IMG/VR virus record: IMGVR_UViG_2703718809_000015
From: a virus
Lineage: Duplodnaviria > Heunggongvirae > Uroviricota > Caudoviricetes
Length of the DNA stretch: 20,934 nt
Direction: 5' to 3' (one strand)
Shown: positions 1 to 20,934 of the stretch, in pieces
Layout of the letters: every line of letters begins with the position of its first letter
Numbering within the stretch: position 1 is the first letter of the stretch
Notes under the pieces: model-generated
What the model was told of the DNA's origin: nothing
Seen by the model: only the letters and a program-made list of their open reading frames with translations
Database searches by the model: none
Made by a program: the position numbers and the translations under genes

Positions 1-207
1 TCAGTCAACCACCAGGGAATAATCCTTCGAATTCTTATCGTGCTTCACCAACGCTGCCTCAATTGCCCTGAATGCTTCCAGAGACACTTGATGTTCTATA
101 CATGCAATTACAACATCCGGATAACTCATAGAAATGGTGCTAGTGAGCATAGTTTTTACACGGACCTGATCCAAGGATGAGTCATCAGTGTATGGATCTT
201 TATGCAT
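1..207 (-). CDS. Hypothetical small protein (68 aa); complete ORF whose stop codon sits at the window start
   Basis: ATG at 205-207, stop at 1-3 on the minus strand; GGAG about 9 nt upstream of the ATG. No family recognised. Confidence 0.4.
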
Positions 208-418
208 TTTGTCGCTCCATGCGTTTGCTCTTCACTTGCGGCTAAAAATATAACGTCAAATCACTCAGCATGAAAGTGTGAAAGTTTCAGCGCGTTTCCC
301 TTACATAATCTGTCGTTTGTATTCTCTCCAGGCATACCGGAAAGACTAGGTATTGTCACACAACCAATACCACCGACTATCGAGATTTATATCTATTCGG
401 TAATGTTTAAATATAACA

Positions 419-452
419 AAACCCCGTAAAAACGAGGTTTATGGGTAAATTG
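419..452 (-). terminator. Putative intrinsic terminator downstream of the gnsB-like gene
   Basis: Minus strand reads ACCTCGT-tttt-ACGGGGT (imperfect stem) followed by TTTTGTTATATTT. Confidence 0.35.
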
Positions 453-502
453 TATTGTTGAATAGCATCTGATAAGAAATTGATGCTAATACTATAAACA
501 TA

Positions 503-676
503 CTAGATTAAATCAATCTTGATATCATAGCTTTCAAGACCAGTCATTTTTTCCCGTGCAGTAAACTGGATACTGGTAACTTCTTTCCCGGTCTTTTTCT
601 TAAGCTCAATAATTTTTTTTGTTATATATTCAGAAATATCTGCTTCTGTTTTTGTTTTTAACTCTTCAATGTTCAT
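503..676 (-). CDS. gnsB: GnsA/GnsB-family small protein (57 aa)
   Basis: Translation MNIEELKTKTEADISEYITKKIIELKKKTGKEVTSIQFTAREKMTGLESYDIKIDLI matches my recollection of the GnsA/GnsB family and its 57-aa length. AGAGGA lies 5 nt upstream of the ATG at 674-676. The longer ORF in the track (to 769) is an upstream in-frame extension. Confidence 0.75.
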   Translation of the reverse strand: MNIEELKTKTEADISEYITKKIIELKKKTGKEVTSIQFTAREKMTGLESYDIKIDLI

Positions 677-848
677 CATTTCCTCTTTTAGTCTGTTATG
701 ACTTTCCTGGTACACAGTAGTGTCAATTATATGGAGCAAACGTATAAAAGATAAGATGAAACATCGCAATAATCAACATACGACAGTCTAAATTTCGCAC
801 AAACAGATAAAGATGATTATCCTTTATTATCAAGGCATTAGAATGAAA

Positions 849-1004
849 TCAATTCAAGAGTCTCATTGCTGCTTCCAGAATTTCTTCTGAAGTTACATGT
901 CGATCCGCTGCTACATAAATGACTTTATGATCTCCGGTCAGAGATGGAAACCCTGCAGCCATTACAGTGAGATGTGTTGTTTCGCCATTTGGATATTCAC
1001 GCAT
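849..1004 (-). CDS. Small prophage protein, YnfN-like by position (51 aa from the ATG at 1002-1004; alternative 76-aa start at 1079)
   Basis: ORF lies between cspI and gnsB-like genes, as ynfN does in the K-12 Qin prophage; 51-aa length matches my recollection of YnfN. No clear Shine-Dalgarno for either start, so the start is uncertain. Confidence 0.4.
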   Translation of the reverse strand: MREYPNGETTHLTVMAAGFPSLTGDHKVIYVAADRHVTSEEILEAAMRLLN

Positions 1005-1123
1005 GATGGTGTTAACTCCGGTCATCACTGGCACTACCATTGCTGGTTCAGAGTTAAAAAAAACTATTATTTTTTTCATGATGTTACCGTAATATGTGAG
1101 TATCCATCGACTAGACACTAAGC

Positions 1124-1155
1124 AAAAAAGCTCCCGAAGGAGCCTTCATTTTCAC
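1124..1155 (-). terminator. Intrinsic terminator (strong on the minus strand, weaker on plus) downstream of cspI
   Basis: Stem GCTCC-cgaa-GGAGC at 1130-1143; on the minus strand it is followed by TTTTTTG. Confidence 0.55.
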
Positions 1156-1350
1156 TTTCTTAAATCTAACGACAGACGGCTAACATTTAAGTATTGTGAA
1201 ATATTATCAAATGTAATCATCATTGATTTACAAAAGATACATTTTGCCCCGAAAGGATTCCTGTCAGAAACATCAAAAGATGATGTTCTATACTGAGAAC
1301 CATGGCAACACGGGCATCTAAAGTGAATATGGTTTGTAATATTTTCTACC

Positions 1351-1563
1351 TCAAAGTGCCACTACATGAACAGCCGCGGGGCCTTTAGGTCCGTTCTCAA
1401 TACCAAATTCGACTTGCTGATTCTCAGTTAACGTTTTGAAATCGTTGCTCTGAATAGCTGAGAAATGGACAAACACATCTTTGCTACCATCTTTCGGCGT
1501 GATGAAACCAAAACCTTTTTCAGGGTTAAACCATTTCACTAAACCAGTCATTTTGTTAGACAT
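1351..1563 (-). CDS. cspI: Cold-shock protein, CspA family (CspI-like, 70 aa)
   Basis: Translation [26 protein letters not shown]...[13 protein letters not shown] carries the RNP-1-like motif KGFGFI and VFVHF. Tandem ATGs at 1561-1566 with AAGG upstream. Long AT-rich 5' region at 1567-1930, typical of csp genes. Confidence 0.85.
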
Positions 1564-1931
1564 CATTATTACCTTTTGAAGAAGTTAGCCCTTGGGCAGA
1601 ATGGTCCGAAAAAAATATCAGAGAGAAAAACCAACAAGGAAATCTCAAGAGGTACAAATAATAAAATTATAACAATGACTGCTTCAGATAATTTTGTAAC
1701 AAACCAGAACACCATTAACGCATGATTAACCAACCATAGCAAGGATTACTTTTGTAAAGAAAAACACACGAATGAAACAATAGCTTTATTTATTAATAAA
1801 ACGTGTCATTCTGTCTAATGACCTTTTATCTTACCCTTAAGATTTCAAGGATTTTGACTCATGGAAGAGTCCTTTTTATTTAAATTTCACATTCAGCACT
1901 AAAAATAATCCGATTTAATGTTAATCTACAT

Positions 1932-2953
<1,022 letters not shown>

Positions 2954-3058
2954 GGATATTTATCAGGATTTATCGGTTTCTGAACCCTGGATATGTTTAT
3001 CTGTCCCGGCCTGTTGAATCAGGCGGGGAAAAGGTAAAGACAATCAAGAGGATTATTT

Positions 3059-3331
3059 ATGGACAATAACACCATTTCTCTACAGGAGTTGCTCGACTGC
3101 ATTTCAAAGCTTCGGGATGATGTAAATGCCCTCACTGTTGCATTTTCATATTTGGCCTTATCAATTCCCAGAGAACAAATGCAACCAACACTGGCATCGC
3201 TCCTGCTTGAATCACGCAACCCCAAATGGTCCCAGGAACAACAAAATTCTTTCAAGTGGCTGGCGGCATTACTGGAAGAAAAATATGCTGGTAAAATTAC
3301 CATTTCGGTGGAGTCTTCAGAGAATCAGTAA
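3059..3331 (+). CDS. Hypothetical protein (90 aa) encoded antisense within the lysis cassette
   Basis: ATG at 3059 preceded by AGAGGA with 7-nt spacing; fills the otherwise empty 343-bp gap between the endolysin start and the YdfR-like stop; ordinary amino-acid composition. No family recognised. Confidence 0.4.
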   Translation: MDNNTISLQELLDCISKLRDDVNALTVAFSYLALSIPREQMQPTLASLLLESRNPKWSQEQQNSFKWLAALLEEKYAGKITISVESSENQ

Positions 3332-3641
3332 TTCTTCCTGGTGGCTTTCCTTTGTAGGTTATCCACACATTCTGCGCCTCTAAAATTATGGGGCGCTTTT
3401 CCGGCGACTGCTCATCCCCTACACATAACCCGGCAGCAACATCCAGGAATACCTGTCTGATTCTCATTCTGGCTGCTGCCTCATAAAACTCCAGCGCGGC
3501 ACCTTCAACACGGTCCAGCGAGATGTCCAGGTCAAAAATTTCACCGTCAAAGCGTTTTTTGTCCCGTAAGGCTACAGTTACCGCCACTTTATTCTCAAAA
3601 TTGCGGACTCCTTTCACAACCAGTTCATAGTCTTGTGTCAT
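3297..3641 (-). CDS. YdfR-like protein (114 aa from the ATG at 3639-3641) between holin and endolysin
   Basis: Occupies the position that ydfR holds between essQ and rrrQ in K-12 Qin. The track ORF begins at a TTG at 3662; the first ATG gives MTQDYELVVKG.... Confidence 0.5.
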   Translation of the reverse strand: MTQDYELVVKGVRNFENKVAVTVALRDKKRFDGEIFDLDISLDRVEGAALEFYEAAARMRIRQVFLDVAAGLCVGDEQSPEKRPIILEAQNVWITYKGKPPGRITDSLKTPPKW

Positions 3642-3645
3642 TGGA

Positions 3646-3861
3646 TTACTCTCTTCTCGCAACCTTACGCCTGTCTTCTTTAATCTTGAAATAAAGGTTT
3701 GTCAGATACGTCAGCAGGCCAAAAACCAGACTACCCAGCACACCGATTGCAGCCCACTGTGACGGAGTTACTTTATCGAGTAACTGCAATGCCCAGAAAC
3801 CAGCATTACCAGCCGATGTGCCATAGGCGATACCTGTTGTTAACTTATCCATTGATTTCAT
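3646..3861 (-). CDS. Class II holin / pinholin (S21-like), 71 aa, dual-start motif
   Basis: Translation [71 protein letters not shown]: two transmembrane helices, charged C-terminus, Met1-Lys-Ser-Met4 dual start as in phage 21 S. Upstream of a SAR endolysin. Confidence 0.85.
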
Positions 3862-4079
3862 ATCCTCACCCCGATGTACACAGATGGTGCAATATGTTTG
3901 AAAAGATCGGAGTCTATGGGGTAGTTTTTATAGCAAACGTTGTTCTCAACGGCGCTAAAAAACAGACACATTAAAAATGTGGGTAATTATTTTAAAAGAA
4001 AATCATATATTAAATAATAATACGAGATATGTTTTCATATTTAGTGTACTGTATACGGCCATTTATACAGGAAAAGCCT

Positions 4080-4250
4080 ATGTCAGAACGTAAAGACTCA
4101 AAATCACGCCGTAATTATCTCGTTAAATGTTCCTGCCCAAACTGCACCCAAGAGTCAGAACACAGTTTTTCAAGAGTACAAAAAGGTGCCCTTTTGATCT
4201 GCCCTCATTGCAACAAAGTATTCCAGACAAATCTTAAAGCTGTAGCTTGA
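4080..4250 (+). CDS. Small zinc-ribbon protein (56 aa), possibly YnfU-like
   Basis: Translation MSERKDSKSRRNYLVKCSCPNCTQESEHSFSRVQKGALLICPHCNKVFQTNLKAVA has two CxxC pairs (CPNC, CPHC). AGGAAAA precedes the ATG at 4080; a terminator follows. Confidence 0.55.
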   Translation: MSERKDSKSRRNYLVKCSCPNCTQESEHSFSRVQKGALLICPHCNKVFQTNLKAVA

Positions 4251-4309
4251 TTGATTTTATTCGTAACAAGTATTTTTTATATTTTAATAACATATTTAAA
4301 GCAGATAAT

Positions 4310-4338
4310 AAAAAACCCGCCTGAGCGGGTTTAATATT
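4310..4338. terminator. Bidirectional intrinsic terminator
   Basis: A-run, stem ACCCGC-ctga-GCGGGT, then T-rich sequence on both strands (TTTTTTATTAT on the minus strand). Confidence 0.55.
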
Positions 4339-4613
4339 GTGGTACTTTTTGTGGGAGTCATCCACTTACGCACTTTGTTTTGCTATGCCAGCAGTTAGCT
4401 TCTGCTGTAAAACTATTCATGCAGCAAACCTGCACTTCACCACAATGGTTAGCATACTTTTCCTGATTAAGTTATTGCCAAATATGCTGGCCATTGTTTC
4501 ATGTATTGGACCTCCTTACTATTTATTAAAGAGATCCAATATTCACCACTCTGTCTGTATCTCCACTCAGGCATCAGCCTTCTTCGTTATCGTATACAGA
4601 CAAACTATGAATT

Positions 4614-4829
4614 TTAATCAGTAATTATGACATTTGCTGCTGCAGGACCTTTAGCACCACTCTCTACAGAGAAGGTAACCTTTTGACCTTCAAATAAGGT
4701 TCGATAATTATCATTCTGAATCGCAGAAAAATGCACAAACACATCTTTACTACCATCAACAGGAGAAATAAAGCCAAAACCTTTATCAGCGTTAAACCAT
4801 TTTACTAAACCAGTCATTTTATTTGACAT
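4614..4829 (-). CDS. cspB: Cold-shock protein, CspA family (CspB-like, 71 aa)
   Basis: Translation [71 protein letters not shown]; divergent from the cspF/H-like gene, as cspB-cspF are in Qin. Confidence 0.85.
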
Positions 4830-5129
4830 TCTACATTCCTTAACTTGAGCCTTTCGGCATAAATGGCTTGTATAACAGAAACGACTTCGTACTTAATTGG
4901 AGAGACTCAAAGAAGGAATAAGTGAATAACACCTGAAATGAGAACTGCTTTAGTAAACTACTTCGTATATCGTCTGTTCTTCAAACCGACGCAATCATTA
5001 ACGCATAGTTGAACATATGAAGCAATGTTTATTTTAGACATCCAGCCATCTTCAACCCCATCAAAAAACTATAGCTTTCTTCAGGAACGTGTGTATAGTG
5101 CGCCAAGTTATCAGTATTAAGGAATTTTT

Positions 5130-5342
5130 TTGTCCCGTAAAATGACAGGAATTCTCAAAACCTTTGACGGCAAAAGCGGCAAAGGTCTTATAACCCCATC
5201 CGATGGTCGTATCGATGTCCAGCTTCATGTTTCAGCGCTCAATCTCCGCGATGCAGAAGAAATTACCACCGGATTACGCGTGGAATTTTGCCGGATAAAT
5301 GGTCTGCGTGGACCATCAGCTGCCAATGTTTACCTTTCATGA
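5130..5342 (+). CDS. cspF: Cold-shock-domain protein of the CspF/CspH subfamily (70 aa), apparent TTG start
   Basis: Translation [70 protein letters not shown]. First codon is TTG at 5130, preceded by AGGAA. The cspF versus cspH assignment rests on position only. Confidence 0.8.
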
Positions 5343-5396
5343 GCTATATTAAAGCTTTAACTTCAAGCCCCATCGAATCAAACATGGAGAGTTTTC

Positions 5397-5486
5397 ATGA
5401 ATAAACCCGTCTGTCTTGATGACTGGTTGATTGGCTTTAAAAGCTTATGCTGTACTTTGACCTTAATAGCTCTGCTAATAATGTAA
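5397..5486 (+). CDS. Candidate small protein (29 aa, hydrophobic C-terminus)
   Basis: ATG at 5397 preceded by GGAGAG with about 6-nt spacing; translation [29 protein letters not shown]; immediately downstream of the cspF-like gene. Below the length cutoff of the ORF track. Confidence 0.3.
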
Positions 5487-5635
5487 TAAGCAGACTCATT
5501 GTATCTATGGACATTGTACTGGAAGAAAACATTTTAAACATCAGGCAAAAAACAAAGTCACCCGATAAATAATAAGTAAACTAACATGAATCCCGTAATG
5601 AGATTCAACATCTCTATTACCCTATTTAAAGCACA

Positions 5636-5669
5636 AAAACCCGCTCATCAGCGGGTTTTCTACTTTTTC
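5636..5669. terminator. Bidirectional intrinsic terminator; on the minus strand a candidate tR' after the short pR' transcript
   Basis: A-run, stem CCCGCT-catc-AGCGGG, then TTTTCTACTTTTTC. Confidence 0.6.
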
Positions 5670-5699
5670 TTAACTTCGGGTATACAAAGCCCATCGTTG

Positions 5700-5740
5700 A
5701 AAAAATTTTATCCATATTTTTTGAAAAATGCAAGCATCAC
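5700..5740 (-). promoter_or_regulatory. Putative late promoter pR' (and likely qut region) just downstream of Q
   Basis: Minus strand reads TTGCAT, 17 nt, TAAAAT (-35 at 5728-5733, -10 at 5705-5710), starting about 30 nt after the Q stop; the terminator lies roughly 50-60 nt downstream. Confidence 0.4.
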
Positions 5741-5764
5741 GTCGCCATCTTCGGCGAAAATCAC

Positions 5765-6517
5765 TTATCTCGTCACCTTTCTCAATTGTGCTTCAGCGTA
5801 AGATTCCTCCTGCCAGCACTTTGTAACCAGTTTATCAATGACATTTGCATATCCTTTATACCACTGATAATCACTCAGGTCCGGTACCAGCTTCTGGACA
5901 TGATGCCGCGCCAGTGTGGTTGGTAAACGACTAAACCGTTTTCCATTGCAACGCCCACAAATCTTATAAACAGGTGTGCCATGAAGCCGGGTCCTTTTTT
6001 CATCCAGGACAATACCTTTACCCTTACACCCTCTGCACGCTGTGCTGACTTCTCCCTTACCATGGCAATGCTGACATAGTTCCTTCACCCACTCTTCTTT
6101 GATAACAGATTCCCCGCTTCTGGAGTGTTTCACCACTTCGCGCAATACATTATGAAATCCAGTACCAGCACAATGCTCACAACGAGCCTTACTTGCCGCA
6201 GACCTGGAATAATCAGCAAAGGCAAAATTCACAAGGTAAGGAATAATCTGTAGCCGGGTTTCTTCACTCAATTTATTCAATGTCGGGTTATCCAGTGCCA
6301 TCGCGTAATTGAGCAGACCTTCAATCGCAAACTGAGGATCCTGAACACCAACTTTTGCCAGGAATAAGGCAAACCCAAGCGGTGCTTTCGACTGCACCAT
6401 CCCCTGCGCAGCCATCACATCCGTAATCGTTAAACCACCAGAGCCTGTCGCCGGTGCGTCATCACTCAATTTTGGAGATTTTGGGGAGTAATATTTTGGT
6501 AAGGCTTCAAGGTTCAT
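5765..6517 (-). CDS. Late-gene antiterminator Q (phage 21/82-type, zinc-binding), 250 aa
   Basis: Multiple CxxC motifs (CEHCAGTG, CQHCHGKG, CRGCKGKG, CGRCNGKR); 250 aa, the length of QuuQ in Qin; GGAG 8 nt upstream of the ATG; followed by a promoter-terminator pair. Confidence 0.75.
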   Translation of the reverse strand: MNLEALPKYYSPKSPKLSDDAPATGSGGLTITDVMAAQGMVQSKAPLGFALFLAKVGVQDPQFAIEGLLNYAMALDNPTLNKLSEETRLQIIPYLVNFAFADYSRSAASKARCEHCAGTGFHNVLREVVKHSRSGESVIKEEWVKELCQHCHGKGEVSTACRGCKGKGIVLDEKRTRLHGTPVYKICGRCNGKRFSRLPTTLARHHVQKLVPDLSDYQWYKGYANVIDKLVTKCWQEESYAEAQLRKVTR

Positions 6518-6530
6518 GCTCGTTCTCCAC

Positions 6531-7526
6531 TTACGCCAGTACGCCTATTGCCAGCGCACGATCGATAAAACGAAATATCAGCTCCAGCTGGGAGCCATAC
6601 TTCTCTTCAAATGCCACGGTATCCGCATGCAGCTCGTCGTGATGCTTTCTGCACAAAGGCAACACAAAAAGGTCATGCGCTTTTGTACCCATTCCCCCCT
6701 GACCGTGGCCTATCAGGTGGTGGGGATCATCAGCAGGTTTTCCACAACATGCGCACGGCTGCGTCTTAACCCAGCGCGTGTACTTTTCATTAACCCAGCG
6801 GTGACGTTTTGGGCGTAACATAAAAGACTCCGGCGACTCCGGATCCACTTTCAGCGCCAGCACCTTTTTCGCCTTATCCTGGATGATGCTGGTGGCAGGA
6901 ACCGAAGGCACAAGGTCACTTTCCCGGGTAACAGACGGCACAACAGGCTTCGGTAATCTCAGTGCCTTACGGGCTGCACTTTCCGGTAAGGCATCCGCCA
7001 GATCATTACGAATCAGCCACCAGCACAGTTCCGGCATTGTCACAACATGACTGTCATCAAAACCGAGATCCCGACGCACAACAGACAACACCCAGCGGGC
7101 ACAGTTATCCGTTGCCATTGATTCCAGCCGTTCCGTGAACTGATCGCGCAGCTGGTTATCGCAGTGCCAGCACAGACGGATTGCGCCCGGAGCGTGTCGC
7201 ATTGTTGTCATGTTCTCGCTGTGCCAGTCGGAATGAGGCCACTGGCAGCCTTTTTCACGAAGTAACCAGCTTTCAAGACATTCCACGCCACCAGCACGAC
7301 GGATCACTGCCTCATTGCGGAACACGGCCCGAACGGCAGGATCATCCGCCAGCGGTTGTGATGCCGCCGGAACGGCACCACTGGCGAAAGATGAATAACG
7401 TTCCGGCTCAGGCTCCAGCAGGACACGCCCCTGCATAAACAAGGGCATCAGCTCTGAACCTGGTCTGAACAATACGATCCCCATACGCGGGGCAATTTCA
7501 GGGGTCAGTAGTGCTCTCACGGTCAC
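6531..7526 (-). CDS. DUF968-family protein (YdfU-like), C-terminal Cys/His-rich HNH-like motif; start uncertain (GTG at 7526)
   Basis: C-terminus QPCACCGKPADDPHHLIGHGQGGMGTKAHDLFVLPLCRKHHDELH; sits immediately upstream of Q on the same strand, as ydfU does in Qin. Confidence 0.6.
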   Translation of the reverse strand: MTVRALLTPEIAPRMGIVLFRPGSELMPLFMQGRVLLEPEPERYSSFASGAVPAASQPLADDPAVRAVFRNEAVIRRAGGVECLESWLLREKGCQWPHSDWHSENMTTMRHAPGAIRLCWHCDNQLRDQFTERLESMATDNCARWVLSVVRRDLGFDDSHVVTMPELCWWLIRNDLADALPESAARKALRLPKPVVPSVTRESDLVPSVPATSIIQDKAKKVLALKVDPESPESFMLRPKRHRWVNEKYTRWVKTQPCACCGKPADDPHHLIGHGQGGMGTKAHDLFVLPLCRKHHDELHADTVAFEEKYGSQLELIFRFIDRALAIGVLA

Positions 7527-7527
7527 C

Positions 7528-8343
7528 TCAATGAACGGTATCGAGCAGCTTTAACAGCTCAGGGAATCGGGATTCGAAGAAATGCGGCTGCGTCTCGCGC
7601 GGATTTGCAGGACTGGTGATGTTCTTGCCGAACATGCAGCCTTTCGCGGTCAGCGACCAGAATTTTTTGATGTTGTTAATCGCGGTACGACTGTATCGTT
7701 CGCGTTGTTCAACGATCCCCAGCTTCGCCATCTGGTGATATGCCTGATTAGCCGTCAGGCGGATACCATACTGCTTCAGCAGTGCACTCAGCGACAGCGT
7801 AGGGCGGCTTGAACCATCTGGCGCATCAGCAGGTGCATCAATGGCATAGATCGGCATAAGTTCAGGAAGACCAGCTACCTTTGATAATTTCTGGTATGCA
7901 CCAAGTTTCGAGGAGTTTGACAGATTTAGAGTCTTTGCTGCTGATTCAAGCAGAATGACCCCGGATTTAATTTTGTCGGATGTGGTTTCTTCTGGTGATG
8001 AATTATGAAGCGCATCAAAAGTACGTATCACTTTTAAGCTGAATGCCGGGCTGATCCACATTGCATATGCATAGACCAGCTCTTTACAGACATACGTCCC
8101 ACCATTGCGCCCCTGAATGGTGATGACAGGAATACTACGGGAATCTCCCGTAGTTTCTTCTTCCAATAATTCCACAAGAGCCTTCGTTTCAGGACGACGC
8201 ATAAACTCGTGAACTTCCAGCGAACGGGAGGAGCGATTCTCACCAGCGGCAAGAAGAGCAGCTTTCTGAAGGTCGTTAAGACAGTAGTTAGATTCGAAGT
8301 ACTGGCGCACAGAAACGCCATCAATTACAAGCAACTGATTCAT
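7528..8343 (-). CDS. KilA-N domain protein (candidate antirepressor-like), about 271 aa from the ATG at 8341-8343
   Basis: N-terminus MNQLLVIDGVSVRQYFESNYCLNDLQKAALLAAG... resembles the KilA-N/APSES-type fold. GGAG about 6 nt upstream of the ATG; the track ORF starts at an upstream GTG. Confidence 0.6.
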   Translation of the reverse strand: MNQLLVIDGVSVRQYFESNYCLNDLQKAALLAAGENRSSRSLEVHEFMRRPETKALVELLEEETTGDSRSIPVITIQGRNGGTYVCKELVYAYAMWISPAFSLKVIRTFDALHNSSPEETTSDKIKSGVILLESAAKTLNLSNSSKLGAYQKLSKVAGLPELMPIYAIDAPADAPDGSSRPTLSLSALLKQYGIRLTANQAYHQMAKLGIVEQRERYSRTAINNIKKFWSLTAKGCMFGKNITSPANPRETQPHFFESRFPELLKLLDTVH

Positions 8344-8440
8344 TGGTTTCTCCACAAATTTTTATCCACGAGCGGGACTGCACTCCCTTTTCGTTGATGC
8401 AGGATGAACTTACTGCGATTTTTAATAGTTATCAAGGATA

Positions 8441-8460
8441 CACTGTTCATAAATACAGTA
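8441..8460. promoter_or_regulatory. Canonical LexA (SOS) box upstream of the KilA-N gene
   Basis: CACTGTTCATAAATACAGTA fits CTGT-N8-ACAG exactly. It sits just downstream of a candidate minus-strand promoter (TTGAGC at 8495-8500, 17 nt, TATTAC at 8472-8477). Confidence 0.5.
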
Positions 8461-8505
8461 TCTTTAACGAGGTAATACCCAAATTTAGGGTGTTGCTCAA
8501 TTCCG

Positions 8506-8950
8506 TTACCGAGTTGCTAATTTGCAACTCGCTTTTTCGTACTTACTGATAGTGATCTCGACCTTCCCCTCCGGGATAACCGGTCCCCACTCCACCAGCA
8601 TTCTTTTCACCTGACTGTCGTCTTCCCACACACCCGCGTGGGTCAGGACGTCAAACAGCGCCTTGTTATAGTTGTCCAAGATCGCGGATCCGGTTATCCG
8701 GAGGAAACAACACGATCTCCACTGAAGCAGGTGCCGACGTTGGTTTTGGCAGACGACGTAACTGCTCAACTATTGCTGCGCACGCCGCGCTCTGGAATTT
8801 GCGCCCCGCCGCGCTCTGGAATTTGCGCCCCGCCGCGCTCTGGAATTTGCGCCCCGCCGCGCTTATCAGGCTCTTACCTGCAAACGCCCCTTTGTTGGGG
8901 TGTCGCCAGTACGTGTTCACGCTGGGCGGAAAAGGCAGGATCAGCTTCAT
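8506..8950 (-). pseudogene. rusA: rusA-like Holliday-junction resolvase, frameshifted, with an in-frame triplicated 24-bp repeat
   Basis: N-terminal part MKLILPFPPSVNTYWRH...PPDNRIRDL (ORF 8666-8950) and C-terminal part LDNYNKALFDVLTHAGVWEDDSQV... (ORF 8506-8769) are in different frames. A GG at about 8676-8677 where a single G would restore RIRDLDNYNK (the catalytic acidic motif region) is the apparent +1 insertion. Confidence 0.75.
8784..8864. repeat. Perfect tandem repeat, 24 bp x 3 plus a partial fourth copy, inside rusA
   Basis: GCCGCGCTCTGGAATTTGCGCCCC at 8784-8807, 8808-8831 and 8832-8855, then GCCGCGCT; encodes SAAGRKFQ three times on the minus strand. Confidence 0.9.
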
Positions 8951-9273
8951 GCTTTCAGGCCCCTCTCATGTAACCAGTGGGTTGCACGCAGCCTTGCGTT
9001 TTCCTCACCGGCAAGCAGTGAGCGGATAATCCCGACCGCCTCGCTGTCGTCGTCCTTCACCGCGGTATGAAGCGTTATCCCCCGGGCCACGCCACGCTTT
9101 ATCGTGATGACGCCTTTTTTCTCCAGTGCGCGAAGATGCTCCACCGCTGCATTCACTGAACGGTATCCCAGCATGGTTGCCACCTCCTGATTGGTTGGCG
9201 GGAAGCCACGTTCTTTCTGGTAAGAAATCAGCATATCCAGCACCTGCTGCTGGCATTGAGTTAATGTCGCCAT
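8947..9273 (-). CDS. LexA-like N-terminal DNA-binding-domain protein (108 aa), no S24 peptidase domain
   Basis: Translation MATLTQCQQQVLDMLISYQKERGFPPTNQEVATMLGYRSVNAAVEHLRALEKKGVITIKRGVARGITL closely parallels the LexA winged-HTH domain including the recognition-helix region (S-x-N-A-A-x-E-H-L-x-A-L). The C-terminal 40 aa is unrelated to the LexA peptidase. ATGA overlap with rusA. Confidence 0.65.
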   Translation of the reverse strand: MATLTQCQQQVLDMLISYQKERGFPPTNQEVATMLGYRSVNAAVEHLRALEKKGVITIKRGVARGITLHTAVKDDDSEAVGIIRSLLAGEENARLRATHWLHERGLKA

Positions 9274-9923
9274 GCCGCCATCTCCCTGACCAGTTTTTCC
9301 GCCTGCTGGCGAACCTGCGCCAGAAAGGCCTCACCACATGCCTCAAGTTCATCGCGCCCGATGTAGCTGATTGCCGGTCCCTTCCAGGTCTTGTCGAAAA
9401 CAGCAATAGCACCAGCGAAGAAAGCGCCTGTCGGCACCTGCTTCTCGTCCTTCGGGATAAACCAGGCTGGCAGTTCAAAACCAATACGCCCGCGAATAAA
9501 AGCAATATGGTCTGCATCTTCCGGCCACCAAACTTCGCTGGTGGCAGCTTTGATCAGGAAAACATAGCGCCCACCTTTATCACGCATGGCACTGGCATGT
9601 TTCATGATGTAACGCATGCCGGTGATGTATTGCCCCTCATGCTGACTGGCGCGGCTGTACGGGGGATTACCAAAGGCAGCACCTTTAAGCTCCGCAAGAC
9701 GTTCAGACCAGTCATGCGCCAGCGCGTTGTCTTCCGCAGTGTAATAAGCGGCACATTTGGCGTTATCACCATCAGTGAACAGATCCAGAACAAACGGGCC
9801 AAACAGGGTGTTAATTCCCCAGAAAATGTTGTCCGGCGTGCGCCACTGATCGCCCACTTCCTTCAGTTCATGGGCTGGTTTGTTCCGCAGCTCCACCAGC
9901 GCCTGGCAATATTTATTACTCAT
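9261..9923 (-). CDS. Phage N6-adenine DNA methyltransferase (Dam-like orphan methylase), about 220 aa
   Basis: NPPY catalytic motif (FGNPPYSRA). ATG at 9921-9923 overlaps the TAA of the upstream gene (TAATG). Confidence 0.8.
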   Translation of the reverse strand: MSNKYCQALVELRNKPAHELKEVGDQWRTPDNIFWGINTLFGPFVLDLFTDGDNAKCAAYYTAEDNALAHDWSERLAELKGAAFGNPPYSRASQHEGQYITGMRYIMKHASAMRDKGGRYVFLIKAATSEVWWPEDADHIAFIRGRIGFELPAWFIPKDEKQVPTGAFFAGAIAVFDKTWKGPAISYIGRDELEACGEAFLAQVRQQAEKLVREMAAWRH

Positions 9924-10411
9924 TAAGCCCCCACGTAATTCCCTGACAGATACCACTCTTCACCCGATGCAGCGCGCTTGCTGCTTTTCCGTAAGCACCG
10001 CTCACGATGCGCCAGAAAATTGTTTCGTTCTGGCTGGGAGTGGCTTTCACGGAATGCCGCCATCCACACCGTTGCAGCTCGACGGAATAAGCCCCTGGAC
10101 TCCAGTTCTTCAGCCTGGCGGGTCAGGCACAAAATCACCCGGGGGTCGTTAGTGCCGACATAGAAATTGCGCACAGGTCTGGTTTCACGAACAGATTGTG
10201 GTTCCGGCTCCTGCGCTCTCTCAGTCAGGCGCGGGAAATGTCTGCGTGTATCTCCTTCACAACGGTGAGCCACACGCCCACTCTGACGTAACTTGCTTGC
10301 TGACTGCAGAACGCGCTGCCGTGAGTAACCAGCAAAAGCATCCGCAATGTCTCCGGAAGTACACCCCGGATGGGCTTCAATGAATTTCTGAACTTCATTC
10401 AAAAGACTCAT
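9923..10411 (-). CDS. Putative regulator with N-terminal winged-HTH-like region and C-terminal PerC-like motif (about 162 aa)
   Basis: C-terminal AEELESRGLFRRAATVWMAAF resembles the PerC-family signature as I recall it; N-terminal region is HTH-like. AGGGGG upstream of the ATG at 10409-10411. Confidence 0.5.
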   Translation of the reverse strand: MSLLNEVQKFIEAHPGCTSGDIADAFAGYSRQRVLQSASKLRQSGRVAHRCEGDTRRHFPRLTERAQEPEPQSVRETRPVRNFYVGTNDPRVILCLTRQAEELESRGLFRRAATVWMAAFRESHSQPERNNFLAHRERCLRKSSKRAASGEEWYLSGNYVGA

Positions 10412-10413
10412 AA

Positions 10414-11232
10414 TCACCCCCTGAATCCTGCCGGGATCTGGCTGTAGTCCACGTTGTCGTAACTGGCTTTGAAGTACGGGTCCTCGCGTCTGGCTGCAGA
10501 TACTGCAGGAACTTCCCAGGATTCTTCGAAATGACGATCCGGACCAAAGAACGTGACAGCCTGTTTCACAAATTGTGTGCCGCTGTTACCCATCGCAGAT
10601 ACCCAGCCCGCGTAGCGTTTCACACCTTCCAGCATGGTTTCGGGGTTTACCCCCTCATTCAAACGGGCTTTCCAGGCTTTGAAGGCTGCAGATTTTGAAT
10701 TGCCACCAGCACGTTTGGGATAGGCCAGCCATGCCTGCTCAAACTCCGGAGAGTATTCCGGTCGGTTTGAACGAACTCGCACAGACTCATCAGCAGATTC
10801 ACCAACAGCTATTGGTTCATTGACTGGTTCTTTGACTGGTTCAAAAGAGTGACTGGTTCTGGGTGAATCTCCTGCACTACCCCCTGGTGCAACTCCTGCA
10901 CTACCTGGTGAATTTGCTGCACCAGATAGTGAATTATTTGCACTACCCCCTAGTGAATCTCCTGCATCATCAAGATGAAGAAGATAGATATTACTTGAGT
11001 TACCTTTTTCACCTTTCCGGGTGACTTTTTTTACCAGCCCGGACTCACAGAGGGCCGCAATATGATTCATCACAGAACGTTTGCTAATCTCGCACTGATC
11101 AGCGATATGCTGATAGCTGGGCCAGCACTCACCCTGATCGCTGGCATTATCAGCCAGCTTAATCAGAACCAGTTTTCGCAATGGATTTCCCACTCGAATT
11201 TTCATCGCTTTAACCATCAGCTCCATACTCAT
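10414..11232 (-). CDS. Replication initiator O-like protein (N-terminal HTH, repeat-encoded linker, C-terminal domain), 272 aa
   Basis: N-terminal HTH (QHIADQCEISKRSVMNHIAALCESGLVKK); the central low-complexity linker is encoded by direct DNA repeats; position after the cro / CII-like genes; ATGA overlap with the upstream gene. Confidence 0.6.
   Translation of the reverse strand: MSMELMVKAMKIRVGNPLRKLVLIKLADNASDQGECWPSYQHIADQCEISKRSVMNHIAALCESGLVKKVTRKGEKGNSSNIYLLHLDDAGDSLGGSANNSLSGAANSPGSAGVAPGGSAGDSPRTSHSFEPVKEPVNEPIAVGESADESVRVRSNRPEYSPEFEQAWLAYPKRAGGNSKSAAFKAWKARLNEGVNPETMLEGVKRYAGWVSAMGNSGTQFVKQAVTFFGPDRHFEESWEVPAVSAARREDPYFKASYDNVDYSQIPAGFRG
10812..10975. repeat. Iteron-like direct repeats inside the O-like gene (candidate replication origin)
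   Basis: TGACTGGTTC at 10821-10830, 10833-10842 and 10850-10859; then about five imperfect 21-26-bp repeats of GTGAAT-yt-CTGCAC-...-GTG at 10863-10975; an AT-rich stretch follows at about 10978-11015. Confidence 0.5.
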
Positions 11233-11453
11233 GCAGCACCTCCGAGATGCTTCATGTTTTTTCCGGAGCGAAAGGCTATAAGCGGCATACTGACGCGGTA
11301 ACTACGGCCCAGCGGTTCACAAATCACCTTCTGACATTCACGGTCAACCAGGCTAACACGTAGAACATGCCCTGCAGGTGTGGTGTACCACTGACCCGGA
11401 CGAGGACAACGGAAAGTCTGATTGGTAAACCGTTTGAAAATATTCCGGATCAT
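11229..11453 (-). CDS. Hypothetical protein (74 aa), translationally coupled between the Rha-domain ORF and the O-like gene
   Basis: ATGA overlaps at both ends (11450-11453 and 11229-11232). No family recognised. Confidence 0.45.
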   Translation of the reverse strand: MIRNIFKRFTNQTFRCPRPGQWYTTPAGHVLRVSLVDRECQKVICEPLGRSYRVSMPLIAFRSGKNMKHLGGAA

Positions 11454-12598
11454 TTGCGCCCCCTTACCTCTGAAGGGTTCAGCGACAAATTTATGAGGCA
11501 GGCCAGTGCCGAAGCATCATTAATATAGTCATACAAGCTAACAGCCAGCGGAGATTCGGCTTTTGCCAACATAGGATAAAGCTGCTGCAGCCAGACCTGA
11601 TGAATTGATGAAATGTAGGAATAGAGAATGCTGGCGTTATGTGCAACGTCGCTCGGTACAGAGGGTTTTGAAAGCTGTTTCTCCATCTGGTTAAAGGCAT
11701 TGATATATGCCTCTTTGAACTGGGCAGCACGTTTACCCGTGAAACCCATAGCAAGAAACGCAAAGCCGTCGCGGGTTATTTGATAGCAAGGTAGTTTGCG
11801 GCCTGATGCGTCGATGTACTCACTGAGCTGGAAATTCAGCTCAGTAAATTCGGCAGAGCATTCAAGAGACGCAATTTTTTGAATGACATTTTTGTGTTGT
11901 TTGCCGAAATAACTAGCAACAGCCAGAGAAGAAGTAACAACTTTGTCTGCAATAATGCAAAGTTCAGGTTGTACTAAGGCAGGGATCGTAGCCATGATGG
12001 CAGCCTCCGTATGCAATGGATAACTTCCACCACCGGAAACGCCAATTTCGCTGGTGGTGAACTGAGCAGGGTTGGCGTAACCGGCGCATACGGAAACCGG
12101 CGCACCTTTCGGTGCCCCCACCCAGCCCACCATAATTTGGGTATAGCTGAGTTGTAGCAACAAAAAAGACGCTAACGCGCCAATTGTCGCCGTATGCAAT
12201 TCCAGGACGCCAATCCCGGCACCCGCTTTATAAGGTGCCTGAACAGTGTAACGTCCCGGAATGGCAGAATCAATGTGCTGGTGGTCCTTCACACTCAACA
12301 AAATCACGCCTGAATTTCCACAAAGGACTAAAGCACTCATGCGGGTAGTCTTTGCGAAGATAGATAACGCGCTGTGTTTCTGGCTCCCAACGAATAACAT
12401 GAACATAAAGTCCTCTTCCGTCACGAAACCAGCGGTTAAGTTCCTGCACAACTCGCCCCCCACAGTCAGGTAAAGTTCTCTGTGGTTACTTACAGCCAGG
12501 TGATTTGGTAATCTGCATTCATGCCGTAACAACAGGTGTTCAGCCACGCGGACCACCAGCTGTTGCGACCAACGGTTATTTGCCGTTAAACTGTTCAT
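11450..12598 (-). CDS. Rha-domain phage regulatory protein; 382-aa ORF with an unrecognised about-200-aa N-terminal extension (alternative internal start at 11995 gives about 181 aa)
   Basis: C-terminal half LAVASYFGKQHKNVIQKI...GRKLPCYQITRDGFAFLAMGFTGKRAAQFKEAYINAFNQMEKQL matches the Rha signature. The ATG at 12596-12598 overlaps the stop of the upstream gene (ATGA); a second ATG at 11993-11995 has GGAGG 8 nt upstream. Confidence 0.6.
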   Translation of the reverse strand: MNSLTANNRWSQQLVVRVAEHLLLRHECRLPNHLAVSNHRELYLTVGGELCRNLTAGFVTEEDFMFMLFVGSQKHSALSIFAKTTRMSALVLCGNSGVILLSVKDHQHIDSAIPGRYTVQAPYKAGAGIGVLELHTATIGALASFLLLQLSYTQIMVGWVGAPKGAPVSVCAGYANPAQFTTSEIGVSGGGSYPLHTEAAIMATIPALVQPELCIIADKVVTSSLAVASYFGKQHKNVIQKIASLECSAEFTELNFQLSEYIDASGRKLPCYQITRDGFAFLAMGFTGKRAAQFKEAYINAFNQMEKQLSKPSVPSDVAHNASILYSYISSIHQVWLQQLYPMLAKAESPLAVSLYDYINDASALACLINLSLNPSEVRGRK

Positions 12599-13146
12599 GC
12601 GTTAGTTTCTCCACAGACACAAAACGCCACGACGCCCGGAGCTGCACACTCGCGGGCGTCACTCTTTTCTGGAACGCAGAAAATTTTGTAGACCAGTGCC
12701 GCATGTTCCTGGAGCTTCGAAATCGACAGATACAACTCATCATTAATTGCTGTCTGCTCATGTGGCTCCACTACCCCGTCTTCGATTGCCGAACGAATCT
12801 GCTTTGAGTAACTCCCGATCTGTTCAATAACTTCCAGTAGACGTTGGTTGATATCAGCGTTCTCTACTTCCTCAATTTCTGGAAGTGATACAAACACCCC
12901 ACCAGCAGACTGTGCGACAGCATCCGCAATGTGGTGAGTACCAGCCGCACGCTGTAAAACCATTGCCCATCCCAACGGAAAAAACTGATCGCCATCGGCA
13001 CGAAGGCGGTTAAATAATGCGTTATCTGTTACATCCAGCCAGTCAGCAGCTTCAGCGTAACCACCTGGTAATGCCGCGATAGTTTTTCTGACAGCTTTCA
13101 CGTACCAGTCAGGTTGTTTTTCCACTTTCCAGTGATACTTACCCAC
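12595..13146 (-). CDS. Putative phage regulatory protein at the cII position (183 aa), GTG start
   Basis: Directly downstream of the cro-like gene; GTG at 13144-13146 preceded by AGGAGG with 6-nt spacing. Functional assignment is positional only. Confidence 0.45.
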   Translation of the reverse strand: MGKYHWKVEKQPDWYVKAVRKTIAALPGGYAEAADWLDVTDNALFNRLRADGDQFFPLGWAMVLQRAAGTHHIADAVAQSAGGVFVSLPEIEEVENADINQRLLEVIEQIGSYSKQIRSAIEDGVVEPHEQTAINDELYLSISKLQEHAALVYKIFCVPEKSDARECAAPGVVAFCVCGETNA

Positions 13147-13399
13147 GGCTTACCTCCTGTTCCTGTGGTTTTAACTCATTCTGGTTTTGACTAGATTGAA
13201 AGCGCGCAGGATAGAGAATCTGCATTTCGCTGATTTCTCCCTTAAAAAAATTGGCCAGACGCTCTGCAAGATCGATAGATGGAATTTGTTCCAGTCTCTC
13301 AATACGACTCAGCGTCGCTGGATTAACCTGAACGCCCGCAGCAACATGCTGCAAAGTAAACCCATGCGCCTTACGCACATTTCGTAATGGTGATTGCAT
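13139..13399 (-). CDS. cro: Cro-like HTH (XRE-family) regulator, 86 aa
   Basis: HTH segment FTLQHVAAGVQVNPATLSRIERLEQIPSIDLAERLANFF; divergent from the cI-like gene across an operator region; GGAGG 4 nt upstream of the ATG. Confidence 0.7.
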   Translation of the reverse strand: MQSPLRNVRKAHGFTLQHVAAGVQVNPATLSRIERLEQIPSIDLAERLANFFKGEISEMQILYPARFQSSQNQNELKPQEQEVSRG

Positions 13400-13496
13400 A
13401 TAACCTCCACATATTGCGTGATAAGCATATTATTTCACGCAAATGTTTTGCGCAAGTTGATTTGCTTAACGCGCAATAAAGAAATGTAATAAACGC
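13400..13496. promoter_or_regulatory. oR-like region: divergent pR / pRM with TTGC-N7-GCAA operator candidates
   Basis: Operator-like sites TTGCTTAACGCGCAA (13462-13476) and TTGCGTGATAAGCAT (13413-13427). pR on the minus strand: TTGCGC (13450-13455), 17 nt, TAATAT (13427-13432). TAATAA at 13487-13492 sits just before the cI ATG, suggesting a near-leaderless cI transcript. Confidence 0.5.
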
Positions 13497-14189
13497 ATGA
13501 ACATAGGAAACCGAGTCAGACAACTTCGCCAAGCGAAGAACATGAAAATCGCCGATCTCGCTGAAGCAATAGGAGTGGATGCGGCGAATATCTCGCGCCT
13601 GGAAACAGGTAAGCAGAAACAATTCACTGAACAAGCCCTGAGTAATATTGCCAGGAGCTTAGGTGTTGATATTGCTGATCTCTTTACCTCAGACGTCAAA
13701 AGTAATACTGTATATAAAAACAGTGTTAGTGAGGATGTTGCGCAGGTGAAGGATGTATTCCGTATTGAAATGCTGGATGTCAGTGCCAGTGCGGGAAATG
13801 GCCTTATCCAGGGCGGTGATGTCATTGATGTGATTCATGCCATTGAATACAGAACTGATAATGCTGTATCGATGTTTGGCGGACGACCAGCCAATCACAT
13901 TAAAGTTATCAACGTTCGTGGGGACAGTATGTGTCCAACCATTGAGCCAGGAGATCTCATCTTCGTTGATGTCAGTATCAATCAGTTTGATGGAGATGGT
14001 ATCTATGTATTTGGTTTTGATGATAAAATTTACGTTAAACGACTGCAAATGATACCCGACAAACTGCTGGTAATTTCGGATAATCAGATTTACCGTGAAT
14101 GGGGAATTACCAGCGAAAATGAACACCGGTTTATGGTCTTTGGAAAGGTCTTAATCAGCCAGTCACAAACTCTTAAGCGACACAATTAA
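13497..14189 (+). CDS. cI: CI-like repressor (HTH XRE domain plus S24 LexA-like autopeptidase domain), 230 aa
   Basis: N-terminal HTH (MKIADLAEAIGVDAANISRLETGKQ); C-terminal GDSM serine motif and VKRL lysine; Ala-Gly in the linker (SASAGNG). Confidence 0.85.
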   Translation: MNIGNRVRQLRQAKNMKIADLAEAIGVDAANISRLETGKQKQFTEQALSNIARSLGVDIADLFTSDVKSNTVYKNSVSEDVAQVKDVFRIEMLDVSASAGNGLIQGGDVIDVIHAIEYRTDNAVSMFGGRPANHIKVINVRGDSMCPTIEPGDLIFVDVSINQFDGDGIYVFGFDDKIYVKRLQMIPDKLLVISDNQIYREWGITSENEHRFMVFGKVLISQSQTLKRHN

Positions 14190-14209
14190 CCCTTACCTCC
14201 TCATCAATT

Positions 14210-14236
14210 AGCCACCCGAAGGTGGCTTTTCATTTC
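14210..14236 (+). terminator. Intrinsic terminator after cI
   Basis: Stem AGCCACC-cgaa-GGTGGCT followed by TTTTCATTT. Confidence 0.65.
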
Positions 14237-14240
14237 CCAT

Positions 14241-14300
14241 AAAATTGCATATCTCGCAATAAAAACACTTGCATAATGCGCAACTTCATTTTATCTTTCT
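14241..14300 (+). promoter_or_regulatory. oL-like operator pair with candidate pL
   Basis: TTGCATATCTCGCAA (14245-14259) and TTGCATAATGCGCAA (14269-14283), same TTGC-N7-GCAA pattern as oR, centres 24 bp apart. Exact -35/-10 not resolved. Confidence 0.4.
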
Positions 14301-14708
14301 TTCCAGACCAACAAACAAGGTACGAACAAAATTTGGTTGTAACACGGCGTATGGCACATGCGTCGTTAGCGGTCTGGGGACGTTAAAGGGGACAATCCAC
14401 TCCTTGCTCGGGCAAACAAACCAGGTAGCCGGAATGTGCAAGTCAATGATGATGCTGATAAGACGCCTAACCAGCGTGGCGATTCGGTTTGACGCCTGGG
14501 AAGAGACCAGGGTGCAACGATGAGGGCATTTATGGAGCCGCGACAAAGTGTGGTGCCGTAACTGGCTAAGTGCTCTCAGCGTTGTGGTAATCCGCGAAAT
14601 GGCGCGGCGGTAAGTATGGCGGGGTTACTCTTTCCCCGTTGAGGACACCGGATTGTCAGGTTGACCATACGCCTGAGTGACAACCCCACCACAACAGCCA
14701 CTGCTTTG

Positions 14709-14754
14709 GCGGTACCAGTTTGTACACTTGCTTCCGGCTGGTACCGCTCTTTTT
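14709..14754 (+). terminator. Intrinsic terminator in the early-left leader
   Basis: 10-bp perfect stem GCGGTACCAG ... CTGGTACCGC with a 19-nt loop, followed by TCTTTTT. Confidence 0.45.
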
Positions 14755-14891
14755 ACAAAACAGAGAAGAGCATCGCCGGACGACGGGCTCATAACCCAAT
14801 CCATCCGGGCGGCTGCCACCGCAGGTGTTCTTCTCTGTTTTGTGGAGAAACCAACCGACCTTGCAGGGTCGATATGATGAGGAGCAGCAAA

Positions 14892-15254
14892 ATGGCTAGC
14901 GAACGCAGTACTGATGTGCAGACATTTATCGGGGAGCTGGACGGCGGCGTATTTGAAACCAAAATCGGCGCTGTTCTCAGTGAAGTCGCTTCCGGTGTGA
15001 TGAACACGAAAACCAAAGGTAAGGTCTCGCTCAACCTGGAAATCGAACCGTTTGATGAGAACCGTGTGAAAATCAAACACAAACTCTCATATGTTCGCCC
15101 GACTAACCGCGGGAAAATTTCCGAAGAAGACACCACCGAAACGCCGATGTATGTCAATCGCGGTGGTCGCCTGACTATTCTGCAGGAAGACCAGGGACAA
15201 TTACTGACTCTTGCCGGTGAACCTGACGGAAAACTCCGCGCAGCAGGTCGTTAA
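14892..15254 (+). CDS. yfdP: YfdP-like prophage protein (120 aa)
   Basis: ATG at 14892 preceded by GAGGAG with 7-nt spacing; first of four consecutive genes whose lengths (120, 274, 178, 120 aa) match the CPS-53 yfdP-yfdS block as I recall it. The in-frame upstream extension in the track is leader, not coding. Confidence 0.55.
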   Translation: MASERSTDVQTFIGELDGGVFETKIGAVLSEVASGVMNTKTKGKVSLNLEIEPFDENRVKIKHKLSYVRPTNRGKISEEDTTETPMYVNRGGRLTILQEDQGQLLTLAGEPDGKLRAAGR

Positions 15255-15320
15255 TATCGTTTTTAATAAACTAATTATTCATCTTATCACTGAATATCTT
15301 TAATATAATGAGGACTTATT

Positions 15321-16145
15321 ATGTCTCAGAACTTAGACGCAACCGCAATTAATCAAATCCATGCCCTTATTTCTGCTCAGGGTGTTAATGAAATTATCAG
15401 TAAGATTGGTGCCGATGCTGTGGCATTGCCTGAGAATTTCCGCATTCATGATCTGGAAAAATTTAATTTAAATCGTTTCCGTTTCCGTGGTGCGCTTTCC
15501 ACTGCCAGCATCGATGACTTTACCCGTTATTCTAAAGATCTTGCAGATGAAGGCACCCGCTGCTTTATCGATGCCGATAATATGCGTGCCGTCAGTGTGC
15601 TTAACCTGGGTACTATTGATGAGCCAGGTCACGCAGATAACACTGCCACTCTCAAACTGAAAAAGACAGCACCGTTCTCTGCTCTGTTGTCTGTTAATGG
15701 CGAGCGTAACTCCCAGAAGTCACTGGCAGAATGGATTGAAGACTGGGCCGACTACCTTGTGGGCTTTGATGCTAATGGTGACACCATTCAGGCAACCAAA
15801 GCGGCTGCGGCGATCCGTAAAATCACAATTGAAGCGAACCAGACCGCTGATTTTGAAGATAATGACTTCAGCGGCAAACGCTCCCTGATGGAGTCTGTCG
15901 AAGCGAAGACCAAAGACATTATGCCAGTGGCATTTGAATTTAAATGCGTTCCGTTTGAAGGCCTGAAAGAACGTCCGTTTAAATTACGCCTCAGCATTAT
16001 CACTGGCGATCATCCTGTACTGGTTCTGCGCATTATTCAGCTGGAAGCGGTACAGGAAGAAATGGCTAACGAATTTCGTGATCTGCTTGTTGAGAAATTC
16101 AAAGACAGCAAAGTAGAAACCTTTATTGGTACTTTCACCGCCTGA
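15321..16145 (+). CDS. yfdQ: YfdQ-like (DUF2303) protein, 274 aa
   Basis: 274 aa, acidic, ordinary composition; position and length match yfdQ in the CPS-53 block. Confidence 0.6.
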
Positions 16146-16273
16146 TTTCATTACTGAAAATGCCCCTGCGGGGGCATTTATGGAAACGTAATTTACTCAA
16201 TAATCGCCGGATGGTAAGGGCTTCTTTTTACCAAAATTCAGTGCGGTGCAGCGCAAATAACGTGGAGAACAAA

Positions 16274-16810
16274 ATGTCATTTATTAAAACTTTTTCCGGG
16301 AAGCATTTTTATTATGACAAGATAAATAAAGACGACATCGTTATTAACGATATCGCGGTTTCCCTTTCAAATATCTGTCGCTTTGCAGGGCATCTTTCAC
16401 ACTTCTACAGCGTCGCCCAACATGCGGTTCTTTGCAGCCAGCTGGTACCGCAGGAATTTGCTTTTGAAGCGTTAATGCATGATGCAACAGAAGCGTATTG
16501 CCAGGACATCCCCGCTCCACTGAAACGCCTTCTTCCTGACTATAAACAGATGGAAGAAAAAATAGACGCCGTAATCCGTGAGAAATATGGGTTACCCCCG
16601 GTTATGAGTACGCCCGTGAAATATGCCGATCTCATCATGCTGGCAACCGAACGCCGCGATCTCGGGCTTGATGATGGCTCTTTCTGGCCTGTACTGGAAG
16701 GCATCCCGGCAACAGAGATGTTCAACGTGATTCCACTGGCACCGGGCCATGCCTACGGGATGTTTATGGAACGTTTTAACGAGTTATCGGAGTTACGCAA
16801 ATGCGCATGA
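16274..16810 (+). CDS. yfdR: HD-domain phosphohydrolase, YfdR-like, 178 aa
   Basis: H...HD metal-binding pattern (AGHLSHFYSVAQHAV ... LMHDATEAY); GGAG 7 nt upstream of the ATG at 16274; the track ORF starts at an upstream in-frame codon. Confidence 0.6.
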   Translation: MSFIKTFSGKHFYYDKINKDDIVINDIAVSLSNICRFAGHLSHFYSVAQHAVLCSQLVPQEFAFEALMHDATEAYCQDIPAPLKRLLPDYKQMEEKIDAVIREKYGLPPVMSTPVKYADLIMLATERRDLGLDDGSFWPVLEGIPATEMFNVIPLAPGHAYGMFMERFNELSELRKCA

Positions 16811-17163
16811 ATGTTTTCGAAATGGAAGGGTTTCTTCGCGGGATATGTGTACCGCGAGATCTGAAAGTAAACGAAACAAATGCTGAGTATCTGGTGCGTA
16901 AATTCGATGCGCTTGAAGCTAAATGTGCGGCACTGGAAAACAAAATAATACCAGTGTCAGTTGAACTGCCACCATCAAATGAAAGTGTTATGTTATTTGA
17001 TGCTAACGGAGAAGGCTGGCTAATTGGCTGGCGTTCTCTCTGGTACACCTGGGGACAAAAAGAAACCGGAGAATGGCAGTGGACATTTCAGGTCGGGGAC
17101 CTTGAAAACATCAATATCACTCACTGGGCAGTAATGCCGAAAGCACCGGAGGCTGGGGCATAA
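16801..17163 (+). CDS. yfdS: YfdS-like protein, 120 aa
   Basis: Overlaps the end of the yfdR-like gene; length and position match. Confidence 0.5.
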   Translation: MRMNVFEMEGFLRGICVPRDLKVNETNAEYLVRKFDALEAKCAALENKIIPVSVELPPSNESVMLFDANGEGWLIGWRSLWYTWGQKETGEWQWTFQVGDLENINITHWAVMPKAPEAGA

Positions 17164-17783
17164 TGACCACTTTCACCGATAAGGAACTGATTAAAGAAAT
17201 CAAAGAACGAATCGGCAGCTTAGACGTGCGAGACAATGTTGAGCGCCGTGCTTATGAAATTGCTCTGGCATCACTGGAAGCAGAGCCGGTGGCGTGGCTT
17301 CATTCAGACAATGGCTTAGGTATTCCGGCAATAACCAGGAGCAAAAACATTGCTGACAGTTGGTTATCAAGGGGCTGGTATGTTCAGCCGCTATATATGG
17401 CTCAGCCAGTGTCGGTGGTGCCGGATGCTCTTCCGTCTTTAAATAATGGCATAGTCGGCTTTGATGAAGGCTGGAACGCCTGCCGCGCCGTCATGCTTCA
17501 TGGTGCCGAACCTGTAAGCCAGACTTACAAGTTGAACAAGCTGTCGGGCAACTCTCCGGTAACTCCGGATGGTTGGATAAGCTGTAGTGAGCGAATGCCG
17601 AACGATAAACAGTATGTTTGGTGTTGGGGGAAGCCTTACAGCTGGACTGAGTGCGATACCTTCGAAGGGTATTACGATTGGTCGAGAAACAAATGGTGGG
17701 CAGTTACTGACGATGGGGAAGAACCGGCATCGAAAGTAACCCACTGGATGCCGCTACCGGAGCCACCGCAGGAGGTGAAGTAA
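17163..17783 (+). CDS. DUF551-domain phage protein, 206 aa
   Basis: C-terminal VTHWMPLPEPP motif typical of DUF551; start overlaps the preceding stop. Confidence 0.55.
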   Translation: MTTFTDKELIKEIKERIGSLDVRDNVERRAYEIALASLEAEPVAWLHSDNGLGIPAITRSKNIADSWLSRGWYVQPLYMAQPVSVVPDALPSLNNGIVGFDEGWNACRAVMLHGAEPVSQTYKLNKLSGNSPVTPDGWISCSERMPNDKQYVWCWGKPYSWTECDTFEGYYDWSRNKWWAVTDDGEEPASKVTHWMPLPEPPQEVK

Positions 17784-17977
17784 TGAACAACTTAATGACA
17801 ACTAAACAAGTCGCCGACTTCTGTGGCGTTTCAGTATCGACCGTTCTTCGATGGAACAGCGTAAACAGGAGAACTGGCCAGAAATACAGGCCTGAGTTTC
17901 CAGATCCTGATATTAAATCCTGCCCAAACAAATGGGCATCTCACAAGATTTATAGATTTGCTGGAGTCATTGAGTAG
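17783..17977 (+). CDS. AlpA/Xis-like small HTH protein (candidate excisionase or prophage regulator), 64 aa
   Basis: TTKQVADFCGVSVSTVLRW helix-turn-helix followed by an FPDP motif; last gene of the early-left operon, near int. Confidence 0.55.
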   Translation: MNNLMTTKQVADFCGVSVSTVLRWNSVNRRTGQKYRPEFPDPDIKSCPNKWASHKIYRFAGVIE

Positions 17978-18351
17978 TGGGTATTAACTCAGATGTGAAC
18001 TGACACATCTATGGCACAGAGCCAAACCTAATCTGACAGCCCGCCCTGTGCCAAAAGCAGAAGTTGCAAAATGTATTGTCTAAATGAACAGGAAGCAACT
18101 CAGAAGCTTGTTTATATGTATCCTCATAAAATTATCACTGCCGATTAGTTAATCGCTTATACATGTTAGGTTGGAGTGGGATTAGATTGTAAGTGTAGCC
18201 TTCGGCTTAACTAACTAAGACTTCTTCCGTATAAGGTTATATGAATGCTGGAGGATTATTGTAATTTAAAATGAACAGCGTTAGTGAGTCTTGCAATCAA
18301 TCATTTTTTCAGTTATTTTAATCAAAAATTTGCTTTCAGGTAAGAAATAAA

Positions 18352-19347
18352 ATGATAGACTTACTTAACCTTATTCATTATATTACCAAAAAAAACAGAA
18401 TCATGATGATTTTTATCACATTCATGATTACATTAGTGATGATTCCTGTGCTTATATCTTCACTTTCACATATTCAACAAGAATCTTTATTACTAATAAA
18501 TTTAATAAATGAGAAGAAGGATTTTATTTTATTCGCGATAACTATCCTAGTCTTCCTTGCTTCTTTTGTCGCAATAATGACCTCTTATTTAAACAAAGGA
18601 ATTGGTGGAAAAGACATTGAAAAAACGAGCCACATTCTTTACAAAGAAATAATTAAACTAAATAAAAGATTGAGCGAGATTGAAAATAAAACATCTTCCG
18701 GAGTTTCCGTTGAAATAACAGAGAGCGAAAGGAATAAGTTAATATCAGATGCAAAAAAAAGAATAATTGGAAACACATTGCTTCTAGCAGATAACAGCCT
18801 CAAGAGCGATATATCTGATTTTAAGAAAAGCTATAGCTTACATAAACTCCATACTGATATGATTCTAAGATTAGAGTCTGAAATAGACAGACTCAATCGA
18901 CGTGGTGGGCTTAACCTTGCAATTGGAACAATAATTGCGCTAACAGGTATATTATCTCTTGCTTACTTTCTTTACAGCGCACCAGATATTGTAGATGGAG
19001 TGGACTTTTTTATTCATCACCTTCCTAAATTATCATTTGTAATAGTCGTTGAATTGTTTGCTTATTTTTTTCTACGCCTCTATAAAAATGGATTTGACGA
19101 AATAAAATACTTTCAGAATGAAATCACAAATATTGAGATGAAAGCTATGTCTCTAAAGTATGCTCAAGAATTCAAAAACGAAGACATAATAAAAGAGTTG
19201 GCAATGCATTTAATGAAGACAGAAAGAAATTTCATATTAGAAAAGGGACAAACTACAGTTTCTATTGAGAAAGATAGGCTGCAGAATTTAACTGACTCGA
19301 AGATAACAACTATGATATCGGAAATTATAAAGCTAAAACAAAAGTGA
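18352..19347 (+). CDS. AT-rich cargo gene: 331-aa predicted four-helix membrane protein with a central coiled-coil-like region; unknown function
   Basis: Markedly lower GC than the flanks; hydrophobic helices near residues 17-40, 57-79, 186-209 and 218-240; K/E/I/L-rich region between; candidate promoter TTGCAA at 18288-18293, 17 nt, TATTTT at 18311-18316. Confidence 0.6.
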   Translation: MIDLLNLIHYITKKNRIMMIFITFMITLVMIPVLISSLSHIQQESLLLINLINEKKDFILFAITILVFLASFVAIMTSYLNKGIGGKDIEKTSHILYKEIIKLNKRLSEIENKTSSGVSVEITESERNKLISDAKKRIIGNTLLLADNSLKSDISDFKKSYSLHKLHTDMILRLESEIDRLNRRGGLNLAIGTIIALTGILSLAYFLYSAPDIVDGVDFFIHHLPKLSFVIVVELFAYFFLRLYKNGFDEIKYFQNEITNIEMKAMSLKYAQEFKNEDIIKELAMHLMKTERNFILEKGQTTVSIEKDRLQNLTDSKITTMISEIIKLKQK

Positions 19348-19426
19348 AATATAGTATAAAAATATTGCCTGATAGAGAAAATCGCTTTAAATTTATTGAG
19401 TTCACATTCTAATATAAAATGCTAAT

Positions 19427-19504
19427 GATCCTATTTAGTTATTGTTAGAGATTTTCTGGATTTTCGCCTTTTGGAGAGCAAGAACAATAACTATGAATAG
19501 GATC
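19427..19504. repeat. Long inverted repeat (about 20-bp arms, 36-nt spacer) between the cargo gene and int
   Basis: GATCCTATTTAGTTATTGTT (19427-19446) pairs with AACAATAACTATGAATAGGATC (19483-19504), with a 2-nt bulge. Confidence 0.6.
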
Positions 19505-19710
19505 ATTAGTGATGACTTAAATTCGTTCACTATAAATTGCATACCACCATCTAATCTTCGATGAGTTTTTATTCAATGAATAATTGAATGGTTATAGTCT
19601 TCAGAAGCAATATTGAACTGCATCCCGTTGCTTCAAAGAAAATTCTGTTAGTAATGTCCGCAACTCAATGCGGACTATCAAATTTTATTGCATATGGACT
19701 ATGCAAAATA

Positions 19711-20934
19711 TCAGTTGGTATCTGAGATAGTACAAGTAACTATCGATTTAACCCTATTCCACCATGCCAAGTAAGCTTTACGCTGTTCATCTAGATAATC
19801 GTTCTTGTCATAAACCTGCCATACCCCTGGCAGCTTATGACCAAGCATGATTTCTGCGATATGAGGCGTAGTAAGATCAGAAAAATTTGTTCGTGCTGTC
19901 CGTCTCAAGTCATGAAGAGACCAATGAGGAAATTGATATCCTAAACGCCGCCACGCGTACTGCATTAAATTGTAAGGCAGCGACTGTAATGATGTCCTAC
20001 CGACTGGCTCCCTACTTCCTTCCTTAGTAAAAAGCATATCGGAACCGTTATTCATAGAGATAACGTATTTTATAAGCTCTTCAACTGGTTCAATAATGGG
20101 CCGCTTTAGCGGTTCGCCTGTTATGTCCCCTGTCTTATGTCGTTCAGGTGGTACAGTCCATACTTTATTAATGAAATCAAAATCATCCACCCTAGCAGTA
20201 ATTAGCTCCGAACTACGGCAACCAAAATGCAGTAATAGTTTAATGAAGGCCCGGTATTTGGGAACCATTCGAGAGCCATCGATCGCAGCATAAAGAATTT
20301 TAATTTCATCGTGAGTCAGATACCGTTTCTTCTGACCTTTACGGATATCCATATCTTTACCCGTGATATCCGACAGCGGGCGAGTTTCAATAAGCTTTCT
20401 CTTATACGCCCAGACATGGGCCTGCTTTGCGTTAATTAGCAATCGGTCAGCTATTGCTGGAGTCTTAGTGCTAAGAGGCTCCAGGACCTCTAACCAATCA
20501 TGCAATGTAGCTGCATCGTGAGGGATACTCCCGATTTTAGAGAACAGGTGCAGTTCAAATGAGCGGAGTATCTGCTCAGCACCTTTTTTATTTTTTACAC
20601 AATATGCTTCATACCAGGCACGGATCACAGACTCTACCGTCATGGCTTCAGTAGCTTTGCGTTTTTCTGCCTGCTTGACCAATCGTGGATTGCGGTTTGA
20701 CTCGAGTTCACCACGGAGACGGATAACTTCTTCTCTGGCCTCTTTTAATCCAGTTGCCGGGTAAGTTCCGATATCAAGACGCTCACCTTTCCCTGCCCAT
20801 TGATAACGATATTGGAACACTACGCGACCTTTCGGTGATACTCTGACAGACAGACCATCACGATCGGATTTAACCAAAACCTTATCACGTTCCTTTCCAA
20901 CGACTGAACGCAACCACGCATCAGACAGCGCCAT
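19711..20934 (-). CDS. int: Tyrosine site-specific integrase (P4-type), 407 aa; start codon at the last three bases of the window
   Basis: N-terminal arm-binding-type region (MALSDAWLRS...GLSVRVSPKGRVVFQYRYQWAGK); C-terminal catalytic region with conserved R...HDLRRT...LGH...Y pattern (SLHDLRRTARTNF, MLGHKLPGVWQVY). Confidence 0.9.
   Translation of the reverse strand: MALSDAWLRSVVGKERDKVLVKSDRDGLSVRVSPKGRVVFQYRYQWAGKGERLDIGTYPATGLKEAREEVIRLRGELESNRNPRLVKQAEKRKATEAMTVESVIRAWYEAYCVKNKKGAEQILRSFELHLFSKIGSIPHDAATLHDWLEVLEPLSTKTPAIADRLLINAKQAHVWAYKRKLIETRPLSDITGKDMDIRKGQKKRYLTHDEIKILYAAIDGSRMVPKYRAFIKLLLHFGCRSSELITARVDDFDFINKVWTVPPERHKTGDITGEPLKRPIIEPVEELIKYVISMNNGSDMLFTKEGSREPVGRTSLQSLPYNLMQYAWRRLGYQFPHWSLHDLRRTARTNFSDLTTPHIAEIMLGHKLPGVWQVYDKNDYLDEQRKAYLAWWNRVKSIVTCTISDTN

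What the first reader, a model, noticed from the sequence alone, without database searches (positions are those of the whole stretch)
3059..3331. Antisense ORF with a strong ribosome-binding site inside the lysis cassette
A 90-aa plus-strand ORF with AGAGGA 7 nt upstream of its ATG fills the otherwise unexplained 343-bp gap between the endolysin start and the YdfR-like stop. It is convergent with the YdfR-like gene and overlaps it by 35 nt. A gene transcribed against the late operon would be made independently of Q and could modulate lysis or act as a lysogenic-state moron.
Basis: seen in the sequence. Interest (0 to 1): 0.4.

Follow-up and report, generated by a model that had tools for sequence, protein, structure and literature searches.

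The report
Conserved antisense moron gene in prophage lysis cassette
The 90-codon reading frame that runs against the lysis genes of this E. coli Qin-like prophage is a real protein-coding gene under selection, already catalogued as a hypothetical protein; it is an optional inserted accessory gene ("moron") of unknown function, and nothing shows that it regulates lysis.

Summary
An ATG ORF of 90 codons lies at 3059-3331 (+). AAGAGGA sits 6 nt before the ATG. The ORF fills the 343-bp gap between rrrQ and ydfR and overlaps ydfR by 35 nt.

It is a real gene:
- It stays open in 164 of 166 related phage loci across five lineages.
- pN/pS is 0.28.
- The mirror ORF on the lysis strand carries stop codons fixed in whole lineages.
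- Homologues at 30-40% identity and the same length occur in Serratia, Chania, Chimaeribacter, Sodalis and Citrobacter.

It is not new. RefSeq lists it as hypothetical protein WP_001315200.1, and PHROGs as phrog_2411 (unknown function). About 21% of complete E. coli genomes carry it, including BL21(DE3).

It behaves as a moron:
- K-12 Qin and a second allele have the same lysis genes without it.
- A third allele holds an unrelated antisense ORF in the same slot.
- Homologues in two other prophages sit elsewhere, again antisense to the late genes.
- In Serratia and relatives it is a stand-alone chromosomal gene between dinI and bssS, which argues against a lysis-specific role.

The protein is small, acidic and three-helical, with no membrane segment and no match to a known fold or family. 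Its promoter and its expression remain untested.

The parts
3059..3331 (+). ORF90 coding sequence: 90 aa, 10.2 kDa, pI 4.6. Catalogued as RefSeq WP_001315200.1 (hypothetical protein) and phrog_2411.
   Evidence: Open in 164 of 166 loci; pN/pS 0.28. Remote homologues found. AF2 model has three helices, pLDDT 82.
3046..3052 (+). Shine-Dalgarno sequence AAGAGGA, 6 nt before the ATG.
   Evidence: The GAGGA core is kept in all five lineages. AAGGA or AAGGAG precedes the Citrobacter and Serratia homologues.
3000..3034 (+). Stable hairpin (core GCCTG / CAGGC, loop TTGAAT) about 25 nt upstream of the start codon. Possibly a 5'-UTR structure. No T-run follows it on either strand, so it is not an intrinsic terminator.
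   Evidence: dG -18.6 kcal/mol, z = -3.9. The core stem is invariant and the outer stem varies among lineages.
2954..3001 (.). Ultra-conserved 48-nt spacer between the rrrQ start codon and the hairpin. It holds the only promoter-like pair for ORF90: TTATCG (2970-2975), 16 nt, TATGTT (2992-2997). It may also, or instead, serve translation initiation of the downstream late gene.
   Evidence: Pairwise divergence is 0.008, against 0.176 at ORF90 third positions. It is kept with ORF90 in an Stx2k phage whose left neighbour is a different gene. CCCTGGATATGTT resembles CCCTGGTTATGAT upstream of the Citrobacter homologue. It falls below the threshold of the promoter scan.
3013..3300 (.). Approximate extent of the inserted cassette relative to the 'empty' allele (strain RIVM_C039227). 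The last ~10 codons of ORF90 (3302-3331) are read from the antisense of the pre-existing ydfR 3' end.
   Evidence: Alignment with L191. 47 empty alleles against 238 ORF90 alleles in IMG/VR.
3374..3400 (+). Terminator-like hairpin GCGCCTC / GGGGCGC followed by TTTT, 43 nt past the ORF90 stop and inside the ydfR tail. It could end the plus-strand transcript. It is also present in alleles without ORF90.
   Evidence: dG -13 kcal/mol, z = -2.7. Not called by the scan. Same sequence in L191/L275.
3297..3641 (-). YdfR-family gene (DUF1327, 114 aa). Convergent with ORF90 and shares 35 nt with it.
   Evidence: Pfam PF07041, E = 6e-42. Annotation.
2420..2953 (-). rrrQ lysozyme, with a hydrophobic N-terminal segment like that of SAR-type endolysins. 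It is the late gene downstream of the slot.
   Evidence: Pfam PF00959. Annotation.
3646..3861 (-). essQ, a class II (phage 21 S-type) holin and the first gene of the lysis cassette.
   Evidence: Pfam PF04971, E = 7e-34. Annotation.
3019..3303 (-). 94-codon mirror ORF on the lysis strand. It shares wobble positions with ORF90 and is not a gene.
   Evidence: Same pN/pS (0.26) by construction, but stop codons are fixed in whole lineages.

Best explanation
ORF90 is a real, translated-type gene carried as a moron. A compact cassette of roughly 290 bp is inserted, in the orientation opposite to the Q-dependent late operon, into the junction between ydfR and the endolysin gene of Qin/phage-21-type lysis modules.

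It encodes a 10-kDa acidic, soluble protein of three helices, probably oligomeric. The protein belongs to an uncharacterised Enterobacterales family. That family is a stand-alone chromosomal gene in Serratia and its relatives (between dinI and bssS) and has been picked up repeatedly by lambdoid phages.

Shown:
- Coding status and purifying selection.
- Presence/absence polymorphism.
- Antisense placement in three independent prophage contexts.
- Existence of a chromosomal branch of the family.

Inferred:
- It is transcribed on its own, most likely from the highly conserved spacer 2954-3001, giving an mRNA that begins at the foot of the 3000-3034 hairpin. Because it faces the late operon, it would be made in the lysogen or uninduced state and switched off by head-on late transcription after induction.
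- The protein acts by binding a conserved host protein rather than the lysis machinery.
For: Coding:
- pN/pS is 0.28 in the ORF90 frame, against 1.1-1.6 in four of the other five frames.
- ORF90 is open in 84 of 88 haplotypes and 164 of 166 loci. The only rival frame (minus-strand ORF94) is broken by stops fixed in three lineages.
- There are no indels over 88 haplotypes. Five database variants carry deletions in multiples of three.
- A profile search finds proteins of 81-106 aa at 28-60% identity in Citrobacter, Serratia, Sodalis, Chania, Gibbsiella, Chimaeribacter and Acerihabitans, sharing an AFSYLAF...ES.N motif.
- AF2 reaches pLDDT 82 with a 56-sequence alignment.

Moron:
- It is absent from K-12 Qin and from 47 IMG/VR loci that have the same YdfR tail.
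- An unrelated 79-aa ORF (phrog_21218) occupies the same slot and strand in strain S43.
- G+C is 42.9%, against 47.5% for ydfR and 51.3% for rrrQ.
- Homologues sit antisense upstream of the holin in a Citrobacter prophage and antisense upstream of the terminase region in another prophage.

Not lysis-specific:
- Chromosomal synteny is pyrC-dinI-X-bssS-solA in Serratia, Chania and Chimaeribacter, and pyrC-X-bssS-solA in Acerihabitans.
- There is no transmembrane segment.

Own expression signals:
- The SD is conserved.
- The spacer 2954-3001 is about 20 times more conserved than ORF90 third-codon positions (0.008 against 0.176), and it travels with ORF90 when the left neighbour changes.

Precedent:
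- The plus-strand gene ynfU next to essQ in the same cassette is well expressed from the K-12 Qin prophage in stationary phase (bioRxiv 10.1101/511675).
Against: - No sigma-70 promoter passes the consensus scan in 2954-3058. The best manual candidate matches only 7 of 12 positions.
- Part of the conserved spacer is also present in alleles without ORF90, so its conservation may reflect a role in the late transcript instead.
- No cassette-borne terminator was found.
- There are no expression data for this gene and no literature on it.
- Function is not indicated by Pfam, NCBIfam, PADLOC, PDB sequence search or two Foldseek searches.
- Frameshifted and truncated copies are not rare in protein databases. 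That is expected in decaying prophages, but it also shows the gene is dispensable.
Confidence: 0.6

Rival explanations
1. ORF90 modulates lysis. It could act as a protein that tunes the pinholin, the SAR-endolysin or YdfR. Alternatively, its convergent transcript could pair with the late mRNA between ydfR and rrrQ, triggering RNase III cleavage or transcriptional interference and so setting endolysin dosage or lysis timing.
For: - In Escherichia it always lies inside the lysis cassette, in all 178 IMG/VR loci.
- It overlaps ydfR by 35 nt.
- Its whole transcript would be complementary to the late mRNA.
- K-12 YdfR binds the RNase E catalytic domain and may bind RNA (PMC13232886).
Against: - The same holin, ydfR and endolysin genes work without it in common alleles.
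- The protein has no membrane or periplasmic targeting.
- Selection acts on the protein sequence, not only on the RNA.
- Homologues are chromosomal genes next to bssS (and dinI in three of the four genera) with no lysis genes nearby.
- In two other prophages the homologue sits outside the holin-endolysin interval.
Confidence: 0.12
2. ORF90 is a prophage-encoded defence or superinfection-exclusion factor, or one half of an addiction module, expressed in the lysogen to block other phages or stabilise the prophage.
For: - Morons in antisense orientation near lysis genes are often lysogen-expressed fitness or exclusion factors (general knowledge; lambda bor is an example).
- The slot is a hot spot holding alternative cassettes.
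- One distant family member gave a weak PADLOC hit, PDC-M71B at E = 0.005.
Against: - The window protein itself has no PADLOC hit, and only 1 of 14 family members gave a marginal one.
- No partner gene travels with it.
- In Serratia, Chania and Chimaeribacter it keeps a fixed syntenic position, which is typical of a housekeeping or stress gene and not of a defence island.
Confidence: 0.15
3. ORF90 is not a gene. It is the antisense shadow of a lysis-strand gene (ORF94, 3019-3303, whose ATG overlaps the end of ydfR as ATGGTAA), or the region is a conserved non-coding element that happens to be open.
For: - ORF94 is co-directional with the lysis genes.
- It could be translationally coupled to ydfR.
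- It shows the same pN/pS (0.26) because it shares wobble positions with ORF90.
- ORF length alone is only p of about 0.05.
Against: - The ORF94 frame carries stop codons fixed in whole lineages: codon 24 in the largest lineage, codons 7 and 34 in another, and near the end in a third. ORF90 stays open in all of them.
- ORF94 has no SD.
- Protein homologues of ORF90 at 30-40% identity exist in unrelated genomic contexts.
- The AF2 model is confident.
Confidence: 0.03

Closest known systems
RefSeq WP_001315200.1 / WP_000370546.1 'hypothetical protein' and PHROG family phrog_2411 (unknown function)
   Same: It is the same gene. The RefSeq CDS has identical coordinates in 100%-identical genomes. 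The PHROG match is full length, 1-90 of 90, at E = 5e-57. It is present in BL21(DE3), and one UniRef record names it 'Ybl58'.
   Different: Nothing differs in the gene itself. These records carry no function, no family description beyond phages, and no note of the chromosomal relatives in Serratia and its allies.
Lambdoid-phage morons, e.g. lambda bor (own knowledge: Barondess and Beckwith; moron concept from Juhala/Hendrix, HK97/HK022)
   Same: - A small accessory gene inserted at a gene boundary of the late region.
- Oriented against late transcription, next to the lysis genes.
- Present in some otherwise colinear phages and absent in others.
- Lower G+C than its neighbours.
   Different: - bor encodes an exported lipoprotein with a demonstrated lysogen promoter and a serum-resistance phenotype.
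- ORF90 is a soluble acidic helical protein with no demonstrated promoter, terminator or phenotype.
- ORF90 sits inside the cassette, between ydfR and the endolysin gene, rather than after Rz.
YnfU of the K-12 Qin prophage (also in this window at 4080-4250, + strand)
   Same: It is another small plus-strand gene embedded antisense in the same lysis region, upstream of essQ. Its protein was detected from the cryptic prophage without induction, which shows that antisense genes here can be expressed in the lysogen.
   Different: The sequence and fold are unrelated: YnfU is a zinc-knuckle protein of 56 aa. It occupies a different slot, and it is present in K-12 whereas ORF90 is not.
Alternative cassette in the same slot: 79-aa ORF of E. 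coli S43 (WP_032264896.1, phrog_21218)
   Same: Same slot, same strand, same upstream spacer through GGATATGTT, and convergent overlap with ydfR.
   Different: The protein sequence is unrelated. Its 5' hairpin (CGTCAGTG-GTAGGA-CACTGGCG) differs from the window's, yet matches the one upstream of the Citrobacter homologue of ORF90.

Membership tests
phrog_2411 / RefSeq WP_001315200 protein cluster | Full-length profile match with a significant E-value | tested here: met
   E = 4.9e-57, residues 1-90 matched to profile positions 1-90 of 90. The identical protein is annotated at the same place in RefSeq genomes and is seen on at least 1000 contigs.
Moron (Hendrix/Juhala sense) | Present in some genomes and absent from otherwise colinear relatives, with sharp boundaries at a gene junction | tested here: met
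   K-12 Qin lacks it. 47 IMG/VR loci and strain RIVM_C039227 have the same YdfR tail with only a 63-nt spacer. Cassette borders are about 3013 and 3300.
Moron (Hendrix/Juhala sense) | Base composition different from the neighbouring genes | tested here: met
   G+C is 42.9% for ORF90, 47.5% for ydfR and 51.3% for rrrQ.
Moron (Hendrix/Juhala sense) | Own promoter upstream and own terminator downstream | tested here: inconclusive
   There is no scan hit in 2954-3058. A weak manual candidate is TTATCG-16 nt-TATGTT inside a 48-nt block with divergence 0.008. A hairpin followed by T4 at 3374-3400 lies outside the cassette.
Moron (Hendrix/Juhala sense) | Expressed from the repressed prophage | not testable with these tools
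   No transcript or protein data are available here, and no literature was found.
Lysis regulators (antiholins; regulators of SAR endolysins or holins) | Membrane or periplasmic targeting that allows contact with the holin or endolysin | tested here: not met
   The maximum Kyte-Doolittle 19-residue window is 0.93, pI is 4.6 and GRAVY is -0.32. AF2 gives a soluble three-helix protein.
Lysis regulators (antiholins; regulators of SAR endolysins or holins) | Obligate co-occurrence with lysis genes across the family | tested here: not met
   Homologues in Serratia, Chania, Chimaeribacter, Acerihabitans and Sodalis are chromosomal with no lysis gene nearby.
Known anti-phage defence or toxin-antitoxin proteins | Profile match to a PADLOC model, or a conserved adjacent partner gene | tested here: not met
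   The window protein has no PADLOC hit, and 1 of 14 relatives gave a marginal hit at E = 0.005. Neighbours differ between contexts.
Any Pfam, NCBIfam or solved-structure family | Significant sequence or fold match | tested here: not met
   Pfam gave 0 families for the window protein; 14 family members scanned singly gave only isolated noise hits. NCBIfam gave 0. The PDB profile search gave 0. Foldseek against PDB and BFVD gave a best E of at least 0.4.

The most novel reading that the evidence does not exclude
ORF90 could belong to a host-derived family of small regulators. In Serratia and its relatives the gene sits between the SOS gene dinI and the biofilm gene bssS, within a few kb of rne. 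Lambdoid phages would have captured it repeatedly and always installed it head-on to their late operon.

In that arrangement the lysogen would make a protein that rewires a conserved host stress, SOS or RNA-decay node, possibly together with the RNase E-binding YdfR next door. The same transcript would also act as a built-in antisense brake on endolysin expression until Q-driven transcription overrides it.
Probability: 0.1. Interest if true: 0.55.

Novelty: new member of a known kind. Interest (0 to 1): 0.27.

Why it matters
About one in five complete E. coli genomes carries this gene, including the workhorse BL21(DE3) and an Stx2k-converting phage, yet it has no name, no Pfam family and no literature.

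The work here upgrades it from 'hypothetical ORF' to a demonstrably selected protein family. The family has a chromosomal branch in Serratia-like bacteria and a phage-borne branch that is always antisense to late genes. The ydfR/endolysin junction also emerges as a hot spot where small antisense cassettes are exchanged.

That gives a cheap, well-defined target for functional work on lysogen-expressed prophage genes. It remains an ordinary kind of object (a moron), and nothing found here points to a new mechanism.

Tried and rejected
- **Mirror ORF94 on the minus strand as the true gene.** Rejected: its pN/pS equals that of ORF90 because the two share wobble positions, but stops are fixed in whole lineages.
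- **Function by homology.** Pfam, NCBIfam, PADLOC, PDB sequence-profile search, Foldseek against PDB (two models) and Foldseek against BFVD all returned nothing significant.
- **Rfam.** No RNA family in 2800-3700; there was only a sub-threshold chance hit.
- **Promoter and terminator scan.** Nothing in 2954-3058. I found no LexA box by eye upstream of ORF90. The LexA box in the Serratia locus belongs to dinI, which has its own terminator before the homologue.
- **Mobile unit as a convergent gene pair.** The 63-aa gene overlapping the Citrobacter homologue shows no evident similarity, by inspection, to the YdfR tail.
- **The 3000-3034 hairpin as a terminator.** No T-run follows it on either strand, and variation in the outer stem is mixed, so covariation is not convincing.
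- **Literature.** Searches for the accessions, 'ybl58' and phrog_2411 found nothing.
- **Conserved promoter motif upstream of the Serratia and Chania homologues.** The alignment showed nothing interpretable.

Full report
**Setting**

The window is a Qin-like lambdoid prophage of E. coli. It is 100% identical over 2900-3700 to strains Z247, M-17 and ES1. The lysis cassette runs on the minus strand:
- essQ, a class II holin (3646-3861)
- a YdfR-family gene, DUF1327, 114 aa (3297-3641)
- rrrQ, a lysozyme (2420-2953)
- rzpQ (1932-2423)

**Observation**

- The ATG ORF spans 3059-3331 on the + strand and has 90 codons.
- AAGAGGA lies at 3046-3052, with a 6-nt spacer before the ATG.
- The gap 2954-3296 is 343 bp.
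- The convergent overlap with ydfR is 35 nt.

ORF length alone is only marginal evidence: 104 of 2000 dinucleotide-preserving shuffles reach 90 codons.

**Already annotated**

RefSeq/PGAP calls exactly this CDS 'hypothetical protein' WP_001315200.1 in Z247 and in O55:H7 CB9615. In BL21(DE3) it is WP_000370546.1. PHROGs holds it as phrog_2411, unknown function (E = 5e-57, full length). The exact protein occurs on at least 1000 contigs, and one UniRef record names it 'Ybl58'. There is no Pfam or NCBIfam family and no paper.

**Is it a gene?**

Three IMG/VR scans gave 178 loci, all colinear as rrrQ-ORF90-ydfR-essQ. These contain 88 distinct haplotypes of window 2800-3700 with no indel in the ORF. 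They fall into five lineages, down to 85% nucleotide identity.

Pooled Nei-Gojobori counts give the following:

| Frame or gene | pN/pS |
|---|---|
| ORF90 frame, whole | 0.28 |
| ORF90 frame, N-terminal half | 0.17 |
| ORF90 frame, C-terminal half | 0.40 |
| Four of the other five frames | 1.1-1.6 |
| rrrQ | 0.135 |
| ydfR | 0.43-0.68 |

The remaining frame is a 94-codon minus-strand ORF (3019-3303). It shares wobble positions with ORF90 and therefore scores 0.26. It was a serious rival because it is co-directional with the lysis genes and its ATG overlaps the ydfR stop (ATGGTAA). Reading-frame integrity settles the matter. ORF90 is open in 84 of 88 haplotypes and 164 of 166 loci; two haplotypes lose only the last codon and two are singleton nonsense mutants. 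ORF94 carries stops fixed in three whole lineages.

Database variants include five in-frame deletions and also a tail of frameshifted copies. That is as expected for decaying prophages.

**Family**

A profile search of 1.84 billion cluster representatives, followed by a second profile search, found relatives of 81-106 aa at 28-60% identity. They occur in Citrobacter, many Serratia species, Sodalis, Chania, Gibbsiella, Chimaeribacter and Acerihabitans, and share an ELL..I...L..L..AFSYLAF....ES.N....F..LA motif.

With 56 sequences AF2 gives pLDDT 82. The model has helices at 8-34, 38-52 and 59-76 and a disordered tail at 81-90. The protein has pI 4.6 and no transmembrane segment. No significant match came from Foldseek against PDB or BFVD, from the PDB sequence-profile search, or from Pfam or PADLOC scans of family members.

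**Contexts of relatives**

- In Serratia marcescens, Chania and Chimaeribacter the gene is a stand-alone chromosomal gene in pyrC-dinI-X-bssS-solA. In Acerihabitans the order is pyrC-X-bssS-solA. rne lies a few kb upstream in the Serratia, Chania and Acerihabitans loci.
- In Serratia, dinI has its own LexA box and terminator, and X has its own AAGGAG Shine-Dalgarno sequence.
- In Sodalis and in an uncultured lineage the gene is isolated among unrelated genes.
- In a Citrobacter freundii prophage the 60%-identical homologue lies on the strand opposite the late genes and upstream of the holin.
- A 39%-identical homologue lies antisense upstream of the terminase region of another prophage.

So the phage-borne copies occupy three different slots, always head-on to late transcription. 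The chromosomal copies have nothing to do with lysis.

**Presence and absence**

The module 2964-3435 is present nearly full length in 1130 of 5426 complete E. coli genomes. Four alleles exist at the ydfR/endolysin junction:
- (a) K-12 Qin: a 103-aa YdfR abuts rrrQ.
- (b) Strain RIVM_C039227 and 47 IMG/VR loci: the same long YdfR tail, a 63-nt spacer and no ORF90.
- (c) The window.
- (d) Strain S43: an unrelated 79-aa plus-strand ORF (phrog_21218) in the same slot.

Comparing alleles b and c places the cassette at about 3013-3300. The last ~10 codons of ORF90, which form the disordered and poorly conserved tail, are therefore read from the antisense of the pre-existing ydfR end. ORF90 has 42.9% G+C, against 47.5% for ydfR and 51.3% for rrrQ. 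Inducible phages carry the gene too: Chlobot, vB_EcoS-783R2 and phiSTEC1575-Stx2k.

**Expression signals**

The GAGGA core of the SD is kept in all lineages. The consensus scan finds no sigma-70 promoter in 2954-3058.

The 48 nt at 2954-3001 are nevertheless almost invariant. Pairwise divergence there is 0.008, against 0.176 at ORF90 third positions and 0.145 in the next 44 nt.
- The block stays with ORF90 in the Stx2k phage, where the left neighbour is a different gene.
- It is shared up to GGATATGTT with the unrelated S43 cassette.
- Its CCCTGGATATGTT resembles CCCTGGTTATGAT upstream of the Citrobacter homologue at a different locus.
- All 238 ORF90 alleles have the GATATG version and all 47 empty alleles have GGACAGG or GGGCAGG. 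This may be mere linkage.

A weak promoter, TTATCG-16 nt-TATGTT, would start the mRNA at the foot of a stable hairpin at 3000-3034 (dG -18.6 kcal/mol, z = -3.9). This is inference. The block could instead serve the late transcript. A hairpin followed by T4 at 3374-3400 could terminate the plus-strand transcript, but it is not part of the cassette.

As a precedent, the plus-strand gene ynfU beside essQ is well expressed from the uninduced K-12 Qin prophage.

**Interpretation**

ORF90 is best explained as a moron. It is an independently evolving, horizontally shuffled accessory gene inserted antisense in the late region. It encodes a small soluble helical protein whose relatives are conserved chromosomal genes in Serratia-like bacteria.

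A lysis-specific role is unlikely for three reasons: the lysis cassette exists without it, the protein has no targeting to the envelope, and its relatives are not linked to lysis genes. An antisense-RNA side effect on the late transcript cannot be excluded.

[quoted passage not shown] Homology between the window and K-12 breaks at about residue 69 of YdfR, so only the C-terminal tail differs. Allele b shows that this tail variant exists without ORF90, so the two are separable.

**Verdict**

- It is catalogued but uncharacterised, so it counts as a new member of a known kind.
- Interest is modest.

Noticed in passing
window 2954-3001: This 48-nt non-coding block between the rrrQ start codon and the hairpin is nearly invariant across five lineages. 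Its divergence is 0.008, against 0.176 at neighbouring third-codon positions. It is retained when the adjacent late gene is swapped in an Stx2k phage. It could be a promoter for the antisense cassette or an element of the late mRNA.
   Followed up: partly
L193 1625-1864 (E. coli S43), equivalent to the window slot 2998-3300: An unrelated 79-aa plus-strand ORF (WP_032264896.1, phrog_21218) occupies the same ydfR/endolysin junction behind the same spacer. The junction therefore looks like a hot spot for exchangeable antisense cassettes.
   Followed up: partly
L183 4927-4948; L193 1547-1568; L317 3927-3948: An 8-bp hairpin, CGCCAGTG-GTAGGA-CACTGGCG, lies 50-80 nt upstream of the start codon of the Citrobacter ORF90 homologue, of the unrelated S43 ORF79, and of a 39%-identical prophage homologue. 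The last one reads CGACTGTG-GTGGGA-CACAGTCG, with two compensatory pair changes. The loop carries GGA, so a CsrA-type site is a speculation. The element is absent from the window.
   Followed up: partly
window 3297-3435 against K-12 (L003 5055-5160): YdfR is mosaic. Homology to K-12 YdfR ends at about residue 69, close to the end of the RNase E-binding region (residues 1-72) mapped in PMC13232886. PHROGs holds at least five YdfR families that share the N-terminal domain and differ in their C-terminal parts, with lengths of 105-296 aa.
   Followed up: partly
window 4080-4250 (+): ynfU, encoding a zinc-knuckle small protein, is another plus-strand gene antisense to the late operon, just upstream of essQ. 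The ORF90 homologue occupies the same relative position in the Citrobacter prophage.
   Followed up: partly
window 1976-2272 (-): An ORF embedded in rzpQ in another frame contains a lipobox-like LTSC. This looks like the Rz1/rzoQ-type o-spanin. It is annotated in K-12 (rzoQ) but not in the RefSeq record of the identical strain Z247.
   Followed up: no
window 1305-1720 (-), 4551-4990 (-), 12050-12137 (-), 12162-12238 (-): Rfam gathering-level hits: two cspA-type thermoregulator leaders (for cspI and cspB), a C4 antisense RNA, and the isrK Hfq-binding sRNA.
   Followed up: no
L313 2285-4303 (phage phiSTEC1575-Stx2k): This Stx2k phage has the class II holin-ydfR-ORF90 segment followed directly by a second, different lysis set: two holin-like genes and an M15 peptidase in place of rrrQ. 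An IraM-like anti-adaptor gene lies antisense between stx2 and the holin.
   Followed up: no
L258 (IMG/VR 2859821903_000002): In one locus the spacer is interrupted right after GGATATG by sequence that looks like an insertion element. This may be further evidence that the site is insertion-prone.
   Followed up: no
L192 (BL21(DE3), NZ_CP081489.1 2255094-2261565): In BL21(DE3) the essD-ydfR-ORF90-rrrQ lysis segment sits between trkG and the ydaF/sieB/kilR genes. The cassette therefore lies inside a Rac-type prophage remnant.
   Followed up: no

Follow-up and report, generated by a model that had tools for sequence, protein, structure and literature searches.

The window analysed here, 20,934 nucleotides of tailed-phage DNA (Caudoviricetes; IMG/VR record IMGVR_UViG_2703718809_000015), carries on its minus strand a run of genes with a non-coding gap upstream of kilA-N. 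The features relevant to the following discussion are, in order of position:

5765..6517, minus strand: gene for antiterminator Q (PF03589, 1.5e-53)
6531..7520, minus strand: DUF968/HNH gene (phrog_96, HNH endonuclease)
7528..8343, minus strand: kilA-N, 271 aa; the KilA-N domain is N-terminal and is followed by a helical linker and, at the C-terminus, by an unassigned domain resembling a winged helix
8364..8398, minus strand: conserved leader hairpin, inner stem GGGA/UCCC (8387-8374), loop GUGCAG
8407..8435, minus strand: best kilA-N promoter candidate, -35 TTGATA (8435-8430), 17-nt spacer, -10 TAAGTT (8412-8407)
8441..8460, no strand: predicted SOS (LexA) box CACTGTTCATAAATACAGTA, read on the minus strand as TACTGTATTTATGAACAGTG
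8472..8500, minus strand: promoter candidate of the original prediction, TTGAGC (8500-8495), 17 nt, TATTAC (8477-8472)
8506..8950, minus strand: rusA, disrupted, its 3' end bearing the palindrome CGAGTTGCAAATTAGCAACTCG (8531-8510)
8947..9273, minus strand: LexA-domain phage gene, 108 aa, LexA DNA-binding domain only (PF01726)
13706..13725, no strand: second predicted SOS box TACTGTATATAAAAACAGTG, inside cI, in the linker at about residues 70-76

The gap extends over 162 bp (8344-8505), from the rusA stop codon (8506-8508) to the kilA-N ATG (8343-8341), which is preceded by a ribosome-binding site, GGAG, at 8350-8353. The original prediction placed an exact LexA consensus at 8441-8460, in a gap upstream of the KilA-N gene that it took to be 150 bp long; apart from the length of the gap, this is borne out as written. 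The site is an exact CTGT-N8-ACAG match, with 16 of the 16 core positions and an AT-rich spacer, TCATAAAT, and ranks as a high-quality predicted LexA operator. In a scan of the window, the check suggested at the time, it scores 19.6 bits with an ad hoc LexA matrix compiled from 20 E. coli operators, themselves ranging from 12 to 26 bits. The highest score in each of 200 shuffled windows averages 10.8 bits (sd 2.5) and never exceeds 18.3, below the box in all 200 cases. Three exact CTGT-N8-ACAG motifs occur in the window, where 0.22 +/- 0.48 would be expected; none of 100 shuffles yielded as many. In the complete genomes of SfIV (39.8 kb) and PhiR49_1 (45.3 kb), the box in the kilA-N gap is the sole LexA-like site of at least 11 bits. 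The literature searched contained nothing that links this KilA-N gene, SfIV or PhiR49_1 to LexA, and a search for ChIP, EMSA or transcript data on the locus yielded none.

The best promoter candidate for kilA-N, with a predicted start near 8400-8398, scores 11.4 bits in an ad hoc sigma-70 model, of the same provisional kind as the LexA matrix. It ranks fifth in the window when both strands are considered; the presumed PR scores 9.2. Diverged relatives have an equivalent TTGnnn-17-TAnnnT at the same place, though the spacer sequences differ; in their alignment the TTG of the -35 is conserved and T1, A2 and T6 of the -10 are invariant. The -35 begins 5 bp downstream of the SOS box. Since the best and conserved promoter is just downstream of the box, the latter would occupy about -41 to -60 rather than a position past the start site. 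The promoter originally proposed, TTGAGC-17-TATTAC, is indeed present on the minus strand and would put the box at about +5 to +25, but it is the weaker candidate (6.8 versus 11.4 bits). It lacks the final T of the -10 and was missed by the promoter scan, where it failed the 9-of-12 rule. The box also overlaps the -10 of a promoter-like site of 6.5 bits. In E. coli, most operators of LexA coincide at least in part with the -35, the -10 or the start site. A box at -41 to -60 is in an unusual place for LexA repression, which counts against the explanation that we favour below. At PrstA of CTXphi, the LexA site is reportedly upstream of the promoter core.

The leader hairpin, which precedes the ribosome-binding site by about 20-30 nt, occurs in the minimum-free-energy fold. 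The case for it is built on covariation, since the thermodynamic z-score is only -0.73: among 24 distinct sequences, the TGCAG loop is invariant and all five stem pairs have changed on both sides. An Rfam search of the gap for known RNAs returned a match at chance level only (Ysr209, E = 6.4). Beyond kilA-N, the DUF968/HNH gene starts after 7 bp and the Q gene follows the DUF968 gene after 13 bp, and no convincing minus-strand terminator was found between 7527 and 6518. The order kilA-N, DUF968, Q recurs in relatives endowed with three different Q types. From the tight packing of the three genes, we infer that a promoter in the gap probably also reads into Q. The position of Q immediately downstream in the kilA-N gene block had escaped the original prediction.

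The KilA-N protein was compared with Pfam, PHROGs, NCBIfam and PDB sequences, and an AlphaFold2 model and Foldseek searches of PDB and BFVD were added. Residues 10-114 match the Pfam KilA-N domain (PF04383; 1.3e-15, 57.6 bits, cut-off 23.8), and PHROGs assigns the protein to phrog_129, 'transcriptional regulator', while NCBIfam gives no match. KilA-N proteins of phages and of large DNA viruses head the Foldseek matches in BFVD, down to E = 1e-10, and the structure searches altogether return KilA-N proteins and weak winged-helix similarity. The clear N-terminal match is a feature shared with P1 KilA and the PF04383 family. P1 KilA also carries an ANT/KilAC domain. The C-terminal half of the present protein, unlike that of P1 KilA, has no detectable KilAC similarity and no Pfam match even at E<=10. 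The domains linked to antirepressors, namely ANT/KilAC, AntA/B, Bro-N and pRha, are distinct from KilA-N (PMC9043618). The suggestion that the gene encodes an antirepressor confused PF04383 with these domains; the protein matches KilA-N alone, and we rejected it as an antirepressor, given that Pfam, PHROGs, NCBIfam, PDB and Foldseek yield only KilA-N and weak winged-helix similarity. Its inferred role is that of a DNA-binding regulator. Most kilA-N homologues are found in the PR operon behind a 19-bp gap, devoid of a box, as ordinary delayed-early genes.

The CI repressor (13497-14189) has an HTH and a Peptidase_S24 domain (6.3e-19). Reading of its sequence reveals an Ala-Gly site (SASAGNG), the serine in GDSM and the lysine in VKRL, in agreement with the cleavable type that had been proposed. 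The SOS box inside cI scores 23.3 bits with the LexA matrix, above the 19.6 bits of the gap box, and is found in all 80 viral contigs that carry this cI allele; a plus-strand site, TTTACC-17-TACTGT (8.5 bits), overlaps it. Some 5 kb separate the gap box from cI/cro; it falls in the nin-equivalent part of a lambdoid prophage, outside the immunity region. An immI-like module (isrK, C4 RNAs and a pRha protein) is located at 11450-12273, away from kilA-N. Because the gap box is outside the immunity region and CI is of the S24 type, more than one SOS input is plausible, and the second, stronger box inside cI makes it more so. The two SOS inputs of the original prediction thus keep their plausibility, but not the antirepressor route assigned to one of them. 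Established LexA-controlled antirepressor systems combine non-cleavable repressors with small antirepressors (PMC3121763). Neither a small product nor a non-cleavable repressor is present here, which leaves the antirepressor reading of KilA-N unsupported.

The presence of a LexA site beside a conserved promoter, before kilA-N and Q, suggests that DNA damage probably switches these genes on directly. Our preferred explanation, to which as a whole we give an even chance, is that the 20-bp site at 8441-8460 is a genuine operator for host LexA and that it provides kilA-N, and probably DUF968 and Q, with transcription independent of PR. In the lysogen, CI would shut PR while LexA would occupy the gap box. 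Bound LexA should lower transcription into kilA-N, whichever candidate promoter is used. Upon DNA damage, RecA-stimulated cleavage of LexA would free the gap region, and the KilA-N protein, probably along with some Q, would then be made in parallel with CI self-cleavage. The second SOS input would act on the delayed-early/late control region, not on the repressor.

The LexA-domain gene, absent from the original prediction, lies two genes upstream of kilA-N, about 490 bp from the box and in the same operon. Its product, one of a large family encoded by prophages of enterobacteria, matches PF01726 over positions 1-65 of 65 (5e-19) and has no S24 cleavage/dimerisation domain; with TIGR00498 the match covers positions 1-91 only, the LexA alignment ending at about residue 90. 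It aligns with residues 2-69 of E. coli LexA, its recognition helix being SVNAAVEHLRAL and that of LexA SPNAAEEHLKAL. Nearly all recognition-helix and wing residues are as in E. coli LexA; in the recognition helix, E44 is replaced by V.

The box might therefore be mainly, or also, an operator of this truncated LexA homologue, a non-cleavable protein produced from the PR operon upon induction, which would either re-repress the kilA-N/Q promoter after host LexA has disappeared or activate it. We hold this to be unlikely. A complete LexA DNA-binding domain with a nearly identical recognition helix and wing, encoded in the same operon as the box, argues for it, as does a precedent in Bacillus phage GIL01, where P3, a late promoter, is repressed by host LexA together with gp7 and activated from a site beside its -35 by the truncated LexA homologue gp6 (PMC6182141). 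As in GIL01, a phage protein consists of the LexA DNA-binding domain only, and the predicted box stands at a candidate promoter that would lead to late genes. The geometry is compatible too, the site of the homologue being beside or over the -35 there and the predicted box abutting the candidate -35 upstream of Q here. However, GIL01 is a tectivirus without CI, in which LexA is the lysogeny repressor, whereas the present phage is lambdoid, has a CI and exerts late control via Q. Box and LexA-domain gene go together in 45 of the 50 box-bearing loci sampled, the full co-occurrence counts being 45, 5, 10 and 85. We give this association little weight because the two features are only about 0.5 kb apart and the box loci are nearly clonal, so that tight linkage and shared descent confound it. 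Moreover, the gene occurs in 10 box-less loci, including Stx2a_1447 and L060-L063, indicating that the box is not its only target. The E44 -> V change in the recognition helix and the putative nature of dimerisation by the 40-residue tail also weigh against it.

A combined version, which we deem distinctly unlikely, is that the gap box is a shared operator of two LexA proteins, first that of the host and then that of the phage. In the lysogen, host LexA would silence the PR-independent promoter upstream of kilA-N, DUF968 and Q. Once the prophage is induced, the non-cleavable phage protein, made from PR, would take over the gap box and perhaps also act on host SOS boxes and on the box inside cI. 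It would thereby time Q and the late genes and reshape the host SOS response.

As for control by host LexA alone, its evaluation depends in part on the distribution of the box. A survey of 5426 complete E. coli genomes found the 162-bp gap in 186. All five aligned gap variants (87.7-100% identical to the window gap) retain the box core, the most diverged E. coli copy showing 9 differences in 151 bp; so little divergence within E. coli does not reveal whether the box is under selection. Among viral contigs with the box the core is intact in 51 of 52, one metagenomic variant having lost a core base. The module, with its box intact, occurs in diverse E. coli and Shigella backgrounds and in phages whose alleles of cI, Q and the KilA-N C-terminus vary. 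It is found in the active phages SfIV and PhiR49_1 and in the pathogenic O104:H4 C227-11, S88, O157:H7 FRIK944 and O111:H8. A link with Shiga toxin was considered and rejected: the Stx2 phages that match the region carry the box-less allele, and the prophage with the O104:H4 copy lacks stx.

Judging from these sequences, the box is confined to one recent, nearly clonal clade. Phylogenetic footprinting around KilA-N relatives, at 28 loci from viruses and 80 from genomes, found no conserved box. Relatives at 72-84% protein identity are without it, the homologous position scoring at most 11.7 bits. This position corresponds to the last rusA codons, coding GTGGATxxATGAxCAGT, a few substitutions away from a box. 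Moderate sites at about -115 in relatives were rejected as LexA boxes, being these same codons. Weaker LexA-like sites are about 10-fold enriched upstream of distant homologues (5 in 32 kb versus 7 in 438 kb), several of them being rusA coding sequence. Most relatives retain the promoter without a LexA box, which suggests that the promoter is harmless or otherwise controlled and weakens the case for Q being driven in the lysogen.

It may be asked whether the box binds LexA without having any regulatory role, as a by-product of a recombination that left the rusA 3' end non-coding and of a few substitutions. Half of the box would have pre-existed in the rusA codons of relatives, and in a single nearly clonal module there is little divergence from which to read selection; one natural variant has a broken core. 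Yet, to turn a half-site into an exact 16-of-16 core with an AT-rich spacer takes several specific changes, the box has stayed intact in the 186 genomes and in phages that differ in their cI, Q and KilA-N C-terminal alleles, and it sits exactly against a conserved promoter. On balance, this by-product explanation seems unlikely to us, and markedly less probable than an operator for host LexA.

The disrupted rusA differs from its counterpart in strain Z247 by two additional repeat units of 24 bp (8783-8863) and by the insertion of 1 bp near 8679. On the plus strand, its 3' end displays the hairpin CGAGTTGCTAATTTGCAACTCG followed by CTTTTTCG; hence the palindrome reads as an intrinsic terminator in that direction only. 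As a further alternative, the box could control a plus-strand RNA of about 75-110 nt that would start in or beside the box and end at the hairpin (8510-8531), running antisense to the 3' end of rusA and to the upstream portion of the gap. Hairpin and box are parts of one inserted module, and some plus-strand promoter candidates have a -10, TACAGT, inside the box. However, the overlapping candidates attain only 5-6 bits with a poor -35, the top plus-strand site in the gap (8.8 bits) has GATTTT as its -10, Rfam offers nothing beyond the chance match mentioned above, and the three terminator-like sites of the region are within shuffle expectation. We regard such an RNA as very improbable. Least credible of all is that KilA-N is a LexA-controlled antirepressor that inactivates CI like Tum, GfoA or AntC: an SOS box does precede the gene, which, like its Gifsy counterparts, is not part of the immunity region of its lambdoid prophage (PMC3121763), but the protein has no homology to any antirepressor-linked domain and counts 271 residues where the Gifsy antirepressors are described as small, a CI of the cleavable type makes an antirepressor unnecessary, and most homologues are box-less, ordinary delayed-early genes of the PR operon with a 19-bp gap.

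With the host-LexA operator before kilA-N as the preferred reading, several known systems can be set beside this locus. Besides repressor cleavage, the known route to SOS induction is LexA control of prophage genes. In coliphage 186 (p95-tum), N15 (antC) and SPC32H (ant), LexA represses antirepressor genes, the products of which have been shown to be antirepressors. In all three, as here, a single canonical SOS box is borne by a prophage gene outside the immunity region. Whereas their box overlaps the core of the promoter, the one described here is adjacent to the -35 of the best promoter candidate, and the gene product is unrelated. To our knowledge, the cargo is an antirepressor and the repressor is non-cleavable in every LexA-controlled prophage case studied.

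In layout, the locus resembles the dinI-gfoA/gfhA/gftA loci of the Salmonella Gifsy prophages, also lambdoid and with a LexA box outside the immunity region, where a palindrome introduces the LexA-controlled locus, which follows the replication genes (Lemire et al. 2011, PMC3121763). Here too, the box is between the replication genes and Q, a palindrome lies before it and prophage genes would be tied to the SOS response. In contrast to Gifsy, with its small antirepressor and DinI homologue, the cargo consists of a 271-aa KilA-N protein, DUF968 and Q; CI has an S24 autocleavage domain where the Gifsy repressor is non-cleavable; and the palindrome is not terminator-like on the sense strand. At CTXphi PrstA, LexA and the phage repressor reportedly act jointly on prophage expression, a further likeness (Quinones 2005; Kimsey and Waldor 2009; cited in PMC3323433). 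Unlike the present phage, CTXphi is filamentous and PrstA is its main early promoter.

What is new here is a predicted LexA-type switch in phages with a cleavable CI, placed before a DNA-binding protein and the antiterminator Q. A functional switch of this kind would let DNA damage act on the late-gene control region without passing through CI, which would affect the timing of induction, spontaneous lysis and cross-talk in multi-prophage strains. Should the box in addition be shared by two LexA proteins, it would represent a Gram-negative, lambdoid counterpart of the LexA/gp6 switch of GIL01 that hundreds of prophages in E. coli and Shigella would share, one of them in O104:H4. The truncated LexA gene, a member of a large unstudied family, offers a concrete locus at which to address the role of phage LexA mimics in enterobacteria.

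The window spans the half of a lambdoid E. coli prophage that holds its early and regulatory genes. Prophages of sequenced E. coli strains match it at 97.7% identity across 92% of its length, and the segment studied here shares 98.9-99.6% identity with the active phages SfIV and PhiR49_1. The rightward early operon starts from PR, the lytic promoter repressed by CI, and is read on the minus strand of the window. The relevant features are as follows:

13497-14189, plus strand: cI
13139-13399, minus strand: cro-like gene, first in the PR operon
minus strand, after the cro-like gene: cII/YmfL-like gene
11450-12598, minus strand, after the cII/YmfL-like gene: annotated 'Rha' ORF
minus strand, between the 'Rha' ORF and the LexA-domain gene: replication gene, then PerC, then Dam methylase
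8947-9273, minus strand: LexA-domain gene, encoding a 108-aa protein with only the LexA DNA-binding domain
8506-8950, minus strand: rusA, upstream of the gap
8344-8505, minus strand: the gap, from rusA to kilA-N
7528-8343, minus strand: kilA-N
6531-7520, minus strand: DUF968/HNH gene, between kilA-N and Q
5765-6517, minus strand: antiterminator Q, last listed gene of the operon

Two cspA-type thermoregulator leaders (1305-1720 and 4551-4990, minus strand; Rfam, 113.7 and 156.7 bits) precede the prophage cold-shock genes cspI and cspB, an unremarkable arrangement also seen in Qin-like prophages.

The non-coding gap upstream of kilA-N measures 162 bp rather than the 150 bp of the original prediction. 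It contains, exactly where that prediction had placed it, the LexA-type SOS box CACTGTTCATAAATACAGTA (8441-8460), a perfect match to CTGT-N8-ACAG. Three such exact cores occur in the window against 0.22 expected, and none of 100 shuffles gave three. In the weight-matrix scan that had been proposed, using a matrix made from 20 E. coli operators (training sites 12-26 bits), the box scores 19.6 bits, whereas the best score per shuffled window averages 10.8 bits and never exceeds 18.3 (200 shuffles). No other site in the complete SfIV and PhiR49_1 genomes reaches 11 bits. Judged by its sequence, the box is very likely bound by LexA, and we regard it as very probably a genuine operator. The third exact core, CTGTGGTTACTTACAG (12480-12495), has a GC-richer spacer and reaches just 5.8 bits; the isrK promoter (see below) follows about 210 bp downstream of it.

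The strongest LexA site of the window is TACTGTATATAAAAACAGTG (13706-13725; 23.3 bits), a near-perfect SOS box within cI. It occupies the part of cI that encodes the linker joining the HTH domain to the S24 domain. Every one of the 80 viral contigs bearing this cI allele has it, as does strain A22, while it is absent from ymfK-type cI alleles. Among the 80 contigs only the central spacer base (codon Tyr/Cys/Phe) and the last base vary. A plus-strand TTTACC-17-TACTGT (8.5 bits) overlaps the site, which might serve as an internal promoter for a fragment comprising only the CI C-terminal domain, or as a transcription roadblock.

A tool scan of the gap detected no promoter site at 9 of 12. When the whole window was scored with a sigma-70 log-odds model built on base frequencies, the following candidates emerged:

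8500-8472, minus strand: TTGAGC-17-TATTAC, the promoter originally proposed; 6.8 bits; box at +5 to +25
8482-8455, minus strand: TTGGGT-16-TACTGT; 6.5 bits; -10 covered by the box
8435-8407, minus strand: TTGATA-17-TAAGTT; 11.4 bits, ranking fifth in the window; box at about -41 to -60
8394-8422, plus strand: best plus-strand site of the gap, -10 GATTTT; 8.8 bits; box downstream of it
ending at 8459, plus strand: -10 TACAGT sites within the box and overlapped by it; 5-6 bits
13455-13427, minus strand: presumed PR, for comparison; 9.2 bits

The originally proposed promoter is therefore a weaker candidate than TTGATA-17-TAAGTT, which begins 5 bp downstream of the box. Diverged relatives carry TTGAAA, TTGATA or TTGCAG, a 17-bp spacer and TAATGT, TAGTGT or TAAGGT at an equal distance from the gene, and in an alignment of 10 sequences with differing spacers, T1, A2 and T6 of the -10 element never vary. 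We conclude that kilA-N has its own conserved predicted promoter. Its box, at about -41 to -60, is in an unusual position for LexA repression. LexA bound there would be expected to hinder all three minus-strand candidates. Since relatives retain the promoter without a LexA box, it must be weak or otherwise controlled, which complicates the idea of transcription from it into Q.

A transcript initiated in the gap should reach Q, given the tight packing (spacers of 7 bp between kilA-N and DUF968 and 13 bp between DUF968 and Q), the lack of a convincing terminator from the end of kilA-N to Q, and the recurrence of the same gene order alongside three different Q types.

In most relatives (e.g. Stx2a_1447, SfII, strain A22 and Stx2c phages) kilA-N lies 19 bp past rusA and there is no box. 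Compared with these, about 143 bp are replaced in the window allele and the KilA-N N-terminus has diverged, while the C-terminal halves are near-identical. KilA-N relatives at 72-84% identity retain a gap of 76-160 bp, and none of the gaps compared contains the box. In aligned relatives the position of the box is taken by the final rusA codons (GTG GAT xxA TGA, then ACAGT), which supply the right half-site in full and the left one in part. The box is thus young: in the window lineage rusA ends 46 nt further upstream and its former end is an exact palindrome. Weaker LexA-like sites are enriched about 10-fold upstream of distant homologues, but several are the same rusA coding sequence, so that footprinting speaks neither for nor against box function.

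Of 5426 complete E. coli genomes, 186 carry the gap, among them O104:H4 C227-11, S88, O157:H7 FRIK944 and O111:H8 strains. Its identity among E. coli carriers is 87.7-100%, with the box core intact in the aligned variants; among gap-bearing viral contigs the core is intact in 51 of 52, the remaining one having AGAG for ACAG. The module has recombined into phages with differing cI, Q and KilA-N C-terminal alleles. The outbreak-lineage strain C227-11 (locus L256, 1460676-1478837) shares the module, from an unchanged cI allele through Rha, the LexA-domain gene, the box, kilA-N and DUF968 to Q; the late region of the prophage concerned is laid out as in Stx phages, with three tRNA genes, a nanS-p-like esterase and a holin, and has no stx genes. 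In the window, rusA is disrupted relative to strain Z247 by two additional units of a perfect, in-frame 24-bp tandem repeat (8783-8863; 3.4 copies) and by a frameshifting 1-bp insertion near 8679.

The inserted module also includes the palindrome CGAGTTGCTAATTTGCAACTCG (8510-8531) in the final rusA codons; a T run follows it on the plus strand only, so it looks like an intrinsic terminator antisense to the operon. A conserved hairpin (8364-8398, minus strand) precedes the kilA-N start by 20-80 nt, with equivalents in the loci L003, L004, L060-L126, L144 and L166, and also within the rusA 3' end of the gap-less allele. The loop, (G/U)UGCAG, does not vary, and the stem shows covariation among 24 distinct sequences, chosen for having a stem (AU, CG, GC and UA at one pair). 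Rfam gave no match to it. No symmetric partner exists for the G that follows TGCA, and this favours a putative RNA element over a protein-binding palindrome. An upstream ORF of 37 codons (8340-8450, minus strand) has its ATG inside the box (8450-8448) and a TGA overlapping the kilA-N ATG (ATGA). It is in frame with kilA-N in the FRIK944 variant (11-bp deletion) and some relatives, hence the 296-301-aa gene calls there. Since the reading frame through the hairpin varies among relatives, the ORF probably encodes no conserved peptide.

The proposal that KilA-N is an antirepressor is unsupported. The protein has a clear KilA-N domain (Pfam, 57.6 bits) and falls in phrog_129 ('transcriptional regulator'); homologues are named only 'KilA-N domain-containing protein' or 'DNA-binding protein' in all sources. 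Its AlphaFold2 model (mean pLDDT 77) matches KilA-N proteins in a BFVD search. The modelled C-terminal domain bears a weak likeness to winged helices in a PDB search, with no match at E<=0.001, and the C-terminal half has no Pfam match even at E<=10. None of the domains linked to antirepressors, AntA/B, ANT/KilAC, Bro-N and pRha (PMC9043618), is present. In the Gifsy systems, taken here as the point of reference, the repressors are not cleaved and the antirepressors are small (PMC3121763), whereas this CI is of the cleavable type, as originally predicted, with HTH and Peptidase_S24 domains. An immI-like module of the P1/P7 or Gifsy IsrK type lies elsewhere (12050-12273, minus strand): isrK (12162-12238; 61.2 bits) and C4 antisense RNA (12050-12137; 80.7 bits) exceed Rfam gathering scores, just downstream of the best sigma-70-like site of the window, TTGATT-17-TACACT (12273-12245). 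Both RNAs lie inside the ORF annotated as 'Rha family' (382 aa; an Ash domain, and pRha from residue 222), whose annotated N-terminal part is probably not coding.

The only domain match of the 108-aa protein is to the LexA DNA-binding domain (PF01726, 5e-19), which it covers in full. Its identity to E. coli LexA, aligned over residues 2-69, is about 50%, and its recognition helix and wing are near-unchanged (RS-NAA-EHL-AL and RGI kept, E44 replaced by V). A domain search found no S24 cleavage domain, and RecA therefore cannot inactivate it; the protein is probably a non-cleavable LexA mimic. It belongs to a large, unstudied family of proteins of about 106-108 aa in enterobacterial prophages (E. 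coli, Citrobacter and Salmonella), Stx2 phages among them. Its gene is part of the PR operon and lies some 490 bp upstream of the box. Of 50 box-bearing loci, which are not mutually independent, 45 also have the gene, and it occurs in 10 loci that lack the box. Among studied systems the nearest parallel is gp6 of GIL01, a truncated homologue of LexA; it activates a LexA-repressed late promoter (PMC6182141).

What stands of the original interpretation is a predicted internal control region tied to the SOS response and, plausibly, more than a single SOS input, the second LexA site being inside cI; the promoter was wrong and the antirepressor role is unsupported. We would class the locus with the LexA-controlled prophage loci of Gifsy, 186 and N15 as a variant that differs from them in its cargo (KilA-N, DUF968 and probably Q) and in its occurrence in phages with a cleavable CI. 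The most interesting reading, by analogy with gp6, is that the phage LexA homologue itself binds and acts at the box; we consider this unlikely, but the finding would gain in interest if it did.

Follow-up and report, generated by a model that had tools for sequence, protein, structure and literature searches.

The open reading frame at positions 9923-10411 of the window, a stretch of 20,934 nucleotides that consists of prophage DNA without host DNA, encodes YfdN, a PerC-family protein in which a predicted winged helix precedes the PerC domain. By analogy with characterised relatives, we see about an even chance that YfdN is an early phage regulator, which would dock on DNA, bind a partner protein and change transcription locally. 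The identification itself is correct and known, as gene and family label are already found in databases and in the literature. The result is in this respect the re-identification of a very common, already annotated prophage gene and adds little; the modest additions are the conserved architecture of winged helix plus PerC domain, the relationship between the PerC and ANR families, and the kept placement of the gene after the replication initiator. Among the regulator-like genes of E. coli prophages that are still uncharacterised, yfdN is one of the most widespread, and it also occurs in Shigella serotype-converting phages and Stx2c phages. Since a PerC domain and a domain of the DNA-binding type are naturally fused in YfdN, and given its link to ANRs, the protein offers a handle on the mode of action of PerC proteins, namely nucleoid-protein versus DNA binding.

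A widespread prophage gene and its early operon

An earlier note on this DNA had read a PerC-like motif, AEELESRGLFRRAATVWMAAF, in an open reading frame of the nin region. Frame and motif are both present as it described them, on the minus strand, which the note had left out, and a profile search upholds the family: the Pfam PerC model (PF06069) matches residues 98-149 of the 162-aa product (nt 9965-10120) with E 7.3e-8 and 33.0 bits, a match far beyond chance given the gathering cut-off of 22.6 bits. The full length of the protein (residues 1-161) is covered by PHROG 1324, 'transcriptional activator', at E 7e-78, and other PHROGs cover the N-terminal part alone or the C-terminal part alone. 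On 100% identical DNA, RefSeq carries the label 'yfdN: PerC family transcriptional regulator'.

In RefSeq, 2668 complete E. coli genomes out of 5426 carry a match to yfdN, nearly always on the chromosome. At the amino acid level the window protein is 96.3% identical to K-12 YfdN (b2357, from the cryptic prophage CPS-53), 95.7% to SfV orf40 and 69% to ST64B sb43; together with the mEp460 counterpart, these represent the same gene with the same length and two-domain layout. The phages SfII and SfIV also carry yfdN, as does mEp460. ETEC H10407 has an identical allele, as has strain M-17, which was isolated from the medicine 'BIOFLOR', and alleles of 95-99% identity are carried by O157:H7 phages of the Stx2c and Stx2a types. 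With a dN/dS of 0.15-0.26, the window ORF is, to judge from its sequence, an intact yfdN allele under purifying selection. The protein is labelled uncharacterised in UniProt, in EcoCyc-style records and in a 2025 interactome paper, and a study of ler regulation names the gene as the sole PerC homologue of K12 (PMC5931665).

The gene and the neighbours to which the following paragraphs refer are these:

9923..10411, minus strand: yfdN-type coding sequence of 162 aa (from the ORF list and its translation)
10417..10422, minus strand: Shine-Dalgarno-like AGGGGG, 5 nt before the yfdN ATG and within the last codons of the upstream gene (read from the sequence)
10414..11232, minus strand: upstream gene, replication-initiator-like, with an HTH_36 / DnaD_N N-terminus (Pfam) and a C-terminal IPAGFRG (nt 10417-10437)
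9261..9923, minus strand: downstream gene for a Dam-type N6-adenine methyltransferase (Pfam PF05869, E 1e-45)
5765..6517, minus strand: Q antiterminator

Read directly from the sequence, yfdN opens with an ATG at 10411-10409 and closes with a TAA at 9925-9923. The TGA stop of the initiator gene (10416-10414) lies two bases ahead of this ATG, and at the other end the yfdN stop is overlapped by the ATG of the methyltransferase gene in the sequence TAATG. This packing of starts and stops at both ends indicates that yfdN belongs to an operon and is translationally coupled to both of its neighbours. Many RefSeq records begin the gene at a GTG at 10417 instead, which adds two residues and yields a form of 164 aa.

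On a larger scale, the window represents a lambdoid prophage in which cI is followed by minus-strand early genes through to Q. Their order begins with a cro-like gene, a cII-like gene (Phage_CP76), Rha/Ash, a 74-aa ORF, the initiator and yfdN, and continues with the Dam methyltransferase, a LexA-DBD-only protein, rusA, KilA-N, DUF968 and Q. The gene yfdN comes next after the replication initiator and lies between it and Q, a nin-equivalent position, and the placement in the nin region that had been proposed for it is correct in this positional sense. Between the pR region and yfdN, no sigma-70-like site was found on the yfdN strand. Judged by gene order, the prophage is lambdoid and of the SfV/mEp460/CPS-53 type, with yfdN as the first accessory gene of its early-right (pR-type) operon.

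The same order is seen in the plaque-forming phages SfV and ST64B, in whose records the homologue of the initiator gene is annotated as 'replication protein', and the orthologues of K-12, SfV and ST64B share both neighbours with the window, the initiator upstream and the methyltransferase downstream. In K-12, the flanking yfdO and yfdM are truncated and the immunity region is gone, whereas the operon in the window is complete. Even relatives down to 23-30% identity keep the order around yfdN; in loci whose yfdN relatives are 27-33% identical, the methyltransferase belongs to the MT-A70 or MethyltransfD12 family or is absent. The synteny sample comprised about a dozen loci; a locus search with the initiator alignment returned 80 near-identical E. 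coli loci, a set without diversity.

The position also brings to mind a function known from lambda, in which a gene at the same place after the replication genes encodes Ren, and YfdN might accordingly be thought of as a Ren-like exclusion or superinfection function. In addition to the shared operon position, residues 3-66 match phrog_142, 'Ren-like exclusion protein', at E 0.0057. This one match is all the homology that the comparison with the nin/ren region of lambda yields; it is however marginal, no stretch passes alone, and the PerC domain is without a counterpart in Ren, so that we regard a Ren-like role as extremely improbable. None of the anti-phage defence models of PADLOC matches YfdN.

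The initiator and its C-terminal tail

Does the close association with the initiator gene point to a role in replication? Phages in which yfdN follows the initiator are without a helicase or loader gene, and for this reason an adaptor role was considered. YfdN would then be a replication accessory protein in the slot of lambda P or of a DnaC-like loader, which aids the initiator in recruiting the host DnaB, perhaps via the C-terminal IPxGFRG of the initiator. Several observations are in line with this idea. The placement of yfdN directly downstream of the initiator gene, with translational coupling, recurs in SfV, ST64B and distant relatives. In Aeromonas phage AsXd-1, an initiator of 67% identity is followed by DnaC-like and DnaB-like genes instead, and the same succession is found in Stx1_14744. 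Furthermore, the IPxGFRG tail ends the initiators upstream of 10 out of 12 diverse genes that encode a winged helix plus PerC domain, and synonymous codon differences within it argue for selection at the protein level. The tail is missing in the initiators of AsXd-1 and Stx1_14744, where a phage DnaB-like gene is present.

A wider look at the tail, however, dissociates it from YfdN. It is found on initiators that are followed by a DnaC-like loader in loci without YfdN, namely Klebsiella ST846-OXA48phi9.2 and PhiR5_2, as well as on the initiator of phage Evi, which is followed by a DUF977 gene. Conversely, two of the genes for winged-helix PerC proteins have no tail upstream, and one of these adjoins no initiator at all. 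Since it occurs in loci without YfdN, the tail tracks the absence of a phage DnaB and not the presence of YfdN. Single-domain PerC proteins, moreover, act on transcription. As the tail proved to be independent of YfdN, the adaptor idea was downgraded, and we now consider it very improbable.

Two modules joined by a variable linker

Within the 162 residues of YfdN, five segments can be told apart:

10232..10405, minus strand: N-terminal winged helix-turn-helix domain, residues 3-60 (AlphaFold2, Foldseek and profile search)
10145..10231, minus strand: Pro/Glu-rich linker, residues 61-89, predicted to be disordered (AlphaFold2 and alignment)
9983..10144, minus strand: PerC/ANR-type three-helix domain, residues 90-143 (AlphaFold2)
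10052..10114, minus strand: signature AEELESRGLFRRAATVWMAAF, residues 100-120 (translation)
9929..9955, minus strand: conserved C-terminal tail WYLSGNYVG, residues 153-161 (alignment; low-confidence model)

In an AlphaFold2 model built on the family alignment (mean pLDDT 80), the N-terminus consists of helices at residues 3-13, 19-25 and 31-44 and a beta hairpin at 47-60, all with a pLDDT of 85-91. The predicted topology H-H-H-beta-beta corresponds to three helices with a beta-hairpin wing. Foldseek superimposes this part on winged helices of the ArsR/SmtB, MarR, BlaI and Fur types over 58-68 residues at 1.6-2.5 A, with a probability of about 1.0 and E values no better than 4e-3. In a comparison of a profile of 35 family members with the PDB, winged helices of BlaI, MarR and MecI are retrieved at E 2.6e-4 to 0.02, with BlaI as the best match (E 2.6e-4). 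Weak MarR-type matches to the N-terminus are also obtained in PHROGs and NCBIfam. For the window protein itself there is no match to a Pfam wHTH family even at E up to 10, and among the 35 sequences compared with Pfam a few relatives match Penicillinase_R, MarR_2 or HTH_24 via their N-terminal block. The basic residues K40, R42, R46, R57 and H58, which fall on helix 3 and the wing, are invariant in close relatives. Together, model and profiles predict a winged-helix fold of the DNA-binding type for the N-terminal residues, and the winged-HTH-like region of the earlier note thereby finds its place in a predicted structure. Winged helices serve in some cases as protein-binding modules, and such domains, for example that of RPA32, are also included in the PDB profile matches of the family.

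The winged helix is followed by a segment that the model leaves without defined structure, with a pLDDT below 50 at residues 64-79. Its length and sequence differ among relatives, which keep two conserved blocks with a variable Pro/Glu-rich segment between them. How far this layout extends can be seen from a sequence scan of 1.84 billion cluster representatives, which retrieved no more than 96 clusters at E <= 1e-3. Some 27 of the 96 are relatives over the full length, with 138-165 aa and an identity of 23-47%, and the combination of winged helix and PerC domain is kept in these approximately 27 representatives down to an identity of 23%. All 35 aligned relatives match Pfam PerC. The protein P0185, of 462 aa, contains seven PerC-like stretches but was rejected as a repeat protein, its Pfam matches being spurious and due to low complexity only.

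The C-terminal domain is modelled as three helices (residues 90-106, 109-122 and 126-143) with a pLDDT above 90. The signature AEELESRGLFRRAATVWMAAF runs from the last part of helix 1 across the turn at G107 and along helix 2, and the family alignment shows little or no variation at A100, L103, R111, A112 and A113. Searches of the PDB by sequence and by profile retrieved no solved structure related to the PerC domain, which models as a generic three-helix bundle of the TPR/MIT-like kind, with Foldseek E values no better than 0.25.

A relationship becomes visible at the level of sequence. The spacing A-x3-E-x7-A-x3-W-x2-A in the window protein is that of the published ANR signature: A10, E14, A22, W26, A29 and R47 of the ANRs correspond to A100, E104, A112, W116, A119 and R136 (PMC4983702). 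When PerC-domain sequences of the family were compared with the NCBIfam model ANR_neg_reg (NF033650), 29 of 37 matched at E < 0.01, the best at 6e-12. As relatives reach this value, the PerC and ANR families appear to be related; the window protein itself scores 19.1-20.5 bits, below the curated cut-off of 32, and is by this rule not a member of the ANRs. A three-helix domain and the signature spacing are thus common to YfdN and the ANR family, of which Aar of EAEC is an example, whereas ANRs are stand-alone proteins of less than 10 kDa and the window protein has 162 aa and a winged helix.

Beyond the three helices, the tail follows the pattern W-[YC]-L-[SA]-G-x-[YF]-x-G in the rows of the alignment, with G157 and G161 nearly invariant in the 35 relatives. 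The same tail is found in the single-domain relatives P0181, P0183 and P0201.

The PerC domain, its possible partners and host genes

The best-studied activity in the vicinity of YfdN is the activation of ler by PerC and by PchA/B/C (PMC5931665, PMC4764244). PerC is located on the EPEC plasmid pEAF and PchA/B/C on EHEC prophages, and YfdN shares with them the PF06069 domain and the carriage on mobile elements. At the LEE1 promoter, Pch lowers the binding of H-NS and alleviates silencing mediated by H-NS, StpA, Hha and YdgT (PMC4764244). Gel shifts gave no complex of PerC with LEE1 promoter DNA, and a review terms the PerC mechanism unresolved (PMC6094958). In PerC/Pch and YfdN alike, no reader of DNA sequence has been demonstrated within the PerC domain. 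The proteins differ in their build: PerC and PchA-E are single-domain proteins of about 90-105 aa (the group-1 pch genes have 315 bp), whereas YfdN has 162 aa, with winged helix and linker added, and its extra domain of the winged-helix type is absent from the characterised PerC/Pch proteins. They also differ in location, as yfdN is part of the early operon and PerC/Pch are found at a moron position.

An instructive case is PchE of O157:H7 Sakai (ECs_1588, 90 aa, on the element Sp7). In a BLASTP comparison, 19 of 52 residues of the PerC core are identical (37%, E 1e-8), and the alignment pairs the AEELE..G.(F/Y)RRAA..W motif as well as an R..C motif. Like yfdN, the gene lies just downstream of replication genes, here for primase and SSB, and it is co-transcribed with the upstream ECs1586 and ECs1587 (PMC7369912); PchE has a single domain, whereas YfdN has two. 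PchE reportedly represses csgD/curli and affects flagella, and its effect on ler is less than 2-fold (PMC6265319, PMC7369912, PMC5931665).

The family, fold and position given in the earlier note hold, and its further suggestion of cross-talk with virulence loci of the host is unproven. In this reading YfdN would act, upon prophage induction, as an activator of ler/LEE or of another host virulence locus in the manner of PchABC and PerC. Its membership in the family of these ler activators speaks for it, as do the YfdN alleles on Stx2c and Stx2a phages of O157:H7, which is LEE-positive and in which the idea of LEE cross-talk is therefore testable; yfdN was also deleted by the authors of PMC5931665 for a clean background in their ler-lacZ reporter strain. 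However, activation of ler has been seen only for PerC and the group-1 single-domain PchA/B/C, while PchD and PchE hardly affect it, if at all (PMC5931665). PerC-like proteins of PICIs in EDL933 and CFT073 leave LEE1 fusions unaffected, and EcCIMP1_025, a PerC-family protein from a phage-inducible chromosomal island, reportedly represses LEE1 in Citrobacter rodentium (PMC11773190). The effects of the PerC family at LEE1 hence vary between activation, repression and none. The identity to PchE is confined to 52 residues in proteins of different architecture, and yfdN occurs in about half of the complete E. coli genomes. Most yfdN-bearing E. coli genomes are LEE-negative. By analogy with these relatives, ler activation by YfdN is not favoured, and a role as virulence activator seems improbable to us.

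The kinship with ANRs opens another route. These three-helix proteins below 10 kDa do not bind DNA; their partners are AraC-type regulators, AggR among them, and H-NS, and Aar binds both H-NS and AraC-type regulators (PMC4983702, PMC5570504). YfdN could in analogy be a pure anti-regulator that makes protein contacts only and sequesters H-NS or else a regulator of the AraC type or of the phage, with the winged helix as a second module for protein binding or oligomerisation. Such a role is consistent with the relation of its PerC domain to proteins that themselves act without DNA binding, with the protein-binding RPA32 among the profile matches, and with EcCIMP1_025. The latter resembles YfdN by description, being a PerC-family protein of a phage-related element, and it silences LEE1; matches to ANRs were noted for it by its authors (PMC11773190). 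On the other hand, the best matches of the N-terminus in sequence and fold are the DNA-binding repressors BlaI, MarR and ArsR/SmtB, and the invariant basic residues of helix 3 and the wing in close relatives likewise speak against protein contacts alone. We therefore deem a pure anti-regulator rather unlikely.

As an early phage regulator, the role that we prefer for it, YfdN would be made once the prophage is derepressed. It would attach to DNA through its modelled winged helix, while the PerC domain, held by a flexible linker of about 30 residues, would bind a protein partner rather than DNA, most plausibly nucleoid proteins of the H-NS family or another regulator. That the PerC domain binds a partner is suggested by the relief of H-NS silencing by Pch and by the binding of Aar to H-NS and AraC-type regulators. 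The outcome would be a local shift between silencing and activation at promoters of the phage and perhaps also of the host.

A more specific version of this role can be put forward tentatively, and we hold it to be possible though doubtful. PerC and ANR would together make up a single superfamily, whose three-helix modules take hold of H-NS-family proteins or AraC-type regulators, and in YfdN such a module would be fused to a winged helix, giving a counter-silencer tethered to DNA through which a derepressed prophage lifts or redirects silencing at specific promoters of phage and host. If true, prophage induction would be coupled to traits under H-NS control such as curli, flagella and LEE.

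In favour of the role as an early phage regulator, yfdN is listed at 12.61, beside other prophage genes, in a table of transcripts from the NO response of CFT073 (PMC5320621).

The methyltransferase slot and the integrity of yfdN

The gene directly 3' of the two-domain wHTH-PerC genes encodes an adenine methyltransferase, for example at the following positions:

window 9261..9923, adenine methyltransferase directly 3' of yfdN
L004 (compared locus) 4456..5109, adenine methyltransferase directly 3' of the wHTH-PerC gene
L005 (compared locus) 4163..5050, adenine methyltransferase directly 3' of the wHTH-PerC gene

Depending on the phage, this enzyme belongs to one of three unrelated Pfam families, namely Dam (PF05869), MT-A70 or MethyltransfD12, and one relative has nothing in this place. 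The pattern looks like a non-orthologous swapping of methyltransferase families within one fixed slot.

Other domain arrangements occur as well. P0121 (382 aa) is a read-through fusion of YfdN and Dam, and both P0020 (238 aa) and P0021 (240 aa) combine Dam and PerC domains. Another variant, P0184 (214 aa), has two winged helices followed by the PerC domain.

A reduced version of the neighbourhood is found in the CPS-53 prophage of E. coli K-12:

L098 (CPS-53) 6113..7247, yfdN region

Here yfdN is intact (164 aa), while its neighbours on both sides are truncated remnants: yfdO corresponds to the C-terminal part of the initiator and yfdM to the N-terminal part of the methyltransferase. The immunity region is absent from this prophage.

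A C-terminal peptide common to initiator-like proteins

The replication-initiator-like protein encoded directly upstream of yfdN ends in a short peptide:

window 10417..10437, minus strand, C-terminal peptide of the initiator

The same tail occurs in L004 (at 3972), L005 (3724), L008 (4975), L011 (3873), L094-L097, L099 and L100. It follows the pattern D-x-[ST]-[QE]-I-P-x-G-F-R-G and is common to initiator-like proteins whose bodies are only 20-29% identical. Its codons differ synonymously while the peptide is kept. In a small sample, the tail was present in phages without a DnaB helicase of their own and absent in phages with one. It may be a docking site for a host factor; to our knowledge, this tail has not been described.

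Further genes of the early operon

Three other genes of this region deserve a description:

window 8506..8950, minus strand, rusA
window 8947..9273, minus strand, LexA DNA-binding-domain protein, 108 aa (Pfam E 5e-19)
window 11450..12598, minus strand, Ash and Rha domain protein, 382 aa (Pfam E 2e-17 for Ash, 2e-32 for Rha)

Within rusA lies a perfect 24-bp tandem repeat of 3.4 copies (8783..8863, minus strand), which is 48 bp longer than in strains JNE25-003 and H10407. In addition, a 1-nt insertion at about 8679 (minus strand; GATCTTGGAC versus GATC-TGGAC) breaks the frame into two ORFs. Given these findings, rusA of the window prophage is probably a pseudogene.

The 108-aa protein consists of the LexA DNA-binding domain alone, without the S24 cleavage domain, and is kept in SfV, PhiR49_1_star and distant relatives. 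A possible role is that of a LexA-like, non-cleavable repressor expressed from the early operon. The Ash-Rha gene comes after the cII-like gene and before the initiator, a position in which other members of the window's phage group carry a different gene (ymfM, DUF4222).

The PchE element and the late region

PchE of E. coli Sakai is carried by a small element:

L003 (Sakai) 4712..20172, element Sp7

Besides PchE, Sp7 encodes an integrase, a primase, an SSB-like protein, capsid, protease, portal and terminase, and no tail genes were found in L003 4712..20172. Its layout resembles a capsid-forming phage satellite more than a degraded prophage.

The equivalent prophage in the closest annotated genome (L002, 3500..8500) holds, as annotated there, a cold-shock cluster (cspI, cspB, cspF, ymcF, ynfN) together with gnsB in its late/lysis region, whose window counterpart is placed at about 500..5400 by homology to that genome. 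The Qin prophage likewise has cold-shock genes and gnsB.

What the first reader, a model, noticed from the sequence alone, without database searches (positions are those of the whole stretch)
10800..11015. Candidate replication origin embedded in the O-like gene
Three exact TGACTGGTTC 10-mers, then about five imperfect direct repeats of 21-26 bp, then an AT-rich stretch, all lying in the part of the O-like gene that encodes a low-complexity linker between the N-terminal HTH domain and the C-terminal domain. This mirrors the lambda arrangement, where ori iterons sit inside the O gene and are bound by the O N-terminal domain.
Basis: partly seen in the sequence, partly recalled or inferred. Interest (0 to 1): 0.45.

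Follow-up and report, generated by a model that had tools for sequence, protein, structure and literature searches.

The report
Prophage replication origin inside initiator gene
The repeats are real and are almost certainly the replication origin of an SfV/ST64B-type prophage, lying inside the gene for its own initiator protein as in phage lambda; this is an expected arrangement, but a second DNA box here is conserved across many bacterial genera and its reader is unknown.

Summary
The gene (10414-11232, minus strand, 272 aa) encodes an HTH_36 winged-helix replication initiator of the SfV orf39 / ST64B sb42 / Stx-phage "Eru6" type. It is not a lambda O homologue, and no helicase or loader gene follows it.

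In gene order the region contains:
- a modestly AT-rich stretch;
- five 15-bp dyad sites (GTGMA-N5-TKCAC) spaced 24/21/21/24 bp;
- exactly 4 nt later, a box of GAACCAGTCA repeats.

Comparative evidence for an origin is strong. In 80 prophage loci found through the protein's N-terminus alone:
- 65 carry 3-6 such dyad sites at 21-24 bp spacing, against 0 of 394 control segments;
- 42 of those 65 have the sites in different reading frames;
- the half-site sequence changes together with the recognition helix;
- 64 of 65 keep the 4-nt register to the box.

The box is conserved at nucleotide level from E. coli to Pseudomonas, Shewanella and Vibrio. Codon identity is 88% in the box against 40% in the HTH domain. 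In some lineages the box is read in another frame. I read it as the unwinding or helicase-loading element, but this is not shown.

The verdict is an origin of a known kind in an uncharacterised initiator family. No origin activity has been tested.

The parts
10414..11232 (-). Replication initiator gene, 272 aa. It is of the SfV orf39 / ST64B sb42 / Stx-phage Eru6 HTH-protein type.
   Evidence: Pfam HTH_36, E 1.8e-11, aa 17-67. PHROG 270 'replication initiation protein', E 1e-88. It is 98% identical to SfV orf39 and to the genes of phage cdtI, mEp460 and Stx2a_WGPS2. It is not Phage_rep_O.
10969..11232 (-). Coding region of the N-terminal winged-helix DNA-binding domain (aa 1-88). The recognition-helix region is ISKRSVMNHIAAL.
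   Evidence: The helix sequence co-varies with the iteron half-site across homologues.
10968..11015 (.). Modestly AT-rich stretch (GC about 0.37). It is candidate unwinding region A and encodes the conserved wing KGEKGNSSNIYLLHLDD.
   Evidence: 93rd-94th percentile of instability in the window. A GC dip of 0.39-0.40 lies at the equivalent place in homologues.
10953..10967 (.). Iteron 1, first in gene order. The + strand reads GTGAATCTCCTGCAt. It carries one half-site change compared with most close relatives.
   Evidence: Most close relatives (21 of the 25 unique window-type segments) have G here, giving GATGGT instead of GATGAT.
10929..10943 (.). Iteron 2, GTGAATTATTTGCAC.
10908..10922 (.). 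Iteron 3, GTGAATTTGCTGCAC.
10887..10901 (.). Iteron 4, GTGCAACTCCTGCAC. Its half-sites form a perfect dyad.
   Evidence: it matches on both strands.
10863..10877 (.). Iteron 5, GTGAATCTCCTGCAC. It is the last in gene order and ends 4 nt before AACCAGT.
   Evidence: The same 4-nt register is found in 64 of 65 unbiased loci.
10826..10860 (-). Family-wide conserved 35-nt box. The gene strand reads AGAACCAGTCACTCTTTTGAACCAGTCAAAGAACC. It is candidate unwinding or helicase-loading region B.
   Evidence: Codon identity at conserved residues is 88% here against 40% in the HTH domain, p 2e-15. 72 of 80 unbiased loci have at most 8 of 35 mismatches, while the best match elsewhere in each locus has 13-18. 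It forms a 40% GC dip.
10809..10859 (-). Array of GAACCAGTCA direct repeats. Exact copies lie at 10850-10859, 10833-10842 and 10821-10830, and a degenerate copy at 10809-10818. Spacings are 17, 12 and 12 bp.
   Evidence: PhiR63_1 has one more 12-mer. Pseudomonas prophages have 3-5 such units.
10791..10804 (.). Inverted partial copy of the iteron (CAGCAGATTCACCA). It is not conserved in ST64B and probably has no significance.
10417..10809 (-). Coding region of the C-terminal helical domain (aa 142-272). This is an exchangeable module that presumably recruits the host helicase or primosome.

Best explanation
This is the replication origin of a lambdoid-style prophage, embedded in the gene of its own initiator.

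Inferred mechanism:
1. After derepression the rightward-type early operon (cro, cII-like, Rha, 74-aa ORF, initiator) is transcribed.
2. Dimers of the initiator's N-terminal winged-helix domain bind the five 15-bp dyad iterons (gene strand GTGCA-N5-TTCAC). These are spaced 21-24 bp apart, about two helical turns, so they lie on one face of the DNA. Binding builds an O-some-like nucleoprotein complex.
3. The complex destabilises an adjacent low-GC segment. The best candidate is the conserved GAACCAGTCA 12-mer array, which starts exactly 4 nt after the last iteron. The second candidate is the AT-rich wing-coding stretch on the other side.
4. The exchangeable C-terminal domain brings in the host replicative helicase, because this module encodes neither a helicase nor a loader.

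What is shown here: the sites, their DNA-level conservation, their phasing, the co-variation with the recognition helix and the fixed register to the box. What is inferred: binding, unwinding and helicase recruitment.
For: Anatomy of the region.

Identity of the gene and its operon context (cI, cro, cII-like, Rha, initiator, PerC-like, Dam).

Homologues found by protein similarity alone: all 13 phage genes that share the N-terminal domain have their own 21-24 bp repeats at the same place.

Unbiased genome set (80 loci, found with the peptide KLVLIKLADN in a collection holding one genome per species):
- 65 have 3-6 dyad 15-mers of one family, against 0 of 394 control segments;
- spacings are 21-24 bp;
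- 42 of 65 have spacings that are not multiples of 3, so the repeats sit in different reading frames;
- 64 of 65 end 4 nt before AACCAGT.

Recognition helix and half-site change together:
- SK/RRSV(M/I)NHI goes with GTG(C/A)A..T(T/G)CAC;
- SKRSVMRHI and DRRTAMRHI go with GTGAC..GTCAC;
- CSKSAVRNHI goes with TGCCA..TGGCA;
- (G/S)RSTVK(V/S)HI goes with GGGCAG..CTGCCC;
- DRSTVR(R/K)HI goes with TAGGC..GCCTA.

Among close relatives, half-sites are less polymorphic than the linkers between iterons: 7 of 50 positions against 13 of 30, p 0.007.

Copy number varies in frame: cdtI has +66 bp, which is three more iterons, and PhiR63_1 has +12 bp.

The box is conserved at DNA level. The motif is read in another frame in Shewanella, Avibacterium and phage mEp010.

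The N-domain, iterons and box move as one module joined to at least five different C-terminal modules.

The annotated lambda record shows the analogous layout: four dyad iterons spaced 20-24 bp, then an AT-rich tract downstream in O.
Against: - No experiment. I found no report of origin activity, footprinting or marker-frequency data for this family. The papers most likely to comment (the SfV, ST64B and cdtI genome papers) are not in the library.
- Neither flanking low-GC segment is strongly AT-rich. GC is about 0.37-0.42. The AT-rich stretch reaches only the 93rd-94th percentile of instability in the window, and the box only about the 70th.
- There is no DnaA box in or near the gene.
- I found no small natural plasmid that relies on this gene alone. 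Only phage-sized circles turned up.
- The function of the C-terminal domain is unresolved.
- Iteron 1 of this particular prophage carries a half-site change and its rusA gene is broken, so this copy may be decaying.
Confidence: 0.8

Rival explanations
1. The repeats are only the by-product of a low-complexity Gly/Ser/Ala/Pro linker peptide, generated by replication slippage and tolerated in a flexible linker. They have no function as DNA.
For: - The segment does encode a low-complexity linker.
- Copy number varies in frame among close relatives.
- In this window all five iteron spacings are multiples of 3.
Against: - In 42 of 65 related loci the repeats are 22 or 23 bp apart, so they fall in different reading frames. 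VibK250 and mEp010 show the same.
- The encoded peptides differ completely between classes (GDSLGGSA, PPVPPEST, VTESH), while the dyad geometry, the 21-24 bp phasing and the 4-nt register are kept.
- Half-sites are conserved and spacers vary.
- One GAACCAGTCA copy in this window is in another frame.
- Codon identity in the box is 88% against 40% in the HTH domain.
Confidence: 0.03
2. The 15-mers are genuine binding sites of the initiator, but they serve autoregulation, copy control or handcuffing. DNA unwinding and the start of replication occur elsewhere in the phage genome.
For: - Iterons in plasmids also act in copy control and autorepression (established knowledge of iteron plasmids).
- Neither flank is strongly AT-rich.
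- There is no DnaA box.
Against: - No other cluster of the 15-mer exists in the 21-kb window. The isolated 1-mismatch hits at 10246 and 12435 are at chance level.
- The fixed 4-nt register to a conserved low-GC box is what an initiator-plus-unwinding unit would look like.
- In lambda and the P22-like phages the intragenic iterons are the origin.
Confidence: 0.1
3. The conserved GAACCAGTCA box is not part of the origin. It is kept either as a conserved peptide (PRTSHSFEPVKEP, for example a docking motif) or as a shared junction sequence that lets N- and C-terminal modules recombine.
For: - The peptide RTSHSFEPV.EP is also highly conserved.
- The mosaic junction to the different C-terminal modules lies immediately after the box.
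Against: - Synonymous positions are conserved far beyond the rest of the gene: 88% against 40% codon identity, including the rare AGA codon and specific Ser codons.
- Shewanella (PEPVTLEPV), Avibacterium (RTSHSINQSIN) and mEp010 (PNQSYITSK) keep the nucleotide motif in other frames.
- A junction sequence alone would not need a fixed 4-nt distance to the last iteron.
- The two readings do not exclude each other.
Confidence: 0.15

Closest known systems
Phage lambda ori inside gene O (and the lambdoid Stx phages 933W and P27)
   Same: - Dyad-symmetric iterons lie inside the initiator's own reading frame, at the boundary between its DNA-binding N-domain and its C-domain.
- There are 4-6 copies spaced 20-24 bp.
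- A lower-GC segment follows downstream in the direction of transcription.
- The N-domain and the iterons form one specificity module.
   Different: - The initiator is not a Phage_rep_O protein and shows no meaningful BLASTP similarity to lambda O.
- No P gene follows; a PerC-like regulator gene does.
- In place of lambda's strongly A-rich tract there is a 40% GC array of GAACCAGTCA repeats, conserved across iteron classes.
P22 gene 18 and phage L gene 18 origins
   Same: The origin is inferred from type-specific repeats inside the initiator gene of P22-like and lambdoid phages. The phage L genome paper makes exactly this inference (PMC8022706).
   Different: Those phages have different initiator families and different repeat sequences, for example 11-bp TGTCCAACGGA in L. 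Each has a dedicated helicase gene (gene 12) next to the initiator.
Stx-phage 'Eru6' replication region (Stx2a_WGPS2; PMC8951638)
   Same: This is the same gene. The window gene is 97.9% identical to that of AP012537, with the same Rha/Ash gene upstream.
   Different: That work classifies the region by gene content and states that nothing is known about replication of Eru phages. It does not mention iterons or an origin.
Iteron plasmids with winged-helix Rep proteins (RK2 TrfA, F RepE, pPS10 RepA, R6K pi)
   Same: Winged-helix initiators bind arrays of phased iterons next to an unwinding element that itself contains short direct repeats (13-mers). This rests on established knowledge and was not tested here.
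   Different: Plasmid iterons lie outside the rep gene, and the origins usually carry DnaA boxes. No DnaA box is present here.
Bacillus phage SPP1 G38P replisome organiser and oriL
   Same: The initiator binds repeats located within its own gene. The C-terminal domain here gives weak, non-significant fold hits to a DnaD-like protein and to SPP1 G39P, and a PHROG hit labelled 'DnaD-like helicase loader'.
   Different: No significant sequence or fold similarity was established. SPP1 also encodes its own loader and helicase.

Membership tests
Lambda-type origin (iterons inside the initiator gene) | Several initiator-binding repeats lie inside the initiator's own reading frame, between its two domains. 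| tested here: met
   Five 15-mers at 10863-10967 lie within codons 89-124 of the 272-aa gene.
Lambda-type origin (iterons inside the initiator gene) | The repeats have internal dyad symmetry and are spaced about two helical turns apart. | tested here: met
   The site is GTGMA-N5-TKCAC with spacings of 24, 21, 21 and 24 bp. Across 65 related loci the spacings are 21-24 bp. The lambda record shows 20, 24 and 23 bp.
Lambda-type origin (iterons inside the initiator gene) | Repeat sequence and initiator DNA-binding domain co-vary, forming type-specific pairs. | tested here: met
   At least six helix and half-site pairs are seen in two independent locus sets.
Lambda-type origin (iterons inside the initiator gene) | A strongly AT-rich unwinding region adjoins the iterons. 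| tested here: inconclusive
   Two flanking dips have GC of about 0.37-0.42. They rank at the 93rd-94th and about the 70th percentile of instability. Neither is as extreme as the tract in lambda.
Lambda-type origin (iterons inside the initiator gene) | The fragment supports initiator-dependent replication. | not testable with these tools
   This needs a cloning and replication assay. No natural minimal replicon was found.
Lambda O protein family (Pfam Phage_rep_O, PF04492) | The N-terminal domain matches Phage_rep_O. | tested here: not met
   The window protein matches HTH_36 and, below cut-off, DnaD_N, but not PF04492. Lambda O matches PF04492 at E 6e-36. BLASTP between the two gives only short chance-level segments.
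Lambda O-P replication module | A P-like, DnaC-like or helicase gene lies immediately downstream of the initiator. | tested here: not met
   The next genes are a PerC-like regulator, a Dam methylase and a LexA-like protein. Relatives with other C-terminal modules do have a primase-helicase gene or a P-like gene downstream.
HTH_36 phage replication initiators (PHROG 270; SfV orf39 / ST64B sb42 / Eru6 HTH protein) | The protein has an HTH_36 winged-helix N-domain and full-length similarity to the family. | tested here: met
   HTH_36, E 1.8e-11. PHROG 270, E 1e-88, covering aa 3-271. Nucleotide identity to SfV, cdtI and mEp460 is 98%.
DnaA-dependent origins | DnaA boxes (TTWTNCACA) lie in or next to the origin. 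| tested here: not met
   There are three boxes in the whole window, which is the chance level, and none lies within 3 kb of the gene.

The most novel reading that the evidence does not exclude
The GAACCAGTCA 12-mer array is a sequence-specific unwinding or helicase-loading cassette that does not depend on iteron class. It always sits 4 nt after the last iteron and is kept at nucleotide level in prophages from Escherichia to Pseudomonas, Shewanella, Aeromonas and Vibrio. It would be read, probably as single-stranded DNA, by a conserved surface of the initiator or by a conserved host factor. This would make it a phage counterpart of the oriC and RK2 13-mers, one that also has to encode protein in two frames.
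Probability: 0.35. Interest if true: 0.6.

Novelty: new member of a known kind. Interest (0 to 1): 0.45.

Why it matters
This initiator module is very common. Part of the gene is found in 2718 of 5426 complete E. coli genomes, and 897 of them hold at least 80% of it. It is also the replication unit of several Stx2-converting phages (Eru6 type), of SfV, of ST64B and of the cdtI phage. Replication of Stx phages drives toxin production, and the published classification of these regions says nothing is known about how they replicate.

Fixing the origin to about 200 bp gives three things:
- a concrete fragment and concrete sites to test;
- a natural table of recognition-helix and half-site pairs, useful for working out winged-helix specificity;
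- a conserved non-iteron box that could reveal how such single-gene replication modules open DNA and recruit the host helicase.

As a kind of element it is expected, so the surprise to a specialist is moderate.

Tried and rejected
- DnaA boxes: none near the gene.
- Single-strand hairpins in the box or iteron region on either strand: not better than shuffles, z between -0.06 and -1.8.
- Internal sigma-70 promoters: none. One terminator-like hairpin lies antisense at 11009-11024, which is the chance level.
- Natural minimal replicons: tblastn against plasmids found only phage-sized (about 40 kb) circles or large records, which is no evidence for autonomous replication of the gene alone.
- Literature: the SfV, ST64B and cdtI genome papers are not held. 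Searches for the motif strings, for HTH_36 with iterons, for yfdO and for Min27/24B found nothing on this origin.
- IHF-like reading of AGTCACTCTTTTG: judged by eye only. It has two mismatches to the consensus, and the TTR part is not conserved in relatives, so I dropped it.
- Inverted partial iteron at 10791-10804: not conserved in ST64B, so treated as chance.
- The IMG/VR set found with the exact box is biased for the box. I therefore used it only for iteron diversity. Box conservation was measured on sets found through the protein.

Full report
**What is there**

The finding lies inside a 272-codon gene on the minus strand (10414-11232). Its product has an N-terminal HTH_36 winged-helix domain (Pfam E 1.8e-11). 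It matches PHROG 270 'replication initiation protein' over its full length, E 1e-88.

The neighbourhood is a lambdoid early region:
- a cI-like repressor (13497-14189, + strand);
- on the minus strand, cro-like, cII-like, a Rha/Ash ORF, a 74-aa ORF and the initiator;
- then a PerC-like regulator, a Dam methylase and a LexA-like protein.

No helicase, primase or loader gene follows. The gene is 98% identical to SfV orf39 and to the corresponding genes of phage cdtI, mEp460, Stx2a_WGPS2 and the Stx2c phages. At least part of it is matched in 2718 of 5426 complete E. coli genomes, and 897 hold at least 80% of it. In the published scheme for Stx phages this is the 'Eru6' region. That paper states that nothing is known about replication of Eru phages and mentions no iterons (PMC8951638).

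**Check of the observation**

All three elements exist.
- The three exact TGACTGGTTC copies are at 10821, 10833 and 10850. At up to 1 mismatch the window has 8 hits against 1.0 expected.
- The imperfect repeats (TRF period 24) have a 15-bp core, GTGAA-N5-TGCAC on the + strand, at 10863, 10887, 10908, 10929 and 10953. Six of the window's 8 hits fall at these five sites (one site matches on both strands), against 1.6 expected for the whole window.
- The AT-rich stretch at 10968-11015 has GC 0.37 and ranks at the 93rd-94th percentile of duplex instability in the window. It is real but modest.

Because the gene is on the minus strand, the order along the gene is AT-rich stretch, iterons, then 10-mers. 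The AT-rich stretch encodes the conserved wing of the DNA-binding domain, not the linker. One of the three 10-mers is read in a different frame (RTSH) from the other two (EPVK, EPVN).

**The repeats are DNA sites, not a peptide repeat**

On the gene strand each unit is GTGCA-N5-TTCAC, a partial dyad. The half-sites are conserved and the 5-bp spacer is free.

I collected homologues by protein similarity only (tblastn; loci L001-L015). Every phage gene that shares the N-terminal domain has its own 21-24 bp repeats at the same place, but with different sequences and different encoded peptides:
- GGGGCAGGAGCTGCCCC in Min27;
- TGCCA-N5-TGGCA in Klebsiella phage RothC;
- a five-unit proline-rich array in Salmonella phage S137;
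- GTGAC-N5-GTCAC in Vibrio phages and in mEp010, where successive copies are in two reading frames.

I then took a second set that was not selected on any DNA motif. These were 80 loci from one genome per species, found with the peptide KLVLIKLADN. In this set:
- 65 have 3-6 dyad 15-mers of one family, against 0 of 394 control segments of equal length;
- almost all spacings are 21, 22, 23 or 24 bp;
- in 42 of the 65, at least one spacing is not a multiple of three.

Among 25 close variants of the window's own type, half-site positions are less polymorphic than the linkers between iterons: 7 of 50 against 13 of 30, p 0.007. Close relatives also differ by whole units. Phage cdtI has 66 extra bp, which is three more iterons, and PhiR63_1 has one more 12-mer.

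**Co-variation with the protein**

In both the IMG/VR set and the genome set, the recognition-helix segment and the half-site change together:
- ISKRSVMNHI and ISRRSVINHI go with GTG(C/A)A...T(T/G)CAC;
- SKRSVMRHI and DRRTAMRHI go with GTGAC...GTCAC;
- CSKSAVRNHI goes with TGCCA...TGGCA;
- (G/S)RSTVK(V/S)HI goes with GGGCAG...CTGCCC;
- DRSTVR(R/K)HI goes with TAGGC...GCCTA.

This is the pattern expected if the N-terminal domain binds these sites as a dimer. The N-terminal domain with its repeats is found joined to several unrelated C-terminal modules. Conversely, the window's C-terminal domain is found behind an unrelated N-terminus (Stx2_14744, L015). The junction falls at residues 138-142.

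**The conserved box**

Immediately after the last iteron comes AGAACCAGTCACTCTTTTGAACCAGTCAAAGAACC (window 10860-10826). In this phage two further 12-mers follow.
- I compared the window with seven distant homologues (Vibrio, Klebsiella, Salmonella, Morganella and E. coli phages; 63-71% identical over the first 88 residues) at residues that are conserved. The codon is identical in 67 of 76 cases in the box, against 151 of 379 in the HTH domain, p 2e-15.
- In the unbiased genome set, 72 of 80 loci carry the box with at most 8 of 35 mismatches, 280-445 nt from the gene start. The best match elsewhere in each locus has 13-18 mismatches.
- In 64 of 65 loci the last iteron ends exactly 4 nt before AACCAGT, whatever the iteron class.
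- Shewanella prophages (PEPVTLEPV), an Avibacterium prophage (RTSHSINQSIN) and phage mEp010 (PNQSYITSK) keep the nucleotide motif in other reading frames.
- The box is a 45-bp dip to about 40% GC between segments of 52-60% GC, even in Pseudomonas prophages. Those often carry 3-5 tandem GAACCNGTCANN units.
- It forms no significant single-strand hairpin.
- No paper in the library contains the motif.

The box belongs to the N-terminal module. L015, which shares only the C-terminal domain, lacks it.

**Most likely mechanism**

I read the region as the phage origin.
1. Initiator dimers occupy five phased dyad sites on one face of the helix.
2. The complex opens an adjacent low-GC segment.
3. The C-terminal domain recruits the host helicase, since the module has none of its own.

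Shown here: the sites, their DNA-level constraint, their phasing, the helix and half-site co-variation and the fixed register. Inferred: binding, unwinding and helicase recruitment.

For the unwinding site I favour the GAACCAGTCA array at 10809-10860. It lies downstream of the iterons in the direction of transcription, as the AT-rich tract does in lambda. It is in fixed register with the iterons, it is conserved, and it is a local GC minimum. Thermodynamically, however, the stretch at 10968-11015 is the least stable part of this gene, so I leave this point open.

The C-terminal domain could not be identified:
- no Pfam, NCBIfam or PDB sequence hit;
- a helical AF2 model of moderate confidence;

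**Comparison with what is known**

The layout matches lambda ori-in-O, P22 gene 18 and phage L gene 18, where origins are routinely inferred from such repeats (PMC7466680; PMC8022706). It is not a member of the lambda O family:
- Pfam assigns HTH_36, not Phage_rep_O;
- BLASTP against lambda O finds nothing meaningful;
- there is no P gene;
- there are no DnaA boxes.

I therefore file it as a new member of a known kind: an intragenic iteron origin in an initiator family whose origin has not, as far as I could find, been described. The part that lies beyond the known pattern is the class-independent box in fixed register.

**Limits**

- There are no experimental data.
- The IMG/VR set was selected on the exact box, so I used it only for iteron diversity.
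- My automatic iteron detector (5-N5-5 dyads with at most 1 mismatch) misses some classes, so 65 of 80 is a lower bound.
- This particular prophage may be decaying. Iteron 1 carries a half-site change compared with most relatives, and rusA is split.

Noticed in passing
window 8506-8950 (-), repeat at 8783-8863: The rusA resolvase gene is split into two ORFs (8666-8950 and 8506-8769; only the second matches Pfam RusA). It also carries a perfect 24-bp tandem repeat, CGCCGCGCTCTGGAATTTGCGCCC, in 3.4 copies, which is an in-frame expansion. It is probably a pseudogene, which would suggest a decaying prophage.
   Followed up: partly
window 12050-12137 (-) and 12162-12238 (-): Rfam finds a C4 antisense RNA (81 bits) and an isrK Hfq-binding sRNA (61 bits). 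Both lie inside the long ORF 11450-12598 and overlap its Pfam 'Phage_ASH' match (aa 117-212). The 5' part of that ORF may hold RNA genes of a P1/Gifsy-type antirepressor control system, not coding sequence.
   Followed up: no
window 4551-4990 (-) and 1305-1720 (-): There are two full-length matches to the cspA thermoregulator RNA family (157 and 114 bits). This means two cold-shock-protein-type leaders and genes within the prophage late or accessory region.
   Followed up: no
L005 (phage cdtI) 1501-2385; L012 (PhiR63_1) 1501-2331; L028: Near-identical initiator genes differ by whole repeat units. cdtI has 66 extra bp, duplicating three iterons. PhiR63_1 has one extra GAACCAGTCAAA. IMG/VR locus L028 has three tandem copies of GTGCAGGAGTTGCAC. 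The number of iterons is therefore not fixed within one specificity type.
   Followed up: partly
window 10967 (iteron 1): This prophage has A where 21 of the 25 unique close-relative segments compared have G (GATGAT against GATGGT on the gene strand). The change turns the outer half-site of iteron 1 from GTGCA into ATGCA.
   Followed up: partly
L015 (Stx2a phage Stx2_14744) 997-1890: The window's C-terminal domain (67% identity) is fused here to an unrelated N-terminal region. That region has its own short repeats (GGGAAACC-type, and the peptide TENTTEITSENTTE), and helicase and replication genes follow. The junction lies right where the GAACCAGTCA box ends in ST64B.
   Followed up: partly
L198, L199, L201 (Shewanella); L210 (Avibacterium); L195, L206, L208 (Aliivibrio): These loci carry variant boxes. 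In Shewanella the two GAACCAGTCA copies are 14 bp apart instead of 17, which shifts the first copy into the EPV frame. Avibacterium reads the second copy as NQS. Aliivibrio L195 and L208 keep one copy followed by a strongly AT-rich run (AAAAAATATAAAAAAATC). L206 keeps one copy followed directly by GAACC.
   Followed up: partly
window 11009-11024 (+): A terminator-like hairpin followed by a T-run lies antisense to the initiator gene, at the edge of the AT-rich stretch. One such site in the scanned region is what shuffles give.
   Followed up: no

What the first reader, a model, noticed from the sequence alone, without database searches (positions are those of the whole stretch)
11450..12598. 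Rha-domain ORF with an unexplained 200-aa N-terminal extension and an internal start
The Rha signature occupies only the C-terminal half of a 382-aa ORF. The upstream 600 bp is stop-free in the same frame, and its ATG at 12596-12598 overlaps the stop of the CII-like gene (ATGA), which argues for real translation. The N-terminal 200 residues resemble nothing I recognise and are rich in W/C/H/G. A second ATG at 11993-11995 with GGAGG 8 nt upstream sits exactly where a stand-alone Rha protein would begin. This could be a novel fusion, a pair of isoforms, or two genes joined by loss of a stop codon.
Basis: seen in the sequence. Interest (0 to 1): 0.5.

Follow-up and report, generated by a model that had tools for sequence, protein, structure and literature searches.

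The report
Antisense-RNA immunity module inside Rha gene
The "unexplained 200-residue N-terminus" of this prophage Rha gene is not a protein domain but a stretch of DNA carrying two small regulatory RNAs (IsrK and C4), their promoter and terminator, and a small gene in another frame, laid out as in satellite phage P4 (its eta/kil genes); it is a known kind of switch that genome annotation routinely mislabels.

Summary

The upstream 603 nt is not a novel protein domain. It holds:
- a DUF4222 gene in another frame (12449-12270);
- a promoter conserved with P4 PLE and Gifsy-1 PisrK;
- IsrK sRNA with its terminator (12238-12162, Rfam 61 bits);
- C4 antisense RNA (12137-12050, 81 bits);
- C4 target sites a2/b2, with b2 overlapping the Rha Shine-Dalgarno.

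C4 loops and their targets co-vary across nine specificities.

The long frame is nevertheless kept open by selection. In 39 unique relatives it has no stops, against stops at 26 variable sites in the other two frames. Indels in the family are multiples of 3, apart from one single-locus 1-nt deletion. In-frame ATGs overlap the upstream gene's stop in five unrelated contexts.

This is the P4 eta/kil "nested genes" layout. Pfam "Ash" corresponds to the Eta extension and matches here (E 2e-17). Best reading: the short Rha is C4-controlled, while the long frame is a translated conduit that lets PR transcripts pass the module. That last step is inferred, not shown.

Verdict: a new member of a known kind, of moderate to low interest.

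The parts
12595..13146 (-). Upstream gene ymfL (CII/CP76-like regulator). Its TGA stop (12597-12595) overlaps the ATG of the long frame.
   Evidence: Pfam Phage_CP76 E 1e-14; RefSeq name YmfL; ATGA seen in the sequence.
11450..12598 (-). Long open frame of 382 codons, the eta-like 'conduit' frame. It starts at ATG 12598-12596, with GGAG at 12612-12609 upstream, and runs through everything listed below into Rha.
   Evidence: Kept open in relatives. No codon-position signal in the extension. Pfam Phage_ASH at aa 117-212, the same family as the P4 Eta extension.
12270..12449 (-). DUF4222 gene, 59 aa, GTG start, in a different frame (the long frame is +1 relative to it). Its TGA stop lies inside the -35 hexamer of the internal promoter.
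   Evidence: Pfam DUF4222 E 9.5e-14; PHROG 1343 full length E 1e-36; third-position substitution bias 3/3/13 and 8/6/29; RefSeq WP_001341559.1; the start codon is ATG in the Stx1-phage homologue.
12245..12273 (-). Putative internal constitutive promoter (PisrK / P4 PLE equivalent): -35 TTGATT (12273-12268), 17-nt spacer, -10 TACACT (12250-12245), with the transcription start near 12238.
   Evidence: The TTG of the -35 and TAnnnT of the -10 are invariant when aligned with P4 PLE and Gifsy-1 PisrK, and 100% conserved in 7 phages. The consensus scanner did not flag it (8 of 12 matches). Activity is inferred from the mapped homologous promoters.
12162..12238 (-). IsrK sRNA (homologue of P4 seqA). 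It carries C4 target copies a1 (12215-12206) and b1 (12199-12188) and an intrinsic terminator (12181-12162).
   Evidence: Rfam RF01394, 61.2 bits against a gathering score of 50, full length. Terminator-like hairpin plus T-run. b1 co-varies with the C4 loop.
12050..12137 (-). C4 antisense RNA (homologue of P4 CI RNA and Gifsy-1 STnc1160). Features: b' loop 12096-12085, a' 12080-12069, tRNA-like CACCACCA 3' end 12059-12050, and an in-frame AUG at 12133-12131 (the Gifsy-1 orf45 start equivalent).
   Evidence: Rfam RF01695, 80.7 bits against a gathering score of 45, full length. MFE -45 kcal/mol, z -3.87. 27 pairs, 11 with compensatory changes, none broken in 12 sequences.
12004..12047 (-). Downstream C4 target sites: a2 (12047-12035) and b2 (12016-12004). 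b2 overlaps the Rha Shine-Dalgarno GGAGG (12008-12004).
   Evidence: Complementarity to a'/b' seen in the sequence. Cognate b':b2 duplex averages 11.1 nt against 5.9 for non-cognate pairs, over 9 specificities. The local fold sequesters GGAGG (z -2.4).
11450..11995 (-). Nested short gene: Rha-domain (Bro-network) regulator or putative antirepressor, 181 aa, ATG 11995-11993. Its TGA stop (11452-11450) overlaps the ATG of the next gene.
   Evidence: Pfam Phage_pRha E 5e-33 at residues 21-106. PHROG Rha-like and anti-repressor families. GGAGGCTGCCAnCATGGCTAC is conserved even where the cargo differs, and homology breaks about 15-20 nt into the ORF.
11229..11453 (-). Next gene in the coupled chain, 74 aa of unknown function, followed by the replication gene 10414-11232.
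   Evidence: PHROG 1153 full length E 5e-45. Overlapping stop/start codons. HTH_36/DnaD_N in the 272-aa protein.

Best explanation
The locus is a P4-type RNA immunity module (IsrK/seqA plus C4/CI) embedded in the early-right (PR) operon of a lambdoid E. coli prophage. It is organised as nested genes like P4 eta/kil.

Shown from sequence and comparison:
- An internal promoter region, conserved with P4 PLE and Gifsy-1 PisrK, precedes IsrK and its terminator.
- C4 lies just downstream of IsrK.
- C4 loops a'/b' are complementary to a1/b1 in IsrK and to a2/b2. b2 covers the Shine-Dalgarno of the Rha gene at ATG 11995.
- The long frame is in phase with Rha and has been kept open by selection.

Inferred mechanism:
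1. In the lysogen PR is off. The internal promoter makes IsrK and, by terminator read-through, a precursor from which C4 is processed.
2. C4 pairs with a2/b2 and blocks initiation at the Rha start. As in P1 and P4 this would cause premature termination, keeping the Rha regulator (putative antirepressor) and the replication genes downstream silent.
3. When PR fires, ribosomes finishing ymfL re-initiate at the overlapping ATG 12598 and translate the long frame through DUF4222, the IsrK terminator, C4 and a2/b2.
4. That translation melts the structures and occludes the target sites. PR transcripts then escape both the terminator and C4, and yield a long Ash-Rha form.

On this reading the amino-acid sequence of the extension is irrelevant. 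It is a conduit, not a domain.
For: RNA genes:
- Rfam C4 scores 80.7 bits and isrK 61.2 bits, both full length and above gathering score.
- The C4 fold has z -3.87 and 11 compensatory pairs with none broken.
- Loop/target co-variation across 9 specificities: cognate duplexes of 9.3 and 11.1 nt against 5.0 and 5.9 nt for non-cognate pairs.
- The extension is not a protein domain. DUF4222 is coding in another frame and the leader shows no codon periodicity. Residues 1-116 have no Pfam hit and residues 1-201 have no significant match to PDB sequences (best E 0.29).

Internal start:
- The SD-ATG junction is invariant across different cargo genes and in P4.

Frame kept open:
- No stops in 39 unique sequences (13 types), against stops at 11 and 15 distinct variable columns in the other two frames; (2/3)^26 = 2.6e-5.
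- Five independent indels in the family are multiples of 3 (three of 3 nt in the isrK-to-ATG interval, two of 6 nt in the leader). The one exception is a 1-nt deletion in a single locus, L081, which also frameshifts DUF4222.
- An in-frame ATG overlaps the stop of a long upstream ORF in five unrelated contexts.
- In the species-level sample 13 of 19 loci are nested, with C4-AUG-to-ATG spacing of 135 or 138 nt. The 6 non-nested loci mostly have 136, 137 or 139 nt, so the RNA system itself does not need spacing in multiples of 3.

P4 homology:
- The P4 199-codon eta spans isrK and C4 and starts with an ATGA overlap on ORF88. It contains EAAIMAT at the kil start and is the full-length Pfam Ash match.

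Functional precedent:
- P4 as summarised in PMC10111431.
- Gifsy-1 isrK-orf45-anrP experiments in PMC4825925. The Gifsy-1 layout was confirmed by Rfam.
Against: - There are no expression data for this element. The transcription start, C4 processing, translation of the long frame and the bypass are all inferred.
- The promoter scanner did not call the internal promoter.
- The module works without a long frame in Gifsy-1, Stx2 II, Tyrion and a Yersinia phage and in 6 of 19 species-level relatives. The conduit is therefore optional.
- The sequences in the frame test are related by descent, so the P-values overstate independence.
- I could not read Forti et al. 1999 itself and rely on a secondary summary.
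- That Rha acts as an antirepressor is an annotation-level inference (PHROGs).
Confidence: 0.72

Rival explanations
1. Only the RNAs and the short Rha gene are functional. The 382-codon frame is never translated as such, and its openness is a by-product of conserved RNA sequence, GC-rich structure and descent from a P4-like ancestor. The 382-aa and 296-aa RefSeq proteins are then pure annotation artefacts.
For: - The extension has no protein-like substitution pattern.
- It overlaps a real gene in another frame.
- It contains an intrinsic terminator and a very stable RNA.
- RefSeq start calls are inconsistent between near-identical genomes.
- Several relatives lack the frame.
Against: - Stops arise freely at 26 variable sites in the other two frames but never in this one.
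- Indels are multiples of 3 only where the frame exists.
- ATGA coupling to the upstream gene recurs in five unrelated upstream contexts.
- The +1 frame over DUF4222 stays open in three lineages although the null probability is about 0.06.
- In P4 the homologous frame (eta) is reported to be translated and functional.
Confidence: 0.17
2. Gifsy-1-type mechanism. Translation starts only at the AUG inside the 5' end of C4 (12133-12131, the orf45 equivalent) on read-through transcripts from the internal promoter, after trans-acting short IsrK opens the structure. Here it runs in frame into Rha, giving a form extended by 46 residues, instead of terminating and re-initiating at an ATGA. The frame upstream of that AUG is irrelevant.
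For: - The window AUG sits at the same C4 position (C4+4) as the start of Gifsy-1 orf45, whose translation and coupling to anrP were shown experimentally.
- The strongest phase-specific absence of stops is in the C4-to-ATG part, with 16 variable stop sites in the other frames.
- No obvious Shine-Dalgarno requirement was tested.
Against: - The frame is also open across IsrK (10 variable stop sites in other frames, none in this one) and back to an ATG coupled to the previous gene in independent contexts. This model does not need either feature.
- There is no recognisable Shine-Dalgarno upstream of 12133 in the sequence.
- The model is compatible with, and not exclusive of, the main explanation.
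Confidence: 0.08
3. The extension is a genuine folded N-terminal protein domain ('Ash domain') fused to Rha, with its own biochemical function, as database names such as 'ash family protein' and 'transcriptional regulator' imply.
For: - Pfam Phage_ASH E 2.4e-17.
- PHROG families include the extension (phrog_821, 3960, 995).
- Ash is listed among 'Bro network' Pfam domains in PMC10111431.
Against: - The Ash match coincides exactly with the IsrK-plus-C4 DNA (aa 117-212, about nt 12250-11963), whose conservation is explained by RNA structure with compensatory changes.
- For Gifsy-1 the authors report that the nucleotide sequence is conserved while the amino-acid sequence varies.
- There is no significant match to PDB sequences.
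- Residues 1-116 have no family and no codon signal.
Confidence: 0.03

Closest known systems
Satellite phage P4 immunity region: nested genes eta/kil around PLE, seqA and CI RNA (Forti et al. 1999 J Bacteriol 181:5225, as summarised in PMC10111431)
   Same: - A long ORF starts with an ATGA overlap on the upstream gene.
- It contains an internal promoter, an isrK/seqA element, a C4/CI RNA, downstream target sites, and an in-frame nested short gene beginning at ...EAAIMAT....
- Both have a Pfam Ash match over the extension.
- Both sit upstream of replication genes.
   Different: - The cargo here is a 181-aa Rha-domain protein instead of the 65-aa Kil.
- The host element is a lambdoid prophage with a protein CI/Cro switch. 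The upstream promoter would be PR and the upstream gene ymfL/CII-like, rather than PLL and vis/alpA.
- The extension additionally overlaps a DUF4222 gene out of frame.
- P4 has about 107 nt between seqA and CI, against 24 nt here.
Gifsy-1 isrK-orf45-anrP locus of Salmonella (Hershko-Shalev et al. 2016, PMC4825925)
   Same: The order is the same: promoter, IsrK with terminator, C4-like RNA (STnc1160), SD, and a Bro-network antirepressor. The same AUG sits at C4 position +4.
   Different: - In Gifsy-1 the ORF from that AUG is 45 codons and stops on the anrP ATG (ATGA). Upstream of anrP the anrP frame is open for only 27 nt.
- There is no long frame and no coupling to an upstream gene.
- The cargo domain is ORF6N rather than Rha.
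- The Gifsy-1 locus lies after antQ rather than in the PR operon.
immI operon of phages P1/P7 (c4 RNA, icd, ant1/ant2; Citron and Schuster 1990, as cited in PMC7313666)
   Same: The C4 RNA has a'/b' loops pairing with a1/b1 upstream and a2/b2 downstream. b2 masks a ribosome-binding site and so controls an antirepressor. Different specificities determine heteroimmunity. The window matches the Rfam family built on P1/P7 C4.
   Different: There is no icd gene between C4 and the cargo in the window; an Icd-like cargo occurs in relative L009. The cargo here has a Rha domain rather than a P1 Ant domain. That P1 Ant1/Ant2 are in-frame isoforms is from my own knowledge and was not tested here.
Bro-network genes of PICI/HE-PICI satellites that carry C4 and isrK hits (PMC10111431)
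   Same: C4 and isrK homologues are reported inside Bro-network genes, a set that includes Phage_pRha and Phage_ASH, and are interpreted as immunity functions.
   Different: Those are satellites. Here the element is a full lambdoid prophage with Q, lysis and replication genes.

Membership tests
Rfam RF01695 C4 antisense RNA (clan CL00128) | Covariance-model score at or above the gathering threshold, over the full model | tested here: met
   80.7 bits against a gathering score of 45, model positions 1-87 of 87, at 12137-12050 minus strand.
Rfam RF01695 C4 antisense RNA (clan CL00128) | Long closing stem enclosing two hairpins, supported by compensatory changes | tested here: met
   27 pairs, 11 with changes on both sides, none broken in 12 sequences. 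MFE -45 kcal/mol, z -3.87.
Rfam RF01695 C4 antisense RNA (clan CL00128) | Loops a'/b' complementary to a1/b1 upstream and a2/b2 downstream, with b2 at the cargo ribosome-binding site | tested here: met
   b':b1 9 nt and b':b2 13 nt in the window. Co-variation across 9 specificities. b2 12016-12004 overlaps GGAGG 12008-12004.
Rfam RF01695 C4 antisense RNA (clan CL00128) | Processed from a longer transcript (RNase P in P1/P7) and represses the cargo in vivo | not testable with these tools
   Only the tRNA-like CACCACCA 3' end is visible.
Rfam RF01394 isrK / P4 seqA | Covariance-model score at or above gathering, ending in an intrinsic terminator and preceded by a promoter | tested here: met
   61.2 bits against a gathering score of 50. 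Terminator hairpin plus T-run at 12181-12162. The promoter hexamers align with P4 PLE and Gifsy-1 PisrK, but promoter activity itself was not tested.
P4 eta/kil-type nested genes | Long ORF containing the seqA and CI elements, with a nested in-frame short gene starting after the downstream target site | tested here: met
   The P4 counterpart was verified.
P4 eta/kil-type nested genes | Start of the long ORF translationally coupled to the upstream gene | tested here: met
   ATGA overlap with ymfL. The same is seen in P4 and in five independent contexts. Coupling is inferred from the overlap and was not measured.
P4 eta/kil-type nested genes | Sequence homology of the extension (Pfam Phage_ASH) | tested here: met
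   Window E 2.4e-17 at aa 117-212. P4 Eta E 3.8e-23, full model. BLASTP between the window ORF and P4 Eta gives E 2e-5 over the C4-to-junction part.
P4 eta/kil-type nested genes | Selection to keep the long frame open | tested here: met
   No stops against 26 variable stop sites in the other frames; indels in multiples of 3; contrast with non-nested lineages.
P4 eta/kil-type nested genes | Translation of the long form prevents termination and makes upstream-promoter transcripts immunity-insensitive | not testable with these tools
   Known for P4 only through the summary in PMC10111431.
Pfam PF09669 Phage_pRha | Full-length domain match above the gathering score | tested here: met
   E 5.2e-33, 113.9 bits against 29.9, profile positions 1-91 of 91, at residues 21-106 of the short form.
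Gifsy-1 isrK-orf45-anrP arrangement | Short upstream ORF from the C4 AUG that stops on the cargo ATG (termination and re-initiation coupling) | tested here: not met
   In the window the ORF from that AUG is in frame with Rha and has no stop for 227 codons. In Gifsy-1 it is 45 codons ending in ATGA.
P1/P7 immI operon | An icd gene between c4 and ant, and an Ant-family cargo | tested here: not met
   b2 and the SD directly precede the Rha ATG, and there is no intervening ORF. The cargo is Rha, not Ant.
Pfam PF13973 DUF4222 | Domain match above gathering and protein-coding substitution pattern | tested here: met
   E 9.5e-14, 51.1 bits against 27. Third-position bias 13 of 19 and 29 of 43.

The most novel reading that the evidence does not exclude
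In lambdoid phages of this SfV/e14-like group, which carry an intrinsic terminator and an antisense-RNA block in the middle of the PR operon, the eta-like conduit frame may act as the anti-termination device at the position where lambda uses N at tR1. Ribosomes handed over from the CII-like gene would carry transcription through the module. This would make the choice between silent and expressed replication, Q and antirepressor genes depend on which promoter made the RNA. It would also yield a second, immunity-insensitive Ash-Rha isoform, and would require a 180-nt stretch to be translated in two frames (conduit and DUF4222).
Probability: 0.4. Interest if true: 0.55.

Novelty: new member of a known kind. 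Interest (0 to 1): 0.35.

Why it matters
- It resolves a recurrent annotation problem. Near-identical DNA is called a 382-aa Rha, a 296-aa Rha overlapping DUF4222, an 'ash family protein' or an 'immunity region' in different records. The two RNAs that explain the region are not annotated in any record examined.
- More than 500 of the 5,426 complete E. coli genomes searched carry at least 80% of this segment.
- Pfam 'Ash' and several PHROG 'transcriptional regulator' families mostly reflect conservation of RNA genes, so function should not be transferred from their names.
- Biologically, this prophage appears to have a second, RNA-based immunity layer of the P1 immI / P4 type. It comes in at least nine exchangeable specificities and gates a putative antirepressor and the replication genes. 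That bears on prophage induction and cross-talk among the many lambdoid and Stx prophages that share the module.
- If the conduit idea holds, it extends a P4 mechanism, promoter-dependent translation that overrides antisense control, to mainstream lambdoid phages.

Tried and rejected
1. A conserved hairpin in the leader (12580-12505) looked possible by eye, but folding gave z -0.9 in the window and -1.6 in the sal3 homologue, which is not significant.
2. The consensus promoter scan did not report the internal promoter, which matches 8 of 12 positions where the scanner needs 9. The promoter assignment therefore rests on alignment with P4 PLE and Gifsy-1 PisrK.
3. A sequence search of the PDB with residues 1-201 gave only noise (E 0.29 or worse).
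4. In one search my translation of the Stx1-phage (L008) 'long frame' showed 8 stops. That was a phase error caused by indels in the leader. Searches show its frame is open for 546 nt upstream of the cargo ATG. I withdrew that argument and kept only the codon-position counts.
5. Forti et al. 1999 (PMC94026) is not held, so the P4 mechanism is cited through PMC10111431.
6. The genome contigs junction scan returned mostly chance matches in unrelated phyla, as expected for 17 specified bases. Only 19 of 116 usable loci had C4 upstream, and only those were used.
7. I did not run structure prediction on the long ORF. An alignment of the Ash region carries RNA-derived co-variation that could mislead AlphaFold, so the result would not be a clean test.
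8. 'Two genes joined by loss of a stop' was rejected because the open frame is present in P4 and in 13 of 19 species-level relatives.
Full report
**1. The observation**

The ORF at 11450..12598 (minus strand) is real: 382 codons with no stop. Its ATG (12598-12596) overlaps the TGA of the upstream 183-aa gene. That gene matches Pfam Phage_CP76/CII, and RefSeq names it YmfL. The Rha domain lies at residues 222-307. A second ATG at 11995-11993 follows GGAGG with an 8-nt spacer.

Over the 603 nt upstream of that internal ATG, the other two frames carry 12 and 6 stops. Synonymous resampling and shuffling give probabilities of 0.059, 0.072 and 0.027 that the three sub-segments would be stop-free, a product of about 1e-4.

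Two side remarks do not hold up. The extension is not notably rich in W or C. Residues 117-212 match Pfam Phage_ASH.

**2. What lies under the 'N-terminal extension'**

Reading 5' to 3' on the minus strand (coordinates):

- **Leader, 12598-12450.** Substitutions against diverged homologues are flat over codon positions (8/13/11), so there is no coding signal.
- **DUF4222 gene, 12449-12270, in a different frame.** Evidence: Pfam E 9.5e-14 and PHROG 1343 E 1e-36. Substitutions fall on its third codon position, 13 of 19 and 29 of 43. That position is position 2 of the long frame.
- **Putative promoter.** TTGATT-N17-TACACT at 12273-12245. The TTG and TAnnnT are invariant when aligned with the P4 PLE and Gifsy-1 PisrK promoters.
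- **IsrK sRNA, 12238-12162.** Rfam 61.2 bits against a gathering score of 50. It ends in a hairpin plus T-run terminator.
- **C4 antisense RNA, 12137-12050.** Rfam 80.7 bits against a gathering score of 45. MFE is -45 kcal/mol with z -3.87. The consensus fold has 27 pairs, 11 with compensatory changes and none broken in 12 sequences.
- **Target sites a2 (12047-12035) and b2 (12016-12004).** b2 overlaps the GGAGG that serves ATG 11995.

The Pfam Ash match (about nt 12250-11963) coincides with IsrK plus C4.

**3. The antisense system is live in this family**

An IMG/VR scan with the IsrK 5' hairpin gave 120 loci. They yield 39 unique IsrK-to-ATG segments in 13 types.

The C4 b' loop, the b1 site in IsrK and the b2 site at the Shine-Dalgarno change together:

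| Phage or type | Shared target sequence |
|---|---|
| window | GCATACGG |
| SfV | GATCAAGG |
| sal3 | GTTATCGG |
| mEp460 | TCACCAAAG |
| Stx1 phage | GTCAACGG |

Further types exist. The a'/a1/a2 sites behave the same way. Over nine distinct b' loops, cognate duplexes average 9.3 nt (b1) and 11.1 nt (b2), against 5.0 and 5.9 nt for non-cognate pairs.

The junction GGAGGCTGCCAnCATGGCTAC is invariant even where the downstream gene differs, and homology breaks about 15-20 nt into the ORF. ATG 11995 is therefore the regulated start of a swappable cargo gene. Here the cargo is a complete 181-aa Rha-domain protein, with the domain at residues 21-106.

**4. The long frame is nevertheless maintained**

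- In all 39 unique segments the frame in phase with the cargo ATG has no stop. The other frames have stops at 11 and 15 distinct variable alignment columns; (2/3)^26 is 2.6e-5.
- Three independent indels between IsrK and the ATG are each 3 nt, and two leader indels are 6 nt. The only exception found is a 1-nt deletion in a single locus (L081). It also frameshifts DUF4222 and closes the frame 240 nt upstream of the IsrK hairpin motif used for the scan.
- In every independent upstream context the frame has an in-frame ATG upstream of the internal promoter. In five unrelated contexts that ATG overlaps the stop of a long upstream ORF as ATGA.
- As a control that does not depend on the IsrK sequence, I scanned one genome per species for the junction. 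Of 19 loci with C4 upstream, 13 have the C4 AUG in phase (135 or 138 nt) and the frame open for at least 357 nt. Seven of those start on an overlap with an upstream ORF of 180-273 nt.
- The other six loci have the frame closed. Their spacings are mostly not multiples of 3 (136, 137, 139). Gifsy-1, Stx2 II, Tyrion and a Yersinia phage are also closed.
- The RNA system therefore tolerates spacing that is not a multiple of 3. The multiple-of-3 rule holds only where the nested frame exists.

**5. What it is**

P4 supplies the model. Its 199-codon eta has these features:

- It starts with an ATGA overlap on ORF88 (vis/alpA homologue).
- It spans isrK/seqA (8692-8615) and C4/CI (8507-8420).
- It contains ...SQEAAIMATTLTPSHPE.... 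The window has ...HTEAAIMATIPALVQPE....
- It ends with the 65-codon kil nested in frame.
- It is the full-length match to Pfam Ash.

PMC10111431, summarising Forti et al. 1999, describes the P4 mechanism as follows:

- A constitutive promoter inside eta gives a transcript that is terminated through the CI/seqA interactions and is processed to CI.
- Kil is translated on occasional read-through.
- Full-length Eta is translated only from an upstream promoter and is coupled to the upstream gene.
- Eta translation prevents termination.

PMC3632133 equates IsrK with seqA and C4 with CI, and notes that some lambdoid prophages carry the pair.

In Gifsy-1 the layout is IsrK, C4 (STnc1160), then the antirepressor anrP (confirmed by Rfam). 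It was dissected experimentally. The ORF starting at the C4 AUG (orf45) is translated, and its translation is needed for anrP expression. Its nucleotide sequence is conserved but its peptide sequence is not. In the window the same AUG (12133-12131) is 46 codons upstream of, and in frame with, the Rha ATG.

**6. Mechanism proposed**

The steps below are inferred unless marked as shown.

- The window is a lambdoid prophage. It has a CI-like repressor (13497-14189, plus strand). On the minus strand it has cro, ymfL, this module, a 74-aa gene, a replication gene, PerC, KilA-N, DUF968, Q and lysis genes, many joined by overlapping stop and start codons.
- **In the lysogen:** the internal promoter would make IsrK and, by read-through, C4. 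C4 pairs with a2/b2 (complementarity shown) and blocks the Rha start, and by polarity the genes beyond it.
- **On induction:** PR transcripts would be translated continuously from ymfL into the long frame. Ribosomes would pass through the IsrK terminator, C4 and the target sites, so that these transcripts ignore the module.
- The extension is thus a conduit, not a domain. A long Ash-Rha form would be a by-product or a second isoform.
- IsrK carries decoy copies (a1/b1) of the C4 targets and may titrate C4, as the Gifsy-1 work suggests.

**7. Rivals**

- (a) The long frame is never translated and is purely inherited. The phase-specific absence of stops, the multiple-of-3 indels and the recurrent ATGA coupling argue against this.
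- (b) Only the C4 AUG is used, as in Gifsy-1. This is compatible with part of the data but does not explain the open frame across IsrK or the coupling to the upstream gene.
- (c) A true folded Ash domain. This is contradicted by the coincidence with RNA genes, the compensatory changes and the absence of a protein-level signal.

**8. Comparison and novelty**

The locus meets every testable defining feature of the C4 and isrK families and of the P4 eta/kil nested arrangement. It fails the specific features of P1 immI (no icd, no Ant domain) and of Gifsy-1 (orf45 stopping on the cargo ATG).

C4 and isrK inside Bro-network genes have been reported for PICI satellites, and the RNAs have been reported in lambdoid prophages. 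I found no explicit description of the nested eta-like frame with a Rha cargo, overlapping DUF4222, in the PR operon of lambdoid phages. Even so, it is a direct homologue of a known arrangement, so I rate it a new member of a known kind.

The practical point is annotation. RefSeq calls near-identical DNA a 382-aa Rha, a 296-aa Rha overlapping DUF4222, or an 'ash family protein', and GenBank calls it an 'immunity region'. The RNAs are not annotated in any record examined. More than 500 of the 5,426 complete E. coli genomes searched carry at least 80% of the segment.

**9. Limits**

- There are no expression data for this element.
- The promoter is assigned by homology only.
- The P4 mechanism was taken from a secondary summary.
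- The sequences in the frame tests share ancestry, so the P-values are upper bounds on significance.
- An antirepressor role for Rha rests on annotation only.

Noticed in passing
L034 6917 and 7786; L043 5981 and 6844; L075 4793 and 5656 (locus coordinates of the IsrK hairpin motif, as printed): Some IMG/VR prophages carry two complete IsrK-C4 modules in tandem. The first controls a 181-aa Rha-like gene. The second IsrK begins 74 nt after that gene's stop, and the ATG of the second module's long frame overlaps the Rha stop (ATGA). Two stacked RNA immunity specificities in one operon.
   Followed up: partly
L067 (IMG/VR), IsrK to ATG segment: One locus looks like a recombinant. Its b1 site (TCAATATAG type) does not match its own C4 b' loop (longest duplex 5 nt), while b2 does (11 nt). 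This suggests exchange between specificities inside the module.
   Followed up: no
window 4551-4990 and 1305-1720, minus strand: Two full-length Rfam cspA thermoregulator (cold-shock 5'UTR) matches, 156.7 and 113.7 bits. They flank the Q antiterminator and lysis region of the prophage, implying two prophage-borne cold-shock protein genes.
   Followed up: no
window 12268-12273 and 12270-12272: The TGA stop codon of DUF4222 lies inside the -35 hexamer (TTGATT) of the putative internal promoter. The small gene, the promoter and the long frame therefore all share the same bases.
   Followed up: partly
window 11229-11453, minus strand: The 74-aa gene after Rha (PHROG 1153, no Pfam hit) begins MIRNIFKRF. 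In the tandem-module phages the same N-terminus opens the second module's long frame. Its sequence (…GQWYTTPAGHVLRV…) loosely resembles DUF4222-like small proteins, but this was not tested.
   Followed up: no
Pfam PF10554 (Phage_ASH); PHROGs 821, 3960, 995, 6928: These protein families largely model translations of the IsrK-plus-C4 DNA, the P4 Eta extension. Their names ('Ash', 'transcriptional regulator/repressor') probably do not describe a protein function.
   Followed up: partly
L081 and L058 (IMG/VR): L081 has a 1-nt deletion at the start of DUF4222 that breaks both DUF4222 and the long frame. L058 has a premature stop in DUF4222 but keeps the long frame open. These are single-sequence observations and may be errors or decay.
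   Followed up: no
L130 (Gifsy-1) 2035-2109, 2344-2417 and 2605-2702: Downstream of anrP in Gifsy-1, Rfam finds isrJ, a tRNA (annotated tRNA-Arg) and isrI, forming a dense cluster of small RNA genes next to the module.
   Followed up: no

What the first reader, a model, noticed from the sequence alone, without database searches (positions are those of the whole stretch)
14237..14891. Structured early-left leader with hairpins and a terminator but no N-like gene
Between the oL-like operators and the first early-left gene at 14892 there is a leader of about 600 nt with no convincing coding potential and no arginine-rich N-like ORF. It contains a boxA-like TGCTCTCA (14571-14578), two GC-rich hairpins (CCGCG-aaatgg-CGCGG at 14592-14607 and GCGGGG-ttactcttt-CCCCG at 14619-14638), a terminator with a 10-bp perfect stem (14709-14754), and an 11-bp long-range inverted repeat (14759-14769 against 14829-14839) enclosing 59 nt just before the ribosome-binding site. 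This looks like cis-RNA control of early-left transcription, possibly put-like RNA antitermination as in phage HK022, an attenuator, or a small RNA ending at the terminator.
Basis: seen in the sequence. Interest (0 to 1): 0.5.

Follow-up and report, generated by a model that had tools for sequence, protein, structure and literature searches.

The report
DicF-like noncoding RNA array in prophage
The 650 bases between this prophage's repressor gene and its first early-left gene are a chain of conserved folded RNAs built like the operon that makes the cell-division-blocking small RNA DicF: a variant of a known system, plus one RNA module that matches no catalogued RNA family.

Summary
They are not parts of a put-like or nut-like antiterminator.

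The interval is a mosaic of conserved noncoding modules, in this order:
- **Module A (about 14331-14520):** a structured RNA that directly abuts tRNA genes in phage P1 and in Uetakevirus phages. It matches no Rfam family.
- **Spacer hairpin (14521-14578):** its 3' strand is the "boxA-like" octamer.
- **Module B (14581-14695):** a pseudoknotted domain holding both "GC hairpins". It is 89% identical to the sequence just upstream of dicF in the E. coli Qin prophage, the 5' part of the 190-nt DicF precursor.
- **Terminator hairpin RNA (14696-14754):** it sits exactly at the DicF position but lacks DicF's seed sequences and misses the Rfam DicF model.
- **Long hairpin (14750-14848):** it matches in position and shape the Qin hairpin where RNase III is inferred to cut after DicF.

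No ORF is conserved across homologues. A covariance model built from put sequences finds nothing in the leader.

Most likely this is a dicBF-type arrangement: partial termination plus RNase III and RNase E processing release a DicF-slot small RNA of unknown target, while read-through transcripts express the early-left genes. Expression and function are untested.

The parts
14245..14283 (+). Two oL-type operators (TTGC-N7-GCAA at 14245-14259 and 14269-14283) that overlap the presumed early-left promoter. A possible promoter is -35 TTGCAT 14269-74 with -10 TATCTT 14292-97, read by eye.
   Evidence: The pattern has only three exact matches in the window, all in the immunity region. The promoter assignment is inferred; the consensus scan found no strong match here.
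14331..14520 (+). Module A: a conserved structured RNA of about 190 nt. Invariant blocks are GGCACATG, TAGCGGTCTG, CAGGTAGCCGGAATGTGCAAG, GGCGATTCGGTKTGAC and a GGAAGAG loop. The 5' part can fold in two mutually exclusive, fully conserved ways: a 5' hairpin at 14345-14365, or a long-range rod.
   Evidence: It is 79% identical to P1 71010-71194, which lies between tRNA-Ile and ban. It is 83% identical to Uetakevirus sequence just upstream of tRNA-Arg. On alignment A3, 98.4% of cells pair against 31-44% when the partners are slid; 9 pairs change on both sides. The two alternative 5' folds were compared. No Rfam match.
14521..14578 (+). Spacer hairpin. The outer helix pairs 14521-14531 with 14568-14578, and its 3' strand contains the 'boxA-like' TGCTCTCA (14571-14578). 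An inner hairpin lies at 14537-14554.
   Evidence: Folding gives -25 kcal/mol, z = -2.7. Across 12 sequence types the cognate 5' and 3' strands pair at a mean of -17.7 kcal/mol, against -8.5 for non-cognate combinations (sequences). In Qin the equivalent 3' strand (TGCGCTT) contains the inferred 5' end of the RNase III-dependent 190-nt DicF species (plus coordinates).
14581..14695 (+). Module B: a closed, pseudoknotted domain equivalent to the 5' part of the DicF precursor.
   Evidence: 89% identical over 123 nt to the Qin sequence that ends 9 nt before dicF. Also matches the P1 'dicF-like region'. On alignment A2 (37 sequences), 94.4% of cells pair against 32-57% when slid; 8 pairs change on both sides, and G-U to G-C/A-U exchanges occur in P1.
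14696..14754 (+). Small RNA in the DicF slot, ending at an intrinsic terminator ('W type'). The stem pairs 14708-14720 with 14736-14748, the loop is 15 nt and pyrimidine-rich, and C plus U5 follow. The 5' end is unknown.
   Evidence: It occupies the same position as dicF. TTTGGCGGTAYCAGTTT is shared with DicF (94% over 17 nt). The roughly 20-nt DicF 5' seed and the DicF loop are absent. It misses the Rfam DicF model even at E <= 10, whereas Qin dicF scores 76.7 bits. Fold z = -3.4. At least 10 different small-RNA types follow module B in other prophages.
14750..14848 (+). Module C: a long hairpin that begins in the terminator's U-run. The perfect arms are 14755-14769 and 14829-14843. It is a probable RNase III site that separates the small RNA from the downstream mRNA.
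   Evidence: z = -7.3. In the Qin type a 14-19 bp hairpin starts 3-5 nt after the DicF terminator and closes just before the dicB ribosome-binding site. The published RNase III-made 72-nt DicF 3' end falls in that hairpin's 5' arm; this placement is my inference. A compensatory A>C / T>G change is seen in L038. The module is shared with SfV, SfII and ST64B.
14856..14894 (+). A small hairpin (14856-61 with 14866-71), the Shine-Dalgarno sequence GAGGAG (14879-14884) and the ATG (14892) of the yfdP-like first early-left gene (14892-15254).
   Evidence: Read from the sequence. The hairpin is not significant (z = -0.4). The region is 97% identical to E. coli K-12 yfdP from 14873 onward, so K-12 has lost the whole leader. 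The gene matches PHROG 204, of unknown function.

Best explanation
The interval is a polycistronic array of structured noncoding RNAs transcribed from the early-left promoter. It is built on the same plan as the dicBF operon of the Qin prophage.

**Order of elements**
1. Module A, a conserved structured RNA of unknown function.
2. A spacer helix.
3. Module B, a closed pseudoknotted domain.
4. A short RNA ending at an intrinsic terminator, in the DicF slot.
5. A long hairpin.
6. The ribosome-binding site of the first gene.

**Proposed mechanism, by analogy with dicBF (inferred)**
- Some transcripts stop at the terminator. This yields a precursor consisting of module B plus the short RNA.
- RNase III, cutting in the spacer helix, and RNase E, cutting between module B and the terminator hairpin, trim that precursor. 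The product is a short, probably Hfq-binding RNA whose variable loop sets its target.
- Other transcripts read through the terminator. RNase III then cuts the long hairpin, separating the RNA part from the yfdP-like mRNA.
- No N protein and no put RNA is involved.

**Shown:** the homology, the positional equivalence, the conserved and covarying structures, and the absence of coding potential.

**Inferred:** transcription from pL, partial termination, the processing sites, Hfq binding, and action in trans.
For: **Homology and position**
- Module B is 89% identical to the Qin sequence directly upstream of dicF. The terminator hairpin starts where dicF's does and shares TTTGGCGGTAYCAGTTT.
- Loci from a public viral-contig scan anchored on a module B motif show the same conserved domain followed by at least 10 different terminator-hairpin RNAs. 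Canonical DicF and the window type are the two commonest.

**Structure**
- Module B pairs at 94.4% against 32-57% when slid, with 8 pairs changed on both sides.
- The spacer helix is complementary in 12 different sequence types: -17.7 against -8.5 kcal/mol.
- The long hairpin is present right after the terminator in both the window type and the Qin type, with compensatory changes.

**Published dicBF biology that fits these structures**
- A 190-nt species depends on RNase III and the 53-nt DicF depends on RNase E. Transcripts both terminated at dicF and read through into dicB were detected.
- RNase III makes a 72-nt DicF 3' end.
- Counting back from the DicF 3' end, both RNase III ends fall inside the spacer helix and the long hairpin (my inference).

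**Interchangeable slot**
- In Uetakevirus phages a genuine tRNA-Arg(UCU) occupies the slot that module B fills here, between module A and a GGCGG...CCGCCCTTTTT terminator hairpin. In mEp460 a different core sits between the same GTTGTGG and CCACAAC flanks.
- In 33 of 60 loci that carry the module A motif, a tRNA gene directly abuts module A.

**Noncoding, and common**
- See for the lack of coding potential.
- 1106 of 5426 complete E. coli genomes carry at least 80% of the leader.
Against: - There are no expression data for this phage. The promoter match is weak, and the transcription start and all RNA ends are unknown.
- The window's RNA lacks both DicF seed regions, and its complementarity to the ftsZ translation start is worse than that of shuffled controls. 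That test is weak: DicF itself was not significant in it. No target was found inside the window. A trans-acting role therefore rests purely on analogy.
- The terminator has a large 15-nt loop and a C between stem and U-run, so its efficiency cannot be predicted.
- The homologues were collected by exact matches to conserved motifs and are closely related. This fixes some columns and inflates the covariation counts.
- The RNase III positions in Qin were placed by arithmetic on published RNA lengths, not read from mapped coordinates.
- The functions of modules A and B remain unknown.
Confidence: 0.6

Rival explanations
1. Cis-acting RNA antitermination. One of the structured modules, most plausibly module A at the 5' end of the transcript, binds RNA polymerase or Nus factors and lets it read through the terminator at 14754 and later ones. 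It would replace N, as put does in HK022.
For: - No N-like gene exists, yet protein genes lie beyond a terminator both here and in Uetakevirus, where the order is promoter-like site, module A, tRNA-Arg, terminator hairpin, gene.
- Module A has long invariant stretches beyond what base pairing requires, as expected for a protein-binding RNA.
- Its 5' hairpin shares the CGGCG/CGUCG helix and the 9-mer CAUGCGUCG with putL stem I. That hairpin has one compensatory pair.
Against: - The put covariance model finds nothing in the leader at E <= 10 with filters off.
- G35, which is essential in put, is U or A at the matching place in module A.
- putR does not keep the shared 9-mer, so the resemblance may be chance.
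- In P1, module A lies far downstream of the dicF-like terminator and directly before ban, with no terminator in between.
- The dicBF operon has module B but, apart from a short 3'-end-like stretch, no module A. It still produces read-through transcripts.
Confidence: 0.12
2. tRNA-operon-like stable RNAs. Modules A and B are stable structured RNAs processed like tRNAs, and the terminator hairpin is merely their 3' trailer and transcription stop. The function would reside in the folded modules, for example as decoys or in tRNA-related roles, and not in a base-pairing small RNA.
For: - A real tRNA sits in the same slot in Uetakevirus, and tRNA genes abut module A in 33 of 60 loci.
- The 7-8 bp closing stem is followed by N(N)CC(A/C), as at a tRNA 3' end.
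- T-arm-like fragments occur in some slots.
- The 190-nt species, which includes module B, accumulates in stationary phase in E. coli K-12.
- From my own knowledge: phage T4 tRNA clusters also encode stable RNAs of unknown function, and tRNA 3' trailers can act as regulators (3'ETS-leuZ).
Against: - ARAGORN finds no tRNA in the window, and Rfam gives no tRNA or tmRNA match there.
- Module B has no recognisable T-loop or anticodon arm.
- DicF, the best-studied occupant of the trailer position, is a genuine trans-acting regulator.
- This reading overlaps with the best explanation rather than excluding it.
Confidence: 0.15
3. Plain insulation and translational control. The terminator is a tL-type stop that limits early-left transcription. 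The long hairpin controls translation or stability of the first gene's mRNA through RNase III, as in the lambda N leader. No functional small RNA is made.
For: - The terminator and the long hairpin are the two thermodynamically strongest features.
- The hairpin closes 35 nt before the Shine-Dalgarno sequence.
- Module C travels with the yfdP-like gene in SfV and SfII.
- No target could be found for the RNA.
Against: - It does not explain why about 350 nt of upstream sequence (modules A and B and the spacer) is conserved with covariation in unrelated phage types.
- It does not explain why the base of the terminator stem is conserved while the apical part varies among at least 10 types. That pattern is typical of RNAs whose loop carries specificity.
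Confidence: 0.1
4. A missed small protein gene (an N-like or other peptide) or a DNA-level element, such as a recombination or replication site, accounts for the conservation.
For: - Some phage records annotate hypothetical ORFs here, for example mEp460_036 and mEp460_037 on the opposite strand.
- Module boundaries coincide with mosaic junctions.
Against: - Every frame is interrupted by stops in several homologues.
- Alignment gaps of one, two and four columns fall inside the conserved blocks, so lengths are not kept in multiples of three.
- The leader ORFs have no Pfam match.
- The helices tolerate G-U pairs and exchange them with G-C and A-U. That fits RNA pairing, not DNA pairing.
- The orientation relative to flanking tRNA genes and terminators is always the same.
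Confidence: 0.03

Closest known systems
dicBF operon of the E. coli Qin cryptic prophage (DicF small RNA and its 190-nt precursor)
   Same: - It has the same place in a lambdoid immunity region: downstream of the repressor-controlled early-left-type promoter.
- The precursor domain is the same (89% identity).
- A terminator hairpin sits at the same spot with the same stem base.
- A long hairpin lies between the terminator and the next gene's ribosome-binding site.
- The published RNase III and RNase E processing and the partial read-through fit these structures.
   Different: - The RNA here lacks DicF's 5' seed and its ftsZ-pairing loop and fails the Rfam DicF model.
- Three protein genes (ydfABC) precede the RNA in Qin, whereas here module A and a spacer hairpin precede it.
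- The downstream gene is yfdP-like, not dicB.
'dicF-like region' annotated in the ban operon of phage P1 (NC_005856, 68791-68892)
   Same: It has a module B homologue followed by a terminator hairpin, inside a repressor-controlled operon that also carries tRNA genes and module A.
   Different: - In P1 the order is reversed and spread out. Module B and its terminator come first. Module A lies about 2.2 kb downstream, right after tRNA-Ile and before ban.
- The P1 closing stem and terminator sequences differ from those in the window.
put antiterminator RNAs of HK022 and HK639
   Same: - Both are promoter-proximal structured RNAs in an N-less lambdoid early operon.
- Module A's 5' hairpin shares a 5-bp helix and a 9-mer with putL stem I.
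   Different: - The put covariance model finds no match.
- The architecture differs: about 190 nt with several helices, or 115 nt with a pseudoknot, against about 70 nt with two stems.
- The essential put residue G35 is not conserved.
Lambda nutL / N-leader (boxA, boxB and an RNase III-sensitive hairpin before N); from my own knowledge
   Same: - Both have a long untranslated early-left leader.
- Both have a boxA-like octamer followed by a short hairpin.
- Both have a large RNase III-type hairpin just before the first gene's ribosome-binding site.
   Different: - There is no N gene.
- The octamer is one strand of a covarying helix, and the Qin type has a different sequence there.
- The short hairpin has a 6-nt loop and is part of a closed domain.
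Regulatory RNAs made from tRNA-operon spacers and trailers (3'ETS-leuZ) and the stable RNAs of the phage T4 tRNA cluster; from my own knowledge
   Same: A short terminator-ended RNA lies just 3' of a closed structured unit that can be a real tRNA. RNase E makes the 5' end of DicF, as it does for tRNA trailers.
   Different: This is only an analogy of layout. No processing data exist for this locus, and module B is not a recognisable tRNA.

Membership tests
HK022-type put antiterminator RNA | Sequence and structure match the put consensus: two stems, with conserved GAACGGCS...SGUCGG and GGCGGG-YUCAGGAWGARC-GGCAAU. | tested here: not met
   Covariance model R1 was built from 15 put sequences. 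Searching the whole window with filters off gave no hit in 14237-14891 at E <= 10; the best hit anywhere scored 7.8 bits and lay elsewhere.
HK022-type put antiterminator RNA | A two-stem-loop RNA of about 70 nt standing on its own downstream of an early promoter. | tested here: not met
HK022-type put antiterminator RNA | Suppresses terminators in cis through the beta-prime zinc-binding domain of RNA polymerase. | not testable with these tools
   Needs reporter fusions or in vitro transcription, and rpoC mutants.
Lambda-type nut site (boxA, boxB and N) | A conserved single-stranded boxA. | tested here: not met
   TGCTCTCA is the 3' strand of a 9-12 bp helix. Across 12 sequence types the strand changes (TGCGCTT, TCATCTT, CCGTTTCC, ATCCTTACC) together with its partner.
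Lambda-type nut site (boxA, boxB and N) | A gene for an arginine-rich N protein following the site. | tested here: not met
   No conserved ORF lies in the interval. The first gene is yfdP-like, of unknown function, with no Pfam match.
DicF small RNA (Rfam RF00039) | Reaches the family's covariance-model threshold. | tested here: not met
   No DicF hit at gathering score or at E <= 10 on 14150-14950 and 14640-14765. The same model scores 76.7 bits on Qin dicF.
DicF small RNA (Rfam RF00039) | Lies directly 3' of the conserved precursor domain in a repressor-controlled prophage operon and ends at an intrinsic terminator. | tested here: met
   
DicF small RNA (Rfam RF00039) | DicF seed sequences: 5' UUUCUGGUGACG, and the ftsZ-pairing loop ACUCCGUGACUGCUCU. 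| tested here: not met
   Both are absent. About 20 nt are missing 5' of UUUGGCGG, and the loop is UGUACACUUGCUUCC. There is no excess complementarity to the ftsZ start region.
DicF small RNA (Rfam RF00039) | [quoted passage not shown] | not testable with these tools
   Known for Qin DicF. No data exist for this variant.
DicF-precursor 5' domain (module B; not a named family) | Sequence homology to the roughly 125 nt preceding dicF, with the same helices. | tested here: met
   89% identity over 123 nt. The five-helix structure is kept in 37 sequences.
tRNA | A cloverleaf detectable by tRNA finders. | tested here: not met
   ARAGORN finds 0 genes in the window. Rfam gives no tRNA hit in the leader.
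Intrinsic (Rho-independent) terminator | A G+C-rich stem followed by a U-run. | tested here: met
   A 13-bp stem followed by C and U5; z = -3.4. The simple scan missed it because the loop exceeds its 8-nt limit. Termination efficiency was not tested.

The most novel reading that the evidence does not exclude
Module A (about 14331-14520) would be a new class of cis-acting RNA that acts on the transcribing RNA polymerase. It would be a large, distant functional counterpart of put. It would let N-less phages read through the DicF-type terminator and express genes placed behind noncoding RNA and tRNA cassettes. The conserved frame around it (spacer helix, GUUGUGG/CCACAAC closing stem, terminator hairpin) would be a general phage cassette system into which tRNAs, the DicF-precursor domain or other folded RNAs can be swapped.
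Probability: 0.12. Interest if true: 0.85.

Novelty: new variant of a known kind. Interest (0 to 1): 0.55.

Why it matters
- DicF is one of the oldest known bacterial small RNAs, yet it is treated as a single 53-nt species of one cryptic prophage.
- This locus suggests DicF is one member of a family. The family shares a conserved precursor domain and terminator base but has at least ten different apical or seed parts. The variant found here is present in about a fifth of complete E. coli genomes and in active temperate phages, including Stx2c-converting phages, mEp460 and cdtI.
- The conserved helices offer a structural explanation for the published RNase III cuts on both sides of DicF.
- A conserved, covarying RNA of about 190 nt (module A) is linked to phage tRNA genes in P1, Uetakevirus and lambdoid phages. 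It is in no RNA family database and has no known function.
- If these RNAs are made on induction, they are candidate host-manipulating regulators in Shiga-toxin phages.
- For genome annotation, the hypothetical ORFs called in this interval in several phage records are probably spurious.

Tried and rejected
1. **Rfam.** Gathering and permissive scans of the leader found no family. The only matches were chance-level (E > 1). Homologous loci gave hits only to tRNAs, C4, isrK and canonical DicF.
2. **put membership.** Rejected by the covariance model. HK639's 'M3-like RNA' is also unrelated by eye.
3. **AgvB/AsxR anti-sRNAs and Pas sRNAs.** These lie in late-region or moron positions, not here.
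4. **tRNA.** None was found in the window.
5. **ftsZ targeting by the window's RNA.** It pairs less well than shuffles, but the test is weak because DicF itself scored only p = 0.12.
6. **A target inside the 20.9-kb window for the loop or the 5' tail.** Nothing exceeded shuffled controls except the trivial antisense match.
7. **An antiterminator or alternative pairing with the terminator's 5' arm.** At most 6 nt of complementarity.
8. **E. coli K-12 as a source of transcriptome data.** CPS-53 keeps only the sequence from 14873 onward, so the leader is deleted there.
9. **Literature.** A search for the conserved sequence strings and for 'dicF-like' found nothing relevant. Faubladier & Bouche 1994 and King 2011 are not held in the library, so prior description of the variants cannot be excluded.
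10. **Genome-wide scan with a module A 17-mer.** Seven hits carrying the second module A block, all Enterobacterales, are genuine. By my estimate, the 27 hits in other phyla are about what chance would give in 596 Gb.
11. **Choosing between the two 5' folds of module A.** This could not be settled.
Full report
**Setting**

The window is part of a lambdoid prophage of the SfV / SfII / mEp460 / cdtI / CPS-53 kind.
- A cI-type repressor (HTH plus peptidase S24) lies at 13497-14189 on the + strand.
- A Cro-like gene lies at 13139-13399 on the - strand, followed by a CII(CP76)-like gene and a Rha/Ash gene.
- Further on are an O-like replication gene, a Q-like antiterminator (5765-6517) and lysis genes.
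- The first early-left gene (14892-15254) is yfdP-like and the next is yfdQ-like (DUF2303).
- After the repressor's own terminator (14210-14232) come two operator-like sites, TTGC-N7-GCAA, at 14245 and 14269. The only other exact copy in the window lies between the cro-like and cI-like genes.

An early-left promoter here is therefore reasonable. The consensus scan found no strong match, however, so the transcription start is inferred.

**The observation**

- The terminator stem is 13 bp when wobble pairs are counted (z = -3.4).
- The long inverted repeat is 15 bp perfect, and about 25 pairs when the U-run is included (z = -7.3).
- The two GC hairpins are short and unremarkable on their own.
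- No reading frame stays open across homologues. The leader ORFs match no Pfam family. RefSeq annotates nothing here in the best-matching E. coli genomes listed.

**The leader is a mosaic**

BLAST against phage records splits the interval into blocks with different relatives.

| Window block | Relatives |
|---|---|
| 14331-14508 | P1, P7, D6, SJ46 |
| 14344-14587 | Uetakevirus phages (phiV10, TL-2011b, O157 typing phage 9) |
| 14581-14703 | PPompW-type prophages and mEp460_ev081 |
| 14707-14891 | SfV, SfII, ST64B |

- In P1 the first block lies immediately after tRNA-Ile and before ban.
- In typing phage 9 the second block ends where tRNA-Arg begins.
- At least 80% of the leader is present in 1106 of 5426 complete E. 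coli genomes, and some part of it in 4767.

**The two hairpins and the terminator belong to a DicF-type unit**

- 14581-14703 is 89% identical to the E. coli K-12 Qin sequence that ends 9 nt before dicF.
- 14705-14721 aligns (94%) with the start of the DicF terminator stem.
- P1's annotated 'dicF-like region' matches the same block.
- In public viral contigs found with a motif from this block, the roughly 115-nt domain is conserved. The terminator-hairpin RNA after it comes in at least ten types.
- The window's type keeps UUUGGCGGUAYCAGUUU and the CCGC-U-run base. It lacks DicF's 5' seed and ftsZ-pairing loop.
- It is not recognised by the Rfam DicF model, which scores 76.7 bits on Qin dicF.

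On 37 sequences the domain fits five helices:
- a closing stem, 14581-88 with 14688-95;
- a stem, 14650-58 with 14678-86;
- a pseudoknot, 14614-19 with 14665-70.

In this structure 94.4% of cells pair, against 32-57% when the partners are slid, and 8 pairs change on both sides.

**The boxA-like octamer is a helix strand**

- 14521-14531 pairs with 14568-14578.
- In 12 sequence types the segment just before GTTGTGG is complementary to the segment just after the preceding module, although the sequences themselves differ: TGCTCTC, TGCGCTT, TCATCTT, CCGTTTCC, ATCCTTACC.
- Cognate pairs average -17.7 kcal/mol and non-cognate pairs -8.5.

**Fit with published DicF processing**

- The dicBF transcript gives an RNase III-dependent 190-nt species and an RNase E-dependent 53-nt DicF. 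Transcripts both terminated at dicF and read through into dicB were detected (PMC10448788).
- RNase III also makes a 72-nt form (PMC5069750).
- Counting 190 nt back from the DicF 3' end lands in the Qin spacer-helix strand TGCGCTT. Counting 19 nt forward lands in the 5' arm of a 14-19 bp hairpin.
- That hairpin starts 3-5 nt after the terminator and closes just before the dicB ribosome-binding site.
- The window has the same kind of hairpin at 14750-14848, and a relative (L038) carries a compensatory change in it.
- These placements are my arithmetic, not mapped coordinates.

**Module A**

- About 190 nt (14331-14520) are conserved across P1-like, Uetakevirus-like and lambdoid elements, and in Kluyvera, Citrobacter, Erwinia and Pseudescherichia genomes.
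- The consensus structure pairs 98.4% of cells against 31-44% when slid. Nine pairs and 44 cells change on both sides, mostly in three hairpins.
- The core rod is invariant.
- Two mutually exclusive 5' folds both fit all sequences. Only the local hairpin has a compensatory pair.
- Module A matches no Rfam family.
- A tRNA gene directly abuts it in 33 of 60 loci: tRNA-Arg(UCU) downstream in 19, and tRNA-Ile2(CAU) upstream in 14.

**An interchangeable slot**

Between module A plus spacer and the terminator hairpin, the flanks GTTGTGG and CCACAAC enclose different contents in different elements:
- module B, in the window and in Qin;
- a different core, in mEp460;
- other cores, sometimes two in tandem, in Kluyvera, Erwinia and Pseudescherichia;
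- a genuine tRNA-Arg in Uetakevirus, whose acceptor stem starts at the GTGG.

G-U pairs that exchange with G-C and A-U in the closing stem argue for selection on RNA, not on DNA repeats.

**put and nut tested**

- HK639's annotated putL and HK022's putL and putR were retrieved, and relatives were collected.
- A covariance model built from them finds nothing in the leader.
- Module A's 5' hairpin shares a 5-bp helix and the 9-mer CAUGCGUCG with putL stem I. However, putR lacks the 9-mer, and the essential G35 is not kept. This is a weak lead only.
- No N gene exists.

**Mechanism**

The best-supported reading (confidence 0.6) is a dicBF-type noncoding RNA array. It combines partial termination at 14754, RNase III cuts in the spacer helix and the long hairpin, and an RNase E cut before the terminator hairpin. 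The products would be a short RNA with a pyrimidine-rich 15-nt loop of unknown target, plus read-through transcripts that supply the early-left mRNA.

- **Shown:** homology, position, structures, absence of coding.
- **Inferred:** all transcription and processing steps, and any trans action.

Searches for targets gave nothing.

Rival readings:
- an antiterminator role for module A (0.12);
- tRNA-like stable RNAs as the functional products (0.15);
- plain insulation plus translational control (0.10);
- a missed peptide gene or a DNA-level site (0.03).

**Caveats**

- Homologues were gathered by exact motif matches and are closely related. Anchor columns are therefore fixed and the covariation counts are optimistic.
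- No expression data exist for this element, and E. coli K-12 has lost the leader.
- Two key older papers could not be read, so the novelty of the variants and of module A is judged only against Rfam, phage annotations and the held literature.

**Verdict**

It is partly wrong: put-like, boxA, a single leader.
- This is a new variant of a known kind (the DicF locus). It carries a conserved RNA module that matches no Rfam family and that I found described nowhere, and it has a cassette-like layout.
- Interest is moderate: 0.55.

Noticed in passing
window 12050-12238 (- strand), inside ORF 11450-12598: Rfam finds a C4 antisense RNA (80.7 bits) and an isrK-type RNA (61.2 bits) side by side. Both lie inside the ORF annotated as Rha/antirepressor in relatives, exactly where Pfam places its 'Phage_ASH' domain (aa 117-212). 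This looks like RNA control of an antirepressor, as in P1 immI or Gifsy-1 isrK-anrP. The ORF start is probably over-extended, or the Pfam domain partly reflects translated RNA genes. mEp460 has the same pair.
   Followed up: partly
window 4551-4990 and 1305-1720 (- strand): Two cspA-type thermoregulator 5' leaders with cold-shock protein genes (156.7 and 113.7 bits) lie downstream of the Q-like antiterminator gene (5765-6517), in the late-region moron position.
   Followed up: no
L003 (phage P1) about 3190-3205, just after module A and before ban: The P1 ban leader contains ATTTTCTGGTGA, which is identical to the 5' seed region of DicF, although no DicF-type terminator hairpin follows it.
   Followed up: no
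viral-contig loci L027, L040, L046, L014, L062, L101, L007, L032: Natural DicF chimeras exist. Some keep DicF's 5' seed but have a short, unrelated terminator hairpin. Others keep the loop but have a different 5' part. The two DicF seed regions therefore seem to be exchanged independently.
   Followed up: partly
L206/L217 (spacer) and L150/L353 (slot): T-arm-like fragments (GGTTCAATTCC, GTCCGTTCGATTCGGAC, CCCGGTTCGATTCCGGG) occur in the spacer or slot of some arrays, although ARAGORN called no tRNA in the two of these loci that were scanned (L150, L217). They may be decayed tRNAs.
   Followed up: no
L004 (O157 typing phage 9) about 2470-2500: A sigma-70-like TTGAAC-16 nt-TATTTT sits directly before module A. 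In Uetakevirus, module A would therefore start at or near +1 of a small unit made of module A, tRNA-Arg, a terminator hairpin and one gene (read by eye).
   Followed up: no
L003 (phage P1) 2071-2190: A sub-threshold match to the prophage small RNA STnc100 (33.4 bits; gathering score 47) lies between upl and tciA in the P1 ban operon region.
   Followed up: no
L001 (mEp460) 3097-3650; also other phage records: The hypothetical proteins annotated on the opposite strand across the leader (mEp460_036 and mEp460_037) overlap modules A and B and are probably spurious calls.
   Followed up: partly
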